Shown in pieces: positions 1 through 64,000 of a stretch of 64,000 nucleotides of DNA. Origin of the DNA: Actinomycetes bacterium (GTDB taxonomy: Bacteria > Actinomycetota > Thermoleophilia > BMS3ABIN01); the NCBI GenBank assembly GCA_021791195.1, contig JAJYXB010000008.1, positions 10,921 through 74,920 on the forward strand, read 5' to 3'. A model generated the notes under the pieces. The model was not told the origin of the DNA and did not search any database. It was given only the letters and a program-made list of their open reading frames with translations. How positions within the stretch are numbered: the first letter of the stretch is position 1; each line of letters begins with the position of its first letter. The position numbers were made by a program, and so were the translations under genes.

Positions 1-189
1 GCGGACACCATCAGCACTTATGAGATCGACCCGCGGCTGTCTGATTTCGAGGAGCAGGTCCTGGAACAAAGCGTGGCGGCGCCCAAGCCAGGCAGACGTC
101 ACCCGGCGTCCGGGAAGGCAGCGGCCAGCCGTGCTACAGGCAAATCAAGCGCCATCCAGAAGAAAAAAGCGAAAGGAGCAGCCAAGTGA
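1..189 (+). CDS. 3' end of an unidentified upstream gene (C-terminal fragment with Lys-rich tail)
   Basis: Frame-1 ORF open from the window edge to TGA at 187-189. Its stop overlaps the GTG start of the next gene (GTGA). Confidence 0.35.
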   Translation, partial: ADTISTYEIDPRLSDFEEQVLEQSVAAPKPGRRHPASGKAAASRATGKSSAIQKKKAKGAAK

Positions 190-458
190 GCGTACAGGTA
201 AGGATCCCGTCGCAACTGCGGCAGGTAACCCAGGGCGAGAGCCTCATCGAGATGGACCCGGCCACAGTCGGCGGCATTATCATGGAGCTGGAAAATCGCA
301 ACCCCGGCATTGCCGAGCGCCTGCTGGAAGACGGCGAGCTCAGGCGCTTCATCAACATCTATGTCGACGGCGACGACATCCGCTTCGCCGACGGGCTGGC
401 TACCGAAGTCAGCGACGGCAGCGAGGTCAGCATCGTGCCTGCGGTCGCCGGCGGCTAA
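186..458 (+). CDS. MoaD/ThiS-family sulfur-carrier protein (C-terminal Gly-Gly)
   Basis: 90-aa product ending in ...AVAGG, the beta-grasp carrier signature. GTG start overlaps the upstream stop. Confidence 0.7.
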   Translation: MSVQVRIPSQLRQVTQGESLIEMDPATVGGIIMELENRNPGIAERLLEDGELRRFINIYVDGDDIRFADGLATEVSDGSEVSIVPAVAGG

Positions 459-480
459 CTCGCGTAACATCTTTCACCCT

Positions 481-511
481 AAAAAGGCGCCCCCGTGGAG
501 CGCCTTTTTTT
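481..511. terminator. Bidirectional intrinsic terminator between the convergent MoaD-like gene and lon
   Basis: aaaaaGGCGCccccgtggaGCGCCttttttt: a GC stem flanked by an A-tract and a T-tract, lying between the two convergent 3' ends. Confidence 0.6.
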
Positions 512-541
512 ATGCTTTGTTTATGCTTTGCCGGCGGCGGC

Positions 542-3033
<2,492 letters not shown>

Positions 3034-3034
<1 letters not shown>

Positions 3035-3495
3035 TACTTTTTGTCCTTTACGCTAATGGGCACCTTGATGGCTGACTTTTTGTGCTCCGCTACGGGCAGA
3101 CGCAGTGTCAGGAAACCATTGAGATATTCTGCTTTCGAGTTGCCGACGTCGACGTTGAGCGGCAACATGATCTTGCGCTTGAAGTGACCGTAGTCGATCT
3201 CCATCTGTTGGTAGACTTTCTCCCCGGCCTGCTGCGGATCAAAACGGTTGCCCTCCACCAGCAGGGTTTTATCCTGGATGGTGATCTGGACTTCGTCGGG
3301 AGCGATACCGGGGATCTCCAGCTTGACAATCACTTCGTGGGAATCTTTCACGCAATAAACGTCGGCGAGGGGCTGAAACGCCCCGCCCTTCATCATCCTC
3401 AGCCTGGGTCCGCCGTAGAAACGGTAGAACATCTCCTCGATCTCGGTCGAGAGACGCTCGAACTCGGCAAAAGGATTGTTCTTCTTGGGCATCAT
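3034..3495 (-). CDS. Hsp20/alpha-crystallin family small heat-shock protein
   Basis: 153-aa product with an alpha-crystallin domain pattern. Its stop overlaps the lon start (ATGA), implying an hsp20-lon operon. Confidence 0.85.
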
Positions 3496-3674
3496 CTCAA
3501 GTCCTCCGTCAGGGACGCCGCCGGCGCCGGGTAAAGTTGATCATGCGTTGCCGGGAACAGGGTTTTAACGCTTCAAAAGATAACACATCCAGCCAGAACA
3601 GTTAATGCGCTGTTAATGTGCCTGATGCGCTCGCCCGGGTTTGCCCTTTATGGCCACGGCTTCGCCCTGCTTTA

Positions 3675-3702
3675 GCAATAAGCGTTTGCCCATGTTTATT
3701 GC
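3675..3702. promoter_or_regulatory. Inverted repeat GCAATAA-N14-TTATTGC upstream of hsp20-lon (possible operator)
   Basis: Perfect 7-bp inverted repeat about 180-210 bp upstream of the hsp20 start. It does not match the CIRCE consensus. Confidence 0.25.
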
Positions 3703-4016
3703 CTGAAAGGGACAATCCTAATCATGGTTCAGTAAGCAGGCTCCCTGACCGTCAAGTCATGTATTTTGCCCGTCGAAACCCGGCAGTTACCGGTATTCCG
3801 TTCGCGCCATCGATGACTCCGGCGGCGGCATCGCCAATGCTGAAGTGGCCATCCGGCTGGATGTGACGTAGCGTTGCAAAGCTGCGTATCACCGGATCCT
3901 CCGGCCGGTCAATCGCGCGGAGGGACGCCCGCATGAGCCTGACTTCCAGGGAGAAGAAGGCGGCTTGCGGCAGGCCGGGAGCGCCGGCGATGAACCTGTC
4001 CGGCGCGGAGGGTTTC

Positions 4017-4220
4017 CTATCGCCGGCGCGACCCCCGGCGCCGGCTGCTCAGCTTCAGCAGCTGGCGTCCCAGCGCCAGGCCGGCGAAGAGGGACGCCGC
4101 ATACACTGCCAGCGTGGCGTTGCCGATCTCCCAGTGCAGAAAACGTGACATGACGGCCACGCCAGCGACCGCCAGGGCGGCCAGCAGCAGATAATCAAAG
4201 TATTTGTTGAACCACCGCAT
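4017..4220 (-). CDS. Hypothetical small membrane protein (2 predicted TM helices)
   Basis: 67-aa ORF immediately downstream of serA. Hydrophobic, but no clear Shine-Dalgarno sequence. Confidence 0.3.
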   Translation of the reverse strand: MRWFNKYFDYLLLAALAVAGVAVMSRFLHWEIGNATLAVYAASLFAGLALGRQLLKLSSRRRGSRRR

Positions 4221-4228
4221 GAAACCGT

Positions 4229-5833
4229 TTAAGGGAACGTAATAAACGTGACATCATCGAATTCCGGCTGGTTGCGGATCTCCTCCAGCACCTCCGCCGG
4301 GATGGGCTTGTCGAGCGTCACGCTCATGACCGCCTTGCCGCCCATCTTCTTGCGACCTACGTTCATGTTGGCGATATTGATGTCATGGCTGCCGAGAATG
4401 GTGCCGACGCGGCCGATCATGCCGGGGACGTCGTCGTAGCGGAAGAAAGCCATGTACAGGCCCGGCTCGATGTCGATGTCGTGGCGGTAGATGCGCACGA
4501 ACCGCGGCCGGTGCTTGGGGCCGATGGTGGTGCCGCCTACCGTCAGCTCGCCGCGCTTGTCCTGGGACGTCACCGTGATCAGGTTGGTGAAATCCACCGC
4601 CTGTTTCTGCTTCGATTCGGTCACCTTGATGCCACGCTCCTCGGCGATACTCTCGGCGTTGACATAGTTGACCGTGTCCTCGACGCGGCCCTCGAAAGCG
4701 CCCTTGAAGAAAGCCACCGTCAGCAGCTTGGTATTGAACTCCGCCAGCGCCCCCTGATAGGTGATGTCGAATTTCTCCAGCGGCCCGTCAGCGATCTCGA
4801 CGATCAGCCGGCCCAGTTTCTCAACCAGTGGCAGGAACGGACGCACCACGTTCATCTCCTCCGGGCTGACCGGCGCGATGTTGACCGCGTTGCTGACAAA
4901 ACGGTCGTTCAGCGCCGCCGCCACCTGTTCGGCGATGATCGTGCCGGCGCGATCCTGGGCCTCGATAGTGGAGGCGCCCAGATGCGGCGTGGCGATCAGG
5001 TTGTCGAACTCCAGCAGCGGGTTGCCGGCCGGTGGCTCGGTTTCGAACACGTCCAGCGCGGCGCCGGCGCACTTGCCGGACTTGAGCGCTTCCAGCAGCG
5101 CCGCCTCCTTGACGATGCCGCCACGGGCGCAGTTGACGATGCGAACGCCATCCTTCATCTTCGCGAAAGCGGCCTCGTCGACAAATCCCGCCGTCTCCGG
5201 GCTCTTGGGCAGATGCACGGTGATGAAATCCGCACGTTTATACAAATCATCGATGCTCTCAACACCTTCGACGCCAAGCTCTTCGAAGCGGGCGGCACTG
5301 ATGTAAGGATCGAACGCGACCACTTTCATCTTCAGGCCCTTGGCCCGCTGCGCCACCAGCACCCCGATGCGGCCGAAGCCGATGACGCCCAGCACCTTTT
5401 CGGCCAGCTCGACGCCGCCGAAACTGGAGCGCTCCCACTTGCCCGCCTTGAGCGAGGCGTTGGCCTGGGCGATGTTGCGGCTCTGCGCCAGCAGCAGGCC
5501 GATGGTATGCTCCGCCGCCGCCACGATGTTGCTCTGGGGGGCGTTGGCGACGATGACGCCTTTCTTCGTCGCCGCCTTGACGTCGACGTTGTCGACGCCG
5601 ATGCCGGCCCGGCCGATCACTTTCAGCTGACCGGCAGCTTCGATGATGTCGCCGGTCATTTTGGTGCCGCTGCGGATGATGATGGCGTTATACTGACCGA
5701 TCTCATCCGCCAGCTGCTCCTGAGCGATGTCCAGCCGCACGTCGACATCGAACTCCTGCCTGAGCAGTTCTATGCCGCTGTCGGCGATCTTCTCCTTGAC
5801 CAGAACGCGGGGTTTGCTGCCAGCGGCGCTCAT
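4229..5833 (-). CDS. serA: D-3-phosphoglycerate dehydrogenase with C-terminal ACT domain
   Basis: NAD-binding GxGxxG (GVIGFGRIG), 2-hydroxyacid dehydrogenase catalytic residues, and a C-terminal ACT domain. Confidence 0.95.
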   Translation of the reverse strand: MSAAGSKPRVLVKEKIADSGIELLRQEFDVDVRLDIAQEQLADEIGQYNAIIIRSGTKMTGDIIEAAGQLKVIGRAGIGVDNVDVKAATKKGVIVANAPQSNIVAAAEHTIGLLLAQSRNIAQANASLKAGKWERSSFGGVELAEKVLGVIGFGRIGVLVAQRAKGLKMKVVAFDPYISAARFEELGVEGVESIDDLYKRADFITVHLPKSPETAGFVDEAAFAKMKDGVRIVNCARGGIVKEAALLEALKSGKCAGAALDVFETEPPAGNPLLEFDNLIATPHLGASTIEAQDRAGTIIAEQVAAALNDRFVSNAVNIAPVSPEEMNVVRPFLPLVEKLGRLIVEIADGPLEKFDITYQGALAEFNTKLLTVAFFKGAFEGRVEDTVNYVNAESIAEERGIKVTESKQKQAVDFTNLITVTSQDKRGELTVGGTTIGPKHRPRFVRIYRHDIDIEPGLYMAFFRYDDVPGMIGRVGTILGSHDINIANMNVGRKKMGGKAVMSVTLDKPIPAEVLEEIRNQPEFDDVTFITFP

Positions 5834-6984
5834 ACCGTCTCCTCTCCGAAGATGAGTTCCGCTGCCTTGATGCCGGAGCCCAGCTCAACCGGATGGCCCA
5901 GCTCTTTCAGCGCCAGTTCCAGCGCCGCGATGGCGACGATGATGTCGGTGTAGTTGTAATAGCCGCAGTGTCCGATGCGGATGATCTTGCCCTTCACCGG
6001 GCCCTGACCGCCGGCGAACTGCACGCCGAAGCGGTCGCGCGTAAGGCTGCGCAGCCTGCCATCCTCAATACCTTCGGGCAGGCGTACCGCGGTCACCGAG
6101 CTGGAGCTGTCGTCGTCTGGCGAGAACAGCTCCAGACCCATCCCCTTGATGGCAGCGCGGCAGGCGCGGCCCATGACGATGTGTCGTCGAAAGAGATTTT
6201 CGAGGCCTTCCTCGCGGATGAGGCCCAGCGCCGCGTCCAGGCCCACCATGAGCGACACCGCCGGCGTGAACGCCGTCGTCGGCTGCGCCTGCTGGAGCCC
6301 TTTGCGCGCCTTCAGCCAGTCGAAATAAAAGCGCGGCAGGCGGGCTTTCTCCGCCAGCGCCCATGCCTTGTCGCTGACGCTGACGAAGGCCAGCCCCGGC
6401 GGGATCATCAAGGCTTTCTGCGAACCGGCGACGACCACGTCCACCTGCCAGGCGTCGGTCCTGATCTCGGCCGAGCCCATGCCGCTGATCGAGTCGGTGA
6501 CCAGCACCGCGTCGTGGTCCTCCACGGCGGCGCCGATCGCCTGCATGTCATTGACCACGCCAGTCGAGGTCTCGCTATGGGTGACGAACACCACCTTGAT
6601 GTGCGGGTCGGCCTCGAGCGAGCGGGCGATGTCGTCCGGATCCACTGGTTGTCCATATTCATATTCGTGATATTCTGCGTCCAGGCCGTAGGCGGCGGCG
6701 AGATCGCGCCAGCGCTCGCCGAACTTGCCGCAGGCAGCGACCAGCACGCGGTCGCCCGGCGAGCAGAGGTTGATGACAGCCGACTCCATGGCGCCGGTGC
6801 CGGATGAAGCGAAAGACAGCACGTCATTTTCCGTCTGGTAAACGTATTTGAGGTTCTCGTTGACGCGCGCGAACAGCTCTGAGTACTCGCCGGTGCGATG
6901 ATGGATGATCGGCCGCGCCATCGCCGACAGAACCTGCGGCGGCACCTGCGTCGGACCGGGGGTCATTAGGAATTTCTTGATCAT
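5830..6984 (-). CDS. Class-V aminotransferase (serine-pyruvate / phosphoserine aminotransferase-like); probable SerC function
   Basis: Aminotransferase class V fold (GSQKAL... PLP-lysine region). The gene overlaps the serA start by 4 nt. Confidence 0.8.
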   Translation of the reverse strand: MIKKFLMTPGPTQVPPQVLSAMARPIIHHRTGEYSELFARVNENLKYVYQTENDVLSFASSGTGAMESAVINLCSPGDRVLVAACGKFGERWRDLAAAYGLDAEYHEYEYGQPVDPDDIARSLEADPHIKVVFVTHSETSTGVVNDMQAIGAAVEDHDAVLVTDSISGMGSAEIRTDAWQVDVVVAGSQKALMIPPGLAFVSVSDKAWALAEKARLPRFYFDWLKARKGLQQAQPTTAFTPAVSLMVGLDAALGLIREEGLENLFRRHIVMGRACRAAIKGMGLELFSPDDDSSSSVTAVRLPEGIEDGRLRSLTRDRFGVQFAGGQGPVKGKIIRIGHCGYYNYTDIIVAIAALELALKELGHPVELGSGIKAAELIFGEETV

Positions 6985-6991
6985 GCCAGCC

Positions 6992-8005
<1,014 letters not shown>

Positions 8006-8006
8006 A

Positions 8007-8102
8007 GGGGACGTTCCTTTCCTAAAGTTCCTAATTCATTTGCGAGGCCGCCCTTTCCAGGCCAGTTCCCTGAATTAGGAACTTTAGGAAAGGAACGTCC
8101 CC
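8007..8102. repeat. MITE/REP-like element with 32-bp perfect terminal inverted repeat (copy A)
   Basis: GGGGACGTTCCTTTCCTAAAGTTCCTAATTCA ... 32-nt loop ... TGAATTAGGAACTTTAGGAAAGGAACGTCCCC. It fills the ilvH-ilvC spacer. A related copy is at 60084-60169. Confidence 0.65.
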
Positions 8103-8107
8103 GCTTG

Positions 8108-8584
8108 CTATTTTTCGCCGCGCTCGATGGCGATGCGGCCGGTCCGCACGATCTCGGCCACGTTCGGCTTCAGCAGCAGCTCCAGCGCCTCGATCTTTTC
8201 CGCCGTGCCGGTGATCTCGATCGTCATCGTCTTGCGGCTGACGTCCAGGATCTTCGCCCGGAAAATCTCGGCGATCTGCATCACCTCACCGCGGCTTCTG
8301 GCGTCGGATTTCACCTTGATCAGCGCCAGCTCCCGCGCCACGGTGTTGTCCGGATCGAGGTCGGTGATCTTGATGACGTTGATCAGTTTGTGCAGCTGCT
8401 TGGTCACCTGCTCGATCGGATGCTCGGCGGCGTTGACGGTGATCGTCATCCGCGAGACGTCGGGGTTCTCGGTGACGCCGACGGCGAGGCTGTCGATGTT
8501 GAACCCGCGGCGTGAGAACAGGCCCGCGATCCGGGCCAGGACGCCGGGCTTGTTTTCCACCATGACTGACAGCGTGTGTTTCAA
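8108..8584 (-). CDS. ilvH: Acetolactate synthase small (regulatory) subunit
   Basis: (M)[29 protein letters not shown] is an ACT-domain IlvH N-terminus. Probable TTG start at 8584 overlapping the ilvB stop (TTGA). The alternative ATG is at 8563. Confidence 0.85.
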   Translation of the reverse strand: MKHTLSVMVENKPGVLARIAGLFSRRGFNIDSLAVGVTENPDVSRMTITVNAAEHPIEQVTKQLHKLINVIKITDLDPDNTVARELALIKVKSDARSRGEVMQIAEIFRAKILDVSRKTMTIEITGTAEKIEALELLLKPNVAEIVRTGRIAIERGEK

Positions 8585-10266
8585 CTCTTGTGCCCCCCGA
8601 TCATCTCGTCGATGGACTTGCCAGCCGGCACCATGGGGAAGACGTTCTCCTCTGCCTTGACGCGGAAATCCAGCACCGCCGGTCTTTTCGCCTTGATCGC
8701 CGTGCGGATGGCGTCGCCGACATCGTTCTTGTCGGTGATCGTCATGCCGAGGGCGCCATACGCCTCGGCCACGGCAGCAAAATCCGGCTGGCAGGAAATG
8801 GCCGTCTCCGAATAGCGTTTGTTCCAGAACAGCTCCTGCCACTGGCGCACCATGCCCAGGTAACCGTTGTTGAGGATGCAGACGATGACCGGGATATCGT
8901 TGCAGACGGCGGTGGCCAGCTCCTGGATGTTCATCTGGAAGCTGCCGTCGCCGGCGACGTCGATCACCGTCTTTTCCGGCCGGCCCACCTTGGCGCCGAT
9001 GCTGGCCGGAAAGCCGAAGCCCATCGTCCCCAGGCCGCCAGAGCTGACAAAATGCCGTGGCTTGACATGTGTATAAAACAGGCAGGACCACATCTGGTGC
9101 TGGCCGACGTCGGTGCAGAGGATGGCGTCACTTTTGGTGACGCGGTTGATCTCCTCGATCACGAACTGGGGCATGATGGCGCCCTTCTCATCCTTGTAGT
9201 GCAGCGGATGCTTCTTTTTCCAGGCGATCACCTGCTCGAGCCAGGCGGCCGTCTTCTTCGGCTCGCGCTTCATCTTCTTCAGTTCCTGCAGGATGCCGGC
9301 CAGCACATCCCTGGCGTCGCCGACGATCGGCACGTCGATGGCAACGTTCTTGCTGATCTCGGCCGGGTCCATGTCGATATGGATCTTCTTTGCGTGCCGG
9401 GCGAAGGTATCGATCTTGCCAGTGACGCGGTCGTCAAAACGGGCGCCCACGCCGATGAGCAGGTCGCAATGGGTGACAGCATAGTTGGCGTAGCCGGTGC
9501 CGTGCATGCCCAGCATCCCCAGCGACAGGTCGTTGTTCTCGGGAAAGGAGCCCAGTCCCATCAGCGTCGTGGTCACCGGTATCTTCATCAGCCTGGCCAG
9601 CGCCAGCAGCTCTTTCTCCGCCCCGGCGGTGATGACGCCGCCGCCGGCGTAAAACACCGGCTTCGAGGCGGCCGCGATTGCCTGGGCCGCGGCCTTGATC
9701 TGCTTGCGGTTGCCCTTGAGCGTCGGCTTGTAACCGGGCAGGTTGATCCGGCCCGCCGGCTTGTAGTCAATGTCGGCCAGCTGCATGTCGGACGGGATGT
9801 CGATCAGGACCGGCCCGGGCCTGCCCGTCGAGGCGATGTAAAACGCCTCCTTGAACACCCGCGGAATATCCTTCGTATCCTTGATCAGATAGCTGTGCTT
9901 GACAACCGGCTCGGTGATGCCGGTAATGTCCGCCTCCTGGAAGGCGTCGGTTCCGATCAAGTCGCTGCGCGCCTGTCCGGTAATTGCCACCATCGGCGTC
10001 GAGTCCATATAGGCGTTGGCGATGCCGGTCACCAGATTGGTGGCGCCGGGCCCGCTGGTTGCGATGCAGACACCGGTTTTGCCGGTGGCGCGGGCGTAGC
10101 CGTCCGCCATGTGCGCGGCGCCCTGCTCGTGGCGCACGAGGATGTGCCGCATGTCGGAATCGAACAGTGCGTCGTAAAGCGGGATCACCATGCCGCCGGG
10201 CAGGCCGAAGACGACGTCAACTCCGGCCGCCTTCAAAGATTCGATTATGATTTCCGAGCCCTTCAT
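8581..10266 (-). CDS. ilvB: Acetolactate synthase large subunit (ThDP-dependent)
   Basis: ThDP-binding motifs (GDGSFQMN...) and FAD-binding AHAS architecture. 561 aa. Confidence 0.95.
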
Positions 10267-11927
10267 GAGACTACCGCGCCCTCCTCGGCACCGTGCACAA
10301 GCTTAACATACCTGGACAGAAAGCCGCTCTGGTAGCGCGGTTCGGGCTGCTGCCAGGATGCGGCGCGCGCCTTCAGCACCTGCTCGTCCACCAGCAGGTT
10401 GAGGCTCCGGCCGGGAATGTCTATCTCGATCTCGTCACCGTCCTCGACCAGGGCGATCGGACCGCCCGTGAACGCTTCCGGCGAGACGTGGCCGATGCTG
10501 GCCCCCCGGGTCGCACCCGAGAAGCGGCCGTCGGTGATCAGCGCCACCTGCTGGTCCAGACCGGCTCCAGCGATGGCCGAGGTCGGCGTCAGCATCTCCG
10601 GCATGCCCGGGCCGCCCTTGGGACCCTGGTAGCGGATGACCACGACGCTGCCGGGTTTGACCGCACCGTGCCCGATCGCCTCCACCAGATCGATCTCGGT
10701 CTCGAAGACCAGCGCCGGACCGCGGTGCCTGAGCATCTCCGGCAGGACCGCCGACTCCTTGACTACGGCGCCGTCAGGCGCCAGGTTGCCGAAGAGCACG
10801 GCCAGACCGCCGGTCTCATGGTAGGCGTTGTCCACGGGCCGGATGACATCAGCGTCGCGCACTCTGGCGCTCTCAACCTGCTCGGCGATGCTCTTGCCGG
10901 TTACCGTCTTTGCCGAACCGTCGAGCTTGCCGGCATCAAGCAATTCCTTCATCAGCGCCTGCACGCCACCGGCGCGATAGAGATCTTCCATGTGATAGGA
11001 GCCTCCGGGCCGCAGGGAGCACAGGTGCGGGGTCACCGCCGTGATCTCATTGACCGCGGACAGCTCGAAGTCCAGACCGATTTCATGCGCGACCGCGGCC
11101 AGATGCAGCACGGTATTGGTAGAGCAACCCATGGAGGAATCGACAGCCAGCGCGTTGCGGATAGCTGTCTCCGTCACCAGATCACGCGGCCGCAGCCCTT
11201 CGCTCACCAGTTCGACGGCACGCTGCCCGGCGCGCCGGGCCAGCCGGATGCGAGCCGCATCCACCGCCGGGATCGTGCCGTTCCCGGGCAGACCCAGGCC
11301 GAGGACTTCCGTCAGGCAATTCATCGAGTTGGCAGTGAACAGGCCGGAACACGATCCGCAGCCGGGACAGGCGCAGCTCTCTATCCGCGCCACTTGCTGC
11401 TCGCTGATCTTGCCGGTGATCGCCGCCCCCACGGCCTCGAAAACGCTGTTAAGATCGATCTTCTCCCCTTCCAGCTCACCGGCCATCATCGGTCCGCCGC
11501 TGATGACCATGGCTGGCACATTGACCCTGAGCGCCCCCATCATCATCCCCGGCACTATCTTGTCGCAATTGGGGATGAGCACCAGCCCGTCAAAGGCGTG
11601 GGCCCTTGCCATCACTTCGATCTCGTCGGCGATCAGCTCGCGGCTGGCCAGCGAGAAGCGCATGCCCTCATGGTTCATGGCGATGCCGTCGCAGACGCCG
11701 ATGCCGCCAAACTCGAAGGGAACGCCGCCCGCGGCCCAGATGCCGGCCTTGACCGCGTCGGCGATCTGGCGCAGGTGCAGATGGCCGGGGATGATCTCGT
11801 TGAATGAGTTGGCCACACCGATGAACGGCCGTTCGAGATCGCTGTCGTTCAGGCCCAGCGCCTTAAGCAGCGACCGGTGCGGCGCCTTTGTGATCCCCTT
11901 TTTGATTGCCTCGCTGGGCAGTGCCAA
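10263..11927 (-). CDS. ilvD: Dihydroxy-acid dehydratase
   Basis: Contains [11 protein letters not shown] and CPGCGSCSG Fe-S motifs. The ORF extends to 12047. The conserved N-terminus ([19 protein letters not shown]) begins at a TTG at 11927, preceded by GGAAGGATGGAG. Confidence 0.9.
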
Positions 11928-12123
11928 AGCTCCATCCTTCCAGCCAGCTATTTCACTACAGAAACCCGCGGCAGGGCGGGCAAGCCAATATATTAACACA
12001 CGGCTCTCAAAAATCCTTGCCAAACCGGCTGCGAAGCGGAAACACAAAAACCGGATGTGGCCAAAACCGCCAGCAAACTATAGGATATAAGAATGAATGC
12101 CCGCCCGCCGCGGGCCAACTGAC

Positions 12124-14970
<2,847 letters not shown>

Positions 14971-15011
14971 GATGACCGGCTGACTGGCGGCAGTCGGCCT
15001 GGATCGAAAGG

Positions 15012-15386
15012 GTGGCCATGAAAGCAAAAGTATTACTGGTGGAAGATAACGTCATGAATCAGCGGCTGGCGGAATTCGTGCTGGAGCGCGACGGCTTCGA
15101 GGTGATCGCAACCGCCTCCGCGGAAGAGGCGATCAGGATCGCCGGAAAGATGCTCCCGGACATCATCCTGATGGACATGCAGCTTCCCGGCATGGATGGG
15201 CTGGAGGCTACCGGCCAGCTGAAGCAGAACCCGCTCACCAGCGCGATCCCGGTGGTGGCGCTGACGGCGCACGCGATGATCGGTGACGAGGAGCGCTTCA
15301 TCAGTTCCGGCTGCGAGGGTTACATCGCCAAACCGATCCAGACGCGCGAACTGGCGGGAATGGTGAAGAAATTCCTGAATCAATAA
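15012..15386 (+). CDS. Single-domain response regulator (CheY-like receiver)
   Basis: 124-aa product with the ILMDMQLPGMDG receiver signature. Confidence 0.85.
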   Translation: MAMKAKVLLVEDNVMNQRLAEFVLERDGFEVIATASAEEAIRIAGKMLPDIILMDMQLPGMDGLEATGQLKQNPLTSAIPVVALTAHAMIGDEERFISSGCEGYIAKPIQTRELAGMVKKFLNQ

Positions 15387-15452
15387 TGGCCGTGACCGGG
15401 GCGTGCGCCCCGGCCCGGCGCCTGATCCGCCCAGCGCCGCCCGGTTTTTCCC

Positions 15453-15495
15453 GGGGGGACCTTTGATAGAAGTTAAGAAAGTGAAGGAACGTCCC
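15453..15495. repeat. Degenerate or short copy of the GGGGACGTTCC...GGAACGTCCC element family
   Basis: GGGGGGACCTTTG...GAAAGTGAAGGAACGTCCC resembles both ends of the 8007-8102 element. Confidence 0.3.
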
Positions 15496-15724
15496 TGTTT
15501 CTGGTTTTGCCCGCCCCGTTTTGCTAATGTAGGTTTCAGGGCAGGATTAAGCATGAACCTGTCGCCCTGATGGACCAGTAAGTTGATTTCTTCCCCGGCT
15601 GGCCGGATCGCAGCCCGGAGTCCCCAGAGACATCAACCCCGTGAAGCATTTGCAACCGGTGTTTTTCCTTCTGAAAAAAACCACAGCCGCCATACGGCGG
15701 GGCGCCGGCCGGTTATCCGGCAGG

Positions 15725-16321
15725 ATGGCGGTGCCGTTGATCTCCGCGTCGCTGCTGTCGCTGCTGGCGGTGGGCGTCTCCGTCTATCTTGCCCTGTTCG
15801 CCGGCAGATCGCTGCTGCCCGGGCCACTTGCGGGAACGGCAACCATGGAAGCGCCTCGGGTTTCGGTGAACGTTCCGGCGCCGGCAACAACCCCCGCCGG
15901 CCAGCCCGCATCCACACAGGTCGCTCCAGGCAGCGATGCGCCGTCCGCGAGGCCGCTGGCCACATCCTTTATTCTTCAGGCGGTAACTCCTCCCGCGCGC
16001 ACGCAAGCAGCAGCGGCGCCTGTGCCGGCCGTGGAAGCGCGCCGGCCGGAGCCAGCGACAGCGGAGGACCTGACGGCCGGAGCGGCCGGGACACAGAAAA
16101 ATCACGCGATAGCATCCGCAGAAAGTCCGGATAAATCTCCCCGTTTGTACGAAAGCAGCAAGAAGACCGGAACCCCGGCCGGGAATGGAAACGGAAGCAT
16201 CAAAAGCAACGATTCCAGCTCAGGGGCAGAGGCAGCCGGAGAGGCAAGCCGCCCGGCGGCGGATCCCCCCTCCACAAAGGCGTGCCAAAACCACGCTGGC
16301 GGGAAAAGCAGCCGGCGCTGA
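15725..16321 (+). CDS. Hypothetical membrane-anchored Pro/Ala-rich low-complexity protein
   Basis: The only sizeable ORF in a 960-bp gap. It has an N-terminal TM helix followed by a P/A/S-rich tail. Coding status is uncertain. Confidence 0.3.
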   Translation: MAVPLISASLLSLLAVGVSVYLALFAGRSLLPGPLAGTATMEAPRVSVNVPAPATTPAGQPASTQVAPGSDAPSARPLATSFILQAVTPPARTQAAAAPVPAVEARRPEPATAEDLTAGAAGTQKNHAIASAESPDKSPRLYESSKKTGTPAGNGNGSIKSNDSSSGAEAAGEASRPAADPPSTKACQNHAGGKSSRR

Positions 16322-16345
16322 CAACGACTTAAGCGGAAGGCGCGG

Positions 16346-18313
16346 TCACCTGCCGCTGTCTTCGTCCGTACTCTCCCAGGCCATCACCCTGTCCTTGCCT
16401 TCTTCCTTGGCCCGGTAAAGAGAGGCGTCGGCCCGGCCGACCAGACGGTTGTCGTCCGCGGCGTCTTCCGGAAAGGTCGCCACACCGATGCTGGCGGTGA
16501 CCCTCAGCTCACCGGCGCCGGCCAGCCGCAGCCCGGCGATCGCCCGGCGCAGGCTTTCAGACACACGCATCGCCGCCTTCTTCGAAGTCTCGGGGAATAT
16601 CACCGCGAACTCCTCGCCGCCGTAGCGCGCCACGACATCGGTGCCACGCACGCGCTTCGACAGGGCGGCCCCGACCGCCTTCAGCAGCTCATCGCCGCAC
16701 TGATGGCCGTACCGGTCGTTTACGAGCTTGAAGTCATCCAGGTCGATGATCGCCAGCGACAGCACGTGCCCGTACCGCCGGCTCTTGCTGACCTCCTGGC
16801 TCAGGCTGTGCTGGAAGGATCGGAAATTGGCCAGGCCGGTCATCGGATCGGTCACCGCCAGCATCTGCTGCAGCTCGCTGAAATTGACGTTCTCGACGGC
16901 GCTGGCGGCCTGGGTTGCCAATGAATTGAGGATGCGCCGCCGGCTCTCTCCCTCCGATGCGGCGGATTCGCTGAAGACGGCCACGAGCGCGCCCAGGGAC
17001 TGCCGGTCATGCATCAGCGGATAGCCGATCGCCAGCATCTCATTGTCCAGCCGGTGGATCTCGCCGGCCTGCATGATCCCCGAGCCGATGCGATCGGCCA
17101 TCCGCCGCACATCGTTTCGGGCTCCCTCGCTGAAGAAATCTGCGGGCGCGCCCACGAAGATCGACCCGTGCCCGGGCGGCCCAATCTCGGCAAACAGCTG
17201 CACCCAGACTCCCGCGGCGCCGGTTGCCAGACGCGCGGCTTCAGCAACGGTCTTTATCAGCCTGCTGCGATCGGAAGTCGCGCCGAGGATGTCGCCCGCA
17301 TAGGTGAGAGCCAGCATCAACTGCGACCGTGATTCTTCCAGTTCATTGACATAATTTCTGATGTTGGATTGCATCAGGTTGAAGGACGCCGCCAGACCGC
17401 CGATCTCATCCCGGGACCTGATCTCCACATGACGGCCCAGATCTCCGGCCGAGCTCGCGGCAGCGGCTTCATTCAGCTTCCTTAACGGGCCGGTGATGGT
17501 GCGCGCCAGCAGGAAGCCGAGCAGGGCGGCAAGGACCAGCAGCAGGGCGGTCAGCCCCAGGCCCGCTTCGAGCGCCTGGCTGGATGCGGCCCTGACGGTG
17601 GATGCCGGCACGGCAGCCGCCAGGGTCAGCGGCACGGATGTGAGCCCGGCCGGAAGGGAAAGCTCGGTGACGACCAGGTCATGGCCGCCCGCGACGGCCT
17701 GGAATTCGGGCGAGGGCTGCGCGGGCGCCCTCCCGGTGCTGACGGCCGGCGGCGGCTTCGTTCCCGCGGCCGGCTGCAGACCGCCGCCGGGGAGCGATCC
17801 TGCCAGCCTGGTGTTGCCGCTCAGGATCATCCAGTCAAGATCCTGCGGAGAGAAAACCTGCCCGAGCGTGGAAGTATCTATCTGTTTGAGGGCATATACC
17901 TGCCCCTGGGCGCCCGCCCCGCTGGTTAAATCCACGCCCGACTTAAGCAGCGGCGCCTGAACGCCAGCGCTGCCGGACTGGGCCAATGTCTGCCCGGCGG
18001 CGCCGGCCAGCACGACGGCATCGGCGCCGGTTTCGCTCCTGATCTTATCCAGGACCGGCTGCCGCGCGGCGCCGTTTCCCGAGACCAGGGCGCCGGTGTC
18101 GGCCCGCTGCATGGCTGCCTGCAGATCGCCGGCCAGGCCGCGGTCCTGCTCGAAAATTATCGCTGAAGCCGCGGCGAGACTGCTCTGCATCCGGGCGCGG
18201 TAAGTATCCTGGCCGGAGCGGGAGAGGGCGACGCTGGAAAGCACCGTCACCGCCACCAGCGGCAGGATGACGACTCCGGCGAAGAAGAGATAGAGTTTGG
18301 TGCCAAGTTTCAT
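16346..18313 (-). CDS. Membrane sensor diguanylate cyclase (TM-periplasmic-TM-HAMP-GAF-GGDEF)
   Basis: GGDEF active site RYGGEEF with I-site RGTD, a HAMP linker and an N-terminal double TM. Confidence 0.9.
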   Translation of the reverse strand: MKLGTKLYLFFAGVVILPLVAVTVLSSVALSRSGQDTYRARMQSSLAAASAIIFEQDRGLAGDLQAAMQRADTGALVSGNGAARQPVLDKIRSETGADAVVLAGAAGQTLAQSGSAGVQAPLLKSGVDLTSGAGAQGQVYALKQIDTSTLGQVFSPQDLDWMILSGNTRLAGSLPGGGLQPAAGTKPPPAVSTGRAPAQPSPEFQAVAGGHDLVVTELSLPAGLTSVPLTLAAAVPASTVRAASSQALEAGLGLTALLLVLAALLGFLLARTITGPLRKLNEAAAASSAGDLGRHVEIRSRDEIGGLAASFNLMQSNIRNYVNELEESRSQLMLALTYAGDILGATSDRSRLIKTVAEAARLATGAAGVWVQLFAEIGPPGHGSIFVGAPADFFSEGARNDVRRMADRIGSGIMQAGEIHRLDNEMLAIGYPLMHDRQSLGALVAVFSESAASEGESRRRILNSLATQAASAVENVNFSELQQMLAVTDPMTGLANFRSFQHSLSQEVSKSRRYGHVLSLAIIDLDDFKLVNDRYGHQCGDELLKAVGAALSKRVRGTDVVARYGGEEFAVIFPETSKKAAMRVSESLRRAIAGLRLAGAGELRVTASIGVATFPEDAADDNRLVGRADASLYRAKEEGKDRVMAWESTDEDSGR

Positions 18314-18459
18314 GAACGGGAATTCCCGGGGGAAAGATCGACTTGCGGAGTAAATTCAGATACGCCGGACGGACTGGCCGCCGGTGAGAAAAACGCTCCC
18401 CTGACAAAAAATGGTGCCTGAAACAAGTATAGCAAACCCGCGGCGCTCGCCGGCGGGCG

Positions 18460-20118
18460 TCAATGCCTGCCGGAGCGGAGGATGCCTCCCACCAGCCAGA
18501 GACCGAAGAATGCCGAGATCGTGAATCCGAACAGGGCGAACAGGGAGATGCCCAGCAGGCGCGGCCCGCCCGTCACAAACAGTCCGATAACCGACGAACC
18601 GAGGATGAGCGACGCCAGCACAATGGCCACTACCAGCCGGTTCGCCAGTACGGTCAGGCGGCTGCTGAGGTCCTCGAGATTGCGGTGCACGAAGTTGATC
18701 TTCACCTCGCCCTGCCGCACCTGTTCCAGCGTGTCATGCAGCTGGTACGGCAACTGCAGCATCATGTCCAGGTATTTCTGCAGCTCGTGGCTGCCCCGCT
18801 CTACGAGACTGGCGGGCGAGTAGCGGTCGCTGACGAACTCGCGCGCGTATGGCCGGGCGAACTCAAGTACGTTGAACGAAGGGTAGATCTGTGTGGTAAT
18901 TCCCTCCAGTGTCGCCACTGACTTGTCCAGCAGCAGGAATTGCGCCGGCAGCTTCAGCTTCAGCCGGTAGATCGTGCCGAAGATGTCCCGGAAGACGACA
19001 ACCGGGTCCAGGTCGCTCAGGCGGATGCCATAGTACTTGGCGAAAAGATCCCGGAGTTCGTTGATGAACTCCGCCTCCATTTCGTGGGGAAAATCAACGC
19101 CCAGGGCGGCGAGCCGCCGGGGGATGTTTTCCACTTTCTGGTTGGTGACATCGATGAAGAGGCTGATGATGTTCTGGCGGTCATCCGGAGTCAGCCGCCC
19201 GGCGATGCCGAAATCCACCAGCCCGATGGTGCCGTCTTCCATCACCAGGATGTTGGCCGGATGCGGATCGCCGTGAAAGAAGCCGAAGAGAAAGATCTGC
19301 TTCAGCCAGCATTCGGCGATGATCGAGGCCACGGCCTTGCGCTCGGCCATCGTCATCGCCTCGGGGTCGAGATCGGCCACCTGCGTGCCTTCCAGATACT
19401 CCAGCGTCAGCACCCGGGTGGTGCTGTAGCCCCAGTAGACCTTGGGGATGGCGACTGAAGGATCCAGATCGAACAGCTGGGCGAAGCGCTCGGCGTTGCG
19501 CGCCTCGATGCGATAGTCGAGCTCGCTGCGGATGCCGCGGGCAAACTGGTCCACCACGCCCACGGGATCGACCATGATCTCCTGCCGGGTATGGTCGCTG
19601 AGCAGATGCGCGAACTGGTAGAGGAGGTCGATGTCCGCCTTGACCAGCGCCTCCGCGTCGGGCCGCTGTACCTTGACGATGACGCGGTCGCCGTTGGGCA
19701 GCACCGCCCGGTGCACCTGGCCGATGGAAGCCGCCGCGATGGGCGTGTCCTCGAACTCGATGAAGAGGCGCTCCACGGTCAGCTTCAGCTCCGACTCGAT
19801 CGTCTCGTAAGCCTGCCGGACCGGGAAAGCGCGCACCTCGTCCTGCAGCTTGCGCAGCTCCACGAGAATATCCTCGGGAAGGATGTCGGGCCGGGTGCTG
19901 AGCAACTGGCCGAACTTGATGAAGGTCGGCCCCATCTCCTCGAGCATGTTGCGGATATGGACGCCGCGGTTGCCCGTCGGCCGTTTCGCCTCGCGGCGGA
20001 TGTGCGGCATCAGGTTGCGCAGGTTATGACGTTCGAAGAAGTAACCGAAACCATGCCTGACCGCGATCTCGGTGATATGGCGCATCCTGTCGACATTTCT
20101 GACGCTGGAGAATCTCAT
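18460..20118 (-). CDS. ubiB: UbiB/ABC1-family atypical protein kinase
   Basis: ABC1 kinase-like domain (FIKFGQLLSTRPDILP..., HGDPHPANIL) with a C-terminal TM region. Confidence 0.9.
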   Translation of the reverse strand: MRFSSVRNVDRMRHITEIAVRHGFGYFFERHNLRNLMPHIRREAKRPTGNRGVHIRNMLEEMGPTFIKFGQLLSTRPDILPEDILVELRKLQDEVRAFPVRQAYETIESELKLTVERLFIEFEDTPIAAASIGQVHRAVLPNGDRVIVKVQRPDAEALVKADIDLLYQFAHLLSDHTRQEIMVDPVGVVDQFARGIRSELDYRIEARNAERFAQLFDLDPSVAIPKVYWGYSTTRVLTLEYLEGTQVADLDPEAMTMAERKAVASIIAECWLKQIFLFGFFHGDPHPANILVMEDGTIGLVDFGIAGRLTPDDRQNIISLFIDVTNQKVENIPRRLAALGVDFPHEMEAEFINELRDLFAKYYGIRLSDLDPVVVFRDIFGTIYRLKLKLPAQFLLLDKSVATLEGITTQIYPSFNVLEFARPYAREFVSDRYSPASLVERGSHELQKYLDMMLQLPYQLHDTLEQVRQGEVKINFVHRNLEDLSSRLTVLANRLVVAIVLASLILGSSVIGLFVTGGPRLLGISLFALFGFTISAFFGLWLVGGILRSGRH

Positions 20119-20142
20119 CCCTGCCTCTCGAAACCGGGGAAA

Positions 20143-20279
20143 CCCGGGACACCTTATGATTTTTTTTCGCCATCATCCCGGGGGCACTGGTCAAAAAAAT
20201 CATAAGGTGTCCCCGGTTTATTTAATCCATCATCCCGGGATGCCGGTCAAAAAAATCATAAGGTGTCCCCGGTTTATTT
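20143..20279. repeat. Triplicated 24-nt motif (one inverted, two direct) forming a long hairpin
   Basis: CCCGGGACACCTTATGATTTTTTT at 20143-20167 is the reverse complement of AAAAAAATCATAAGGTGTCCCCGG, which occurs at 20193-20216 and 20249-20272. The two direct copies sit in 52-53-bp tandem units (20171-20223 and 20228-20279). Confidence 0.75.
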
Positions 20280-20618
20280 CTGTTCTGCTTTCCGGGCAGT
20301 GGTGTCGGCTTCCAGCAGCGACAGCCGGTGCTCCAGCTGGGCGATCTTCAGCTGCATCTCCTCGAGCTGGTCTTCCGTCGCCACGCCGATATCGCGAAAT
20401 GTGCGCTGCAGGCTGGCGTCGATGCGGCTCTTGGCCGTGCGCGTCTCGTCCCGGGCCTTCTGCACCAGTTCGTTGACCGATTCCCGGCCTTCGTCGGTGG
20501 TTTCCCGCCCGCGGCCCACCAGCTCTCCGGCCAGCGCCTCCGCCACATCCCGCGACAGCGAAGCCGCGCCGATGGTCATGAGAATGCTGCGTTCCAGCAG
20601 GTTGGACATTACTTTCAC
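20274..20618 (-). CDS. Phasin-family (PHA-granule-associated/regulator-like) coiled-coil protein
   Basis: 114-aa product with the phasin_2-like pattern (LTIGAASLSRDVAEALAGELVGRG...EEMQLKIAQLEHRL). Confidence 0.55.
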   Translation of the reverse strand: MKVMSNLLERSILMTIGAASLSRDVAEALAGELVGRGRETTDEGRESVNELVQKARDETRTAKSRIDASLQRTFRDIGVATEDQLEEMQLKIAQLEHRLSLLEADTTARKAEQK

Positions 20619-20771
20619 CTCCCAACAAACGCAAATGCGGAGCTTTGGAGCATGATTTCGATCCGGACCCTCATTATAACGGCCGCCGGGTCCAGGTCCA
20701 TTAGCCAGCAGGAAGTCCGCGACAGGATTCTACCCGGGGAAAGCGTTCCGTAACTCCCGGAGACGCGTAAG

Positions 20772-20792
20772 GCCGCCGGAAAAACCGGCGGC
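20772..20792. terminator. GC hairpin downstream of secF (GCCGCCGG-aaaaa-CCGGCGGC)
   Basis: 8-bp perfect stem immediately 3' of the secF stop. No clean U-tract follows. Confidence 0.35.
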
Positions 20793-20797
20793 GGGAC

Positions 20798-21718
20798 TTA
20801 ATCCCCGGCCTTGGCCACCTTGGCCTTGCGCTGGGATCTGCTGACCTGGGGCCGGTAGCGCTTCTCGCGCTCCTTCCACAGCGTCAGCAGCGGCGCCGCC
20901 ACGAAGATGGAGGAGTAAGCGCCCGAAGCGATGCCGATCAGCAGCGCGAAGGCGAAGTCCTTGAGCGTCTGGCCGCCAAAGACGAACAGGCAGGCCACCG
21001 GCAGCAGCGTCAGCAGCGACGTGATGATTGACCGGTTCATCACTTCCCAGATGGAGTTGTTCACCATTTCGGCGTAGGCGCCGCGGCGGGCCCGGGGCGC
21101 ATTTTCCCGGATGCGGTCAAAGACGATGATGGTATCGTAGAGCGAATAACCGAGGATGGTGAGCACCGCGGCCACCGTGGCCGTGGTCACCTCCCGGCCG
21201 ACGAGCGAATAGACGCCGACGGTCACCAGCAGGTCATGGATCAGCGCCACCAGCGTCGCCACCGCCGACTTGTATTCGAACCGGGCCGAGACATAGACGA
21301 TGATGATCAGCCAGGCGAGGATGACAGCTTCGAGCATCGAGTCAACCACCTGACGGCCAAATGTCGGTCCGACGCTGTCCCAGGACTTGTCCGAGACGCC
21401 AATTTTGGTGTTGAGCGCGTTGATGACCGCATCCTCCTGATCGGCGGTCAGCGATGGCAACGTCACCTGGTAACGGCTGTCGCCAACGGTCTGGACCACG
21501 GAATCGGGATAGCCGGCGCCGGCGACGATGTCACGCACCTCGCCGACACTGGTGTTACGGTTGAACTTCGCCGTCAGGCGGCTGCCGCCCTTGAAATCGA
21601 TGCTGAGGTTGAGCCCGCGGGTAGCCAGGCTTATCAGGCCGACGATGATGACGATGCCGGAAAGGGCAAACCACCAGTACTTCTTGCCCATGAAATCTAT
21701 GTGAATTTTTTCCATCAT
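20798..21718 (-). CDS. secF: Protein translocase subunit SecF
   Basis: SecF family with 6 TM helices. Overlaps secD by 4 nt. Confidence 0.95.
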   Translation of the reverse strand: MMEKIHIDFMGKKYWWFALSGIVIIVGLISLATRGLNLSIDFKGGSRLTAKFNRNTSVGEVRDIVAGAGYPDSVVQTVGDSRYQVTLPSLTADQEDAVINALNTKIGVSDKSWDSVGPTFGRQVVDSMLEAVILAWLIIIVYVSARFEYKSAVATLVALIHDLLVTVGVYSLVGREVTTATVAAVLTILGYSLYDTIIVFDRIRENAPRARRGAYAEMVNNSIWEVMNRSIITSLLTLLPVACLFVFGGQTLKDFAFALLIGIASGAYSSIFVAAPLLTLWKEREKRYRPQVSRSQRKAKVAKAGD

Positions 21719-23148
21719 TGTCCGGCCTTCTTTACTTTGCCGGTGGCCAGCGGTTCAGGCTTTTTCACTTTGATGCCCATCAGCGTCGGACTGTTGAACA
21801 GGCGCAGGTTGGTCAGCAGCCCCAGCATCGCGCGGGTAGCTACGATGGCGGTGAACATGCTGATGACGACGCCGATGATCAGCGTCAGCGCGAAGCCCTT
21901 CACGCCGGCGGTCGCCAGGCTGAAGATGATCAGCGCCGTGATGATGGTGACGACGTTGGCGTCCAGGATGGTGTGGAAACCTTTGGCGTAACCGGAGTTG
22001 ACAGCGGAGCGGATGGTCTTGCCAAGGCGCACCTCTTCCTTGATACGTTCAAAGATGACGACATTGGCGTCCGCGGCCACGCCCACGGTCAGGATCATGC
22101 CGGCGATGCCCGGCAGCGTCAGCGTCGATGGATGCCAGGGGTTGGTGAGAGCGGCATAATAAAGCACGCCGTAGATGACCAGCGCCAGGTCGGCGACGAC
22201 ACCCAGCAGGCGGTAATAGAAGATGAGGAAGACCATCACGATCGCCAGGCCGATGGCGCCGGCGATCAGCCCCTGCCTGAGCGAAGCCTTACCCAGGGTG
22301 GCGCTGATCTCCTGCTTGTCGACCTGTTCCAGCTGCACCGGCAGCGCGCCGGTCTGCAGCACCAGCACGGTATCCTTGACTTCCTGCAGAGACATGTTTC
22401 CAGTGATCTCCGCCGAGCCGCCGGTGATCTGGCTCTTCACCGTAGGCGCCGACTGCACCTCGCCGTCGAGCACAATCGCCATCTGCTGCGTCTTGCCGGT
22501 AATGGAACCCTCAGTAGCCAGCTTCTGCGTGACATCGGCGAACTGCTTGGCGCCGTTGCTGTTGAAACTCATCTGAACCTTGGGGCGACCGTAATCATCA
22601 TAGCCGACCGAGGCGTTGTCCAGTGCGTCGCCGCCCATTAGCGGCGTCTTGTCAACCACATACGGCTGCTGCACCGGCTGGCCGTTCTGATTCTTGACGG
22701 GGTTGCCGTCCTTGTCCTTGACGAGCATGAAAAGCAGCAGCTTGTCCGGAGGAATCTTGTCGGGAGCAAGCGTCCCGGCGGCCACCTGCTGCGTCAGTCC
22801 CTGATCGACTCTCATGAACTGCAGCTGCGCCGTCTGGCCGATCAGCTTCGTTGCTTCCTCGACGTTCTTGACTCCGGCTAGCGCAACCGAAATCTGGTTG
22901 CTGCCCTGACGGCTGATCTCCGGTTCAGACACGCCCAGCTTGTCGACGCGGTTGCGGATGACCAGCTCGGCCTGGTCCATCTGGTCGCTGGTGACGTTGC
23001 CCTTTGCCTGCAGGATTACCTCCAGGCCACCCTGCAGGTCAAGCCCCAGCTTGGTTTTCTGGGAAGGTGGATAGATGATGTATACGGAAGCGCCCAGCAG
23101 CAGCACCATCACTGCCAGCACCAAGAGATGTCTTTTTCTTTCAGTCAA
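21715..23148 (-). CDS. secD: Protein translocase subunit SecD
   Basis: SecD family. TTG start preceded by AGGAAA. Confidence 0.95.
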   Translation of the reverse strand: MTERKRHLLVLAVMVLLLGASVYIIYPPSQKTKLGLDLQGGLEVILQAKGNVTSDQMDQAELVIRNRVDKLGVSEPEISRQGSNQISVALAGVKNVEEATKLIGQTAQLQFMRVDQGLTQQVAAGTLAPDKIPPDKLLLFMLVKDKDGNPVKNQNGQPVQQPYVVDKTPLMGGDALDNASVGYDDYGRPKVQMSFNSNGAKQFADVTQKLATEGSITGKTQQMAIVLDGEVQSAPTVKSQITGGSAEITGNMSLQEVKDTVLVLQTGALPVQLEQVDKQEISATLGKASLRQGLIAGAIGLAIVMVFLIFYYRLLGVVADLALVIYGVLYYAALTNPWHPSTLTLPGIAGMILTVGVAADANVVIFERIKEEVRLGKTIRSAVNSGYAKGFHTILDANVVTIITALIIFSLATAGVKGFALTLIIGVVISMFTAIVATRAMLGLLTNLRLFNSPTLMGIKVKKPEPLATGKVKKAGQ

Positions 23149-23304
23149 ATAATTTCCTGCTCAAGAAATTTCCTGCTCAAGACGTAAAAAACAGGCCCGC
23201 CTGAAGTTCACGGCAGCCCTTAAAAAAGCATAAGTGAAAAGCAGGAGGGTGTCAAAGAATCCGGGCCACCACGGCTGATTCGTCGCCAGCGCCCGGCAAT
23301 CACA

Positions 23305-23697
23305 TTACGACTCTTCCGACTCCTCTTCATTGGATCCTGGAGCTTCCTCTGCCGCCCCGGCCTCAATCTCGCGCTTTGCGATGGAGCCGCGTGACAGCTT
23401 CACCTCTGTCTTCCTGGCGATCTCCAGCATGATGTAATCATCCTTCACCTTGGTGACTGTGCCATAGATGCCGCCGGCAGTCATTACGGTATCACCCTTG
23501 TTGATCGACCGCACCAGCTGATCGTGCTGTTTGCGCTGCTTCTGGGTCGGCCGGATGAGAGCGAAATACAACACGACGATAAAGACTATGAATATGGCCA
23601 GGGTGGTGAAGCCGCCGGAAACTCCGGAACCGCCGTCCTGTCCCAGCAAGAATGTGAAAGCAACAGTCAAATCCGCTCCTCTCTCCGCCAGTTCCAT
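23305..23697 (-). CDS. yajC: Preprotein translocase subunit YajC
   Basis: Conserved YajC core (IRPTQKQRKQHDQLV...GDTVMTAGGIYGTV). The start may be internal. Confidence 0.85.
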   Translation of the reverse strand: MELAERGADLTVAFTFLLGQDGGSGVSGGFTTLAIFIVFIVVLYFALIRPTQKQRKQHDQLVRSINKGDTVMTAGGIYGTVTKVKDDYIMLEIARKTEVKLSRGSIAKREIEAGAAEEAPGSNEEESEES

Positions 23698-23752
23698 GAA
23701 TAGTCAATAAACAACTCTGGTGCACCGGATCTGTTATTATCCCCCATCCCGG

Positions 23753-24907
23753 CTACCTGTAAGCCACGGGCGCGTCGCGCAGAAAATCATTAAAGCGCCC
23801 GGCGACGATCGCCTGCCTGGCTCTACGGGTCAAGTCTACCAGAAAAGTGACATTGTGTAGAGACAGCAGCTGCAGGCCGAGGATCTCCTTCTGCGTGATC
23901 AGATGGCGGAGGTAGGCGCGGCTGAAGCTCTGGCAGGCGTAGCAGCGGCAACCGGGCTCCAGGGGACCGTCCTGCAAGGCATGAACGGCGTTGCGCAGGT
24001 TGAGGCTGCCGTCTGAGGTGAAGGCGCGACCGTTGCGCGCCACCCGCGTCGGCAGCACGCAGTCGAACATGTCGATGCCGGCGGCGATCGCCTCGAGGAT
24101 GCCGGCAGGATCGCCCAGCCCCATGAAGTAACGCGGCTTCTCCGCCGGCAGCAGGCCGGCGGTGAAACGCATCGTCTCCAGCATCGCTGCGCGCTCCTCA
24201 CCGACGCTAAGGCCGCCCAGCGCATAGCCGCCGAAACCGAGCTCAATAGTGCGCTCGGCGCTCTCGCGGCGCAGATCGAGGTCGGTGCCACCCTGGACGA
24301 TGCCCATCAGCAGCTGATCTTCGCGTGCCTGCGCCCGCCGGCAGCGGCCGGCCCACTCCGCCGTGCGCAGCACTGCCTGGCGCAGATATCCGCGGTCGAC
24401 TGCGGCCGGGGGGCACTCGTCGAAACACATGATGATGTCCGCGCCGAGCCGCTCCTGGACCGCGGTGGCCATCTCCGGGGTGAAGAAATGAGCCGAGCCG
24501 TCATAGAGCGAGCGGAACTCGACGCCGTCCCCCCTGATGCGGGCCGTCTCCCCCAGGCTGAATACCTGGAAGCCGCCGCTGTCGGTGAGGATCGGACCTT
24601 CCCAGGACATGAACCGGTGCAGGCCGCCCATAGCCGCCACCGTTTCCACCCCGGGACGGAAATAAAGATGATAGGCGTTGGCGAGGATGACGCCGGCGCC
24701 GGCTTCGGCCAGGTCCCGCGGCGAGAGCGTCTTCACCGTCGCCCGGGTGCCGACCGGCATGAAACAGGGGGTCTCCACGGCGCCGTGCGGGGTCATGAGC
24801 ACAGCGGCGCGCGCCTCGCCCTGGCGGGCCTCGATTTCAAAGGAAAACGGGTTCACGACAGGTTCTATCTTAGCTGAAAACCCGGCCGGGCAGCCCGGCG
24901 CATGCAC
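23753..24907 (-). CDS. tgt: Queuine tRNA-ribosyltransferase
   Basis: TGT family zinc site (CxCxxC...H) and catalytic Asp motifs. The N-terminus may begin at VNPFSFEI. Confidence 0.9.
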   Translation of the reverse strand: MHAPGCPAGFSAKIEPVVNPFSFEIEARQGEARAAVLMTPHGAVETPCFMPVGTRATVKTLSPRDLAEAGAGVILANAYHLYFRPGVETVAAMGGLHRFMSWEGPILTDSGGFQVFSLGETARIRGDGVEFRSLYDGSAHFFTPEMATAVQERLGADIIMCFDECPPAAVDRGYLRQAVLRTAEWAGRCRRAQAREDQLLMGIVQGGTDLDLRRESAERTIELGFGGYALGGLSVGEERAAMLETMRFTAGLLPAEKPRYFMGLGDPAGILEAIAAGIDMFDCVLPTRVARNGRAFTSDGSLNLRNAVHALQDGPLEPGCRCYACQSFSRAYLRHLITQKEILGLQLLSLHNVTFLVDLTRRARQAIVAGRFNDFLRDAPVAYR

Positions 24908-24931
24908 GGAATTATCCTTCTACCGGTTTTC

Positions 24932-25888
24932 ATGTTACAATCGCCAAGAATGTTCCTCCACGGTAGCAAGACAATCATCGCGGTAATAGCCATCGCAGCG
25001 GTAGTGCTCGGATTCATCGGCTTCAATTCCCTGCAAGGCAACAACGCCTTCAGGATTCCGGCTGCCGTGTCCTTAAGCAAGGGAGCCGGCACCCCCTCGG
25101 GCCCGCCGTCCGCGCCATCGCCGCTGGCGGCAGCCGCAGCCCCGGCGCCCGCTGCGCGGCCAGCAGCCACACCAGCAGCCGTCCCCGCCGCGCCCACCAT
25201 TGGCAAGTACGCGGTCATCATCGGCATCGACTACGACCATTACGATTTCGGTGCGGTCCACTACGCCGACCAGGATGCCGGCAGCGTGTACCGGATGCTC
25301 ACCCAGCAGAAGGGCTTCCTGCCGCAGAACATCAGGCTGCTGCAGAACAACCAGGCGACGCACGACAACATCATGTCGGCGCTCAGCTGGCTGGTGACCA
25401 ACCCCGGGATCAACGCCAACTCCGAAGTCGTTTTCTTTTACAGCGGGCACGGACTGCGCAACGGCGCGGGCGCCGGCCTGAACATTCCCGGCTTCCCGGC
25501 GGCTTCGGCGCTGGTGCCGTTCGACTTCTACAATTATGACTACCACAAGGGCGATGGTCTGATCTGGGATGGTGACCTGGCCGACAAGCTCTCGCTCATC
25601 CATCCGCACCTGATGTGGGTCTCGATCGACAGCTGCTTCGCCGGCGGCTTCGTCCGCCCGGGCATCGCCGGTCCCAACCGCATCATCACGACCTCCAGCC
25701 AGGCCGACGAGCTTTCCAACGAGCTGCCCAGCGCCCAGCGCGGCGTGTTCACCAATTTCCTCGTCGATCAGGGCATAGACAGGGGACTGCCGATCGAACA
25801 GGCTTTCTGGGGCGCCTTCCAGCAGTCGCAGGCCTACCATCAGGATCCGCAGATCTCCGACAACTACCCCCAGAGCGGCGACCTCTAG
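24932..25888 (+). CDS. Membrane-anchored caspase-like cysteine protease (peptidase C14 domain)
   Basis: N-terminal TM helix, a Pro/Ala-rich linker, then a caspase His (FFYSGHGL) / Cys (SIDSCFAGG) dyad. Alternative starts at 24902 or 24950. Confidence 0.7.
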   Translation: MLQSPRMFLHGSKTIIAVIAIAAVVLGFIGFNSLQGNNAFRIPAAVSLSKGAGTPSGPPSAPSPLAAAAAPAPAARPAATPAAVPAAPTIGKYAVIIGIDYDHYDFGAVHYADQDAGSVYRMLTQQKGFLPQNIRLLQNNQATHDNIMSALSWLVTNPGINANSEVVFFYSGHGLRNGAGAGLNIPGFPAASALVPFDFYNYDYHKGDGLIWDGDLADKLSLIHPHLMWVSIDSCFAGGFVRPGIAGPNRIITTSSQADELSNELPSAQRGVFTNFLVDQGIDRGLPIEQAFWGAFQQSQAYHQDPQISDNYPQSGDL

Positions 25889-25892
25889 ACAC

Positions 25893-25917
25893 CGCCCGGG
25901 TCTTATTACAGCAGCAG
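25893..25917. repeat. 25-bp direct repeat, left copy (CGCCCGGGTCTTATTACAGCAGCAG), duplicating the queA 3' end
   Basis: Identical to 27254-27278. The pair flanks a 1.34-kb lower-GC insert. Confidence 0.75.
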
Positions 25918-26266
25918 GCCGGCCCGGTGCAGCCGCCCGGTCCGCCCTATCCCGCCATGACCAGGATTCTTCCGTGAGGGGTCGGTACCCCGAGACGGCA
26001 AATGGATGTCTGATCGCACGAAAATGTGGTGGCCCTTGAAAGACAGGTCAGGAAAGAGCACCGCTTGTTAACACGGTTGAAAAATTCATCCTGGGAGGAA
26101 ATCTCCGTTTTCCCCTTGACAAGTACTAATCATGGAGGTCCACTTTAGTCCAAAGGTCTTGCTACCTGGATTCTCGGCAACATCACGAACGTTAAGGGTT
26201 GCCGTGTCATCATTCCCATCCGATCTCGATTAATCCCCAGCTCTTGGATTAGCAAACTATCTTTTT

Positions 26267-26941
26267 CTACGGCTCATATCCGGGCAGGAAGACCCAGAGG
26301 TCTTTTGTTATGAGCCACTGGCTATTATCTAACTCCAGGGTGACCGTATGCTGCTCCGCGTTGCTACCACCGCCTTCATCACGATTATTATTGTAATCCA
26401 TATAGTAGGTTTCGCTATATATATCTACGACCACGGTTGCTTTATCGCCCTGGACTGAGATCCCCTTATAATCCATCTTTGTGATTGTGCTTTCGGATCT
26501 GCCCACGCCGGCTGCGGCCGATTGCATTTCCACGTCGATGGTGTGCTGTCTCTTTTGTAATTCGCCAGAGGCAGCACTAAAATACCTGTTAAGATTATCC
26601 TTTAATTCCTGACTACGGCCTCGATTCTCATATAGCAACGTATCTCTCTCCGCTTGAAAAGCATCATGGACGACTTGCATTAGTTGCTCCCAGGTCTTTG
26701 GATCACCCGCCCATTCACGATCGCTCGGGTCATATTTTGGGGGCGCCTCAGCCAGAATGTTGGCAGTATCTTTTCGCCCCTCGACTGTAAAAGTCTGACC
26801 ATTTTTTTTAACTGTAAATACTTTAATATTTTGCTGATATGTGTCGCTGGCAGCGCTGTCTGCATGGTGAATTAAAAAAAGCGTCAAGGCCAAAGCTCCT
26901 GCCAAAAATGTCGCTATTAGTGCAATTATTATTTTTCTCAT
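26267..26941 (-). CDS. Hypothetical exported protein (signal-anchor) within the lower-GC insert
   Basis: 224-aa ORF with an N-terminal hydrophobic signal and AT-rich codon usage unlike the host genes. Confidence 0.5.
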   Translation of the reverse strand: MRKIIIALIATFLAGALALTLFLIHHADSAASDTYQQNIKVFTVKKNGQTFTVEGRKDTANILAEAPPKYDPSDREWAGDPKTWEQLMQVVHDAFQAERDTLLYENRGRSQELKDNLNRYFSAASGELQKRQHTIDVEMQSAAAGVGRSESTITKMDYKGISVQGDKATVVVDIYSETYYMDYNNNRDEGGGSNAEQHTVTLELDNSQWLITKDLWVFLPGYEP

Positions 26942-26958
26942 CTATTTTCCTGGCGGAT

Positions 26959-27192
26959 TCAAGTCTGAAGTGCAACGGTTAACATGGTTGACGTTTTGAA
27001 TAATACTTCATACGGAGTTTTGAATCCAAGCTTTTTCCTAGGCCTATGATTCAATCGATGCTCGGCCTCGGCGATCTCGTCGTTGGTGATAGTGGTAAAG
27101 TCGTGCTTCTTGGGGGAGTATTGCCGGATGAGCCCGTTGGTGTTCTCGTTTAGACCCCGCTCCCAGGAAGAGTAGGGATGGGCAAGATGCAC
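26959..27192 (-). mobile_element. IS30-family transposase C-terminal remnant (truncated pseudogene)
   Basis: HPYSSWERGLNENTNGLIRQY...RPRKKLGFKTPYEV matches the IS30 integrase-core C-terminus. The DDE core and N-terminus are absent. Confidence 0.7.
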
Positions 27193-27253
27193 GAGAAGCA
27201 GATGGACATCCTGCGCTGCCTGGCGAGCAGATAGCAGGCAGACACAATCCGGG

Positions 27254-27278
27254 CGCCCGGGTCTTATTACAGCAGCAG
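27254..27278. repeat. 25-bp direct repeat, right copy; contains the queA stop codon
   Basis: Identical to 25893-25917. Confidence 0.75.
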
Positions 27279-28286
27279 CATCGCGTCGCCGAAGCTGAAG
27301 AAGCGGTAGCGCTCCCTGACCGCCTCGCCGTACAGCCGCCGGGTCTCATCCTCGCCGGCAAATGCCATCACCAGCGCCAGCAGGGTCGATCGGGGCAGAT
27401 GAAAATTGGTCAGCAGGGCATCCACGGCCCGGAACCTGAAACCGGGCGTGATGAACAGATCGGTGTCGCCCGCGAGCGGGCGCGGCGGTTCGCTGAAGAC
27501 CGTTTCCAGCGTGCGCACCGCGGTAGTGCCCACGGCCACAACCCTGCCGCCGCGTAGCTTCGCTTCCAGGATAGCCTTATAGCTCCCGGCAGGCACGCTG
27601 TAGCTCTCGCTGTGGATGGCGTGCAGCGAAAGATCGTCCTCGCTCACCGGACGGAAGGTGTCCAGACCGACGTGCAGTGTCACCGGAGCCAGCGCCACTC
27701 CCTGGGCTTTTATGTCAGAGATCAGCTCCTCAGTAAAGTGAAGCCCGGCGGTGGGCGCCGCTGCCGAGCCCGGCTCCCGCGCGTAGACCGTCTGGTAGCG
27801 CTCCGGCTCCCTGAGCTTCTCCCTGATGTACGGCGGCAGCGGCATCTCGCCGACCTGCTCCAGCAGCTCCCCCGTCGCCAGCCGGCTGCGGTTCCGGACC
27901 AGCCAGCGGCCCTCACCCAGCCGCCGCTGCAGCTCGAAGACCGGTTCGGACTCCGTGTCGACTTCAAGCCGCATGCCCTCGCTCAACCGGGCGGAGGGCT
28001 TCAGCAGCGCCTCCCAGATCTTTGCCTGCCGCCGGCGCAGAAAGAGGATCTCGACGCGGCCACCCGTGGGCTTGCGGGCGAAAACCCGCGCCCGCAGCAC
28101 GCGCGACTCGTTGTAGGCAAGGATATCCCCCGGGCTCAGGAAAGCCGGCAGGTCGCGCATCTTCCGGTGCTGCAGCCGGCCGCTGGCGCGCTCCCAGACC
28201 ATCAGGCGGCTGCTGTCGCGGGGGACCAGCGGATGCTGCGCGATCAGCTCCGGAGGCAGGTGGTAGTCCAGCTCGCTGGTGAGCAC
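27267..28286 (-). CDS. queA: S-adenosylmethionine:tRNA ribosyltransferase-isomerase
   Basis: QueA family N-terminus MLTSELDYHLPPELIAQHP and full-length similarity. Confidence 0.95.
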   Translation of the reverse strand: MLTSELDYHLPPELIAQHPLVPRDSSRLMVWERASGRLQHRKMRDLPAFLSPGDILAYNESRVLRARVFARKPTGGRVEILFLRRRQAKIWEALLKPSARLSEGMRLEVDTESEPVFELQRRLGEGRWLVRNRSRLATGELLEQVGEMPLPPYIREKLREPERYQTVYAREPGSAAAPTAGLHFTEELISDIKAQGVALAPVTLHVGLDTFRPVSEDDLSLHAIHSESYSVPAGSYKAILEAKLRGGRVVAVGTTAVRTLETVFSEPPRPLAGDTDLFITPGFRFRAVDALLTNFHLPRSTLLALVMAFAGEDETRRLYGEAVRERYRFFSFGDAMLLL

Positions 28287-28289
28287 GGC

Positions 28290-28859
28290 TTACGTCCGCC
28301 CGCTGGACGCCGGCTTCGCCCGCCGCGGCTTCGCGGCCGCTTCCGCCTCGCTGTAGATGCAGCCGCAATATTTCTGCCGGTAGAGCCCGGCCGCGCGCGC
28401 AAGCTCGATGCTGCGGCGGTATGCCGGCCTCAGATCGCGGTAAGCGAACCCGACCCCCGCCTCCCGGCCGGCGCGCTCGCCTTCTTCCCGGATGATCTCG
28501 TGCTGCTGGTAAGGGCTCACCAGCAGCGACGTGCTGAATCCACTCATGCCGGTGGCGGCGGCCAGCTGCGCCGTGTGCTCCAGCCGCTGGCGGATGCAGA
28601 GGCGGCAGCGCGCCGGACCGGTGTCGTTGCCGGCCACCATCCGCAGCCAGGTTGTGACATCATATTCCGGCTCACCGATCAACGGCAGCCGGATCTTGCT
28701 GGCGTAAGCCAGCAGCGTATCGTAGCGGCGCTGGTGCTCGCCCAGCGGCTGGATGTTGGGGTTGAAATAGACGCCGGTCAGCCGGACGCCGTCCTGCCGC
28801 CAGGCCTCGACAGTGGCGGTGGAGCAGGGCGCGCAGCAGATGTGAAGCAGCAGATCCAT
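28290..28859 (-). CDS. queH: Epoxyqueuosine reductase QueH (DUF208)
   Basis: LLLHICCAPCS and CGCIYS Cys motifs. The ORF extends to 28895, but the conserved start is MDLLLH at 28859. Confidence 0.85.
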   Translation of the reverse strand: MDLLLHICCAPCSTATVEAWRQDGVRLTGVYFNPNIQPLGEHQRRYDTLLAYASKIRLPLIGEPEYDVTTWLRMVAGNDTGPARCRLCIRQRLEHTAQLAAATGMSGFSTSLLVSPYQQHEIIREEGERAGREAGVGFAYRDLRPAYRRSIELARAAGLYRQKYCGCIYSEAEAAAKPRRAKPASSGRT

Positions 28860-29000
28860 TGTCCGTAAAAGAGGATTCCCTGCAAATTCTAGCAAAGCCC
28901 GGCGCCAGCGGTAACAGCGGCGTCACTTCCTTTTTCCGCATCCGGAAGGGACACGGCTCCTCCGTCCGCCGGCGGCTCCCCCGGCAGTACCGCGGCAGTT

Positions 29001-30152
29001 TTGACTTTCCAGGACCGTTTCGCTAATCTCATCTGGTTCGTGACTCCTTCCGGAAAGAAGCTCGCCTCGATACCCGGCCGATACAACAGATGGATAACTG
29101 TAAGCCTGATTATTCTTCTGGTACTTGCCATCGTGTTTGTCGCCTGGGCAGTCTGGCGCTCGCGGCAGCAGCCGGCGGCGACCGTCGCCACCGTGGCGAC
29201 AGCCACAACCGCCACCACACCGCCTCCGCCTGCGCCGCTTACCTATAGCTGCCCGCTCGACGGCTCCCAGACCACCGACCGGAGCAACACCATGAACCGG
29301 CCGCTGGTGGTGCAGATCGACAACGCGCCCGCGGCGCGGCCGCAAGCGGGCCTGAGCCAGGCCGATATCGTCTACGAGGAGATGGCTGAAGGGCAGATCA
29401 CCCGCTACAACGCCGTCTTCGCCTGCCATGACGCCGCCAGCGTGGGTCCGGTCAGGAGTGCGCGGCTGATCGACCTGGAGCTGACGCCCGAATACGGCGC
29501 CCTGCTGGTTAATTCCGGCTCCAGCCAGGGCACGGCCGCCAGGCTGAGGGCCGCCGCCGCATACGTTCCCAACATGACCGACAGCAGCTTTCCCGCCGCC
29601 TTTCACCGCGTCAACGACCGCTTCGCGCCGCACAACCTGATGACCAGCACAGCGGCGCTGCGCAAAGCCGCCGCCAACGGAGGCCTGTCCGTGCAGGCGA
29701 ACATCGTGGGACCGACGTTCAAAGCGGACTCGCCCCCGGCCCAGGCCCAGGTCACCAAAATCTCGGTCCCCTACTCGCCCTGGGCCAGCGTCAGCTACAC
29801 ATACGACGCCGGCAGCAACAGCTGGCTGCGCTCCGTGGACGGCCAGCAGCAGAAGGACGCCGCCAACGACCAGCGGATCGCGCCCAAGAACGTCATCATC
29901 CAGTACGTGCGGGTGACTACCAGCAATATCGTCGAGGATGCCAGTGGCGAGCGGGGTCTGGACTTCACCCTGACGGGCAGCGGCAAGGTGCTGGTCTTCC
30001 GGGACGGGCAGGTAATCAGCGGTCAGTGGCAGCGGCCCGGGAGGGATGACGTCACAACTTACGTGGATGCCAGCGGCCAACCGATCCCGCTGGACGTGGG
30101 GCAGACCTGGGTACAGGTGGTGCCGACGGATTTCAAGGCCAGCTGGAGCTAG
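29001..30152 (+). CDS. DUF3048 (YerB-like) membrane-anchored lipoprotein-like protein
   Basis: N-terminal TM helix, a TVATVATATTATT low-complexity linker, then DUF3048-like N- and C-terminal domains. Confidence 0.7.
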   Translation: MTFQDRFANLIWFVTPSGKKLASIPGRYNRWITVSLIILLVLAIVFVAWAVWRSRQQPAATVATVATATTATTPPPPAPLTYSCPLDGSQTTDRSNTMNRPLVVQIDNAPAARPQAGLSQADIVYEEMAEGQITRYNAVFACHDAASVGPVRSARLIDLELTPEYGALLVNSGSSQGTAARLRAAAAYVPNMTDSSFPAAFHRVNDRFAPHNLMTSTAALRKAAANGGLSVQANIVGPTFKADSPPAQAQVTKISVPYSPWASVSYTYDAGSNSWLRSVDGQQQKDAANDQRIAPKNVIIQYVRVTTSNIVEDASGERGLDFTLTGSGKVLVFRDGQVISGQWQRPGRDDVTTYVDASGQPIPLDVGQTWVQVVPTDFKASWS

Positions 30153-30163
30153 GCAAGGAAGCT

Positions 30164-32530
30164 TCAGTTCCCCGTATCCAGCTCCGGCTTGCCGGTCGCC
30201 AGCACGCTTTCGGGCGCACCGGCCTCTTCCTCAACCGCGGCGGCATCCCGCCGGCAGAGTTTCGACGGCCACCAGTTCCACCTTCCCAGCAGCACCACCA
30301 CGGACGGCACCAGCAGCGTGCGGACGAAGAACGTGTCGAGCATGATGCCGAAGGCGATGGCGAAGCCGATCTGCTCCACCTGCGGGTTGCCACCGCTGAT
30401 GCCCAGCACGAAAAAGGTGCCGGCCAGTATCAGTCCGGCCGATGTGACAGTGCCGCCGGTGACGCTGATGGCCCTGGCCACCGCGTCGCGCAGCGATACA
30501 TGGTTGTGGGCCTCTTCGCGGATGCGGCTCATCACCAGGATGTTGTAATCCTCGCCTAATGCCATGGAAAAGACGAACATCAAAAACGGCAGGATGAAGT
30601 TGAGTCCTCCCTGCCCGCCCCAGTGGACGAACACGATCATCGCGAACCCCAGTGAAGAAATGTAGGAAAGGCCGACGGTCGCGATCAGATACCAGGGGGC
30701 GACCAGGCTTCTCAACATCACCGCCAGCAGCGCCGCGATGATCACCAGGACGATCGGGACGATGCGCCACAGGTCAGAGGTGGCCGCGCTGCTGACGTCG
30801 AAGGCGGCGGCATCCTGGCCGGCCACGCCGTTTTTGGCGGCGCCGACATCAGCCGCGACCCGGTTCAGCTGCGCCCGCACATCCGGGACCGCATGCATCG
30901 CCTCACTGGAGCCGGAGGCGCCCGCGCTCAGCTGGCCGTAAAACTGCACCGTGCGGCCATCCGGGCTGATGAACTGCGCCGTCGAACGGTAGAGCTGGTA
31001 GACCTGGATGGGCGTAACACCGGCAGGTAATTTCAGCTCCGCGAGCGATTTCAGTCCCGGAGAAGGCACTGGCGGCAGCGAAGCCGCCGGACCCAGCAGC
31101 TCATGCAGACGCGACAGCTGCTGCGGCGTCAGCGATGCCTTGCCGCCGGCAAAGGGTCCGCCGACGGTGCTGAACACCGGCGAGGCCTTCAGCTCCTGCT
31201 CCGCGGTGACCACGACGGCGAGGTTGTTCCAGACCGGCTGGCTGAAAGTGAGCAGCAGGCTCTCGGGATTGTTGTTGGCCGCCGGGAAATGCCTGGCGAG
31301 AACCGCCGTTCCCTGGGCGGAGTCGCTGCCGGAGCTGTTGGAGCTGTTGTCGGAGAAGCCGGTCGTCTGGTAGCCGGCGATACCGGCCGCCAGAGCGCCG
31401 AACAGGACGATGCCGAGAATCAGCGTCACCACAGGATGCCTGACGATGCGTACCGCCAGCCGGCCCCAGAGCCCGCTCTTCTGCGGCCGCTTCAGGTTGG
31501 ACGGCCAGAAAACCGCCCGGCCGAACACCGCCAGCAAGGCCGGAAGAAAGGTTAGCGCCGCCAGCAGCATCACGGCCAGCCCGATTGCCAGCCCCGGGCC
31601 GATCCCCTTGTAGATGCCAAAAGTGGCCAGCAGCAGGCTCAGCAGCGCCGCCATGACGGTAAAAGCGGAAAAAGTAATCGATTCACCCACGCGCGACATC
31701 GCCCGGACCACCGCGTCCCTGGGCGCCAGTCCGCGGCGCAGCTCCTCGCGGACACGGAATACCAGGAACAGGCCGTAGTCGGTGCCCGCTCCCAGGATGA
31801 GCACGATCAGCAGGATCTGCGTGATCTCTGAAACCTGCAGCCCCAGCTTGGTGGACTCGGCGATCAGCGGCCCGGAAAGCGCCAGCGAGATGCCCGCCGG
31901 CAGCAGCGTCACCAGCGGCGCCATCAGCGAGCGGTAGACGATCAGCAGCAAGATGATGATCAGCAGGATCGAATAGTTCTGGGCGGAGCTGCGGGAACGG
32001 TCGCCGGTAGCGTTGGCATCCACTGACTGCGCCAGCCTGCCGGTGAGGTGGAAAGCCAGTCCCGGCGGCGCTCCAACCTGGTTGAAAGCAGCGCGGATAC
32101 TGGAGACGACTGCCTGGGCCCCGGCGCCGAAATCAGCGTTGACGCCCACCATCGCCTCACCGGCCTGGCCGTCCGCCGAAACCCCCTGGTCGCGCACGGT
32201 GCTGACTTCGGGGATCCTGGTCACAGCCTGCTCCAGGCGCGTGACCGCCTGCTGGTCCGCCGCAGTCAGCGGACCCGATGCCCGCTCCACGACGATAGTC
32301 GACGTCGAAGTGGTCTGCTTGCCCTGGAATGGCCCTGCCTGCTGCGCCGCCTGCACGCTGGGCGAACCGGCCGGCAGGAACTGCGAGTTGTTGGACTGGG
32401 TGACGCTTGACAGGGACGGCAGCTTCTTGATCACCACCGGCACGGCGATGATCCAGGCGGCGATCACCAGCCAGCGGAAGCGGACGGAAAAACGGGCGAG
32501 GGCGCTAAACACGGGCGCTCCTCGCATCAC
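30164..32530 (-). CDS. MMPL/RND-superfamily membrane transporter (MmpL/YdfJ-like)
   Basis: 788-aa product with two 6-TM bundles, each following a soluble loop. Confidence 0.9.
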   Translation of the reverse strand: MMRGAPVFSALARFSVRFRWLVIAAWIIAVPVVIKKLPSLSSVTQSNNSQFLPAGSPSVQAAQQAGPFQGKQTTSTSTIVVERASGPLTAADQQAVTRLEQAVTRIPEVSTVRDQGVSADGQAGEAMVGVNADFGAGAQAVVSSIRAAFNQVGAPPGLAFHLTGRLAQSVDANATGDRSRSSAQNYSILLIIILLLIVYRSLMAPLVTLLPAGISLALSGPLIAESTKLGLQVSEITQILLIVLILGAGTDYGLFLVFRVREELRRGLAPRDAVVRAMSRVGESITFSAFTVMAALLSLLLATFGIYKGIGPGLAIGLAVMLLAALTFLPALLAVFGRAVFWPSNLKRPQKSGLWGRLAVRIVRHPVVTLILGIVLFGALAAGIAGYQTTGFSDNSSNSSGSDSAQGTAVLARHFPAANNNPESLLLTFSQPVWNNLAVVVTAEQELKASPVFSTVGGPFAGGKASLTPQQLSRLHELLGPAASLPPVPSPGLKSLAELKLPAGVTPIQVYQLYRSTAQFISPDGRTVQFYGQLSAGASGSSEAMHAVPDVRAQLNRVAADVGAAKNGVAGQDAAAFDVSSAATSDLWRIVPIVLVIIAALLAVMLRSLVAPWYLIATVGLSYISSLGFAMIVFVHWGGQGGLNFILPFLMFVFSMALGEDYNILVMSRIREEAHNHVSLRDAVARAISVTGGTVTSAGLILAGTFFVLGISGGNPQVEQIGFAIAFGIMLDTFFVRTLLVPSVVVLLGRWNWWPSKLCRRDAAAVEEEAGAPESVLATGKPELDTGN

Positions 32531-32671
32531 TCACAGTCAAGATCGATACCCTCCGGAGATATTGTGCGCAGGAATTACTCGCAGCATTATAAATCGGCAT
32601 TGTTAACAATGTGTAAAATGAGGCGCGGCCGGCCAAATCCGCGGGGCAGCGCCAGGGCGCCGTCACCCTGG

Positions 32672-33730
32672 CTAGAAAAGCTTCTCCTCCGCGGCCGGCG
32701 CCTCCCTGCCCTGTCCGCCCGCCGTACCGGGCGTCGTGGCGTCCAGATGCTCGTAGGCCAGCCGCGTGACGACGCGGCCGCGCGGGGTCCGTTTCAGCAT
32801 GCCGCGCTGCAGCAGATAGGGTTCGTAGACATCCTCGATGGTGTCCCGTTCCTCGCCCACCGCCACCGCCAGCGTACTCAGACCGACAGGGCCGCCGTCG
32901 AACTTCTCGATGATCAGCCGCAGGATCTCCCGGTCGACCTTGTCCAGACCCTCGCCGTCCACTTCCAGCAACCCGAGCGCGCTGCGGGCGATGTCGCGGG
33001 TGATGCGGCCTTCGGCTTTCACCTGCGCGTAATCGCGTACGCGCCTGAGCAGCCGGTTGCAGACGCGCGGCGTGCCCCGGGAGCGGCTGGCGATCTCCAT
33101 CAGGCCGTCCGCCTCGGCTTCGACCCCAAGAATGGACGCGGAACGAGCGGCTATTTTTGACAGTTCTGCCGCATTGTAATACTCCAGCCGGTGGGTGACG
33201 CCAAAGCGGTCTCTCAGCGGCGTGGTGATCAGTCCGGCGCGCGTGGTGGCGCCAACCATGGTGAACGGCGGCACGTCCAGGCGGATGGTGCGGGCGCTGG
33301 GACCCTGGCCGATGATGATGTCCAGCTGGTAGTCCTCCATCGCCGGGTAGAGCACCTCTTCCACCGAGCGGCCCAGGCGGTGGATCTCGTCGATGAAGAG
33401 GATGTCACCTTCCTGCAAATTAGTCAAAATCGCGGCAATGTCGGCCTTGCGCTCCAGCGCCGGACCGGACGTGGTGCGGATCGAGACGCCCATCTCGCCG
33501 GCGATGATGCCCGCCAGTGTCGTCTTGCCCAGGCCGGGCGGTCCCACCAGCAGCACGTGGTCAAGCGCCTCGCGGCGCCCCTGCGCCGCCTCGATGAAGA
33601 TCGACAACTGATCCCGGACGCTGTCCTGCCCGATGAAATCGTTGAAGCTGCGCGGCCTGAGGGAGACTTCCAACTCCTCTTCCTCCAGCCGCACCTCCGG
33701 GTCTGACAGGCGGATTTCGTCGTCATTCAT
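32672..33730 (-). CDS. ruvB: Holliday junction ATP-dependent DNA helicase RuvB
   Basis: Walker A ([11 protein letters not shown]), sensor motifs and the RuvB C-terminal winged helix. Confidence 0.95.
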
Positions 33731-33894
33731 TATCTGAATTTCTTTCGCAGCGCATGATTTCTCTTTGCTGATTGCCGCATATCTCTGAAGTACTCCTTCT
33801 TATTCCTGTCAGTTAGTGAAAGATAAAGAAAACATATCAATGGTGAACCAACGATCAAGCCAGCGATTATTCCAATGAATTGAGGGAATGGCAT
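33730..33894 (-). CDS. Small AT-rich ORF encoding a 54-aa single-TM peptide between ruvA and ruvB
   Basis: ATG at 33894 lies 2 nt after the ruvA stop (TAAAATG). Its TAA stop overlaps the ruvB ATG (TAATG). About 38% GC against a ~65% genome. Confidence 0.4.
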
Positions 33895-33895
33895 T

Positions 33896-34483
33896 TTACG
33901 CTCGACCAATCCGTTGTAGCGCAACCCGGATCAGTTCTTCAACCGGCTCATGGGGGTCGGCGCCCGCCAGCGCCGCCTCCGCCTCGCCGAAGTTGTATCC
34001 CAGGCTGATGAGCGCCTCGCGCGCCAGGCAGTAGCCGCCAGCGCCCGCGGCCTGGCCGCCGTCCGCGGCTGCCGCGACCGGCTGGCCCACCTTGTCCTTC
34101 AGCTCCAGCACCAGCCGTTCGGCGGTTTTCTTGCCGATGCCGGAGATGCTCTGGAAGAGAGCCACGTCCCTGGCCGCAACCGCCCGCCTGAGATCATCAG
34201 GCCCGTAGGCCGAGAGCACGGCGATGGCCACCTTCGGCCCCACACCAGAGACGCCCTTGAGCAATTCGAAAAAGTCGCGCTCCTCGGCCTCGACGAAACC
34301 GTAGAGGCTGAGGACGTCCTCGCGGACGTACAGATATGTGTGGACAAAAACTTCATTGATGGCATCGCCCAGAAAGGAAAGGCTGCGCCCGGACATGGTC
34401 AGCCGGTAGCCGACACCGCCGACATCGAGCACGATGCCTTCGGCGTCGCGCGCCTGGATCTTTCCTGTGAGAGAGGCGATCAT
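33896..34483 (-). CDS. ruvA: Holliday junction DNA helicase RuvA
   Basis: RuvA domains I-III (MIASLTGKI...GVGYRL...; HhH motifs GVGPKVA). Confidence 0.95.
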   Translation of the reverse strand: MIASLTGKIQARDAEGIVLDVGGVGYRLTMSGRSLSFLGDAINEVFVHTYLYVREDVLSLYGFVEAEERDFFELLKGVSGVGPKVAIAVLSAYGPDDLRRAVAARDVALFQSISGIGKKTAERLVLELKDKVGQPVAAAADGGQAAGAGGYCLAREALISLGYNFGEAEAALAGADPHEPVEELIRVALQRIGRA

Positions 34484-35058
34484 GACATCCCTCCGGCGGA
34501 AAAGCCCGGTCCGCCCGTCCGCCTGACCGGGCGCGGCTGCGCCGCCGCCAGCAGCGAATTTGATTGCATGGAATGGGCGTGACAGATTGCGACCGCAAGC
34601 GCGTCCGCGGCATGATCGGGGGAAGGCACCTTCGAAAGGCCCAGCAGCGCCTTTACCATCTGCTGCACCTGTGACTTGCTGGCGCGCCCGTAACCGACCA
34701 CCGCCTGCTTGATCCTCAGGGGAGTGTAGTCGTGCGGCGTGACGCCGCGCTCGGCGCAGGCCAGTACGGCCACGCCGCGCGCCTGGCCCACGGCCAGGGC
34801 CGTCTTCAGGTTGATGCCGCCGAAGAGTTCCTCGATGGCGGCCACCTCGGGATGATGTTCGTCGATCACTTCCAGCAACGCCCGGTGGATTTGCGAAAGG
34901 CGTTCGTGGCCGGCCTCACTGGCGGAGGTGACAATGCTGCCGTGTCCGATCAGCCGCGAGCGGCCCGCCTCATGCTCGATCACTCCCCAACCGGTTGCCG
35001 CGATGCCGGGATCGATGCCGAGCAGACGCACGGAGGAGCTTTTTTGTTTCAGGGCCAA
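34480..35058 (-). CDS. ruvC: Crossover junction endodeoxyribonuclease RuvC
   Basis: RNase H-like fold (LLGIDPGIAATGWGV...). Overlaps ruvA by 4 nt. Confidence 0.9.
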   Translation of the reverse strand: MALKQKSSSVRLLGIDPGIAATGWGVIEHEAGRSRLIGHGSIVTSASEAGHERLSQIHRALLEVIDEHHPEVAAIEELFGGINLKTALAVGQARGVAVLACAERGVTPHDYTPLRIKQAVVGYGRASKSQVQQMVKALLGLSKVPSPDHAADALAVAICHAHSMQSNSLLAAAQPRPVRRTGGPGFSAGGMS

Positions 35059-35152
35059 TCTGCCTACGCCTTTCTGTCAACCCTCGTTCCCGCGGCAAGT
35101 GCCGGACCGGAGCCGCGCGGCATCCTCGCGCGTCTCGCCGGCGCGCGGATGT

Positions 35153-35899
35153 TTACGCCAGCGCCTCCAGCACTTCCTCGCTGATGTCGAAGTTGGCGTG
35201 CACTTCCTGGACGTCGTCGTTGTCCTCCAGGGCGTCCATCAGCCGCATCATCTTCTTGGCGTCGCTCTGCTCGAGTTTGACCGTGGTCTTGGGGAGCATG
35301 GCCAGCTCAGCGGACTCGTAGGCGATGCCGGCGTCATCGATGGCCTGCCGCACGGTCATGAAATCGGCCGGGTCGGTGACGATCTCGTAGGTGCCCTCAT
35401 CCTGGTTGACGTCCTCGGCGCCGGCGTCGATGGCGGCCGTCATCAGCTCGTCCTCGTCGACCTTGCCGGCGTCCACGACGATCGAGCCCTTGCGCTCGAA
35501 CAGCCAGGCCACCGAGCCGGTCTCGCCCAGCTTGCCGCCGGTCTTGTTAAAGATGTTGCGCACGTCCGACGCGGTGCGGTTGCGGTTGTCGGTCATCGCC
35601 TCCACCAGCACGGCGACGCCGGCCGGTCCGTAGCCCTCATAGGTGATGGTCTCGTAGGACTCGCCGTCGCCGCCACCGGTGCCCTTGGCGATGGCGCGCT
35701 CGATGTTATCCTTCGGCATCGAGTTGTCCTTGGCCTTCTGGATGGCGGTCGCCAGCGTGGCGTTGCCGGCCGGGTCGCCGCCGCCCTCCTTGGCCGCCAC
35801 GGTGATGGCGCGCGAAAGCTTGGAAAAGAGCTTGCCGCGTTTGGTGTCAGCGGCGCCCTTCTTGTGTTTGATGGATGACCATTTGGAATGTCCGGACAC
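35153..35899 (-). CDS. yebC: YebC/PmpR-family transcriptional regulator
   Basis: [28 protein letters not shown] is the conserved YebC N-terminus. Confidence 0.95.
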
Positions 35900-36156
35900 T
35901 TATTCCTCCGGGGTCGGATTGGCAGTTGCGGCGCGCGGGACCGCCGTAAGTGCCGCTGGCAGCCGCCGGCAAGCGCCGGAAATCGCTCAGGTAATAATAT
36001 AACAGAGGCGGCGGACGTGCAGAGCAGCCCTCAGCTCACGGAAGGATTAGACACTTACCTTGCCAAATTCGATAATTATCTTTTTTTGCAAGCATTGCCG
36101 CACGGGTCATGAAGCACATTCCACTACGGCGCACCCTAAGCCCGGACGGATAAACG

Positions 36157-36426
36157 TTAGCCCTCGATCTTCAGCTCCATGTCGGGAATCGCTGATGCGA
36201 TCCGCTTTAGTTGGTCCGCGCTGAAGCCGTTACCGTAAAGTCCCATGAAAATCTTCCCCTTCAGCTGCGCTGCGGTGATTCCCGGGTCTTGCCTCCTGAT
36301 GCCGATCTCCATCAGTTGCTTGGCCGTCTCGAACATGTCGCTGGCCATCTGAAGGCGCTCGGCGGGAGTGCGCTCGGTAAACATTGAGAGCCACAACTTC
36401 TCTACGGCGGGTGGGGTGTCACGCAT
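36157..36426 (-). CDS. Hypothetical 89-aa protein, partner of the upstream nucleotidyltransferase-fold gene
   Basis: Overlaps the upstream gene by 8 nt. Lower GC. No recognised domain. Confidence 0.4.
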   Translation of the reverse strand: MRDTPPAVEKLWLSMFTERTPAERLQMASDMFETAKQLMEIGIRRQDPGITAAQLKGKIFMGLYGNGFSADQLKRIASAIPDMELKIEG

Positions 36427-36970
36427 TCTGCTGAGCCTTCCTTAACAAACCATCCACTTCGAGCCGTTTGGCCCATTCATGGAGGTAATCGTAGTCGAGC
36501 TTTTCGTGGGCTTTCAGAATCTGCTCGACATACCTCATCTGAAATTCCGGTTCGGAGTCCTTTGCCCAAACAAGCTTGGACAGAATAAGGTCTTCCGCCG
36601 CGACGACCGTAACCGGGACATCGCCCATCTCGATTCGCTGTCTGCGCGAGAACTCCCTCAGCCGGTAATCCTCGTCCTTTCTCACGATGAAATCGAATTT
36701 GACCGCCGATTCGGTGTGAATGATGTTGAACATGTCATGTCGCGCAATCGCTTCCCGCACGGCATGTTCATCGATGTAGAAGTCTTCCTTAAAAATTCTT
36801 ACGAGTTTGTCAACTAGTTCGGAAGAAATGTGAAGCACCATGTCGATGTCCCTCGTCATCCTGGGGGCCGAGTAAAGTGACATTGCAATGGAGCCGGTGA
36901 GCATATAATCGATGCCCGCTTCGTCGAGTCTGGACGTTACAACTTTTAGCAGATCGAACTCGGTGGTCAT
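36419..36970 (-). CDS. Nucleotidyltransferase-fold protein (minimal NTase/Lnu-like: GS...DIDMV)
   Basis: DYMLTGSIAMSLYSAPRMTRDIDMVL matches the Pol-beta superfamily hG[GS]...DxD signature. 183 aa. Its start overlaps the stop of the truncated HEPN ORF. Confidence 0.5.
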   Translation of the reverse strand: MTTEFDLLKVVTSRLDEAGIDYMLTGSIAMSLYSAPRMTRDIDMVLHISSELVDKLVRIFKEDFYIDEHAVREAIARHDMFNIIHTESAVKFDFIVRKDEDYRLREFSRRQRIEMGDVPVTVVAAEDLILSKLVWAKDSEPEFQMRYVEQILKAHEKLDYDYLHEWAKRLEVDGLLRKAQQNA

Positions 36971-37182
36971 GGCTTAATGCTTGGTCGGATCAGTCCCGCT
37001 GCCTGAGCTCCTCCAGAAACCTTGCTTGCGGCCTCACCGATAATCTCAATGGATTTAATGAGCGAAAGTGTCAACTTTCGGTCCGCGTCGAGATCGCTTC
37101 TTGTCTTGCCAGATATAAATGAAACAGCCTCGCGGGCTGAATCGAGCATGTGGCGAAGGCGAATGATATCGTCAGGCAGCAT
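36967..37182 (-). pseudogene. Truncated HepT-like HEPN (DUF86) toxin gene lacking the C-terminal Rx4-6H motif
   Basis: IIRLRHMLDSAREAVSF...LSLIKSIEIIGEAASKV matches the N-terminal two-thirds of DUF86. The ORF ends exactly where the 183-aa gene starts. Confidence 0.5.
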
Positions 37183-37480
37183 ACTGAACTTCAGCCTCAG
37201 CGATGACGTCATCGCGAAAATAACGACTCAGATCCTCGGGTGTGCGCAGATCCGCTTTTCTGCCCAGCATTTCGGAAAGCTCCCGCTCCATGCGGGCGAG
37301 ACGGATAAAACCCGGAACATGACCTGGCTCGAACTCGACCAGCACATCGATATCGCTGTCGGGCCGGAAGTCGCTTCGCAAAACAGATCCAAAGAAGGCG
37401 AACTTGCGGATATGATTGCTGCGGCAAAAGTCGGCAATCTTTGACTTGGGAATTTCGATCTTTGGCTTCATCGATGTCAT
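37172..37480 (-). CDS. MntA-like minimal nucleotidyltransferase (antitoxin-type)
   Basis: [24 protein letters not shown] is the classic MNT motif. The ORF is open to 37696 with a GC-rich 72-aa N-terminal extension of unclear status. Confidence 0.6.
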
Positions 37481-37734
37481 TTCATTATCAGCACAAAAGC
37501 GGTGGCCACATTGATGGGTCTCGTTGTAAGCGGGGCTCTTGTAGGCGGCTTCGTTGTTGCGGAAGTTTTCCACCAGCTCGGCGATGCGGGCGCGGGTTTC
37601 GGCGGGCACTGCCAGACGCGGCGTTTCCTCGGGCGCATTTGGCGCGGCTTGCCGCGCTCCCGTAGACGCATCCATAGCTTGGCCGTCAGTTGACATGAAG
37701 CAATTATATCACCAGGCGCGGACGGGCTCGGGAA

Positions 37735-38355
37735 TTATTGCTTCCTTTTTGCCGGCGCCTGCTTCTCGGGAGCGCGCTTCTTCTTTGCCGGCGCCTCGGG
37801 ATTCCAGTGAAATCCGATCTGATTCTTCTTCGGCTTCGGGGGTTCCATCAGTTGGCGGATGGCTTCGAAGACGACGCGGAATTGGGCATCGTATTTCTTC
37901 TCCAGCGAGTCGAGTTTGCGGGCCAGATCTGCGTGCGAGTAGGAAATCCTTTTCAGGCTGACAAATGCTCTCATGATTTCGATATTGACGCTAATTGCCC
38001 GCTTGCTCCTGAGAACACTCGAAAGCATCGCAACACCTTGTTCGGTGAAAGCGTAAGGCAGATACTTAGCATGCCGGCCGCGCTGGGAATCACCCGGTAA
38101 ACCCGTGGCGGTGGATGAGAGGTTTTCTGACGCAAAGAAGCTTTTGGCCTTTAATGCCGTTAATTCCGCCTTTAATAGCTGGAACATGAAATCATCCGGA
38201 AACCTCTCAATGTTCCGTTTGACAGCCTGGATCAATACCCGATGTTCGACTTCATAGAGCCGGGCCAGGTCATCGCTCAACATTACCTTGTTTCCACGTA
38301 GAACAACGATCTTTTTTTCAACGACTTCTTCCGAAACAATTGCAATTTCTTTCAC
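37735..38355 (-). CDS. ORF6N (KilA-N-like) domain DNA-binding protein
   Basis: [42 protein letters not shown]...[15 protein letters not shown] matches the ORF6N domain. GTG start with GGGAGG Shine-Dalgarno. Lys-rich tail. Confidence 0.75.
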
Positions 38356-38385
38356 CGCGTCCTCCCTTTTGATGATTCTCTAAGA

Positions 38386-38398
38386 TCACAAATTGTGA
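38386..38398. promoter_or_regulatory. Palindromic operator-like site TCACAA-A-TTGTGA upstream of the ORF6N gene
   Basis: Perfect 6-bp half-sites located 31-43 nt upstream of the GTG start, in an AT-rich spacer. Confidence 0.4.
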
Positions 38399-38564
38399 CC
38401 TTAAAAAAGCCTTTTCCAGATAAAGGAGATCATATCTGCTGGGCCGGACGGATGTTGTCAGAGGCGGCGACGGGAAGGTTCTTTGCTTCACTCGGGATGG
38501 CACAGGGCAAGGAGGGGTCTACCGGGTAGATATCCGGTCTAAATATACGGCCTTGAATTATTGC

Positions 38565-38996
38565 CTACCCCGGCATCAGCGCCGCGATGCCCTTTGGCAG
38601 CGCCGCCCTGATCTTCTCCACCTCGCCGTGGTCGAGATGCAGCGTGATCGTTTCCAGCACGGTGCTGGTCATGCGCCTGACGTCGAGCCCCTCATCACGG
38701 TCATAGATGAAGCGCCGTGCGATCTCATCGAGGAACTCCTGCCGGTTCATCTTGACCGGCACACGGGCGGGCGCCCAGCCCTCGTAATAGATGCCCCGCA
38801 CCAGCTCGGGCAGCTGGGCGCCGAGGCTGGCGGCGGCGTTGACAGGCAGCCGGTCCCTGAGTGTGTGCAGCACCACCCTCATGGCCAGCAGCGCCTCGTC
38901 CGGCCGGCCCTGCCAGCCCATCTCCCGCTCGATCTCCGAGAGGATGCGGTTGGTCTTTTCGACTGTGGTGCTGATCGCGGCAACGTTCTCAGCCAT
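38565..38996 (-). CDS. DUF2267 domain protein
   Basis: 143-aa product with the DUF2267-like pattern (LPELVRGIYYEGWAP). Confidence 0.7.
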   Translation of the reverse strand: MAENVAAISTTVEKTNRILSEIEREMGWQGRPDEALLAMRVVLHTLRDRLPVNAAASLGAQLPELVRGIYYEGWAPARVPVKMNRQEFLDEIARRFIYDRDEGLDVRRMTSTVLETITLHLDHGEVEKIRAALPKGIAALMPG

Positions 38997-39125
38997 GATG
39001 GCCTCCCCGGTAGCTGTGGATAATCCCTTAAGTGGATTATGGCCGGCAGGCGTCTGGCCAAACCTGGGAGTCGGGAAGGAAGCGGGAGGTCGGTTCAGGC
39101 TGGCGGGTGGCAGGCCAACCCGTGC

Positions 39126-39734
39126 TCAGGCGCGGGCAGTCGCGGCGGAGACGGTTTCCAAAAACAGCCGGTGCAGCCTCAGATCTTGGGTCAGCTCGGG
39201 ATGGAAGGCGGTCACAAGCATGCTGTCCTGACGGGCGGCCACAGGGTGGCCTTCATGCCCGGCGAGGATTTCCACCTCCGGACCGGCCGACTCGATCCAG
39301 GGCGCGCGGATGAATATCCCATGAAAAGGTTCTTTGCCAAATACTGGCAGTTCGAGCTCGGCCTCGAAGCTTTTCACCTGGCGGCCAAAAGCGTTGCGGC
39401 GCACCCTGATATCCATCAGCCCCAGCAGCGGCTGGTCGCCCTCAACCACCTCGCGCGCCAGCATCACTAGGCCGGCGCAGGTGCCGAAGACAGGCAGTCC
39501 GGCCGCGACCAGTCCGCGCACCGGCTCGAGCAGATGGTAGCTGACCATCAGCTTGCCGATGGTCGTGCTCTCGCCGCCCGGGATCACCAGGCCGGCAAGC
39601 CCTTCCAGCTCGCGGCGGCGGCGGACCTCGCGGGCGGCGGCGCCGGCTTTTTCCAGCGCCCGGCAGTGCTCGCGGGAGGCGCCCTGCAGGGCAAGGACGC
39701 CGACAAGCGGGGATTTATTTGCAGATCGAGTCAC
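39126..39734 (-). CDS. pdxT: Pyridoxal 5'-phosphate synthase glutaminase subunit
   Basis: Class-I glutamine amidotransferase triad (GTCAG...H..E) with PdxT-wide similarity. Confidence 0.9.
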   Translation of the reverse strand: MTRSANKSPLVGVLALQGASREHCRALEKAGAAAREVRRRRELEGLAGLVIPGGESTTIGKLMVSYHLLEPVRGLVAAGLPVFGTCAGLVMLAREVVEGDQPLLGLMDIRVRRNAFGRQVKSFEAELELPVFGKEPFHGIFIRAPWIESAGPEVEILAGHEGHPVAARQDSMLVTAFHPELTQDLRLHRLFLETVSAATARA

Positions 39735-39800
39735 GGAAAGACAGGTGCGGCCGGTTGCGGCCCGGCACGTCCACGCTGCCGGGCTTTCGGGAATGCGCCC

Positions 39801-40682
39801 TTACCAGCCGCGATGCTGGATCAGGTTCTCCTCGCCCAGCTCCTTGATGTCGAGGCCGGGCATGGCATCTTTCAGCCCCGCTGACACCCTGGCAAGGATC
39901 TGCGGATCGTTAAAATGCGTGGTCGCCTCAACGATCGCCTTGCCGCGCGCCGCCGGGTCCTCGCTCTTGAAAATGCCGGAGCCGACAAAGACGCCTTCGG
40001 CGCCCAGCTGCATCATCATCGCCGCGTCGGCCGGGGTCGCCAGCCCGCCGGCGGAGAAGTTCACCACCGGCAACCGGCCGTTCTCGGCCACCCACTTGAC
40101 CAGTTCGTAGGGCGACTGCAGCTCCTTCGCCGCCTTGAACAGTTCATCCCTGTCCATGTTCGCCAGCTGCCTGATTTCGCCGGAGATGGTACGCATGTGC
40201 CGCACGGCCTCGACGACGTTGCCGGTGCCGGCCTCGCCCTTGGTGCGGATCATCGCCGCCCCCTCGGAGATGCGCCGGAGCGCCTCGCCCAGGTTGATGG
40301 CGCCGCAGACAAACGGCACCTTGAACTGCCACTTGTTGATGTGGTTGGCCTCGTCGGCGGGCGTAAGCACCTCCGACTCGTCGATGTAATCGACCTCCAG
40401 CGCCTCCAGGATCTGCGCCTCGACGAAATGGCCGATGCGCGCTTTCGCCATCACCGGGATGGACACCGTCTGCTGGATCTCCCTGATCTTGTCCGGATCG
40501 GACATGCGGGCCACGCCGCCATCGGCGCGGATGTCGGAAGGGACCCGCTCCAGCGCCATCACCGCGCAGGCGCCCGCCTCCTCGGCGATCTTTGCCTGCT
40601 CGGCGTTGGTCACATCCATGATCACGCCGCCCTTGAGCATCTCCGCCAGGCCGGTTTTGACTGTCATAGTACCGATTTTCAT
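39801..40682 (-). CDS. pdxS: Pyridoxal 5'-phosphate synthase lyase subunit
   Basis: [10 protein letters not shown]...[15 protein letters not shown] is highly conserved PdxS sequence. Confidence 0.95.
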
Positions 40683-40939
40683 GCCGCCTTGATACCTCCT
40701 CGAATGTAGACAAATATCTTATATAAGAGCGCCGGGGCTTACAAATTCCGTGGACGCGGCGAGGGGCGCGGCGCCCGCTGAAACCCGCCCGGATCCCCCC
40801 GGCGCGCGGTTGACGCGGCCAGGCGCAGGGTATAGCATCCGGCTAACCTGGAAAGGCTCCAAACCGCCCGTATCAAGCGGCGGGCGCGCTTTTGGGTTAT
40901 ATTCTGTGAACACACAATCCGGCTCACCTTAACGGAGGT

Positions 40940-42100
40940 TTGATGGAAGTAGAAATCGGACGCGGCAAGAAGGGGCGGCGCGCCTACGGTCTGGACGATA
41001 TCGCCATCGTCCCCAGCCGCAGGACGCGTGACGTCGAGGACATCGACATCAGCTGGCAGATCGGCCCTCACAGACTGGACATCCCCTGCCTGGCGTCGGC
41101 GATGGACGGCGTCGTGGACCCGAAGTTCGCCGTGGCCATGGGCAAGATCGGCGGTCTGGCGGTGCTTAACCTCGAAGGCATTCAGACCCGTTTCGAGGAC
41201 GCCGAGGACCAGCTGAAGAAGATCGCCGCGCTGCCGGCCGACCAGGCGACCCAGGGCCTCCAGGAGATTTATCAGGAACCGGTGAAGGAAGAGCTGATTA
41301 CGCAGAGGATCAAGGAGATCAAGCAGGGCGGCGTCCTGGCGGCAGCTTCACTCACGCCCCAGAAAGTCACCCAGTACTACGAACGCGCGCTCGAGGCCGG
41401 CCTCGATGTCCTCATCATCCAGGGCACAGTCGTCAGCGCCGAGCACGTCAGCTCGGTGGTCGAGCCGCTCAACCTGAAGAAGTTCATCGCCGAGATGCCC
41501 GTCCCGGTCATCGTCGGCGGCTGCGCCTCCTATACCACGGCGCTGCATCTGATGCGCACCGGCGCGGTGGGCGTGCTGGTCGGTGTCGGTCCCGGCGCCG
41601 CCTGCACCACGCGCGGCGTGCTCGGCATCGGCGTCCCCCAGGCGACCGCGGTGGCCGACGCCTCCGCCGCCCGGGTCCAGCACCTGCTGGAGACCGGCGA
41701 CTATGTCAACGTCATCGCTGACGGCGGCATGCGCACCGGCGGCGACATCGCCAAGGCGATCGCCTGCGGCGCCGACGGCGTCATGATCGGTTCGCCGCTC
41801 TCGCGCGCCTTCGAAGCGCCCGGGCACGGCTATCACTGGGGCATGGCGACCTTCCATCCGCAGCTGCCGCGCGGCACGCGGGTGAAGACCAACCAGGTGG
41901 CCAGCCTCGAAGAGATCCTCGTCGGGCCCGCGCGCGAGAACGACGGCACGCTGAACCTGTTCGGCGCCCTGAAGACCTCGCTGGCGACCTGCGGTTACGA
42001 GAACATCCATGCCTTCCAGAAAGCCGAAGTGATGGTGGCCCCCTCGCTGCAGACCGAAGGCAAGAAGCTGCAGCGCGAGCAAGACGTAGGGATGGGATAG
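40940..42100 (+). CDS. IMP dehydrogenase-family protein lacking CBS domains (GuaB3-like)
   Basis: IMPDH/GMPR TIM-barrel motifs (GGMRTGGDIAKA, GADGVMIGS) in a 386-aa protein with no CBS pair. Confidence 0.8.
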   Translation: MMEVEIGRGKKGRRAYGLDDIAIVPSRRTRDVEDIDISWQIGPHRLDIPCLASAMDGVVDPKFAVAMGKIGGLAVLNLEGIQTRFEDAEDQLKKIAALPADQATQGLQEIYQEPVKEELITQRIKEIKQGGVLAAASLTPQKVTQYYERALEAGLDVLIIQGTVVSAEHVSSVVEPLNLKKFIAEMPVPVIVGGCASYTTALHLMRTGAVGVLVGVGPGAACTTRGVLGIGVPQATAVADASAARVQHLLETGDYVNVIADGGMRTGGDIAKAIACGADGVMIGSPLSRAFEAPGHGYHWGMATFHPQLPRGTRVKTNQVASLEEILVGPARENDGTLNLFGALKTSLATCGYENIHAFQKAEVMVAPSLQTEGKKLQREQDVGMG

Positions 42101-42166
42101 GACAGTACCGCCAGGTTTGGGGGAACTTGAAACCTGCAACTGGAAACCGGAAGCTCATTCTTCCCC

Positions 42167-43039
42167 ATGGCCGCGCGTAAGCGGCGCAAGCCCGATGGGC
42201 ACCTTGCCCGGGACCTGCAGGAAAATTTCGAGTCTTTCTCCAAATCCCGCAAATCGATTGCCCGCTACCTGATCGACCACCTCGCCGAGGCGCCGGTTCT
42301 CTCGGCGCAGGAGCTGGCCCGGCGCACCAGCACTACCAGTTCCACCGTGGTCCGGTTCGCCCAGCACCTGGGCTTTTCCGGCTTCACCGAGATGATGAAG
42401 GCCGCCTGGGACGAGCACCGTCTCACCGCGGGCAAGAGCAGCGCCGGCATCGAAGGCCAGCTGCGCTTCCCCGTGGACGACGACTTCTCCGGCCGGGCGG
42501 TGCGCACCGACATGCTCATCCTCGAGGAAACAATCAAACGCAACCGCGCCGACGATTTCCTCGATATCGTCGAGCTGCTGGAAAAGGCGGAGGCTGTTTA
42601 CGCCGCGGGCCTGTACGAAGCAGCGATGGTAGTTGACTACCTGGGTTATTATCTGACGGTGATGGGCGTCCCGGTGGTGGCGATCACCAGCAGCTCCGAA
42701 GAATCTGTCGCCCGCCTGGCGGAGCTGGATGACAAGGCGGTCCTGGTGGCGATCGGCTTCGGCACCGCGCACCAGTTCTTGCTGAGGGTGATCCGGGCGG
42801 CGCGCGGCATGGGCGCCGAAACCGTGGGCATCAGCGAGAACCAGATCTCAGAAGTGGCCAAACTGACGGACCGGAACCTGTTCTGCTACCGCGACTCGAC
42901 TTCATTCGCGCCCTCGCTCGTCGGCGCTTTCAGCATCGCCAACGCCATCATCTCGGCGCTGTACGCCCGCAACCGCCGCGCCTATGACGCCCACATCTCC
43001 CGCCTGAGGAACCTGCCGCTCACATCCGACTGGCTGTAA
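42167..43039 (+). CDS. MurR/RpiR-family transcriptional regulator (HTH_6 + SIS)
   Basis: N-terminal HTH (SAQELARRTSTTSSTVVRFAQHLGFSGF) and a C-terminal SIS domain. Confidence 0.85.
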   Translation: MAARKRRKPDGHLARDLQENFESFSKSRKSIARYLIDHLAEAPVLSAQELARRTSTTSSTVVRFAQHLGFSGFTEMMKAAWDEHRLTAGKSSAGIEGQLRFPVDDDFSGRAVRTDMLILEETIKRNRADDFLDIVELLEKAEAVYAAGLYEAAMVVDYLGYYLTVMGVPVVAITSSSEESVARLAELDDKAVLVAIGFGTAHQFLLRVIRAARGMGAETVGISENQISEVAKLTDRNLFCYRDSTSFAPSLVGAFSIANAIISALYARNRRAYDAHISRLRNLPLTSDWL

Positions 43040-43126
43040 ACGCGGGGCCGGCCGCTGCGGCGCCGGCTTCCCGCCAGGCTGCCGCCTCGCCGGCGGCAGG
43101 GATTGCGCTCTGGTCATTTTTTGATA

Positions 43127-43882
43127 TTATCCCGCCAGCTCGCGCAGATCGCGCATGCGCTGCCCGTCGCTGGGACTGCTCGCCCCGGGAGTCTCCATGA
43201 TCAGCGGCACTTCCCGCAGCCGTGGGTGGCGCGCCAGGGCGGTGAGCGCAGCCGGTGAAATCTGGCCGCAGCCGAGATGCTCGTGCCTGTCGCGCCGCGA
43301 GCCGCGCTCCAGCGGCGAGTCGTTGAGGTGGATAAGTCTCAGCCGCCCGATGCCCACAATCCGGTCAAAATCGTCAACCAGGCGGCGCGCCGCCGCTGCC
43401 GAGGTCAGGTCGTAGCCGGCGCCCCACAGGTGCGCCGTATCCAGACAGACGCCCAGCGGCGCGGCGATCCCGCGCGCGGCGGCCGCGTCCAGCACCTGCC
43501 CCAGTTCCTCGAAGCGCGAGCAGGCCGTGTCGCCCGAACCGGCGCCGTTCTCCAGCAGCAGCACCACGCCACCGGCATCCATGCTGCCGATACCGTCCAG
43601 CAGCGCCGCCTGCGACTCGCCGGCGCTGACGCCGCGGCGGCTGCCGGGATGGAAGACGACCTGCTCGCAGCCCAGCGCCCGCGCGCGGCCGATGTTGGCC
43701 TGCAGCAGCTTCACGGATCTGGCATGGATGAGGGTGTTGGGTCCGCTGCGGCAGGAAAGATTGATCAGGTAGCCGGCATGCAGGAAAACAGGCAGGTCAT
43801 GCTCGCGCGTATAGGCCGCGAACTCCGCCGCCTTCACGGGATCGAGACGCCCCGGATTCCAGGCGGAAGGGTTGCCGGACAT
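43127..43882 (-). CDS. nfo: Endonuclease IV (AP endonuclease family 2)
   Basis: HAGYLINL, HPGS, LLENGAG, CLDTAHLWGAGYD and IHLNDS metal-site motifs. Nfo-like N-terminal sequence continues in-frame upstream to about 43980 without a canonical start. Confidence 0.85.
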   Translation of the reverse strand: MSGNPSAWNPGRLDPVKAAEFAAYTREHDLPVFLHAGYLINLSCRSGPNTLIHARSVKLLQANIGRARALGCEQVVFHPGSRRGVSAGESQAALLDGIGSMDAGGVVLLLENGAGSGDTACSRFEELGQVLDAAAARGIAAPLGVCLDTAHLWGAGYDLTSAAAARRLVDDFDRIVGIGRLRLIHLNDSPLERGSRRDRHEHLGCGQISPAALTALARHPRLREVPLIMETPGASSPSDGQRMRDLRELAG

Positions 43883-43985
43883 GATCTGGAATGTGGTGCA
43901 GCCGATTTCGCGCGCATGCCGCGCCGCAGCCAGGAGGCCACCGCCGGTGCGAAGGTGGATGCCTAGACGCCGGTCGATATGCGGT

Positions 43986-44855
43986 TTAGCCCAGCCACGT
44001 CAGGTGAGGCAGCGGCCAGTAGATCACGTCGGCGCGGCCGATGACGTTGTCGATGGGGACAAAGCCCCAGCGATGGCTGTCATAGCTGTCATCGCGGTTG
44101 TCGCCCAGCACGAACAGCTGGCCAGGCGGCACAGTTTCCTGAGCCATCAGGTAGTCGGTCGGCTTCGCGGTCGGCACCACGTACGGCTTGCCGTTCACCA
44201 GCACCTGGCCACTCTCGACCGCGACCGTGTCGCCGGGCAGGCCAATGACGCGCTTGACAAAGGGCGTATTCGAATCAACGCTTGCGGGCGGATTGAACAC
44301 GATCACATCCCCACGCTGGATCGACCTGAAACGATAGACGATCCGGTCCGCCAGGATGCGGTCGTTCTCATTGATGGTGGGTATCATTGAGCCCGTGGGG
44401 ATCTGGTAAGGCTTGGCGATCGTCGCCTGAAAGGCCATCGCCACGCCGAAGGCAACCGCCAGCGGGATGACGATGTCCCTGAGCATCCAGCGAAAAATAC
44501 TGCGCTTCTTCCTGGCAGGCACCTCGCGGGACGGTTCCCCAGCCGCCGCCGGCAACTGCTCGCTCAGCAAGGCCGGCTCGCCGCTGCTATCCCCGTTCCG
44601 GCGACCGGGATCCGGCTCGGAAGCCGGCGCGCCACTTTCGCGGCCCGCTTCCGGCTTTTCGTCCCACGTCCATTCTTCGGGCGGAGGAGTTATCCATCCA
44701 CTATCAACGCCGCCAGGGGAGGTGCCGTAACCGTTCCGATCTGCTTCCTGATTGTGTTGATTTTCGGGGGAAGAGTTTCCCGCGCCAGATTCTTCCATAT
44801 TGAAATTCCGTTTCCGGAGCCAGCCCGGCAGGGCTGTGCGCCTGCTTCGTTTCAT
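43986..44855 (-). CDS. lepB: Signal peptidase I with a long disordered N-terminal extension
   Basis: Catalytic Ser box (IPTGSMIPT), Lys box (VKRVIGLPGD) and GDNRDDSYDSR. The true start may be internal. Confidence 0.85.
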   Translation of the reverse strand: MKRSRRTALPGWLRKRNFNMEESGAGNSSPENQHNQEADRNGYGTSPGGVDSGWITPPPEEWTWDEKPEAGRESGAPASEPDPGRRNGDSSGEPALLSEQLPAAAGEPSREVPARKKRSIFRWMLRDIVIPLAVAFGVAMAFQATIAKPYQIPTGSMIPTINENDRILADRIVYRFRSIQRGDVIVFNPPASVDSNTPFVKRVIGLPGDTVAVESGQVLVNGKPYVVPTAKPTDYLMAQETVPPGQLFVLGDNRDDSYDSHRWGFVPIDNVIGRADVIYWPLPHLTWLG

Positions 44856-44977
44856 CTTAACGGTTTTAAATCAGATTCGCCAAGCGACGGCAGACCGCGC
44901 CACCACCGTCCCGCCAGCGCCGGACGCGTCCGCTCGATCTCGCGCTCATTCCAGAAAACAGTCGTCTGGCCGCCAGC

Positions 44978-46201
44978 TCAGATGGCCATCAGCCGGACGA
45001 ACTCTTCCTGGAAAAACCGGTTCAGCGGCAGCGCCACATGCCGCGTCCGGCCGCGGATCTCCTCCAGCGCGGCGTGGCTCCGGGAGCCCAGCATCATCAC
45101 CGCTCCCTGGCAGGCAGCGTCGCCCACCACCTCGACACGGTCATCCGGAAGATCGGGGAACATGTTCAGCTGGCGGGCGTTTTCCAGGTTGATATAGCTT
45201 CCGAATGTGCCTGTAATCAGCATCCGCGACAGCGCCTCGGTGCCGAGTTTCTGCCTCAGCACCGAGATGGCCGCGTGCACCGATGCCTTCACCAGCTGGA
45301 AAGAGCGGATGTCGTGCTGGCTGATCGTGATCGGCTGATCGCCGCCGGCGATCACCACCGGCCCCTCCTCGAGCAGCCGGCCGCTGGCGTCCACCCGCCC
45401 GTGTCTTCTGAGTTCAGCGATGATGTCAATCAGTCCCGAACCGCAGATGCCACGCGGTTCTCCGCCGCCGACGACCTCGAAATCAAAACCGCTGCCCGCA
45501 AGCCTGGCCTTGTAGATCGCACCGGCGCTGGCCGACTGGCCGAATGACATGTGTGAATCCTCGTACGCGGGCCCCGCCGGACTGGAGGCGACCAGGACCC
45601 GCTCGCGGTTGCCCAGCGCCATCTCGCAGTTGGTGCCCACGTCCACGATCAGCTCCGGCGCCTCGCTGCCGGACATGCCGATCAGCAGGATATCAGCCAG
45701 CGCATCCGATCCCACAAAACCAAATATCGGCCTGGGCACAAACAGATTGACATCGGGCAGCGCCGCGTCCAGATCGTTCGCGGAACCGAAAAAATCACGC
45801 GCCCCCTTGAGATTGTAGGGCGTGCCGCACAGCGGCTCCGGATCGAGATCCAGCAGGAAAGCATACATGGCCGAGTTGCCGACGCAGGCCACCTCCGCGA
45901 TGTCAGCGTCAGTGATGCCCGCGTCGCGGCACAGCCGCCCGATCGAATCGCCGACGGCGCCGACCGCCTGCTGGTGCAGCGCGGCCCTGATTTCGGCGCT
46001 GCCGGCTGCCAGTCCCAGGCGACTGGCGATGTCAGCCCCGTGCTGCCGTTGCGGATTCGGAAACACCAGGGTATCGACCACCCGCGCATCGTCAAGATCG
46101 ACCAGGCGTGACCAGACGCTGGATGTGCCCAGGTCGATGGCAATCCCGTACCGCGCGCCCACTTCGGGCCTGCCGGCACCGGCTCTGCGTGTGCTATCCA
46201 C
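44978..46201 (-). CDS. ASKHA-fold ATPase-like protein (DUF4445/RACo C-terminal-domain-like) without an Fe-S domain
   Basis: N-terminal YGIAIDLGTSSV phosphate-1 motif in a 407-aa protein. The family assignment is tentative. Confidence 0.55.
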   Translation of the reverse strand: MDSTRRAGAGRPEVGARYGIAIDLGTSSVWSRLVDLDDARVVDTLVFPNPQRQHGADIASRLGLAAGSAEIRAALHQQAVGAVGDSIGRLCRDAGITDADIAEVACVGNSAMYAFLLDLDPEPLCGTPYNLKGARDFFGSANDLDAALPDVNLFVPRPIFGFVGSDALADILLIGMSGSEAPELIVDVGTNCEMALGNRERVLVASSPAGPAYEDSHMSFGQSASAGAIYKARLAGSGFDFEVVGGGEPRGICGSGLIDIIAELRRHGRVDASGRLLEEGPVVIAGGDQPITISQHDIRSFQLVKASVHAAISVLRQKLGTEALSRMLITGTFGSYINLENARQLNMFPDLPDDRVEVVGDAACQGAVMMLGSRSHAALEEIRGRTRHVALPLNRFFQEEFVRLMAI

Positions 46202-46628
46202 GGCGCCGGCCTCCGGCGCCCGCGGCGCCTGTTATTTTCTGCTCAAGCAATCGTGCTCCCTGGAGGTTTCCCGCCGCCAGCGGGAGAATCGACTCGTACT
46301 TGTACTCGCACAGGATACTTTACAGGAAATCGGCAAATCACACGTATATCCCGGCTCGCGAACATGAAAAATCTCCTCCGGACGCCGGGTCGCCGCCCAT
46401 CCTCGCTCTCCGCGCTGCGCCCCCGCGATATTTCGCCGATTTCCCTTTAAATGCAATGGAAACGGCTGTATTTCTCTGTTAGAATTTATGTGCGAGCATG
46501 GTTGCAGGGCGCTGGGAATGATCATTGGCAACCTGCGCACTTTAGCCTCTTCGCACTCCACACAACTAGGGAATTTAAGACTCGCGGGACCGCCTGTTCC
46601 GAAGGGGAGATTGCAAGGCTTGAAATCG

Positions 46629-48098
46629 ATGGTCATATTGCCGTCGTGGAAACCGGACGACATCTATCCGTCCAAAATAGCCAGCTCGGCGATCAGCTAC
46701 CAGCATCCACTGGGACCCCTCTATATCGCCACTTGCATCCAGGAAGCCGGCCATGAGGTCGAGCTGGTGGACGGCGCCTTCTGGACTCACGGTGAGATCC
46801 TCGACAAGGTGCGCCGACTCCGTCCGGGGTTTGTCGGCCTGTCCGCCAATGCCTCGATGTGGACAAAAGCGATGAAAGCGGCCGCCGGCATCAAGGCGAT
46901 CGACCCTTCCATCCACGTCAGCGCCGCCGGGCCCTATCCCTCCGCCGTGCAGGAAAAATCCCTCGAGCAGTGCCCCGAGCTGGATTCGATCGTCATCGGC
47001 GAAGGAGAGCTGACGGTTCCCGAGCTGATCGCGCGCCTGGAGCAGGGCGAGAGCCTGACGGGAGTCGCCGGAGTCGCCTTCCGGGCCGCCGACGGCACGA
47101 TCACGGTGAACGAACCCCGGCCGCTGATCGAGGACCTCGACATCATCCCTATCCCGCGGCGCGAGCTGCTGGGCGATTTTGACAAGTACGAGTCGCCGCC
47201 GGGAAATTACCGGCGCAAGCCGATTGCCATCGTCATGACTTCGCGCGGCTGCCCGGCCCGGTGCATCTACTGCTTCCAGATGAAAGGCGAACGCCGCATC
47301 CGCTATCGCAGCGTCGACAACGTCGTCCGCGAGGTCGAAGAGCTGGTCAACCACTACGGTTTCCGGGAGATCAGGTTCCTGGATGAGACCTTCACCGCTG
47401 ACCGCGAGCGCGCCATGGAACTGCTGCGGCGCTTCCGGGAGCTAAGGCTCGACTTCAGTTTCTTTGTCTCATCGCGTGTCAACACGGTTGACTATGAGCT
47501 GCTGCGTGAGATGAAGAAAGCGGGCTGCTGGGCTATCCTCTTCGGCGCGGAGAGCGGCGTGCAGAAGAACCTCAACACGCTGCGCAAAGGAGTCAAGCTG
47601 GAGCAGACGCGCACCGCCGTGGCGGCGGCCAAGAAGGCCGGCCTCAAGGTGACCACGCCGTTCATCATCGGCATCCCCGGGGAGACTTACGAAGAGGCGC
47701 TGGAAACAGTGGAGTTCGCCGTCCGGCTCGATCCGCACGTGGCCAACTTCCACACAATGGCTCCTTTCCCGGGGACGGAGCTCTACGATCACATTGAGAA
47801 ATATGGCACCATGTCATCAAACACGGATGATTACACTTTCGAAGGCGGAGCGTTCGTGCCCCACTCGATGACCCGCGAAGAGATCGAGCGGGTGCGCACC
47901 ATCGCCTTCCGGCGTTTTTATTCCCGCCCCGGCTTCATCCTCAGGCGCCTGCTGGCCGTCCGCAGCCTTTATGACCTGAAAACAGTGACAAAAGGGGCGC
48001 GCAGCTTCTTCTGGCTGTGGGCCAGGGGAGACACGCTCAGCATGAAACGGCCGGAGCCACGCAGCCAGGGAAACAAGGCCGGAAACCGCAGCGGATGA
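46629..48098 (+). CDS. B12-binding-domain radical SAM enzyme (class B)
   Basis: N-terminal cobalamin-binding Rossmann region, then the radical SAM CxxxCxxC (SRGCPARCIYC). The ORF opens at 46488. MVILPSW at 46629 is the likely start. Confidence 0.85.
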   Translation: MVILPSWKPDDIYPSKIASSAISYQHPLGPLYIATCIQEAGHEVELVDGAFWTHGEILDKVRRLRPGFVGLSANASMWTKAMKAAAGIKAIDPSIHVSAAGPYPSAVQEKSLEQCPELDSIVIGEGELTVPELIARLEQGESLTGVAGVAFRAADGTITVNEPRPLIEDLDIIPIPRRELLGDFDKYESPPGNYRRKPIAIVMTSRGCPARCIYCFQMKGERRIRYRSVDNVVREVEELVNHYGFREIRFLDETFTADRERAMELLRRFRELRLDFSFFVSSRVNTVDYELLREMKKAGCWAILFGAESGVQKNLNTLRKGVKLEQTRTAVAAAKKAGLKVTTPFIIGIPGETYEEALETVEFAVRLDPHVANFHTMAPFPGTELYDHIEKYGTMSSNTDDYTFEGGAFVPHSMTREEIERVRTIAFRRFYSRPGFILRRLLAVRSLYDLKTVTKGARSFFWLWARGDTLSMKRPEPRSQGNKAGNRSG

Positions 48099-49138
48099 AC
48101 GACTCTCCCAAATCCACGCCGGCGGTATCGGTTGTCATCCCGGTTTATAATGGCGCTGAAACTATCCGTCACGCGCTGAAAGCGGTGCATGAATCGACCT
48201 TCCGGGACTTCGAGATAGTCGTAGTCAATGACGGCTCGACGGACAACACCATGGATGTGCTGTCGGAGTGCGCCGGGCCCTATCCCTACAAGCTGGTGGC
48301 GCTCGACCACAACACCGGCGTCTCCCACGCGCGCAACGCCGGCGCCGCAGCGGCCAGCGGCCGCATTCTCCTCTTCATCGATGCGGACTGCGTGGTCATG
48401 CCGCCGACGATACAGCGCTGCGTCGAGCGCCTCACGCAGAGCGATTGCATCTGCGTCGGCGGCGCGTATACCAGCGCCGCTTCCTTCGACAAGGATTTCT
48501 TCAGCCAATTCCAGTCGCTTTACATCCATTACGTGGAGACCAAGAACCAGTTCCCCGACTACATCGCCACCCATTGCATGGCCATGCGCAAGGATGACTT
48601 TGAGGGCTACGGCGGGTTCATCGAGGATTCTTTCATCGGCCATCAGGCCAGCGTCGAAGATGTGGAGTTCTCCCACCGGATGCTCCGCGCCGGTCACTGC
48701 CTGACGCGGCCCGCTGATATCCAGGTGATGCACATCTTCCGCTTCACATTCGCCAAGTCCATCAGGAACGCCATCAAGAAGAGCAAGTACTGGACGATGT
48801 ATTCGCTGCACAACAGGGATGTGATGAAGGACTCGGGTGCCGCCTCCTATGAACTCAAGATCGATGTCGTCACCCAGACATTAAATCTGGCGCTGGTGAT
48901 CGTGGCGGTGGCCACGCGCTTCTGGTGGCTGCTGCTGCCGGTACCGGTCCTGTTTGCGCTGAACATTGGCACGAGCTACGGGCTGCTGCGCCTGTTCAAG
49001 CGCGAGCGCGGCTGGGGTTTTTTCCTGGTCGCGACGGGATACTACCAGTTCGTCTATCCGGCCGGCGTGGCCTACGGCTCCCTGATTGGCACGCTAAAAT
49101 ACATCTGGGAAGTGAAAATCCTGCGCCGATACCGGTAA
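48095..49138 (+). CDS. Family-2 glycosyltransferase with C-terminal TM helices
   Basis: VSVVIPVYNG...VVNDGSTDNT...DAD GT-A motifs. ATG overlaps the upstream stop (ATGA). Confidence 0.85.
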   Translation: MNDSPKSTPAVSVVIPVYNGAETIRHALKAVHESTFRDFEIVVVNDGSTDNTMDVLSECAGPYPYKLVALDHNTGVSHARNAGAAAASGRILLFIDADCVVMPPTIQRCVERLTQSDCICVGGAYTSAASFDKDFFSQFQSLYIHYVETKNQFPDYIATHCMAMRKDDFEGYGGFIEDSFIGHQASVEDVEFSHRMLRAGHCLTRPADIQVMHIFRFTFAKSIRNAIKKSKYWTMYSLHNRDVMKDSGAASYELKIDVVTQTLNLALVIVAVATRFWWLLLPVPVLFALNIGTSYGLLRLFKRERGWGFFLVATGYYQFVYPAGVAYGSLIGTLKYIWEVKILRRYR

Positions 49139-49201
49139 ACTTGGTAACGGCACCATTTTTTGCATGGCCTTCGGGCTCGTGCCAAACCAACTGACTCGCT
49201 C

Positions 49202-50314
49202 ATGTACTCACCCATCAGGCATATCCCGCAGGTTTTTCTCAAGAACCGGCCGCTGCAGTTTACATTATTTGTAACCGCGCGCTGCAACTCTCGCTGCCCC
49301 TTCTGTTTCTACTGGCAGAACCGCCATGCTCCCCGCCAGGAGCTGACCCTGGACGAGATCGAGCAGGTGGCGCGCTCCATGGACAGCCTGCTCTGGCTGC
49401 TGTTCTCCGGCGGCGAGATCTTCATGCGCCAGGATCTGCCCGAGATAGTCGAGTGCTTCTACCGCCACACGCACCCGGTAATCATCACCCTGCCCACCAA
49501 CGGACTCGCGCCGGGGCTGATCATCCCCAAGATGGAGAGGATTCTGGCAGCTACGCCGGAAAGCGCTGTCGTGGTGAAGGTATCGCTCGACGGCATCGGC
49601 GATGAGCACGACAGGCTGCGCAACACGCCCGGCAGTTTTGAAAAGGCGATGGAGACCTGGACAGGGCTGGAGCGCCTGGGGCGGCGGCACCAGAACCTGC
49701 AGATCGGCATCAATACGGTATTCTGCCGCGAGAATCAGAACCGGATGGACGAGATCATCGATTATGTCAACGTCCTCCCCGGCTGCGAGACGCACACCAT
49801 CTCGCTGGTGCGTGGCGACCCCGCCGATGCCGGCGCCAAGGACGTCGACCTGGAAAAGTATCGCCGCGCCATCGAACGGCTCGAGACCGACTTGAAAGGG
49901 TCGCGGCCCAAGATGTACCATTTTAACCTGGCGCGGCTGAAATCCGCCCAGGACCTGGTGCAGCGGCGCCTGATTTACGAGACTGTGCGGCAGGGCCGGC
50001 GGCAGCTTCCGTGCTATGCCGGCCGGCTGGCCGCCGTCATGAATGAAGAGGGGGACGTCTTTCCGTGTGAGATTCTCACCGAGACTTTCGGCAACGTACG
50101 CGCAGCCGGATATGACCTCATGCGGGTTTTCCGGTCGGAAGCAGCAGACCGGATCAGGGCGGGTATAAATCAATCGGGCTGCTACTGCTCACACGAATGC
50201 TATTTCGTCACAAATATCCTGTTCAATCCCAGGGTGTATCCGCGGGTCCTGAAGCAGCTGCTGGACCTGAGGCAGACCCGGCAGCCGGCCACCGGGAAGG
50301 ACGCAGTCCGGTGA
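49202..50314 (+). CDS. Radical SAM protein with C-terminal SPASM/twitch-like Cys cluster
   Basis: CNSRCPFC (Cx3Cx2C) plus C-terminal CYAG...C...CYCSHEC cysteines. Confidence 0.8.
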   Translation: MYSPIRHIPQVFLKNRPLQFTLFVTARCNSRCPFCFYWQNRHAPRQELTLDEIEQVARSMDSLLWLLFSGGEIFMRQDLPEIVECFYRHTHPVIITLPTNGLAPGLIIPKMERILAATPESAVVVKVSLDGIGDEHDRLRNTPGSFEKAMETWTGLERLGRRHQNLQIGINTVFCRENQNRMDEIIDYVNVLPGCETHTISLVRGDPADAGAKDVDLEKYRRAIERLETDLKGSRPKMYHFNLARLKSAQDLVQRRLIYETVRQGRRQLPCYAGRLAAVMNEEGDVFPCEILTETFGNVRAAGYDLMRVFRSEAADRIRAGINQSGCYCSHECYFVTNILFNPRVYPRVLKQLLDLRQTRQPATGKDAVR

Positions 50315-52071
50315 CCGCCGGCGGATCGGGCCTGACGCCGGCGGTGGCGCAGCCAGAGCGCGACTTTGCCCCGCGTATGGCATCGCCGGCCCGCACGCGG
50401 GCGCGATCCCCGCGGCTGGCACTGCTGGTGAGCCTGGGGTGCGTGCTTGCTTTCGTGCTGCTGATCACGCTGCCGTTCATCGGCCAGGCACTGCATCTGG
50501 ACGATTTCCTCTTCTGGGACTTCGCCCGCAACAACCTCGATCACCCGCTGCAGCAGCACCTGTCCGGCTTCCATCTGATGGGCCAGAATGTGGCCAGCTT
50601 CCGCGATACGCATCCGCCGGTCGACGAACTGTATCTGTCGCTGATCATGCGCGTGACCGGCTCCACCGATTCCGCGGTGGCGATGCACCTCGGCTTCATC
50701 ATTTTCCCGCTCATCACCGGCCTGTCGATGTTCTTCCTGTCCCGCCGCTTTATTCGCAGCGCGCTGCTGGCGACGATCATGCTGCTGGCCACGCCGGCAG
50801 TGATGGTGATGTCGCACAACCTCATGGGCGACCTGCCGATGACCGCTTTCTGGCTGGCCGCGACGGCGCTCTACATCTACGGCGCCGACCGCGGCGACTC
50901 CCGGCTGCTCGCAGCGGCGGGCCTGGCGGCGACGCTGGCGATCTTCACCGGCTACCAGGCGCTGGCGCTGATCGTGCTGCTGCCTTTCTACAGCTGGCTG
51001 ACCGGGCGGCTTTCCCTCAAAACGCTGCTGCCGCTGGCGCTGCCGGTGATCAGTTTTGGCCTCTTCAGCTGGTACAACCTGGCGGTATATGACGCCCTGC
51101 CCAGGTTTTCGCACGCTCAGGGCCTCAGCTTAAGGGGCGCCGACATCTTCACCCGGCTGAAGGGCCTGCTCGCGGGGACAGGCGGCGCGACGGTTTTCCC
51201 GCCGGCGATGGCCGCACTCTTTGCCCTGCGCCGGAAAAGATATCTGCTGCTGCCGGTGGTGGCCGCGGGCGCGGTGGCGCTGACGCTTTATCAGCGCGAC
51301 ACCATTGCCTTCCCGGTCCCGACGGCGATCCTGTTCGCCGTCTTCGTCACCGCGGCGGCGATGGTCCTGCTGATGATAACCACAGAAGCAGCGGTCCAGG
51401 TGCGCCGCCGGCTGCGGCATCGGGAAACCGACCGCGACTTCCTCTTCCTCGCCGGCTGGATCGTAACGATCGCGGGCGCGATCTGCCTGCTGCTGCCGGA
51501 GGCCAGCGCCAAGTACTACCTGCCGTTCCTGGCGCCGGTGGTCCTGCTGATGTTCCGCGAAGCTGAGGCGGTGATCAGGCCGGCGTTCACGCTGCGGGCT
51601 ATCGTCATCGCCGCCATCGCCGGCACGCTGATCACCGGCCTGGCGCTGTCGGCAGCTGATTATCAGCTGGCCAAGGCTTACAAGGATTATGCCCGGAGCA
51701 TCAGCGCCCGCGCCCAGACCGGCGGCACCGTGTGGTTTGTGGGCGAGTGGGGCTTCCGTCACTACATGGAGGCCCAGGGATACAAATACCTCACCACCGC
51801 TGACACGTCTCCGGCCAACGGGGACCTGGTGGTCAAGGCGGGGTTGATGGACTGGCCGCTGGATCCTTCGGTGACCAGCCGCATGCGGCTGGTGTCGGAC
51901 ACGACTACTGAATGGGATTTCCCGGTGCGTTCGATGAACTTCGCCAGCAGCGCCGGCTTCTACGGCAGCTTCTGGGGCCTGCTGCCCTTTTCCATCACGG
52001 ATCAGCCCCTGGAGCACTTCCAGATCTACCGGCTGGAACCAGCCCCGCAGGCCGGCACGCCCCAGCCCTAG
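50311..52071 (+). CDS. Polytopic membrane glycosyltransferase, GT-C fold (GT39/83 ArnT/PMT-like)
   Basis: At least 10 TM helices and a C-terminal soluble domain. GTG start overlaps the upstream TGA (GTGA). An ATG alternative is at 50380. Confidence 0.65.
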   Translation: MTAGGSGLTPAVAQPERDFAPRMASPARTRARSPRLALLVSLGCVLAFVLLITLPFIGQALHLDDFLFWDFARNNLDHPLQQHLSGFHLMGQNVASFRDTHPPVDELYLSLIMRVTGSTDSAVAMHLGFIIFPLITGLSMFFLSRRFIRSALLATIMLLATPAVMVMSHNLMGDLPMTAFWLAATALYIYGADRGDSRLLAAAGLAATLAIFTGYQALALIVLLPFYSWLTGRLSLKTLLPLALPVISFGLFSWYNLAVYDALPRFSHAQGLSLRGADIFTRLKGLLAGTGGATVFPPAMAALFALRRKRYLLLPVVAAGAVALTLYQRDTIAFPVPTAILFAVFVTAAAMVLLMITTEAAVQVRRRLRHRETDRDFLFLAGWIVTIAGAICLLLPEASAKYYLPFLAPVVLLMFREAEAVIRPAFTLRAIVIAAIAGTLITGLALSAADYQLAKAYKDYARSISARAQTGGTVWFVGEWGFRHYMEAQGYKYLTTADTSPANGDLVVKAGLMDWPLDPSVTSRMRLVSDTTTEWDFPVRSMNFASSAGFYGSFWGLLPFSITDQPLEHFQIYRLEPAPQAGTPQP

Positions 52072-53489
52072 CGGAACACGCGCCTGGCAGCGTGCACGTA
52101 TTCGCGCAGCGCCCACCACGAATTCAGCTTTCTCAGGTGCCGGGCGATGATGCGCGGCCTGAAGTAAAAGCGGCGGTATGCCCGGCGCGTCGCCTGAAAC
52201 AGCTCCTCGCTGGACAGGTTCTGATGGCGGTAAACCGGCTCGCCCATGATGTCATAACGCCACCAGTCTTCCGTCAGCAGAAGACCGGCGGCGCGGAACT
52301 TCTCCCATTCATCCGTCCCGGGGAACGGCACCATCATCCCAAAGCCGGCGCTGTCCAGATCCAGCTGGCGGGCAAAGTCGATCGTCTGCTCGACCGTCTC
52401 TGGCGTTTCTTCCATGAAGCCAAAAAGGAAGTAACCATGAGGCGAGATGCCGGCGCGGCGGGTGTTGCCGACCGCCGTGGCTATCTTCTCCCTGGTGGTC
52501 TTCTTGATCTTCTTAAGCAGCTCGGGGTTGCCGACCTCGATGCCAAACTGCATCTGCCAGCAGCCGGCTTTTTTTGCCCACGTCAGCATCTCCGGATCTA
52601 CCTCGCTGGCGCGGCTGTTGCAGGTCCAGGCGATGTCGAGGCTGCGCTCCTGGATCAGGCTGCACATCTCCCGCAAACGGTTGCGGCCGCAGATCATCGA
52701 CGGATCACGGAACGAGAACGAAGTCACCCCGAAAGCGCTGTTCAGCCATGACAGTTCATCGACCACATTGCGGGCGCTGCGCAGACGGTAACGCTTGCCC
52801 TGTTGCGTGGTGACATCGCAGAAGGAACAACCGTAGGGGCAGCCACGGCCGCTGACGATGGAGGAAAAATTCCCCTTCTTGCCCCAGTTGAGGAAAGGGT
52901 TGTAGAAAGACGGTTCCGGCAGCAGATCATGAGCCGGGAATGGCAGGGAGTCGAGGTCTTCCAGGGCCTGCCTGGGAGCCGTCGCTCTGACCTCGCCGCC
53001 CTGGCCGAGAACCAGCCCCGGGATCCGGCCCAGGTCGCCCCCGGTAACCACCGCGTCGCATACCTCGGCCGCCGGCAGCTCGCCCTCGCCGATCACGGCC
53101 ACGTCCACGTCAGGGCTGGCAGCCGCCTGCGCCGGCAACGCCGTGACGTGGGGACCGCCCACGACAGTGAGGATGTTCTCATCGACGCTCTTGGCCAGTG
53201 CCGCCAGCGCCTCAGCGTCGTGCCACTGCGGCGTCAGCGCCGAGATGCCCACCACCCGGGGGTTGAAACTCTCGATGCGCTCGCGGATCCTGGCGGCCGG
53301 CGTCCCCAGCGAATAGCCGTCGACTACCTGGACTTCGTGACCCGCCGCGCGCACCGCTGCCGCCACATAGGCCAGCCCCAGCGGCTGGGTGGTGTTCCAC
53401 GGCCGCTCGACCGCGCCTTTAAACAGCCCGCGAGGCGGGGTGAACAATAAGACTTTGCAGCCCTTGTCTGCGTTGCCGCTCAACCGCAC
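52068..53489 (-). CDS. B12-binding-domain radical SAM enzyme (second copy, convergent)
   Basis: B12-binding N-terminal domain plus SGRGCPYGCSFC. Its 3' end overlaps the GT-C gene's 3' end by 4 nt. Confidence 0.85.
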   Translation of the reverse strand: MRLSGNADKGCKVLLFTPPRGLFKGAVERPWNTTQPLGLAYVAAAVRAAGHEVQVVDGYSLGTPAARIRERIESFNPRVVGISALTPQWHDAEALAALAKSVDENILTVVGGPHVTALPAQAAASPDVDVAVIGEGELPAAEVCDAVVTGGDLGRIPGLVLGQGGEVRATAPRQALEDLDSLPFPAHDLLPEPSFYNPFLNWGKKGNFSSIVSGRGCPYGCSFCDVTTQQGKRYRLRSARNVVDELSWLNSAFGVTSFSFRDPSMICGRNRLREMCSLIQERSLDIAWTCNSRASEVDPEMLTWAKKAGCWQMQFGIEVGNPELLKKIKKTTREKIATAVGNTRRAGISPHGYFLFGFMEETPETVEQTIDFARQLDLDSAGFGMMVPFPGTDEWEKFRAAGLLLTEDWWRYDIMGEPVYRHQNLSSEELFQATRRAYRRFYFRPRIIARHLRKLNSWWALREYVHAARRVFR

Positions 53490-53734
53490 CCTCCCCTGGA
53501 TGTGCCTGTTTCCCGCCTCACTTGCGCGCCTTGCCGCCGAACGGCGGATTCTCCCCCGGCGCCAGCGGTTCGCCGGTACACTGACCGCCAGCAGACGACG
53601 ATTCGTTACGGGAATCTAAATCTTCACCGGCAACCCTGGCCGGAGAAGATGTTGAAGGATACCTGAGCCGGCTGAACGCCAGCGTTCGTTTTCTAACCGA
53701 ACTTACATGATGAGTTTAAAGAAAATCAGGCCGG

Positions 53735-54406
53735 CTAGCAACCGGTTTCGCCGCCAGAACCGGGCAGGTGCTTGCCGCCCAGCAGCTCCCGGCAGATCGC
53801 CAGCGTGCCCTTGACGTCGCTGGCGAAGGCATCGACGCCCACCTCCTGGGCCAGCTCCTCGGAGTGGGCGGCGCCGCCGGAGACAACCTTGACGCGGTCG
53901 CGCAGGCCGGCCGCTTCAAGAGCGCTGAGGACATCGACCAGCGCCTGCCTGGTCGAGGTAGTGAACGCCGAAAGCAACAGCAGATCGGCATCGACCTCCT
54001 TCACCCTGGCGACGAATTTGTCGGCGGAGACGTTGACGCCGAGGTCGTGCACCTCATATCCGGAAGCCCTGAGCGCGGAGATGATGATGTCCTTGCCGAT
54101 GTTGTGGATGTCTCCCCTGACCGTGCCCATGACGACGACGCCGGCGTACTCCTGCCGGCGCTCGAACAGATAGGGATCAAGCACCTGCAGCGCCCGCTCC
54201 ACGGCAGCGGCCGAGCGCAGCATCTCGGGAATGAAATATTCGCCGGTTTCATACTTGCCGCCAACTTCCTCCATGGCGGCGGAGAGGCTGGCGATGACTT
54301 CGTCCGCGGACGCCTTGCCCTCGCTGGCGATGCCAGCGGCGATACCCGCGGCGCCGTCCGCGTCACCGGCGATCACCGCCTGTCTGAAATCTTCAAGCAG
54401 AGCCAT
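53735..54406 (-). CDS. Cobalamin-binding corrinoid protein (MtaC/MtbC-like; DxHxxG)
   Basis: B12-binding_2 helical cap plus a Rossmann domain with GDIHNIGKDI. Confidence 0.8.
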   Translation of the reverse strand: MALLEDFRQAVIAGDADGAAGIAAGIASEGKASADEVIASLSAAMEEVGGKYETGEYFIPEMLRSAAAVERALQVLDPYLFERRQEYAGVVVMGTVRGDIHNIGKDIIISALRASGYEVHDLGVNVSADKFVARVKEVDADLLLLSAFTTSTRQALVDVLSALEAAGLRDRVKVVSGGAAHSEELAQEVGVDAFASDVKGTLAICRELLGGKHLPGSGGETGC

Positions 54407-55425
54407 TATGCATCCCCGCCCTGGTATTTTCCGTAGCGGCGGCCGCTGGCAACCAGTGCGGCCAGATTTTCCTCCGGAGCGCTCAGCGGGACCGAATCTC
54501 CCGTACTGAGAATAAACTTTCCCCCCCTGGCGGCGTCAATCGCCGCGCTTACGGCAGCGTCGACATCGGCAGCCGTTCCCTTTTCGATAACCGAAACGGC
54601 GTCAATGTTTCCCTTGAGCACCACGGCGTCGCCGGCCGCCTCCCGCGCCTGCCTTAAGTCCACCGGCGAATCGATCTCCAGGACGGCCGCGCCGGTGGCG
54701 GCCATCAGCGGCAGGATGGGCAGGCTGTTGCGGCAGACATGCAGGATCACCGGGATCCCCTCCAGGCCGGCCACCGCCTCCCGCTCGGCCGGATAGGCGA
54801 ATTCGCGGTAGTGGTCGGGCGAGATCATGCTGGTGGAAGCAAACGAGTCCTTCACTACCACGGCGTCGACGCCAGCTTCGGCCAGCGCCCGTCCCACCGC
54901 CAGAGTCGCCGGCAGGCAGGCTGCGATCAGGTCACGCACCAGTTCCGGGTCACGGTAAAAATCGCCCATGAAATCAAGCAGGCCGCGGACGGTGGCGGCG
55001 TACTCGAACGGCGACCGCACCGCCCCGAGGATGACGCTGTCGCCACCGGCAAGAGCCACCAGCCGCTCGACCGGCTCCATCTTGCCGCCGGACCAGGGAT
55101 CGGGGACGGTGATCTTTTCCAGATCGGCCCGGGTCTCGACCAGCCGGTCCGTCACCAGCGGCACCTCATTGCCCTCGATCTGCACCGGGCAGCCGAGCAC
55201 TTCCGGCGCCGGCCCCAGGCCCATCTCGGCCACCACCCCATCCATGCCGAAACGCTCCAGCGCCAGCGCCAGGGCGCCGGCCAGGCAGTCGTTGTCCTGC
55301 CAGCATTCGTCGCTGGGACGCCCGGTCAGCCCGGGCGCGAAAAAGCCGTCGACGACCGGGATGACGGGGACCATATCGGGGATCTCGCCTGCCAGCACGG
55401 CCTGAAAGCGCTCACGGGAGTTCAT
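54406..55425 (-). CDS. URO-D/MtaA-family methylcobalamin methyltransferase
   Basis: Uroporphyrinogen-decarboxylase-like fold typical of MtaA/MtbA/CmuA. The start/stop pair overlaps the corrinoid gene (ATGA). Confidence 0.75.
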   Translation of the reverse strand: MNSRERFQAVLAGEIPDMVPVIPVVDGFFAPGLTGRPSDECWQDNDCLAGALALALERFGMDGVVAEMGLGPAPEVLGCPVQIEGNEVPLVTDRLVETRADLEKITVPDPWSGGKMEPVERLVALAGGDSVILGAVRSPFEYAATVRGLLDFMGDFYRDPELVRDLIAACLPATLAVGRALAEAGVDAVVVKDSFASTSMISPDHYREFAYPAEREAVAGLEGIPVILHVCRNSLPILPLMAATGAAVLEIDSPVDLRQAREAAGDAVVLKGNIDAVSVIEKGTAADVDAAVSAAIDAARGGKFILSTGDSVPLSAPEENLAALVASGRRYGKYQGGDA

Positions 55426-55449
55426 GTCGGCGCTCCGGGAAAGTCATGA

Positions 55450-55845
55450 TCAGGCCGGCTGCGGAACCTCAACCCTGGGGGCGTCTTTCCAGAGCACTTC
55501 CAGGCGGTAGAAATCGCGCGCCTCAGGGGTGAAGATATGGACCACGACGCTGAGGTAATCCATCAGGATCCAGTCGCCCCGCTGCTCTCCCTCGAGGCGC
55601 AGAGGCGCGCCGCCGGACGTCTTGACCTGCTGCCGGACCGCTTCGGCGATCGCGCGCGTCTGGCGCACGTTCCGGCCGGAACAGATCACGAAGTAGTCGG
55701 TGAAGGAGCAGACATCCTTCATCTCCATGATGACGATATCGGCCGCCTTCTTATCCGCGGCCGCCTGCGCGATGGTTTTGGCCAGCTCTTCGCCGTCCAG
55801 TATTTTTTCCTTGATGTTGATATCTCTGTCTATCCGGAAGTCCAT
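55450..55845 (-). CDS. rsfS: Ribosomal silencing factor RsfS (Iojap)
   Basis: 131-aa product with DYFVICSG...HIFTPEAR, the conserved RsfS pattern. Confidence 0.9.
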   Translation of the reverse strand: MDFRIDRDINIKEKILDGEELAKTIAQAAADKKAADIVIMEMKDVCSFTDYFVICSGRNVRQTRAIAEAVRQQVKTSGGAPLRLEGEQRGDWILMDYLSVVVHIFTPEARDFYRLEVLWKDAPRVEVPQPA

Positions 55846-55846
55846 C

Positions 55847-56941
55847 CTATTGCTGCCCTTGCAGATCCTGCAAGCTCAGGTCTTTTCCAATGATAACAGT
55901 GATTTGTTTATTTGACATCGATTCGTCCTTGATCACGTTTCCCTTTCCCAGCAGGTTGCGCACCTGGTTCCCCTGATCGATGGCGTCGCTGCCGCAGCGG
56001 ATCTGGGTGGTGTCGTAGCCCACATTCGACTGATCCGACGCCGGCGCGAGCCGGAACCGGAGCGGCGCCAGCCTGGCGGTGACGGCGCCGGCGACCGCCG
56101 GGTCCACGCCGCCATTGCGGATCTCGAGAGTGTAGCCGGCGTTGAGCGGCGAGCCGGAGATGAGCGCCGCCAGCTCGTCCGGCACCGGTTCGAAATACCA
56201 GTCCTGCCCGCCGCCAGCCGCGCGCACCGGCAGCGGCCAGACCCCGGCGGCGGCGCCGGGGTCGGTGATGCCCGCAAACAGGTCAACAAAGTCCTCAGCA
56301 CTCATATCCGACTGAATCCGTTGATAGACCTGGCGCGCGAAGTTCCGCCGGTCGGACTCGGGGCGGGCGCTGAGAGCGCCGCGCAGGCCCTGATAAAACA
56401 GGGCCTGCACCTGGCTGCCAACCTGGGGGTCATTGACAGAATTCTTCAGGTATGACATCGCCTTGTCCGGACCGGTGGGATTGTCGCCGGCCGCCAGACT
56501 GACCGAGCCGTCGGCGCTGGCCAGGGCGCCGGCGGCCTTGAAGTCGATCGAACCCGCCTGTTCGGCCATGATCTGCACGGCGTTGTAATCGAAATAGACA
56601 TGGAAGCGCAGCGGCACCCGCAGCAGGTTGGCAACGGTCTGGTCCAGCAGTTGCTGCCCGCCGAGCTGGATGACCCGATCCAGCCGCTGAAACCCGTGGC
56701 CGGGCGTGTCGGCCAGGGTGCGTCCGGGGATGGTGTAAATGCTGTAGCCGCCCCCGGCGCCGCCAACCACCACCAGGACCTGGCTGAGATTCCCGGCGTC
56801 ATCCTTGCCCACCATGATGACGTTGCGGTCGCCTGCGGTCGCGGTCGCAGGCGCCGCTTCCGGCGCCCCCCGCGAACGTTCCAGCGCGAAGACAGCCGCG
56901 AACACGGTGGCCGAGGCCAGCGCACCCGCCAGCAGGATCAC
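55847..56941 (-). CDS. LytR-CpsA-Psr (LCP) family cell-envelope phosphotransferase
   Basis: LCP domain after an N-terminal TM helix. The ORF is open to 57205 (overlapping nadD by 134 nt), so the start is uncertain. A GTG at 56941 is one option. Confidence 0.65.
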   Translation of the reverse strand: MILLAGALASATVFAAVFALERSRGAPEAAPATATAGDRNVIMVGKDDAGNLSQVLVVVGGAGGGYSIYTIPGRTLADTPGHGFQRLDRVIQLGGQQLLDQTVANLLRVPLRFHVYFDYNAVQIMAEQAGSIDFKAAGALASADGSVSLAAGDNPTGPDKAMSYLKNSVNDPQVGSQVQALFYQGLRGALSARPESDRRNFARQVYQRIQSDMSAEDFVDLFAGITDPGAAAGVWPLPVRAAGGGQDWYFEPVPDELAALISGSPLNAGYTLEIRNGGVDPAVAGAVTARLAPLRFRLAPASDQSNVGYDTTQIRCGSDAIDQGNQVRNLLGKGNVIKDESMSNKQITVIIGKDLSLQDLQGQQ

Positions 56942-57071
56942 GAAGGTCAGGCGACGGCGGCGGGCCCGGCGGTGCGCCGCCAGCCGCTGCCGCCGGGTGC
57001 CGGAGCGGCTCAGCAGATCACCGCCATAACCTGAACGGGAGTAGCCCCTGGTGGAGCGCCTGTAACGCCGC

Positions 57072-57671
57072 TTAGGTTTTACGGTACAACCCTTTCTCCT
57101 GGATAAACTGCCGCACACCCTCGAGCACCAGGTAACGGATGGATTTGCCCTCAGCCACGCGGTTCCTGATAAGTGTCGAGGAAACGCCGATCCCCGGAAT
57201 TTCAATGATCTTCACGCGGTTTTCCCGGAGAAAGACGTCAAGTGCACCTGATATTTTATCAAGCGGATAGCCCGGCCGCGTAGCCGCGATCAGCGTCGCC
57301 ATCGTCAGCAGTTCCTGGGGGTCCTTCCACTCCAGGATCTCCAGCACGGCGTCGGCGCCGGTGATGAAATAAAGCTCGGCGTCAGGCATCTCCCGGCGGA
57401 AGTGCCGGATCGTATTGACCGTATAACTGACCTGCCTGCGGTCGATCTCGAAGCGGGACACCTCGAAGCGGGGATTGCCCTCGGTGGCGATGGTGCACAT
57501 CCGGAACCGGTGTTCGGAGCTGGCGCCTTCGAGGATCTCCTTGTGCGGCGGGAAGCCGGTAGGCATGAACAGCGCCTTGTCAAGCCGGTACCGGGAGACC
57601 GCCTCTTCAGCGCACACCAGGTGACCGATGTGGATCGGATTGAAGGTGCCGCCCATGATGGCGAGTTTCAT
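57072..57671 (-). CDS. nadD: Nicotinate-nucleotide adenylyltransferase
   Basis: MGGTFNPIHIGHL is the H/TxGH nucleotidyltransferase motif. Confidence 0.9.
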   Translation of the reverse strand: MKLAIMGGTFNPIHIGHLVCAEEAVSRYRLDKALFMPTGFPPHKEILEGASSEHRFRMCTIATEGNPRFEVSRFEIDRRQVSYTVNTIRHFRREMPDAELYFITGADAVLEILEWKDPQELLTMATLIAATRPGYPLDKISGALDVFLRENRVKIIEIPGIGVSSTLIRNRVAEGKSIRYLVLEGVRQFIQEKGLYRKT

Positions 57672-57674
57672 CGG

Positions 57675-58955
57675 CTACGTCCTGATCTGGCCGTTCCCCG
57701 TTATCACATATTTTGTGGATGTCAATTCGCGCAGGCCCACCGGGCCGCGGGCATGCAGCTTTTGCGTGCTGATGCCGATCTCGGCGCCCATGCCGAACTG
57801 GCCGCCATCGGTGAACCGGGTAGAGGCGTTGATGTAGATGCAGGCCGCGTCCACCTGGTCGGCGAATGCCCGGGCGGCGGCCAGATCCTCGGTAACGATC
57901 GCCTCCGAATGGCCGGTGGCGTAAGTGGCGATATGCGTCACGGCCTCATCCATGCTGTTGACGACGCGCACAGCCATCTTCATGTCGAGGAACTCGGTGG
58001 CGTAATGCGCCTCGGTGGCGTCCTCCACTCCTTTGGCGCGGGCGCCGACGATCTCACGGACCTCCGGCGAGACAAACAGTTTTACGCCGCGGGCGCCAAA
58101 CTCCTTGACGATCGCGGGAACGAAATCTGCGGCGATGTCCTTGTGAATCAGCAGGGTCTCGGCGGCGTTGCAGACGCCGGGGCGCTGCACCTTGGAGTTG
58201 ACGGCGATACTGACCGCCTTGTCGATGTCGGCGGCGGCATCGACGTAGACATGGCAGTTGCCACCGGCGGCATAGATCACCGGAATGGCGGAGTTCTTCA
58301 CCAGGAATTCCTTCAGCGACTCCCCGCCGCGGGGGATGACCAGATCGACATGGTCCTTCATCTGCAGCAACTGCTTTAGCGGCGCACGGTCGCGTGATTC
58401 GATCAGCTGCACCGCGTCGCTGGGCAGTCCGGCGTCGATCAGGGCGCCATTGATCACCTCGGTGAGCATGCGGATGGAATGCAGCGAAGCGCTGCCTCCC
58501 CGCAGGATGACGGCGTTGCCCGTCTTCAGGCAGAGGCCCGCGGCGTCGGTGGTGACGTTCGGCCGCGCCTCGAAGATCACGGCCACGACGCCGAACGGCA
58601 CACGCACTTTCTTCAGCTCCAGCCCGTTTGGCAGCCGCCGGCCTTCGACCACTTCACCCACGGGGTCGGGAAGCTGCGCGATCTTGCGCAGGCCGTCAGC
58701 CATATCATGGATGCGGTCCTCGTCCAGCATCAGCCGGTCCATCAGAGCGCCGGAAAGGTGCGCCGCCTTGCCCTCCTTGACGTCATCCCGATTCTCCCGG
58801 AGGATCTCCGCCTTGCGCCGCTCCAGCGCCGCCGCCATTTCCAGCAGACCGCGGTTCTTGTCCATGGTGGAAACCGCGGCCAGCCGCCGGGACGCCTCCC
58901 GCGCCCTGTTACAAATTTCTTTTATCTGCATCCGGCTATCCTTTTTTGGTGGCAC
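57675..58955 (-). CDS. proA: Gamma-glutamyl phosphate reductase
   Basis: Aldehyde-dehydrogenase-like ProA with catalytic Cys and full-length similarity. Confidence 0.95.
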   Translation of the reverse strand: MPPKKDSRMQIKEICNRAREASRRLAAVSTMDKNRGLLEMAAALERRKAEILRENRDDVKEGKAAHLSGALMDRLMLDEDRIHDMADGLRKIAQLPDPVGEVVEGRRLPNGLELKKVRVPFGVVAVIFEARPNVTTDAAGLCLKTGNAVILRGGSASLHSIRMLTEVINGALIDAGLPSDAVQLIESRDRAPLKQLLQMKDHVDLVIPRGGESLKEFLVKNSAIPVIYAAGGNCHVYVDAAADIDKAVSIAVNSKVQRPGVCNAAETLLIHKDIAADFVPAIVKEFGARGVKLFVSPEVREIVGARAKGVEDATEAHYATEFLDMKMAVRVVNSMDEAVTHIATYATGHSEAIVTEDLAAARAFADQVDAACIYINASTRFTDGGQFGMGAEIGISTQKLHARGPVGLRELTSTKYVITGNGQIRT

Positions 58956-58960
58956 CGATT

Positions 58961-59989
58961 CTACCCTTCCGTCAAAACGAAATAATCCCGATGGATCACT
59001 TCCTCGTCCCCGTGCGGCATCAGCTCCATCACGCGGCTGCTCTTCAGGCCCTTGATCTGCTCCAGCTCGCCCGCCGCATAGGTGACGATGCCCTTGCCGA
59101 TGAGCTCGCGGTCGCTGGCCCGCAAGACGTCTATCGCCTCACCGGCGTCGAATTCGCCTTCCACGCCGACGATACCCGCTGCCAGCAGGCTCGTGCCGCG
59201 CCCAACCAGCGCCGCGGCCGCGCCATCGTCCACAAGCACAGCGCCGCTGCTGGGCCGGCCGTACTTCAACCACAGCTTGAAACTGCTGATGGAAGACTCG
59301 AGTGGAACAAACCTGGTTCCTGCCTGCTCTCCCCGGGCGGCTGCGGTGATGACGCCGGGCCGGGCGCCGCTGGCGATCACAACCTCTATGCCGGCTGACG
59401 TCGCCATCTCGGCGGCGACGACTTTGCTCTTCATGCCGCCCGAACCGATCGCAGTCCCCGCACCGCCAGTCTCGATGCCCTCGAGCAGGGACCAGTCGCT
59501 GACTTCCTCGATCAGTCTAGCAGCGGGGTCCACGGAGGGGTCACCAGTATATAACCCTTCCGTATCGGTGAGCAACAACAGCAGATCGGCCTTGATAAGC
59601 ATGGCGACCTGAGCGGCCAGGAAATCATTGTCGCCGTAGCGGATCTCGTCGGCGGAGGTGGTGTCGTTCTCGTTGATGATCGGGACGATGCCCCATTCGC
59701 GCAGCTTCAGCAGAGTGCCGCGCGCATTCAGGTACTGGCTGCGCGCCGCGATATCGTATGAGGTGAGCAGGATCTGGGCGGTGGTGACGCCGCCGCGGCG
59801 GAACAATTCGTAGTAGCGGTGATAGAGCCGTCCCTGGCCCACTGCCGAAACTGCCTGCAATTCGACAGTTTCTCGCGGACGCTTCGACACCGGCAGCATA
59901 CCGAGGCCACACGAAATGGCTCCGGAGGAGACGACTACGGCACTGTTCCCCTGTTTGACAAACGCGATGATCTGATCGGTGATTGCCAC
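58961..59989 (-). CDS. proB: Glutamate 5-kinase with C-terminal PUA domain
   Basis: Amino-acid kinase fold plus PUA. The conserved N-terminus (KTCVVKIGSNTLTDEGG) continues in-frame about 80 nt upstream of the listed GTG, so the true start is upstream and probably non-canonical. Confidence 0.9.
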   Translation of the reverse strand: MAITDQIIAFVKQGNSAVVVSSGAISCGLGMLPVSKRPRETVELQAVSAVGQGRLYHRYYELFRRGGVTTAQILLTSYDIAARSQYLNARGTLLKLREWGIVPIINENDTTSADEIRYGDNDFLAAQVAMLIKADLLLLLTDTEGLYTGDPSVDPAARLIEEVSDWSLLEGIETGGAGTAIGSGGMKSKVVAAEMATSAGIEVVIASGARPGVITAAARGEQAGTRFVPLESSISSFKLWLKYGRPSSGAVLVDDGAAAALVGRGTSLLAAGIVGVEGEFDAGEAIDVLRASDRELIGKGIVTYAAGELEQIKGLKSSRVMELMPHGDEEVIHRDYFVLTEG

Positions 59990-60083
59990 CAGCGCCTCTT
60001 CGCGCAGACAGCCGCCCTCATCAGTCAGGGTGTTGCTACCGATTTTTACGACGCAGGTCTTTGACAGTGCAACCGCTCCTTTT

Positions 60084-60169
60084 GGGGACGTTCCTTTCCT
60101 AACGATCCTACTTTTGGAAAAGTCAGGCCTTATTTATGTGTCATCAGGATTGTTAGGAAAGCGTCCCCG
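60084..60169. repeat. MITE/REP-like element copy B (imperfect TIR GGGGACGTTCCTTTCCTAA...TTAGGAAAGCGTCCCC)
   Basis: Same termini as the 8007-8102 element. Its right TIR contains the murA stop codon and the last ~4 codons. Its left end lies just upstream of the proB 5' region. Confidence 0.55.
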
Positions 60170-61439
60170 CTCGGTGCTTCCGGTCTCTGGTTTCCACGCG
60201 CTGGATATCCGCCCCCAGAGCCTGAAGCTTCTGCTCGAAGTTCTCGTAGCCGCGATCGATGTGGCCGATGCGCCGCACCTCGGTCGTGCCGGCGGCGGCC
60301 AGGCCGGCCAGCACCAGCGCCGCGCCCGCGCGCAGATCGGGGGCTTCGACGATGGCGCCATCGAAGCGGCTCTCCCCATGCACCACGGCGTGGTGGCCGC
60401 TGGTGCGGATGTGGCCACCAAGACGGTTCATCTCGTCCACGAACACGAACCGGTTCTCGAAAACGTTCTCGGTGACGATGCTATGGCCGCGCGCCAGCGA
60501 CAGCAGCACCATGATGGGCGCCTGCAGGTCGGTGGGAAAGCCGGGATACGGCAGCGTGGCGATATCGGTGCCGCTGTAACGGCCCTCGCCGCGGCAGCAC
60601 ACCTTGTGATCGAATTCCTTGACATGAACGCCGATCGCCCTGAGCTTGCTGATGAAGATCTCCAGATGCAGCGGGTTGATGTTCTGGACCGTGACGTCCC
60701 CGCGCGTCACCGCCGCGGCCACCATGTAGGTGCCGGCCTCGATGCGATCCGGAACGACCGTGTGCGTCGCGCCTGCCAGCTCATCGACGCCATCGATGAC
60801 GATCGTGTCGGAACCGGCGCCGCTGATGCACGCGCCCATCGAGGTGAGGAACTTGGCCAGATCGATGATCTCGGGTTCACGCGCCGCCGACTCGATCACC
60901 GTGCGGCCGCGCGCCATCACCGCCGCCATCATCACGTTCTCCGTCGCGCCGACGCTGGGATAACTGAGGCTGATGACATCGCCGGTGAGCCGGTCAGCGG
61001 CGATGTTGATGAAACCGTGGTCCACTTCGATGCGGGCGCCCAGTTTCTCTAAGCCCGCCAGGTGGAAATCGATCTTGCGCGGACCGATGTTGCAGCCGCC
61101 GGGCATGGCCACGCGGGCTTCTCCCAGCCGTGCCAGCAGCGGCCCCATGACGATGATCGAGGCGCGCATCCGGCGGACCAGCTCGTAGGGCGCGGTATGT
61201 GACAGTTCACCAGAGGGGTCGATTTCCATCCGGTCGCCGGAGAAACTCACCTCGGCGCCCAGCTCCCTGAGAACGTCCGCCATCGTCAGGACATCCTGGA
61301 TCATGGGCACGTTGTGGAGGACGGTTTTATCGGAGGTGAGCAGGGAGGCGGCCATCAGCTTCAGGGCTGAATTCTTCGCTCCGGAAACCTTGACGGCGCC
61401 CTCCAGAGGGATGCCACCGGATATCAAATAAGAAAACAT
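60153..61439 (-). CDS. murA: UDP-N-acetylglucosamine 1-carboxyvinyltransferase
   Basis: EPSP-synthase-like fold. MFSYLISGGIPLEGAVKVSGAKNSALKLM is the MurA N-terminus. The ORF is open upstream to 61634. Confidence 0.9.
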   Translation of the reverse strand: MFSYLISGGIPLEGAVKVSGAKNSALKLMAASLLTSDKTVLHNVPMIQDVLTMADVLRELGAEVSFSGDRMEIDPSGELSHTAPYELVRRMRASIIVMGPLLARLGEARVAMPGGCNIGPRKIDFHLAGLEKLGARIEVDHGFINIAADRLTGDVISLSYPSVGATENVMMAAVMARGRTVIESAAREPEIIDLAKFLTSMGACISGAGSDTIVIDGVDELAGATHTVVPDRIEAGTYMVAAAVTRGDVTVQNINPLHLEIFISKLRAIGVHVKEFDHKVCCRGEGRYSGTDIATLPYPGFPTDLQAPIMVLLSLARGHSIVTENVFENRFVFVDEMNRLGGHIRTSGHHAVVHGESRFDGAIVEAPDLRAGAALVLAGLAAAGTTEVRRIGHIDRGYENFEQKLQALGADIQRVETRDRKHRAGTLS

Positions 61440-61545
61440 GTGATTCTGGACTGACGGACTCTCGCTTGCCGGACTGCGCATCATTCCGCTAATTCTAACA
61501 GAATGATTCTTTCCGGTTTCCGGGATTTGGAATCTCGCAAGCCGG

Positions 61546-61968
61546 CTATTCGATACCGGCAGTCCTGAGCCGGTTGAGCGCTCGGCGCCGGGACTGCTCC
61601 GCGCGGTGCGCGTCCACATCGGGTTCACCCACACGCGCCAGGTACTTTTCCGCCCGGTTCAGAGCCTGCTGCGCCCGCTCCACGTCGATCTCGCTCGCGC
61701 GCTCGGCCGTATCCACCAGCAGCAGCAGCCGGTCGAACTGCATCTTCACGTAACCATTGCCGACCGCAATGCTGTCCCAGCGGTCGCTGTCACGCAGCTT
61801 GACCCGCACTTCACCGATCGCCGTCTTGGAAACGATCGGCGCATGCCGCGGCAGGATGCCCAGCTCGCCCAGCTCGCCAGGCACGACCACCATGGCCGCA
61901 TCGTCGCTGACGAGCAGACCTTCCGGGGTCACGATCTCGCATTTGATCCTGTTGCTAGATTCTTCCAT
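61546..61968 (-). CDS. atpC: F0F1 ATP synthase epsilon subunit
   Basis: 140-aa product with a beta-sandwich plus helical hairpin pattern. Confidence 0.9.
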   Translation of the reverse strand: MEESSNRIKCEIVTPEGLLVSDDAAMVVVPGELGELGILPRHAPIVSKTAIGEVRVKLRDSDRWDSIAVGNGYVKMQFDRLLLLVDTAERASEIDVERAQQALNRAEKYLARVGEPDVDAHRAEQSRRRALNRLRTAGIE

Positions 61969-62037
61969 ATGCTGGCGCTACTTCCTTCCTAAAAAGTCCG
62001 TTGGCTGCCCGCCGGCAAGAGGGCGCGTCGCGCTCTC

Positions 62038-63531
<1,494 letters not shown>

Positions 63532-63642
63532 TTACTCTCAATAAATAATTGTTATCTTGTCACCCTGAGCGCAACGAAGGCCAAAGGCCCTTCGCTCCGC
63601 TCAGAATGACAATCGCCTGCTCTTCCCGTTCCCCTTCGGTCC

Positions 63643-64000
63643 TTATCCCAAAGCTTCCGCGCCGGCGACGACCTCGAGGATATCCTGCGTGATCGAGGCC
63701 TGGCGCGCCTTGTTCATCGCCAGCGTCAGCTTCTCGACCATCTCCTCGGCGTTATCCGAAGCGCTGCGCATCGCCGTCATGCGGGCGCCGTGTTCGCTGG
63801 CAGTCGATTCCAGCAGCGCGCGGTAAATGGTATTGTCCACGTAGCTTGGCAGCAGCTCCTGGAGGATGGCGCTGGCGCTGGGCTCATAGATGAAATCGCC
63901 CTCCAGCTTGCGCTCTTCCTCGGATACCTCCGGCTCGGTGGTGACGATCTCCTCGCCCAGCGGCAGGATGACTTCCTCGGTGACGATCTGCTCCATCGGC
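63643..64000 (-). CDS. atpG: F0F1 ATP synthase gamma subunit (3' portion; continues beyond the window)
   Basis: C-terminal helix [15 protein letters not shown] is typical of AtpG. Confidence 0.85.

Follow-up and report, generated by a model that had tools for sequence, protein, structure and literature searches.

AbiE (AbiEi/AbiEii) is a type IV toxin-antitoxin (TA) and abortive infection system of Streptococcus agalactiae. The prototype toxin MenT1 of M. tuberculosis adds nucleotides to the 3' ends of tRNAs and arrests growth, and its antitoxin MenA1 bridges two toxin protomers in a 2:1 complex and induces T39 auto-phosphorylation (PMC10435456, PMC11375011). In M. tuberculosis, menA1 precedes menT1 (rv0078B-rv0078A), and the toxin substitutions D41A, K137A, and D152A each abolish toxicity (PMC10435456). 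The antitoxin MntA, partner of the toxin HepT in Shewanella oneidensis, has an adenylyltransferase motif defined as GSX10DXD (PMC7641770).

The locus described here combines relatives of these systems in a low-GC islet within a 64-kb stretch of DNA (the window) from an uncultured member of the Thermoleophilia (Actinomycetota), where it sits between yebC (35153-35899) and a DUF2267 gene (38565-38996), both assigned with Pfam. As originally predicted, GC content drops between these two genes, to 0.43-0.57 over about 35900-38600 versus 0.63-0.72 in the flanks (in summary, from about 0.65 to 0.43-0.56), and five ORFs lie there in the predicted layout, all on the minus strand. Pfam matches were obtained for all five, that of the HepT-like ORF falling just under the cut-off. 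The arrangement is not an assembly chimera, as the same junction occurs in many independent assemblies: the exact 183-aa protein of the islet was read on 20 contigs, the gene arrangement is identical in all eight places displayed (NCBI MAGs, JGI metagenomes, and single-run Logan assemblies), and two of the loci (L001 and L002) are 100% identical to window positions 33000-42000. We detected no tRNA or tmRNA gene in the window, no Rfam family in 33000-42000, and no integrase, tRNA gene, or IS within the window's copy of the islet. Among strains whose YebC proteins are identical or share at least 90% identity, the cargo at this site differs; the islet is a strain-variable TA/defense patch, and this part of the prediction is supported. 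Our results suggest that the islet is probably such a hot spot, occupied by an eroded, collinear copy of a restriction-modification (RM)-mntA-hepT-menT-menA island in which both toxins are disabled.

The 183-aa gene (36419-36970, minus strand) encodes a nucleotidyltransferase that matches the Pfam families AbiEii (26.9 bits; cut-off, 22.5) and DUF2204 (24.0 bits; cut-off, 20.3). The 89-aa gene (36157-36426, minus strand) overlaps it by 8 nt at its stop codon and encodes a small protein whose residues 18-58 match Rv0078B (36.4 bits; cut-off, 27.1). The best PDB sequence match of the toxin family profile is 8AN4 (MenT1; E value of 3.4e-5), and with an AF2 model of the 183-aa protein (pLDDT of 90.2) the top four Foldseek hits are 8AN5/8AN4, with TM scores of 0.66-0.71 over 181-185 columns. 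A direct phmmer match of the 89-aa antitoxin to 8AN5 chain C had an E value of 0.48, the PADLOC AbiEii match to the 183-aa protein was marginal (E value of 0.004), and NCBIfam returned no family for the 183-aa, 89-aa, or ORF6N proteins. By family assignment and predicted fold, the pair is a putative MenT1/MenA1 (Rv0078A/Rv0078B)-type nucleotidyltransferase toxin-antitoxin, with a menT1-like and a menA1-like gene (menT and menA below). The original prediction had described a novel two-gene module with an 89-aa ORF of unknown fold; the small protein instead belongs to the MenA1/Rv0078B family, and the pair falls in a known TA family, in an order that is standard for its subfamily and the reverse of that in M. 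tuberculosis. Apart from this reversal, such a match is what the original prediction had itself named as refuting it. This toxin-first subfamily comprises 4040 protein clusters and 541 species-genome loci from many phyla, and an Rv0078B-like small ORF lies directly downstream of the toxin gene in at least 75 of 80 genomes.

Upstream of menT, a HepT-like ORF (36967-37212, minus strand) matches only positions 1-47 of its 120-position Pfam model (23.1 bits; cut-off, 23.5). It contains a 71-aa hepT stub that starts at ATG 37182 (36967-37182, minus strand) and holds codons 1-61/62 of hepT. Alignments to full-length homologues (110-124 aa) extend only over residues 1-61/62 (window 37182 to 36997), so that the stub covers residues 1-61 of a family of roughly 113 aa; homology to intact hepT genes stops at 36997-37016, and the C-terminal end is a nonhomologous tail of about nine codons terminating in KP*. 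The IPW...RNRLIHAY segment is missing, and the RX4HXY motif (RNRLIHAY in relatives) is absent from both the HepT ORF and the whole window, as is any match to HepT residues 62-113. Rescue by a frameshift, with the shifted frame reading EELRQRD*, was rejected because the C-terminal half is found in no frame and nowhere in the window. Alignment to full-length relatives therefore confirms that the HEPN ORF is a truncated gene and not a complete short HEPN protein, as had been predicted together with the loss of the catalytic motif, and the proposed neutralization of HepT is supported by the lost catalytic half. The stub ends where it was said to end, its TGA overlapping the ATG of the 183-aa gene as ATGA (36967-36970), and the nucleotidyltransferase module thus abuts the break.

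The next ORF upstream (174 aa; 37172-37696, minus strand) has an MntA-type NTP_transf_2 domain at aa 85-165. ATG 37471 is likely the real mntA start, giving a type VII antitoxin adenylyltransferase of 99 aa (37172-37471, minus strand; NTP_transf_2 E value of 1.6e-14) in which, by reading of the translation, the GSX10DXD motif is intact. MntA matches the PADLOC model PDC-S09 over its full length, and its NCBIfam MntA_antitoxin match is weak and below the cut-off (36.8 bits versus 60; E value of 2.8e-9); PADLOC recognizes MntA and the ORF6N protein only as "candidate" systems (PDC-S09 and PDC-S05). For the 75-aa N-terminal extension of the mntA ORF, a word-indexed protein search gave no matches; comparing the extension directly with the RM gene of another locus, L097, settled its origin. 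Positions 37514-37696 (minus strand) are what is left of a type IIG RM gene, a 5' stub of about 61 codons in frame with mntA: residues 35-60 share 77% identity with residues 12-37 of the Eco57I/MmeI-type enzyme of L097, a protein of 982 aa (E value of 9e-10), and DNA positions 37585-37515 are 79% identical to L097 positions 1554-1624. Only about residues 12-38 of the L097 enzyme are matched, and Pfam finds no methylase domain in the 174-aa ORF; the RM-derived segment is a remnant. Its in-frame fusion to the mntA ORF is a new observation.

The most upstream gene of the islet encodes a 206-aa ORF6N (KilA-N-like) protein (37735-38355, minus strand) and is intact in this strain, with the full PF10543 model (positions 1-86) covered at an E value of 2e-28 and a match to PADLOC candidate PDC-S05 (E value of 1e-50); its counterpart in a sister strain (L090) has an internal deletion and is out of frame. 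An operator-like palindrome had been predicted at this gene and is present: the perfect 13-bp palindrome TCACAAATTGTGA (38386-38398), which occurs once in the window, precedes the ORF6N GTG by 30 nt. Eight of 100 shuffles gave at least one match with one mismatch allowed, and we regard the palindrome as a candidate operator. The spacer between the ORF6N gene and the next ORF (37697-37744, minus strand) carries an 11-nt inverted repeat (37697-37707/37734-37744) and, as read from the sequence, an extended -10 element, TGATATAAT, at 37703-37711, which ends 6 nt before ATG 37696. The start of the RM gene in L097 and its surroundings are 82.5% identical to window positions 37725-37686. A generic promoter scan gave no minus-strand promoter-like site in the spacer region, and generic promoter and terminator scans were not above the shuffled expectation. 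From its sequence and its similarity to L097, this spacer is probably a relic RM promoter that would give a leaderless transcript.

Two other loci bear on how the islet came to its present form. L097 carries a type IIG RM gene, mntA, a full-length hepT, and menT-like and menA-like genes in the same order as the window, and the cargo of the window is collinear with it throughout, the RM 5' stub included; L096 likewise keeps the order mntA, hepT (full length), menT/menA, with an intervening IS and DUF4926 gene. This collinearity suggests that the adjacency of menT probably predates the truncation of hepT, and because an island of the same order retains a full-length hepT, deletion is favored over insertion. 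We therefore propose two deletions, of which the first would have taken out nearly the whole RM gene, sparing about 61 codons in frame with mntA, and the second, of about 0.24 kb, would have cost hepT its 3' half and the hepT-menT spacer most of its length, so that the hepT stub now ends in the ATGA overlap with menT. The latter deletion appears to be the most economical origin of the stub. The approximately 25 nt from the end of HepT homology to 5 nt before menT (36976-36996) have no secure assignment, with only about 63% similarity to the L097 menT upstream region, and count against this history. The remaining genes would be co-transcribed from the relic RM promoter and probably have little or no function.

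The original prediction had the module inserted into, or replacing, the 3' end of hepT, and elsewhere the menT-menA block (36060-36975, minus strand) does recur with other left neighbors, at 97.7-99.6% identity and with sharp borders. In L098-L101 its left neighbor is a 3' stub, 49 codons long, of a type IIG RM gene, and the block becomes homologous to the window 5 nt before the menT ATG; in L099 and L100 its right neighbor differs as well, being a DUF5131 gene. Its position behind an RM 3' stub makes recombinational replacement possible in place of deletion in situ. Block replacement does occur at the yebC site, as sister strains with 98-99% identical flanks have a Fic gene in place of segment 36022-37576 (minus strand); this gene adjoins the RM 5' stub in L090 and hepT codon 87 in L093, whose mntA-hepT is 93% identical to that of the window at the DNA level. 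A mobile two-gene nucleotidyltransferase cassette that was inserted in hepT or recombined over its 3' end, killing the toxin and bringing a working TA pair, would account for these sharp borders and Fic junctions. We nevertheless consider this history unlikely, given the order kept in L097 and L096 around a full-length hepT and the collinearity of the whole cargo, RM stub included. Moreover, neither a recombinase nor an IS end or conserved recombination site is present at the junction, L099 does not preserve the hairpin at 36059-36092, and the pair is not novel and encodes a toxin with the substitution D147Y.

This substitution leads from the form of the islet to its activity. The family residues T39, D41, K132, and D147, conserved in 201, 199, 201, and 200 of 201 sequences, respectively, align with MenT1 T39, D41, K137, and D152 at the same 15-residue K-to-D spacing; the D147-D152 correspondence is drawn from a low-scoring HMMER segment (-2.7 bits), this spacing, family conservation, and the global fold match, rather than from an inspected superposition. 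The window allele keeps T39, D41, and K132 and carries S141P, D147Y, and H160Y. Of 201 relatives, 200 have D at position 147, the window allele alone having Y, and 200 have S at position 141. With 21 columns conserved at 99% or more, at least two of three random changes would strike such columns with a probability of 0.035. Tyrosine at the family-invariant Asp147 (MenT1 D152), with proline at the near-invariant Ser141, is new to this study and makes it most likely that the window MenT is catalytically dead, which undercuts the earlier suggestion that a new nucleotidyltransferase pair had been added to the islet. With the catalytic half of HepT lost and MenT probably dead, both islet toxins would be disabled.

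Near-identical sister alleles have independent lesions of their own, with D41A in P0126 (L099/L100) and an in-frame 54-codon deletion (aa 109-162, with loss of K132 and D147) in P0127/P0128 (L101). Alleles without a catalytic lesion are found only in L098 and, over the residues covered, in L116. The window differs from L098 at 5 of 1394 nt, all five changes being nonsynonymous and located in menT or menA. The window MenA has derived G67 and Q72 residues, plus a G62 that is common to L098; position 67 is D or E in 92% of relatives, and G67 and G62 stand at positions conserved in 89-92% of them. These antitoxin changes fall on conserved acidic and basic positions, and their nonconservative nature fits relaxed selection on the whole module. 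Five nonsynonymous and no synonymous changes could alternatively reflect positive selection rather than decay, and D147Y could be tolerated or alter specificity.

The same changes could be read as co-adaptation. If the MenT/MenA-like pair were still a working TA or abortive infection module, S141P, D147Y, D67G, and E72Q might serve escape from a phage inhibitor or an altered substrate, and it is true that both ORFs are open and translationally coupled, that every difference from the L098 allele is nonsynonymous, and that the P141/Y147 allele is the common one, on the 20 contigs mentioned above. We judge this quite improbable, since all 200 other family members have Asp147, MenT1 loses its toxicity through the equivalent D152A, the antitoxin is changed at conserved charged positions, and the sister knock-outs point to loss of activity rather than tuning.

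Erosion of the toxins might also have left something useful behind. MntA and the MenA-like protein could be kept as orphan "anti-addiction" immunity against a HepT or MenT arriving on a plasmid or phage, the dead toxins being by-products, and in keeping with this idea both antitoxin ORFs are open while both toxins are damaged, and MntA retains its motif and full-length match. Such a role seems very unlikely, as the derived G67 and the G62 of MenA suggest drift over maintenance and as the longest ORF fuses a foreign 75-residue N-terminal extension to MntA.

The borders of the variable segment are marked by an 11-nt direct repeat, CGCCGCCTCTG, of which the left copy (38459-38469, minus strand) lies 18 nt outside the left border and the right copy (36003-36013, minus strand) 8 nt outside the right border. 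These are the only two copies in the window (expected count, 0.17), both flank the islet, and they are a putative att site or target duplication. An empty site was found neither by a scan of metagenome_contigs for DUF2267 relatives, which gave pattern matches and no confirmed relative, nor with an exact 30-nt flank pattern, which had no match. We do not regard the hairpin at the menT-menA 3' border as a conserved terminator or a recombination site, because it is not conserved in L099 and L100. An integron cassette, considered for this sharp-bordered block, would be recognized by an attC imperfect inverted repeat at the 3' end, conserved between copies, and a GTTRRRY core at both junctions; the block does not show these features, as the sole hairpin at its 3' border is the one that L099 and L100 do not maintain, and the bases left of a shared AAGCC differ between contexts. 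It is highly improbable that the site upstream of yebC is a dedicated cassette-exchange locus bounded by the CGCCGCCTCTG copies and swapping promoterless TA/defense blocks (menT-menA, fic, and mntA-hepT), which would require an unrecognized site-specific or microhomology-guided swap that joins blocks at start codons or a few bases from them, followed by selection of toxin-dead alleles as captured blocks came to be expressed from a foreign upstream promoter; if true, it would be integron-like behavior without a recognizable integron.

Overall, the locus appears to reflect ordinary decay at a defense/TA hot spot and not a new system. Its importance is limited accordingly in that the low-GC "novel NTase pair" is placed in the characterized MenAT1 family and brings no new mechanism. 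It is nonetheless a compact natural example of TA/defense island erosion: gene stubs are fused in frame, one toxin stops short of its catalytic motif, and closely related alleles of the other have been knocked out independently at least three times. The MenAT1 family also proves to have a very large, uncharacterized toxin-first branch across many phyla, a source of obvious homologues for researchers working on MenT.

Among described systems, AbiE shares the nucleotidyltransferase superfamily with the window toxin, which passes the Pfam AbiEii threshold; however, there is no AbiEi-type two-domain antitoxin here, and the toxin is much shorter than the AbiEii models, matching positions 13-147 of the 238-position Pfam profile (the PADLOC AbiEii model has 310 positions). 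The likeness to HepT/MntA of S. oneidensis (SO_3166/SO_3165; PMC7641770) lies in a GSX10DXD mntA followed by an overlapping PF01934 HEPN gene, with RX4HXY present in the closest full-length relatives. In contrast to that system, the window HepT ceases to be HepT past residue 61-62 and has neither the RNase motif nor the AMPylated tyrosine, and the mntA ORF bears the RM stub. MenAT1 is the best PDB match in both sequence and fold, sharing a toxin of about 185-195 aa with a DUF1814/AbiEii-type nucleotidyltransferase fold, the catalytic T39, D41, K, and D kept across the family at identical K-to-D spacing, and a short helical Rv0078B-family antitoxin encoded beside the toxin. It differs in that sequence identity to the window toxin is only about 20%, the gene order is reversed (likewise in the sampled subfamily), with the antitoxin overlapping the toxin stop, the antitoxin has 89 aa here versus 68 aa in M. 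tuberculosis, and the window allele has Tyr at the D152 equivalent and Pro at Ser141. As a whole, the islet differs from defense/TA hot-spot islands in that the sole candidate border mark in the window is the 11-nt direct repeat, and it resembles them in its GC content below that of the flanks, its several gene remnants, and its identical core flanks around varied cargo (Fic, MntA-HepT, MenT-MenA, RM stubs, and ORF6N).

The low-GC islet lies between a DUF2267 gene (38565-38996) and yebC (35153-35899), with a GC content of 0.43-0.57 over ~35900-38600 versus 0.63-0.72 in the flanks. These genes bracket five minus-strand ORFs: ORF6N (37735-38355, 206 aa; Pfam E value, 2e-28), an MntA-containing ORF (37172-37696) whose C-terminal 99 aa form an MntA-type minimal nucleotidyltransferase (NTP_transf_2; E value, 1.6e-14) with a GSX10DXD motif that reads as intact, a HepT-like ORF (36967-37212; the likely start, ATG 37182, gives 71 aa), a 183-aa nucleotidyltransferase gene (menT, 36419-36970), and an 89-aa ORF (menA, 36157-36426). 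The HepT stop overlaps the menT start in an ATGA, and menT and menA share 8 nt. All of this agrees with the layout first described, from the GC drop to the two gene junctions. The exact 183-aa protein is present on 20 contigs, the arrangement is the same at the 8 places displayed that carry it (MAGs, JGI metagenomes, and single-run assemblies), and the 33000-42000 region is 100% identical to two other loci (L001 and L002); given this recurrence in independent assemblies, the arrangement is not an assembly artefact. Source names place the organism in the Thermoleophilia/Actinomycetota. Another short GC dip, to 0.48, occurs at 33650-33949, upstream of the ruvC region.

The original prediction held that HepT is truncated and lacks its catalytic motif, and alignment to full-length relatives bears this out. 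The Pfam HepT model is matched at positions 1-47 of 120, slightly under threshold, and the nearest relatives (110-124 aa) can be aligned to the window product through residue 61/62, beyond which they run on into IPWQDITAMRNRLIHAYF, the RX4HXY motif, which the product lacks and which is the RNase/AMPylation motif of HepT (PMC7641770). By tblastn, three full-length relatives located residues 1-61/62 at 37182-36997, and the 64 kb gave no match to their C-terminal half. The DNA-level match to intact mntA-hepT genes (93% identity in L093, 80% in L096, and 77% in L097) likewise stops at 36997-37016.

Two of these loci carry full-length hepT together with a MenT-like gene. L096 reads MntA, HepT, IS1595, DUF4926, MenT-like, MenA-like, and L097 reads a 982-aa type IIG restriction-modification (RM) enzyme, an 83-aa ORF, MntA, HepT (113 aa), a 183-aa MenT-like protein, and an Rv0078B-like protein. 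The order in L097 is also that of the window, which matches its RM gene start region at 37725-37686 and 37585-37515 (79-82%), mntA-hepT at 37438-37016 (77%), and menT at 36971-36416 (66%). Given this collinearity, the cargo is best accounted for by two deletions from an island of the L097 type. The first would have removed nearly the whole RM gene and the 83-aa ORF; the second would have taken ~0.24 kb (measured on L097), from hepT codon ~62 to ~25-30 nt before the menT ATG. We treat the second as inferred because the ~25 nt remaining between hepT and menT resemble the L097 menT leader weakly (~63%). The main rival for the window junction is block replacement by recombination: four other loci (L098-L101) carry the menT-menA block (36975-36060) at 97.7-99.6% identity, in L099 and L100 with a different right neighbour, and the borders at 38441 and 36021 enclose other cargo in strains with 98-99% identical flanks. 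Insertion of the pair into hepT, as originally proposed, is probably the wrong direction, since deletion inside an older island fits the L097 collinearity better; the truncation and neutralisation of HepT and the variability of the islet stand.

A type IIG RM gene has left a 5' stub fused in frame to mntA, namely the ~61 first codons of the MntA-containing ORF (37514-37696, minus strand; Eco57I/MmeI-like). Within this 174-aa ORF, residues 35-60 share 77% identity with residues 12-37 of the RM enzyme in L097 (E value, 9e-10), past which the RM sequence is gone and the frame continues into mntA. Reading of the sequence shows an extended -10, TGATATAAT at 37703-37711, that ends 6 nt ahead of ATG 37696 in a stretch also conserved in L097. 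The former RM promoter may thus give rise to a leaderless transcript covering all four ORFs; a generic promoter scan was uninformative here. An 11-nt inverted repeat, GAAGCAATTAT / ATTATTGCTTC (37697-37707 / 37734-37744), encloses the spacer that separates ORF6N from the RM stub, overlaps the putative -10, and could be the ORF6N terminator or an operator. On the other side of ORF6N, 30 nt upstream of its start, is a perfect palindrome, TCACAAATTGTGA, that occurs once in the window. ORF6N itself is mosaic between strains (L090 4240-4722 versus window 37735-38355), with ~75% identity in the 5' part and 98% in the 3' part, and the L090 copy has an out-of-frame internal deletion.

The yebC-upstream site is a hot spot. 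Strains whose YebC matches that of the window exactly or at no less than 90% identity carry an ORF6N pseudogene, a 44-codon RM stub, and a 389-aa Fic protein (L089, L090, L103, L105, and L110); an ISL3 fragment, DUF4926, MntA, a 101-aa HepT cut directly after RNRLIH, and Fic (L093, L106, and L112); or DUF4926, a 49-codon RM 3' stub, a menT free of catalytic lesions, and menA (L098 and L116). No integrase, IS, or tRNA lies within the window's copy of the islet, and its borders are marked only by an 11-nt direct repeat, CGCCGCCTCTG, at 36003-36013 and 38459-38469, 8 and 18 nt outside the variable-segment borders. Both of its copies in the 64 kb are at the islet (expected, 0.17; two copies in 1 of 100 shuffles), and it could represent a relic att site or a target duplication; a DUF2267-relative scan of metagenome contigs and an exact 30-nt flank pattern found no empty site on which to test it.

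The 389-aa Fic_N+Fic protein occupies this site in several sister strains (L090 4240-6035; L093 925-2651; L103, L105, L110, L112, and L114). Its block has the same left end in two settings: in one it meets the RM 5' stub in an overlapping TGATG, and in the other it follows hepT codon 87, immediately past RNRLIH, which costs RX4HXY its Tyr. DUF4926, often with DUF6883, recurs beside mntA-hepT and menT-menA (L099 583-1146, L100, L101, L093 731-916, and L096 6394-6609), and the two may be a further small TA-like pair. Downstream of ruvB, window-type strains have a complete MMPL transporter gene (782 aa; L102 8388-10736), which is shortened to 94-133 aa beside a DUF3048 gene in most Fic-type strains (L103 8343-8744, L105, L106 6137-6421, and L107); Fic-type L112 and L114 retain it at 782-787 aa.

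The 183-aa and 89-aa proteins form a toxin-antitoxin pair of the MenT1/MenA1 type. The 89-aa product, originally assigned no known fold, exceeds the Pfam Rv0078B-antitoxin threshold (36.4 versus 27.1 bits), and the 183-aa protein exceeds those for AbiEii and DUF2204. A profile of 24 family members has MenT1 (8AN4) as its top PDB sequence match, and with an AlphaFold model (pLDDT 90.2) the four best Foldseek matches are MenAT1/MenT1 chains (TM, 0.66-0.71; 181-185 aligned columns). In Mycobacterium tuberculosis, MenT1 (Rv0078A) adds to tRNA 3' ends, and MenA1 (Rv0078B) bridges two MenT1 protomers and triggers T39 auto-phosphorylation (PMC10435456; PMC11375011).

HMMER aligns family T39/D41/K132/D147 to MenT1 T39/D41/K137/D152, with a good N-terminal block and a low-scoring K/D block that nevertheless keeps the identical 15-residue spacing; D41A, K137A, or D152A abolishes MenT1 toxicity (PMC10435456). 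Positions 147 and 141 are D and S in 200 of 201 family members and are Y and P in the window protein only, so that two of its three specific menT changes fall on the 21 columns conserved at 99% or more (P = 0.035). The window differs from L098 at 5 of 1394 positions, all nonsynonymous and within menT (S141P, D147Y, and H160Y) or menA (D67G and E72Q), and the window states are derived, since L098 and L099 agree at all five. At MenA position 67, 92% of 75 relatives have D or E; at position 62, where 89% have R, the window and L098 both have G. The near-identical allele P0126 (L099/L100) carries D41A, and P0127/P0128 (L101) have lost K132 and D147 through an in-frame deletion of residues 109-162; among such alleles, only that of L098 and, for the residues covered, that of L116 have no catalytic lesion. 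Judged from these substitutions, the window MenT looks catalytically dead, and we infer that the derived menT and menA changes reflect selection relaxed once the module's toxin was knocked out.

What this locus adds is the RM stub fused to mntA, the catalytic-site substitution in the toxin, and the independent knock-outs in sister alleles, and these make it a good illustration of how TA islands erode, though no new kind of system. The pair was first taken to be novel, a reading that fails because it belongs to the MenAT1 family with a gene order typical of its branch. The 183-aa family is very large and uniform, with 4040 clusters, mostly of exactly 183 aa, and 541 confirmed loci in species-representative genomes of many phyla. 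Of the 80 loci retrieved, at least 75 have a homologue of the 89-aa protein that begins at or slightly before the toxin stop, and the window pair is thus in the canonical order of its own subfamily. This subfamily places the toxin first, whereas in the M. tuberculosis prototype menA1 precedes menT1 (PMC10435456).

Follow-up and report, generated by a model that had tools for sequence, protein, structure and literature searches.

A cluster of radical SAM, glycosyltransferase and corrinoid genes that may tailor a cell-envelope glycoconjugate in an uncultured actinobacterium

ArnT, AglB/OST, ALG12, AftD and PMT are glycosyltransferases that use polyprenyl-phosphate-linked donors. Among sugar-modifying radical SAM enzymes, a B12 domain is present in AprD4, GenK and other class B methylases; BlsE, DesII and BtrN are of the twitch or a related type. 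AprD4 is not known to require cobalamin. Bacterial O-demethylases consist of MT I, a corrinoid protein, MT II and an activating enzyme, and MtaA-type enzymes methylate thiols. Three-component extracytoplasmic glycosylation has been described for the ArnC/ArnD/ArnEF/ArnT, GtrA/GtrB/GtrC and polyprenyl-phosphate pentofuranose systems (PMC11127046). HpnH/HpnI/HpnJ and Cds set the pattern for radical SAM rearrangement of a hexose bound to a lipid, and for HpnJ and Cds ring contraction of the hexose is the accepted proposal (PMC13459092). For homologous corrinoid methyltransferase clusters, a link to methyl-sulfur and methyl-selenide metabolism has been described (PMC10418091).

We analysed a 64-kb stretch of DNA (the window) from an uncultured subsurface actinobacterium. 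Positions 44978-55425 carry eight adjacent genes, not ten as an earlier note on this DNA had stated, and the comparisons below support its view that they form a coherent set. None of the eight proteins reached a curated NCBIfam cut-off, and we found no paper describing the gene set. The set is thus unassigned, as the note had held. Most likely, the eight genes build an unusual sugar modified by radical chemistry and attach it to the cell envelope. We assign a probability of about 0.5 to the view that the cluster serves cell-envelope glycoconjugate tailoring around a widely distributed, uncharacterised triad of a B12-binding radical SAM enzyme, a GT2 and a second radical SAM enzyme.

Gene order, junctions and leader

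The gene for a RACo-like ASKHA ATPase (407 aa; 44978-46201, minus strand) is divergent from a plus-strand run of four genes. These encode the first B12-binding radical SAM enzyme (B12-rSAM#1, a core member; 46620-48098 from a probable TTG start), a membrane-anchored GT2 (347 aa; 48095-49138), a radical SAM enzyme of the twitch or partial SPASM type (the rSAM, 370 aa; 49202-50314) and a PMT_2/ArnT-like GT-C membrane glycosyltransferase (586 aa; 50311-52071). Three genes follow on the minus strand: a second B12-binding radical SAM enzyme (B12-rSAM#2; 52068-53489), a candidate accessory tailoring enzyme in a variable slot; a corrinoid (cobalamin-binding) methyl-carrier protein (223 aa; 53735-54406); and an MtaA/URO-D-family methyltransferase (339 aa; 54406-55425). 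Pfam searches bore out the domain calls that had been made for all of them, from ASKHA, B12-rSAM, GT2, rSAM and GT-C to the DxHxxG corrinoid protein and MtaA/UroD. The whole set is retained in about 18 GTDB species of one actinobacterial clade. There the block occupies one fixed chromosomal slot, from lepB to rsfS, so its conservation within the clade counts as a single evolutionary event.

The stop and start codons of B12-rSAM#1 and GT2 overlap in ATGA (48095-48098), and those of rSAM and GT-C in GTGA (50311-50314). The note had described tight overlaps along the run; these two exist, but GT2 and rSAM are separated by 63 nt without overlap. Together with a conserved promoter-like site, the overlaps fit its proposal of one operon, and the plus-strand run looks like one. 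The convergent stop codons of GT-C and B12-rSAM#2 have CTAG (52068-52071) in common, the 4-nt shared 3' end seen before. A single nucleotide is shared by the MtaA-like and corrinoid genes (TAATG).

Comparison of 16 relatives suggests that B12-rSAM#1 probably starts at TTG 46620 and not at ATG 46629: these relatives carry ATG, GTG or TTG 9 nt ahead of the ATG, with GGAG about 10 nt before that codon. The leader, previously given as 427 bp (46202-46628), would be 418 nt with this start (46202-46619). This divergent region contains the promoter-like site at 46457-46485 on the plus strand (TGGAAA-17-TAGAAT, with TG ahead of the -10), and a GTGGAA-N18-TAnACT motif is kept in 16 clade loci. The site was recovered independently by a consensus scan. 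Rfam gave no match in 46202-46619, and pairing between G-rich and pyrimidine-rich segments downstream of the site was no better than in shuffles.

The triad and the membrane glycosyltransferase

Both B12-rSAMs have an N-terminal B12-binding domain (PF02310) and a CX3CX2C radical SAM core, present as CPARCIYC in B12-rSAM#1. Pfam scores for B12-binding and Radical_SAM were 64.6 and 97.4 bits in B12-rSAM#1 and 92 and 74.5 bits in B12-rSAM#2, and the two proteins are 33% identical. The best PDB matches of B12-rSAM#1 were AprD4 (92.6 bits) and then the methylase MgmA (9ccb, 73 bits). AprD4 is a sugar diol-dehydratase, and as the best solved relative it favours the reading that an envelope sugar is modified. 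B12-rSAM#1 is 74-81% identical within the clade. Outside the clade we compared 62 GTDB loci from Nitrospirota, Proteobacteria and Archaea, whose rSAMs are 50-57% identical to that of the window; in 17 of them a B12-rSAM#1 orthologue (50-58% identity) lies within 10 kb of the GT2-rSAM pair. The slot of B12-rSAM#2 is less constant. The gene is missing from loci L009/L032 and L029, a third type of B12-rSAM (31-34% identical) replaces or joins it in six others (L018, L021, L023, L024, L027 and L031), and L025 has three B12-rSAM copies.

The GT2 (Pfam Glycos_transf_2, 112 bits) combines a GT-A domain that carries a DAD motif with an amphipathic helix and, at the C-terminus, a pair of hydrophobic or transmembrane helices. 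D46, D96-x-D98 and E188-D189 are invariant in the family alignment. PDB profile matches span the generic N-terminal half only, and there the scores of ArnC, DPMS and GtrB do not exceed those of soluble GT2s. Because the sequence is no closer to these enzymes than to soluble GT2s, a lipid-phosphate acceptor is only putative. The rSAM is the most conserved member of the cluster. Its radical SAM core begins at about residue 20, and its C-terminal region carries a CX9-15GX4C motif and further cysteines for one or more auxiliary clusters. It had been called SPASM-type; the cysteine motif is there, but the term is overstated, since Pfam SPASM stays below threshold (20.1 versus 21.5 bits) and five cysteines of the region are invariant, no more. 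We therefore assign the domain to the twitch or partial SPASM type.

A SPASM-type rSAM could also mature a small peptide for later glycosylation by the GT2, giving a peptide-derived product or cofactor in a RiPP- or mycofactocin-like manner. Weak NCBIfam hits to MftF (87.8 bits) and MftC (57.7 bits) are in line with this, but fall far short of the cut-offs (280 and 265 bits). No RRE or peptide-binding extension precedes the core of the rSAM, comparison across the clade revealed no conserved small ORF in the leader, and the GT2-rSAM pair, which is all that most relatives carry, is found in dozens of contexts that have neither a peptide gene nor a chaperone gene. We consider this origin extremely unlikely, in agreement with the earlier argument against a RiPP.

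The GT-C enzyme was recognised by PMT_2 with 42 bits. Its AF2 model (pLDDT 89) gave ArnT as the best Foldseek match, with AglB, ALG12, OST and AftD also among the top matches. The C-terminus is predicted to be a beta-rich extracytoplasmic domain, and D64 and D65 form an invariant acidic motif in the first extracytoplasmic loop. The predicted fold, resembling ArnT, AglB and ALG12, points to a lipid-linked sugar, and so agrees with the lipid-linked glycan suggested before. This GT-C family is restricted to the clade, and homologues of at most 37% identity occupy other contexts. A GT-C within 7-10 kb is absent from most loci with the GT2-rSAM pair. In 11 of the 62 non-clade loci the pair is flanked by GT-Cs of a different subfamily, whose profile match to the window GT-C (93%) covers the N-terminal module only. 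GT-C genes beside the pair belong to two unrelated subfamilies in three different arrangements, a pattern that indicates recurrent recruitment of non-orthologous GT-Cs.

This recurrence bears on another explanation, a pathway for membrane-lipid head groups of the hopanoid or calditol type. In such a pathway the GT2, like HpnI, would attach the sugar straight to a membrane lipid alcohol, and the rSAM and/or B12-rSAM#1 would turn the hexose into a carbocyclic or rearranged polyol, as proposed for HpnJ and Cds; the role of GT-C would be separate or later. HpnJ (TIGR03471) is the top NCBIfam match of both B12-rSAMs, the GT2 adds Glyco_tranf_2_3 and Glyco_transf_21 signatures to its membrane helices, and the triad occurs in Bacteria and Archaea, often without a GT-C nearby. 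Hexose ring contraction by a radical SAM enzyme also has a precedent in HpnJ/Cds (PMC13459092). Every Hpn model, however, stayed far under its cut-off: HpnJ scored 231.4 bits on B12-rSAM#1 and 188.3 bits on B12-rSAM#2 (cut-off 577.6 bits), HpnI (TIGR03472) scored 24.5 bits on the GT2 (cut-off 310), and HpnH (TIGR03470) did not appear in the top 25 NCBIfam hits for the rSAM, which reached down to E = 2.7e-10. Because the accessory B12-rSAM#2 matches HpnJ equally strongly, the likeness is generic. Neither shc, as noted before, nor hpnG nor hpnK is among the annotated genes of the window, and a pure head-group pathway needs no GT-C. Thus, the hopanoid analogy drawn in the note does not extend to membership, and a head-group pathway is unlikely.

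The corrinoid genes and the distribution of the cluster

The RACo-like protein matched Pfam RACo_C_ter (195 bits) and Raco_middle (115 bits); NCBIfam AcsV gave 198 bits against a cut-off of 800. Its alignment with the RACo structure 3zyy (631 aa) spans residues 207-615 of that structure, which indicates that the [2Fe-2S] domain and the linker are missing. Its relatives (395-407 aa) likewise have no Fe-S domain. The gene keeps its position in the clade loci (65-74% identity), and we regard its product as a putative corrinoid reductive-activation or chaperone protein. The corrinoid protein has a B12-binding_2 cap (53.7 bits) and a B12-binding domain (76.2 bits) with DIHNIG as its DxHxxG motif; TIGR02370 scored 152 bits, below the subfamily cut-off of 215. 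Its gene adjoins the MtaA-like gene in the clade and in locus L098. The MtaA-like protein matched URO-D (187 bits), and TIGR01463 reached 150.7 of the 235.4 bits of its cut-off. Among PDB entries it matched MtaA (4ay7) best. The zinc site retains its H-x-C ligands, but an invariant Asp, within G-D-S, stands in place of the third Cys. Nearly all homologues of this subfamily come from the clade, with L098 in addition.

The core was found in relatives from 360 species of Bacteria and Archaea. GT2 lies directly upstream of rSAM in 58 of the 62 non-clade loci, often with a stop/start overlap, and by these comparisons the core is older and wider than the window. Specific to the clade are the ArnT-like GT-C, the variable slot with zero to three extra B12-rSAMs, and the trio of corrinoid protein, MtaA-like protein and truncated RACo-like protein. 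In other phyla, a homologue of the YedE/TsuA-like sulfur/selenium transporter and a rhodanese repeatedly flank the GT2-rSAM pair.

L098, a 12-kb contig, is the sole independent second context found. Here, genes for an MtaA-like protein (51% identical) and a corrinoid protein (46%) run in convergent orientation towards those for B12-rSAM, GT2 and rSAM. A PAPS-reductase-like gene adjoins the MtaA-like gene, and the neighbours include a Polysacc_synt (Wzx-like) flippase, a polysaccharide deacetylase and a CWB2 wall-binding protein. The L098 triad is nearest to archaeal versions and not to those of the clade, so the link to the MtaA-like and corrinoid genes goes beyond simple shared synteny. The same subfamilies in a convergent layout in an unrelated context argue for one functional unit. 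The plus- and minus-strand halves, which the note had grouped, are thus co-conserved in relatives in two genomic contexts.

The trio might still be an ordinary methylotrophy or O-demethylase module of an anaerobe that happens to stand next to a glycan cluster. In the clade, 24 nt separate rsfS from the MtaA-like gene after it, within a long string of co-directional housekeeping genes, a terminator-like hairpin lies 3' of the corrinoid gene, and all 62 non-clade GTDB loci are without corrinoid genes, which outside the clade were found in L098 only. To our knowledge, the class B radical SAM methylases studied so far obtain their methyl group from SAM, with no need for a corrinoid protein, which also fits separate neighbours. 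Against this, genes of the corrinoid system lie on either side of the GT/rSAM operon in the window, L098 repeats the convergence with a triad of different lineage, and MtaA-like homologues come nearly all from genomes with this cluster. Moreover, a catabolic system needs a second methyltransferase, and none of the MtaB, MttB, MtvB, MtrH or MeTr type is in or next to the cluster; the activator, too, has no Fe-S domain. We therefore consider unrelated neighbours rather unlikely.

If the trio acts with the triad, a thio- or seleno-sugar is one conceivable product: the auxiliary-cluster rSAM would insert sulfur or selenium, and the MtaA-like enzyme, being of the zinc type, would methylate the thiol or selenol together with the corrinoid protein. 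The transporter homologue and rhodanese of other phyla, the PAPS-reductase-like gene of L098 and the sulfur and selenium links of homologous corrinoid clusters (PMC10418091) are compatible with such a product, as are the retained H-x-C ligands, thiol methylation being the MtaA-type activity. The cluster of the window, however, has no sulfur-transport or sulfur-carrier gene, and many organisms with the extended cluster cycle sulfur, so that such neighbours may reflect lifestyle. This product seems very improbable.

Proposed pathway and comparison with known systems

Under envelope glycoconjugate tailoring, we infer the following steps. The membrane-anchored GT2 would load a sugar on a membrane lipid carrier, most likely polyprenyl phosphate, at the cytoplasmic face. 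The translationally coupled twitch-type rSAM and B12-rSAM#1 would remodel the lipid-linked sugar by radical chemistry, possibly by C-methylation or by a redox, dehydration or ring change, and the extra B12-rSAMs of the clade may add further modifications. Once complete, the sugar would be passed by GT-C from its lipid carrier to an extracytoplasmic acceptor. The trio may be a non-radical cobalamin methyl-transfer system of the same pathway, most plausibly methylating or demethylating a heteroatom of the same sugar or acceptor. The reading is weakened by the lack of a second methyltransferase and of a flippase: 44978-55425 contains no GtrA-, ArnE/F- or Wzx-type ORF. Further points against it are the GT2 sequence, the loci that have the pair but no nearby GT-C, the confinement of the corrinoid genes to the clade and L098, the single slot in the clade and the single second context.

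As in three-component systems, a membrane GT2 adjoins a GT-C whose model is closest to ArnT, and these systems offer a precedent for cytoplasmic modification of a lipid-linked sugar before transfer (ArnD deformylase, DprE1/E2 epimerisation). In contrast to them, the cluster has a GT2 that is not detectably related to GtrB, ArnC or DPMS and has no flippase gene, and a corrinoid methyltransferase system is attached. Its tailoring enzymes are an rSAM and B12-rSAMs, which we found in none of the described three-component systems. The pairing of rSAM, GT2 and B12-domain rSAM resembles HpnH/HpnI/HpnJ (with HpnK) and, by description only, archaeal Cds. It differs from the hopanoid system in the failure of the three Hpn models, in the absence of cyclase, HpnG and HpnK from the window, in the presence of GT-C and in the occurrence of the triad in Archaea and Nitrospirota as well. 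We know of no hopanoid synthesis in Archaea.

With MtaABC and RamA, bacterial O-demethylases and RACo of the acetyl-CoA pathway, the cluster shares a capped corrinoid protein with DxHxxG, a URO-D/MtaA-fold enzyme with H-x-C and an ASKHA activator homologous to RACo. Unlike those systems, it has one methyltransferase, an activator without the Fe-S domain, Asp as third zinc ligand and scores below the NCBIfam subfamily cut-offs, and its partners are glycosyltransferases and radical SAM enzymes instead of catabolic genes. Identity between the radical SAM enzymes of the cluster and the sugar-modifying AprD4, GenK, BlsE, DesII and BtrN is only 11-20%. The substrates of these known enzymes are soluble aminoglycoside or nucleoside sugars of antibiotic pathways, and their genes, unlike those described here, do not stand in conserved chromosomal clusters with membrane glycosyltransferases.

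Gene content and chromosomal setting

ORF listing, GC3 frame analysis and Pfam scans revealed eight co-located genes at 44978–55425, not the ten counted in the earlier note. A RACo-like ASKHA protein is encoded on the minus strand (44978–46201). It aligned to RACo (3zyy) over residues 207–615 only, which indicates that it does not have the [2Fe-2S] domain. Next to it, Pfam assigned four plus-strand genes, in order, to a B12-binding radical SAM protein (B12-rSAM#1), a GT2, a radical SAM protein (rSAM) and a PMT_2-type GT-C membrane glycosyltransferase (50311–52071). The convergent minus-strand run consists of three genes, which encode, by Pfam, a second B12-binding radical SAM protein (B12-rSAM#2, 52068–53489), a corrinoid protein with the motif DIHNIG and a URO-D/MtaA-like methyltransferase. 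The stop-start junctions ATGA (48095–48098) and GTGA (50311–50314) were confirmed, as were the convergent 3' ends, whose stop codons have CTAG (52068–52071) in common. The plus-strand run is tightly overlapped, as had been described, at the ATGA and GTGA junctions but not between GT2 and rSAM, which are separated by a 63-nt gap. The start of the operon also needs revision: B12-rSAM#1 probably begins at TTG 46620 (MKSMVILPSW...) rather than at ATG 46629, judging from the codon at this position, which is ATG, GTG or TTG across 16 relatives, and from a GGAG with proper spacing about 10 nt 5' of the TTG.

Both flanks of the cluster consist of housekeeping genes: pdxS, an IMPDH-like gene, rpiR, a sugar-phosphate-isomerase-type TIM barrel and lepB on the left, and rsfS, an LCP protein gene, nadD, proA, proB, a murA-like gene and ATP synthase on the right. 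Core chromosomal genes (lon, serA, ilv genes, secDF, tgt, queA, ruvB, yebC) likewise make up the remainder of the window. The identical locus occurs in several MAGs (GCA_027392895.1, GCA_023488545.1 and GCA_027392815.1), labelled Actinomycetota, Thermoleophilia or Gaiellales. LCP (LytR-CpsA-Psr) enzymes attach polyprenyl-linked glycopolymers to the cell wall. The LCP gene (55847–57205) has nadD and rsfS as its neighbours and stands two genes 5' of the MtaA-like gene, but its position belongs to a housekeeping string conserved in all relatives, so that nearness to the cluster does not demonstrate a link.

Other features of the window were seen outside the cluster. At 36157–38355, the stretch from yebC to the pdxT/pdxS region includes a low-GC islet (about 54%, compared with 63% elsewhere). 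By their sequence motifs, its small genes resemble an ORF6N-domain protein and a toxin-antitoxin pair of the nucleotidyltransferase/HEPN type, and the islet probably represents a small inserted mobile or defence element. A second low-GC stretch (26267–27192) lies between the gene of a caspase-like C14 peptidase and queA. It holds a minus-strand ORF of 77 aa (26959–27192), which appears to be what is left of the C-terminal end of an IS30-type transposase, and an adjoining minus-strand gene for a 224-aa membrane-anchored protein (26267–26941). On the left side of the window are genes for two large signalling proteins that are unrelated to the cluster: a hybrid histidine kinase (12097–14970), which has receiver and GGDEF domains, and a HAMP-GGDEF protein (16346–18355).

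The divergent intergenic region (46202–46628) was compared with loci L007, L009 and L019–L036 of the clade, that is, the actinobacterial relatives sharing the whole cluster. A promoter-like site, GTGGAA-N18-TAnACT, is conserved in these loci, and its window copy lies at 46457–46485. Another block, GTAGCAGAAAA, is found upstream, and a G-rich block, GGGGTGnGGGG, about 10 nt past the -10; the window copy of the latter is divergent. Only in L007/L034 and L029 does the G-rich block pair with CTCCCC, which lies downstream and precedes a U-run, in a terminator-like arrangement. A leader helix was rejected, since RNAalifold gave no consensus structure and, in most loci, pairing of the G-rich block with the pyrimidine tract was no better than in shuffles. 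A leader riboswitch was also rejected: Rfam gave no match at the gathering score in the whole window, and none even at E≤1 in 46100–46750.

Conservation of the cluster and its core

Homologues of the GT-C with at least 45% identity are confined to one actinobacterial clade. In this clade, the entire cluster occupies the same slot between lepB and rsfS, and its conservation there therefore represents one evolutionary event. Homologues with at most 37% identity stand in unrelated contexts, so the GT-C was abandoned as an anchor for wider conservation and rSAM was used instead. Within the clade, the interval from the GT-C to the corrinoid gene (52068–53734 in the window) is variable and holds zero to three B12-binding radical SAM genes of two types (L018–L036): the window type and a third type, 31–34% identical to both B12-rSAMs of the window. 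B12-rSAM#2 is missing from L009/L032 and L029, the third type substitutes for or accompanies it in six loci, and L025 has three such genes. This variation marks B12-rSAM#2 as an accessory tailoring enzyme.

The rSAM family is large and tight (1510 hits at E≤1e-10). Members 50–57% identical were found in Nitrospirota (including Thermodesulfovibrionales), Gamma- and Betaproteobacteria, and also in Archaea, among them Hydrothermarchaeota and Methanobacteriota. When each GTDB species was represented by a single genome, relatives turned up in 360 species. Neighbourhoods were counted in the best 80 loci among relatives, 62 of which lie outside the clade. A GT2 orthologue (37–46% identical) is located immediately 5' of rSAM in 58 of these 62 loci, often with overlapping stop and start codons. 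An orthologue of B12-rSAM#1 (50–58% identical) lies within 10 kb of rSAM in 17 of the 62, often convergent and directly downstream.

Unbiased clustering of nearby ORFs also revealed an extended neighbour set, recurrent in 9–12 of these loci. It comprises a PRK07208-family flavoprotein (NF005548, above cut-off), a universal stress protein, a YedE/TsuA-like membrane protein, a rhodanese and a GT-C of another subfamily, which hhalign matched to the window GT-C at 93% in the N-terminal module only. Loci with this set and a B12-rSAM#1 orthologue are L053, L059, L060, L066, L072, L075, L077, L080, L081, L086, L087, L090 and L097, and the hosts are Proteobacteria, Nitrospirota and Archaea. A thio- or seleno-sugar route is an alternative suggested by the YedE and rhodanese genes next to the GT2-rSAM pair in other phyla. 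In the window, tblastn found no homologue of the flavoprotein, the YedE-like protein, the rhodanese, the universal stress protein or the other GT-C. This indicates that the ancient unit is GT2 plus rSAM, often with B12-rSAM#1, and GT-C enzymes joined this unit more than once.

Link between the triad and the corrinoid genes

GT2, rSAM and B12-rSAM#1 (hereafter the triad) are bracketed in the window, together with the GT-C, by corrinoid-system genes on both sides. The MtaA-like subfamily is almost confined to the clade. One homologue outside it, 51% identical, is encoded on L098, a 12-kb contig (L098:1-12103) with 51% GC and a context unlike that of the clade: its neighbours encode a polysaccharide deacetylase, a SAM methyltransferase, a Wzx-like flippase, a PAPS-reductase-like protein and a CWB2 wall-binding protein. 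On L098, the MtaA-like and corrinoid genes are convergent on a B12-rSAM (52%), a GT2 (48%) and an rSAM (52%), which is the layout of the window. A winged-helix protein is encoded where the GT-C would stand. The L098 triad is about 53% identical to that of the clade and is nearest to archaeal versions, with 66% identity to L060 for the B12-rSAM and 60–61% identity to L086 and L073 for the rSAM. Thus, the association of corrinoid genes and triad is not inherited synteny. We read the corrinoid module and the triad as one functional unit, a reading that has one contig, L098, behind it outside the clade. The rival reading is that the module is functionally independent of the glycan genes. In a metagenome scan with MtaA-alignment patterns, which were too unspecific, the matches listed comprised a single locus of the clade plus three distant MtaA-like loci lacking the triad.

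Protein families and proposed pathway

None of the proteins of the cluster reached a curated NCBIfam cut-off. The earlier note had compared the cluster with hopanoid side-chain genes hpnJ/hpnI/hpnH, and this likeness does not amount to membership: HpnJ scored 231 bits on B12-rSAM#1 and 188 bits on B12-rSAM#2 (cut-off 578), HpnI scored 24.5 bits on GT2 (cut-off 310), and HpnH was absent from the best 25 NCBIfam hits of rSAM. The similar scores of the two B12-rSAMs suggest that the HpnJ match is generic. One rival of the pathway proposed below is the synthesis of a lipid head group, as by HpnJ or calditol synthase (Cds). Another is a RiPP or cofactor system. MftC matched rSAM at 57.7 bits (cut-off 265) and MftF matched GT2 at 87.8 bits (cut-off 280), and the family alignment of rSAM showed no N-terminal peptide-binding extension. 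The SPASM call on rSAM in the earlier note also needs correction, as the hit fell below the Pfam threshold (20.1 versus 21.5 bits). Hopanoid, mycofactocin, ladderane, Tes, PhpK and BchE identities were all rejected, as every NCBIfam score was far under the cut-off.

The invariant cysteines of rSAM are C28/C32/C35, C271-x12-G-x4-C289 and C327-x-C329-x3-C333, and its predicted model has a pLDDT of 82. Among solved structures, B12-rSAM#1 was closest to AprD4, a diol-dehydratase of sugars (92.6 bits), followed by the methylase MgmA (9ccb, 73 bits). GT2 has a DAD motif, family-specific invariant residues and two C-terminal hydrophobic helices; its family profile matched solved GT2s in the PDB over the generic N-terminal half only, and DPMS, GtrB and ArnC were not favoured among them. 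The GT-C model (pLDDT 89) matches ArnT, AglB/OST, ALG12, AftD and PMT, and D64-D65 in its first loop is invariant. In the MtaA-like protein, the zinc ligands H-x-C are retained as in MtaA (4ay7), and the third Cys is replaced by an invariant Asp.

The most economical model is that the cluster encodes an envelope-glycoconjugate pathway, each step of which is proposed from family knowledge and gene linkage. GT2 would put a sugar on a membrane lipid carrier, probably polyprenyl phosphate, and the sugar would be remodelled by the coupled rSAM and B12-rSAM#1. Accessory B12-rSAMs may introduce further changes, probably C-methylations, and the GT-C would move the product to an extracytoplasmic acceptor. 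Non-radical methyl transfer would be supplied by the corrinoid trio (corrinoid protein, MtaA-like methyltransferase and RACo-like ATPase). It is a long shot that this trio is a service line that supplies the B12-rSAMs with methyl groups, or with cobalamin in reduced or methylated form, drawn from a one-carbon pool other than SAM, for radical C-methylation of the lipid-linked sugar. If true, a corrinoid-protein relay would here be seen for the first time to feed class B radical SAM chemistry, and the relay would be embedded in an unrecognised sugar-modification triad common to Bacteria and Archaea.

The triad is 50–60% identical across Actinomycetota, Nitrospirota, Proteobacteria and several archaeal lineages. 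Such a degree of conservation implies a specific product, as yet unseen, which is probably a radical-modified sugar of the cell surface or of a membrane lipid in anaerobes and subsurface microbes. Its identification would bring a new reaction type to envelope glycobiology, and the product could serve as a new biomarker. Because a corrinoid methyltransferase system is recurrently attached to B12-rSAMs, the way in which such enzymes acquire and recycle methyl-cobalamin in vivo becomes directly testable. For experimental discovery, the conserved core offers a good starting point. We found no curated model and no paper for the triad or its link to the corrinoid system. MtaA-like clusters of non-methanogens have been linked to methyl-sulfur/methyl-selenide metabolism, in a study that does not mention radical SAM enzymes or glycosyltransferases (PMC10418091). 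Together with this work, the nearest literature describes lipid-modifying radical SAM enzymes (PMC13459092) and three-component glycosylation (PMC11127046).

Follow-up and report, generated by a model that had tools for sequence, protein, structure and literature searches.

The analysed stretch of DNA (hereafter the window) spans 64,000 nucleotides of contig JAJYXB010000008.1 from an actinobacterial metagenome-assembled genome (MAG) of the Thermoleophilia. On its reverse strand lies a gene for a UroD/MtaA-fold corrinoid methyltransferase (54406–55425, 339 aa), followed by one for a corrinoid (cobalamin-binding) methyl-carrier protein of the His-on type (53735–54406, 223 aa). Pfam searches recovered both ORFs, together with the other genes named in the initial annotation, and bore out its domain assignments. 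The ORFs are intact, with coding-type GC3 values of 0.81–0.83. The methyltransferase stop codon overlaps the start of the corrinoid protein gene by one base (TAATG) rather than through the ATGA junction originally described. B12-radical-SAM genes had been placed on both flanks of the pair; one does adjoin it on the downstream side, across a 245-bp gap, but the other neighbour is rsfS, 24 bp upstream. The pair runs in the same direction as rsfS and nadD, both of them housekeeping genes. A weak terminator-like hairpin covers the stop codon of the corrinoid protein gene (53731–53745, reverse strand; consensus scan only), and the transcript of the pair may end before the radical-SAM gene at 52068–53489; the same scan found seven such sites in the region versus 2.7 expected, making this hairpin weak evidence. 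A search of the whole window with Rfam at gathering thresholds detected no cobalamin riboswitch or other RNA element, and no tRNAs were found.

The methyltransferase matches the Pfam URO-D family (4.9e-55), and its nearest solved structure is MtaA (4ay7, 1e-22). An AF2 model (pLDDT 91) aligns to MtaA 4ay7/4ay8 with a Foldseek TM of 0.88, so that the earlier designation as an MtaA-type enzyme holds at the level of the fold. Strict MtaA-type membership is unsupported by the sequence: the enzyme scores 150.7 bits against TIGR01463 (cut-off 235.4), 117 against MtaA_Meth (400) and 92 against MtbA (600), and its predicted metal site differs. Alignment to 4ay7 showed that the HxC motif is retained (LHVCRN), whereas GCG is replaced by GDS (D310). 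The zinc site of MtaA is His-Cys-Cys; the corresponding His-Cys-Asp site (H229/C231/D310) is invariant across the clade of the window enzyme, whose motif reads ILS[TS]GD[ST]. These three positions are among 56 invariant columns in sequences 39–71% identical to the window methyltransferase. His-Cys-Cys occupies the same columns in 132 of 239 tabulated sequences, a set comprising the matches of all three protein queries and the top profile matches, RACo homologues included. Only three representatives at 50% clustering exceeded 370 bits among 1.84 billion proteins, and the enzyme is best described, as far as its sequence indicates, as a member of a small, separate UroD clade with a His-Cys-Asp site. 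O-methyltransferases of the UroD superfamily carry Asp or Glu in place of Cys ligands, according to a single preprint (PMC10418091), and Asp310 may act as a metal ligand here. Coenzyme M (CoM) would be an unlikely methyl acceptor, because the host is an actinobacterial MAG.

The corrinoid protein contains B12-binding_2 (2.4e-14) and B12-binding (2.4e-21) domains and a DIHNIG sequence (DxHxxG) at residue 99. Its nearest structures are 1y80 (3.9e-39) and 4jgi (6e-31). Against TIGR02370 (MtaC/MtbC/MtgC-like) it scores 151.9, below the cut-off of 215.3, and it is therefore regarded as a divergent member of this family, even though the cap, the Rossmann domain and DxHxxG are all present.

The third component is a RACo-type ASKHA ATPase that lacks an Fe-S domain, a putative corrinoid reductive activator (44978–46201, reverse strand, 407 aa), encoded at a distance of ~7.5 kb from the gene of the corrinoid protein and divergently from the radical-SAM/glycosyltransferase operon. 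Matches to Raco_middle (3.4e-33) and RACo_C_ter (1.2e-57) confirmed its proposed DUF4445/RACo-type identity and set it apart from BadF-type activators and sugar kinases. RACo structures 3zyy and 4c1n align with it at 1e-52 to 5e-53, but only residues 207–615 of 3zyy are covered. Like RACo, AcsV and RamA, the protein has middle and ASKHA ATPase domains with conserved nucleotide-binding motifs (AIDxGT, DxGTNxE and ICGSG), the first of which begins 17 residues after the protein start. Unlike them, it is devoid of both the [2Fe-2S] ferredoxin domain and linker found at the N-terminus of RACo and the C-terminal 4Fe-4S domain of RamA, and in this respect it is like the RACo of 4c1n, whose N-terminus was truncated by engineering. 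Its six Cys residues are scattered and form no cluster motif, in agreement with the initial annotation. The short N-terminus is shared by homologues in two further contexts (L031 and L032, see below); among relatives of no more than 39% identity, most carry a Fer2 domain. The window activator is naturally devoid of a ferredoxin domain. A 143-aa ORF upstream of it (46232–46663, reverse strand), in the AT-rich divergent promoter region, was considered as a detached ferredoxin and rejected, as it has no Pfam or NCBIfam match and is not called in identical MAG contigs.

Genes for two class-B radical-SAM enzymes, one radical-SAM/SPASM enzyme, a GT2 and a GT-C (PMT_2) protein occupy the interval between activator and pair. 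Class-B radical-SAM enzyme #1 (HpnJ/BchE-like; 46488–48098, forward strand, alternative start 46629; Radical_SAM 1.3e-27, B12-binding 9.9e-18) is about 5.6 kb away from the pair and carries CPARCIYC at residue 255. It is followed by a membrane-anchored GT2 glycosyltransferase (48017–49138, forward strand, likely start about 48095; Glycos_transf_2 2.9e-32) with C-terminal hydrophobic helices at 282–311, and by a radical-SAM/SPASM enzyme (49160–50314, forward strand, likely start about 49202; Radical_SAM 9.8e-15, SPASM 7.7e-4) with CNSRCPFC at residue 42. The GT-C membrane glycosyltransferase (PMT_2/ArnT-like; 50197–52071, forward strand; PMT_2 1.2e-10) is polytopic, with about 9–10 hydrophobic segments, and probably starts at about 50311; in identical MAG contigs it is called with a length of 586 aa. 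Class-B (B12-binding) radical-SAM enzyme #2 (52068–53489, reverse strand; B12-binding 2.4e-26, Radical_SAM 1.5e-20) is the gene downstream of the corrinoid protein, with CPYGCSFC at residue 217; its top NCBIfam matches, HpnJ and BchE, are far under cut-off, and zero to three copies are found in related MAGs. Both class-B enzymes combine an N-terminal B12-binding domain with a radical-SAM core containing CxxxCxxC, and all their equivalog scores fall below cut-off. The possibility that split radical-SAM enzymes borrow the corrinoid protein as a B12 domain in trans was dropped, since B12 domains are evident in the window enzymes themselves; weak B12-binding similarity also remains in the ~520-aa radical-SAM proteins of L031 and L032.

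The initial annotation had considered the module to be missing a substrate-specific methyltransferase (MT1). Domain scans of about 30 genes in 1–40 kb and of those in 40–64 kb, covering all but a few short ORFs, detected no MttB, MtaB, MtgB or pterin-binding methyltransferase, and hence no MT1 with its own corrinoid protein; the other genes belonged to housekeeping, signalling or mobile-element families or to no family. A single UroD-family gene is present in the window and in related loci, and the only additional one, in L066, is a true hemE. The pterin-binding MT II was likewise absent from the 64 kb and from related loci. The need for a separate MT1 of the MtaB/MttB type is nevertheless a weak premise, because UroD-type enzymes fill this role, or both roles, elsewhere. 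MtoB and MtvB are UroD-type MT1 enzymes (PMC8630106), mlp clusters use UroD-type enzymes as MT1 or bifunctional methyltransferases (PMC10418091), and MTase I plus CP of D. hafniense form an O-methyl shuttle with just these two proteins (PMC7783988). The methylthiol:CoM methyltransferase MtsA/MtsB of Methanosarcina barkeri, in which a UroD-type enzyme is MT1 or bifunctional and both half-reactions are possible with one methyltransferase, resembles the window in having one UroD/MT2-family methyltransferase, one corrinoid protein and no separate MT1 (10.1101/548461). MtsA works on thioethers and CoM. Where S-methyltransferases of this superfamily carry a zinc site made up of His-Cys-Cys (PMC10418091), the window enzyme has His-Cys-Asp, and it is found in a bacterial host, outside any methanogenesis context and among radical-SAM and glycosyltransferase neighbours.

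Genome and metagenome contig scans returned mostly the same Thermoleophilia lineage, in which synteny is kept in about 15 Thermoleophilia/Gaiellales MAG species; independent contexts were obtained via a search for encoding contigs. The pair adjoins class-B radical-SAM genes in five of nine distinct contexts (36–64% GC, bacterial and archaeal MAGs), and three of these five also contain the Fe-S-less activator. Other UroD relatives were never found beside B12-radical-SAM genes (0/13 versus 5/9, p≈0.005). The link extends beyond the lineage of the window, as B12-radical-SAM and GT2 or GT-C genes adjoin the pair in L007, L031, L032 and L065. L007 encodes an orthologue of radical-SAM #1 (51% identical) and a deacetylase; its assignment to Firmicutes from a CWB2-domain neighbour was abandoned, since a similar neighbour accompanies archaeal-type genes in L068. 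In L031 and L032, three to six B12-radical-SAM enzymes surround the module and the activator is embedded in radical-SAM/GT clusters; in L032 the short RACo gene is translationally coupled to a B12-radical-SAM gene, its stop codon and the start of the latter sharing an ATGA. In L065, the pair and a B12-radical-SAM gene are transcribed divergently, and in L067 a related short RACo precedes carbamoyltransferase and formyltransferase genes. Within Thermoleophilia, zero to three radical-SAM paralogues directly follow the corrinoid protein gene. The neighbours of the pair are mostly glycan or lipid tailoring genes, further examples being Polysacc_synt, Polysacc_deac_1, DegT, carbamoyltransferase, GDSL, an STT3-like gene and a C5-epimerase. 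The pair occurs without radical-SAM genes in L030, L064, L066/L027/L043 and L068, with about 4–10 kb covered on each side. The recurrent siting beside B12-radical-SAM and sugar-transferase genes suggests a hitherto undescribed partnership; literature searches returned no relevant report of coupling between a corrinoid protein and class-B radical-SAM enzymes.

We tentatively favour, at somewhat less than even confidence, a three-part corrinoid O-methyl-transfer module that acts with the adjacent radical-SAM/GT pathway, whose role is probably the tailoring of a membrane-linked glycoconjugate or lipid of the envelope. The zinc-type UroD-fold methyltransferase would perform the MT1 job, or would catalyse the two half-reactions alike, following the example of MtsA/MtsB or of MTase I and CP of D. 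hafniense; either way, the module would lack nothing. The corrinoid carrier would alternate between Co(I) and CH3-Co(III), and the RACo-like protein would use ATP to rescue its Co(II) form. Because this activator has no cluster of its own, electrons would have to come from elsewhere, presumably a separate ferredoxin or flavodoxin. The His-Cys-Asp site hints at a hard nucleophile (oxygen) instead of a thiol, and so at an O-methyl group passed on to, or taken from, an intermediate of the pathway. Lipid-linked sugar loci of the HpnI/HpnJ/HpnK or ArnC/ArnD/ArnT type offer a parallel in their GT2, B12-radical-SAM (HpnJ being the top NCBIfam match) and GT-C genes, as does the deacetylase of L007; scores are, however, far under the equivalog cut-offs (231 versus 577 for HpnJ), and hopanoid and lipid A genes are absent. 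We know of no corrinoid methyltransferase module in Hpn- or Arn-type loci. Counting against an O-methyl-transfer module are the norm in glycan tailoring, namely SAM-dependent O-methyltransferases, the four contexts in which the pair lacks radical-SAM neighbours, the lack of orthology among the radical-SAM genes elsewhere, the dependence of the Asp-ligand rule on a single preprint, and the co-orientation of the pair with nadD and rsfS, with a possible transcript end ahead of the radical-SAM gene.

An unlikely but credible alternative is independent methyl scavenging or methylotrophy, in the manner of mlp clusters or O-demethylases, with the methyl group drawn from environmental methoxy or methyl-chalcogen compounds, a second methyltransferase encoded elsewhere and the radical-SAM/GT siting incidental. 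Type 1 mlp clusters of anaerobic bacteria and archaea share the architecture of the window, in which MtaA-like UroD methyltransferases, a corrinoid protein along with an activator of Ram/RACE type occur without an H4folate methyltransferase (Kountz & Balskus, PMC10418091). The corrinoid protein is nearest to those of Moorella and Desulfitobacterium, the MAGs come from anoxic subsurface sites, judging by record titles, and the pair stands alone in L030, L064, L066 and L068. The resemblance ends at several points: type 1 clusters require both Mlp2 and Mlp3, whereas the window has one methyltransferase; their site is His-Cys-Cys rather than His-Cys-Asp; and their sulfur- and selenium-metabolism neighbours are absent, replaced by B12-radical-SAM and GT genes. 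The mlp activator lies within the cluster, whereas in the window only the corrinoid protein is adjacent and the Fe-S-less activator is about 7.5 kb off. The terms 'radical SAM' and 'glycosyl' are absent from the mlp paper (PMC10418091). O-demethylases (MtvABC, OdmABCD, MtoABCD) and the D. hafniense shuttle have a UroD MT I whose metal site bears a carboxylate substitution, together with an MtaC-like corrinoid protein and an activator of the RACo type (PMC8630106, PMC7783988). Unlike them, the window contains neither a pterin-binding MT II nor aromatic transporters, and no [2Fe-2S] domain is present in its activator. MtaA/CmuA models give the methyltransferase its best scores, and its noted resemblance to MtvB, OdmB, VdmB and MtoB is the putative carboxylate ligand. 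Incidental siting is also hard to reconcile with B12-radical-SAM and GT adjacency in four to five independent contexts and with the position of the activator inside the radical-SAM/GT clusters of L031 and L032.

Class-B radical-SAM enzymes are among the largest enzyme groups with poorly understood mechanisms, and little is known of the loading and methylation of their cobalamin in vivo or of its maintenance in a reduced state. A further, somewhat less likely explanation, a more specific version of the idea in the initial annotation, has the genes serve those enzymes: the UroD methyltransferase would load the corrinoid protein from a cheap donor for re-methylation of the radical-SAM cob(I)alamin, or the corrinoid protein and Fe-S-less RACo would deliver or reductively repair cobalamin. 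Either form would save one of the two SAM molecules spent per methylation. The gene arrangements are consistent with such a role. The triad or pair sits beside non-orthologous class-B genes in different organisms, with the enrichment given above (p=0.005), the variable paralogues of Thermoleophilia, the ATGA overlap in L032, the divergent gene of L065 and the multiple enzymes around the module in L031 and L032. A single co-travelling B12-radical-SAM orthologue was sought by all-versus-all BLAST, which returned several unrelated groups; as the accompanying genes are not one orthologous group, a generic service role accounts for them no less well than a single fixed step of a pathway would. Against it, class-B radical-SAM methylases are generally held to methylate their own cobalamin from SAM, the window enzymes have their own B12 domains and match best to the non-methylases HpnJ and BchE, the literature searches gave no precedent, four contexts have no nearby radical-SAM genes, and the conservation of a substrate-activating metal site implies that the enzyme carries out a genuine reaction on a small molecule. 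That all three proteins constitute a dedicated methyl-cobalamin relay (Co-to-Co, from a non-SAM donor) or ATP-driven repair system for class-B radical-SAM enzymes is less probable again. That the genes are what remains of a methyltransferase system, decaying or without function, as the lost third zinc ligand, the missing Fe-S domain of the activator and curated family scores uniformly under cut-off might indicate, is very improbable given the intact, coding-type ORFs (GC3 0.81–0.83), the 56 invariant columns including H229, C231 and D310, the conserved ASKHA ATP motifs and the confident AF2 model.

The His-Cys-Asp enzymes with their 'ILSTGDS' signature define a recognisable small UroD subfamily, and the naturally Fe-S-less RACo a second recognisable protein type; both help to mend annotations, of the kinds 'uroporphyrinogen decarboxylase family' and '2Fe-2S/4Fe-4S cluster protein', respectively. 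If the O-methyl-transfer module is correct, an envelope glycan or lipid pathway would for the first time be seen to include a methyl transfer step that depends on a corrinoid and not on SAM. If the relay or repair reading were true instead, cobalamin radical-SAM chemistry would be partly uncoupled from SAM in energy-limited anaerobes. A conserved module that travels with class-B radical-SAM enzymes in several lineages is a concrete candidate for their accessory system.

The locus lies in a window of ~64% GC. On the minus strand, a run of proB, proA, nadD, an LCP/LytR gene and rsfS leads, after 24 bp, to a gene for a 339-aa URO-D family protein (UroD methyltransferase; 54406–55425; Pfam 4.9e-55) and one for a 223-aa corrinoid protein (53735–54406, minus strand), in which B12-binding_2 and B12-binding domains were identified along with the motif DIHNIG. 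The two genes overlap by one base and their junction reads TAATG, correcting the ATGA of the initial annotation. Beyond a 245-bp gap with a weak terminator-like hairpin inside, a class-B (B12-binding) radical-SAM gene (52068–53489, minus strand) lies 3′ of the corrinoid protein gene; the proposed flanking of the pair by such genes thus holds on this side only, the other neighbor being rsfS. A convergent plus-strand operon opens with another class-B radical-SAM gene (start at 46488 or 46629, end at 48098) and continues with genes for a GT2 anchored in the membrane (to 49138), a radical-SAM/SPASM protein (to 50314) and a polytopic protein of the PMT_2 (GT-C) type (to 52071). The gene for a 407-aa RACo-type protein of the ASKHA superfamily (44978–46201), with Raco_middle and RACo_C_ter domains, is divergent from this operon. 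Domain searches thereby recovered every gene originally named (UroD, corrinoid protein, B12-radical-SAM and ASKHA). The stretch 46000–50000, spanning the first B12-radical-SAM, GT2 and SPASM genes, has a GC of 0.60–0.61 against 0.64–0.66 in its flanks, and the GT2 and SPASM ORFs were missed by a GC3-based gene filter; the lower GC may reflect an older horizontal acquisition. No cobalamin riboswitch was detected in the window at Rfam gathering thresholds.

The other genes scanned in the 64 kb matched only housekeeping, signaling or mobile-element families, or no family. Among them, a low-GC islet (36419–38355; 0.54 vs ~0.64) encodes AbiEii-like toxin, NTP_transf_2 and ORF6N proteins and probably represents a toxin-antitoxin locus or what is left of a mobile element. 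The region 26267–27192, between a caspase-domain protein gene (24902–25888) and queA, contains a low-GC gene for a 224-aa membrane-anchored hypothetical protein (26267–26941, minus strand) and a 77-aa fragment (26959–27192) that looks by eye like the C-terminal end of an IS30-type transposase. A 957-aa hybrid histidine kinase/receiver/GGDEF protein, a stand-alone receiver and a HAMP-GGDEF protein (12097–18313) point to c-di-GMP signaling unrelated to the corrinoid module.

The UroD methyltransferase is MtaA-like in fold and is not a standard MtaA. Among solved structures it is nearest to M. mazei MtaA (1e-22), on which its AF2 model (pLDDT 91) superposes with a TM of 0.88; it scores under every curated NCBIfam cut-off (e.g., TIGR01463, 150.7 vs 235.4). 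Alignment to MtaA shows His-x-Cys retained (LHVCRN), with Asp (‘STGDS’) in place of the ‘GCG’ Cys that serves as third zinc ligand. Two Thermoleophilia MAGs, GCA_027392895.1 and GCA_023488545.1, encode identical proteins, and other homologues are labeled Thermoleophilia or Gaiellales. The His-Cys-Asp signature is invariant in 12 of 12 aligned clade members (39–71% identity). When 1.84 billion representatives were searched with a profile, only three (at 50% clustering) exceeded 370 bits, with a continuum from 307 bits down. Tabulating the three site columns in 239 sequences (matches of all three protein queries, RACo homologues included, plus the top 150 profile hits) gave His-Cys-Cys in 132 and His-Cys-Asp in 93, the latter mostly Thermoleophilia matches. 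The His-Cys-Asp clade is therefore small and distinct. UroD-superfamily S-methyltransferases carry His-Cys-Cys, whereas O-methyltransferases replace Cys with Asp or Glu (Kountz & Balskus, PMC10418091); by this rule, an oxygen nucleophile is the leading guess.

The RACo-type protein matches C. hydrogenoformans RACo over residues 207–615 of the latter and lacks any Fe-S motif, consistent with its first description. Its Thermoleophilia-lineage orthologues (392–442 aa) contain the two RACo domains only; most relatives at ≤39% identity have a Fer2 domain in addition, some of them together with the RACo linker, and measure 500–640 aa. Short homologues in two other genomes (locus L031, 387 aa; L032, 372 aa) start directly with the first ASKHA phosphate motif, and AIDxGT, DxGTNxE and ICGSG are conserved. 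The activator is a natural short form, and is probably an active ATPase that has to take electrons from a separate carrier. A further Fe-S-less RACo (P0298, 39% identity) precedes carbamoyltransferase and formyltransferase genes in L067 (148–4180), and a carbamoyltransferase also lies near the short RACo of L031, pointing to an association of short RACos with sugar-tailoring genes. In L065, which has no RACo, a 558-aa FlpD and multi-4Fe-4S protein (4315–5991), encoded directly 3′ of the UroD gene, could donate electrons for corrinoid activation instead.

Synteny extends over the complete locus in Thermoleophilia and Gaiellales (rsfS, UroD, corrinoid protein, 0–3 radical-SAM, convergent PMT_2, radical-SAM/SPASM, GT2, radical-SAM, short RACo), which could result from inheritance alone. 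L008 (10001–12702) shows the same proA-nadD-rsfS-UroD order with a Transposase_mut gene at the corrinoid protein/radical-SAM position; many genes on its contig are broken up, probably through errors of assembly or frameshifts. Among independent contexts of clade members, L007 (GC 51%) has the pair converging on orthologues of the radical-SAM/SPASM, GT2 and B12-radical-SAM genes (48–52% identity) amid Polysacc_synt, Polysacc_deac_1 and CWB2 genes. L031 (GC 36%) combines the pair and short RACo with three class-B-like radical-SAM genes, four PMT_2, DegT, carbamoyltransferase and GDSL genes; L032 (GC 43%, ‘Woesearchaeota’ MAG) combines them with one PMT_2 gene and a total of five or six radical-SAM genes, the majority encoding a B12-binding domain. 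The RACo stop in L032 overlaps a B12-radical-SAM start (ATGA; 6745–9206), the tightest physical link between module and class-B enzymes among the loci examined. L031 (49–1614) and L032 (5005–6564) also share ~520-aa orthologous radical-SAM proteins (69% identity) with sub-threshold B12-binding similarity (E 7e-5 and 4e-4), possibly degenerate class-B enzymes. In L065 (GC 43%) a B12-radical-SAM gene is divergent from the corrinoid protein and UroD genes, which are followed by the FlpD/Fer4 and GT2 genes. No radical-SAM gene was found within 10 kb in L030 (GC 48%) or the archaeal L064 (GC 47%; C5-epimerase and DUF2334 genes 6–8 kb off), within 4–5 kb in L068, or on the 5.7–9 kb contigs of L066, L027 and, as far as its genes were annotated, L043 (GC 58–62%; sucD and hemE in L066 and L027, plus an STT3-like gene in L066). 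Class-B radical-SAM genes thus accompany 5 of 9 distinct clade contexts versus 0 of 13 loci (>5 kb) of other UroD relatives (Fisher p = 0.005), or 4 of 8 (p = 0.012) when L031 and L032, which have orthologous radical-SAM genes in common, are merged; outside that sharing, the accompanying enzymes are 22–36% identical to one another. Overall, the association with class-B radical-SAM and glycan/lipid tailoring genes is real, is not tied to one radical-SAM orthologue, and is partial rather than obligatory.

No pterin-binding methyltransferase and, as initially noted, none of the MttB, MtaB or MtgB type was found among the genes scanned in the 64 kb (a few short ORFs lay outside the scan). This lack of a substrate-specific MT1 is not anomalous in itself, contrary to the original reasoning: UroD-family MtoB/MtvB are the MT1 of aromatic O-demethylases (PMC8630106), MtsA of M. 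barkeri runs both half-reactions with one corrinoid protein (10.1101/548461), and D. hafniense MTase I and its corrinoid protein shuttle O-methyl groups both ways (PMC7783988). We tentatively favor, at somewhat below even chances, a self-contained corrinoid methyl-transfer module whose target is an intermediate of the neighboring locus's pathway, where a lipid-linked sugar would be built by the membrane GT2, modified by radical-SAM enzymes and transferred outward by the GT-C enzyme. The UroD enzyme would activate an oxygen or other hard heteroatom at its His-Cys-Asp metal site and pass methyl to or from the corrinoid protein as this cycles between Co(I) and CH3-Co(III), while adventitious Co(II) would be brought back to Co(I) by the short RACo at the expense of ATP.

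The module operates like MtsA/MtsB, the O-demethylase MT I, corrinoid protein and activator core, or an mlp cluster, but misses their defining features (family cut-offs, His-Cys-Cys, multiple Mlps, MT II, the activator Fe-S domain); type 1 mlp clusters have Mlp2 and Mlp3, whereas the window's set has one methyltransferase, a His-Cys-Asp site, an Fe-S-less activator and no sulfur or selenium neighbors. As for rival readings, a scavenging or methylotrophy system in its own right, of mlp or O-demethylase type and only incidentally adjacent, seems rather unlikely. The diversity of the partner radical-SAM genes and the translational coupling in L032 would suit a methyl or cobalamin service module for radical-SAM enzymes, but no precedent was found for such a role and several contexts have no radical-SAM gene nearby, making it less probable still. 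A decayed remnant is highly improbable given the sequence conservation and coding signal. A literature search yielded no description of a corrinoid protein/UroD methyltransferase/RACo module coupled to class-B radical-SAM loci, in agreement with the initial annotation, and the module is a source of hypotheses for the radical-SAM and B12 field.
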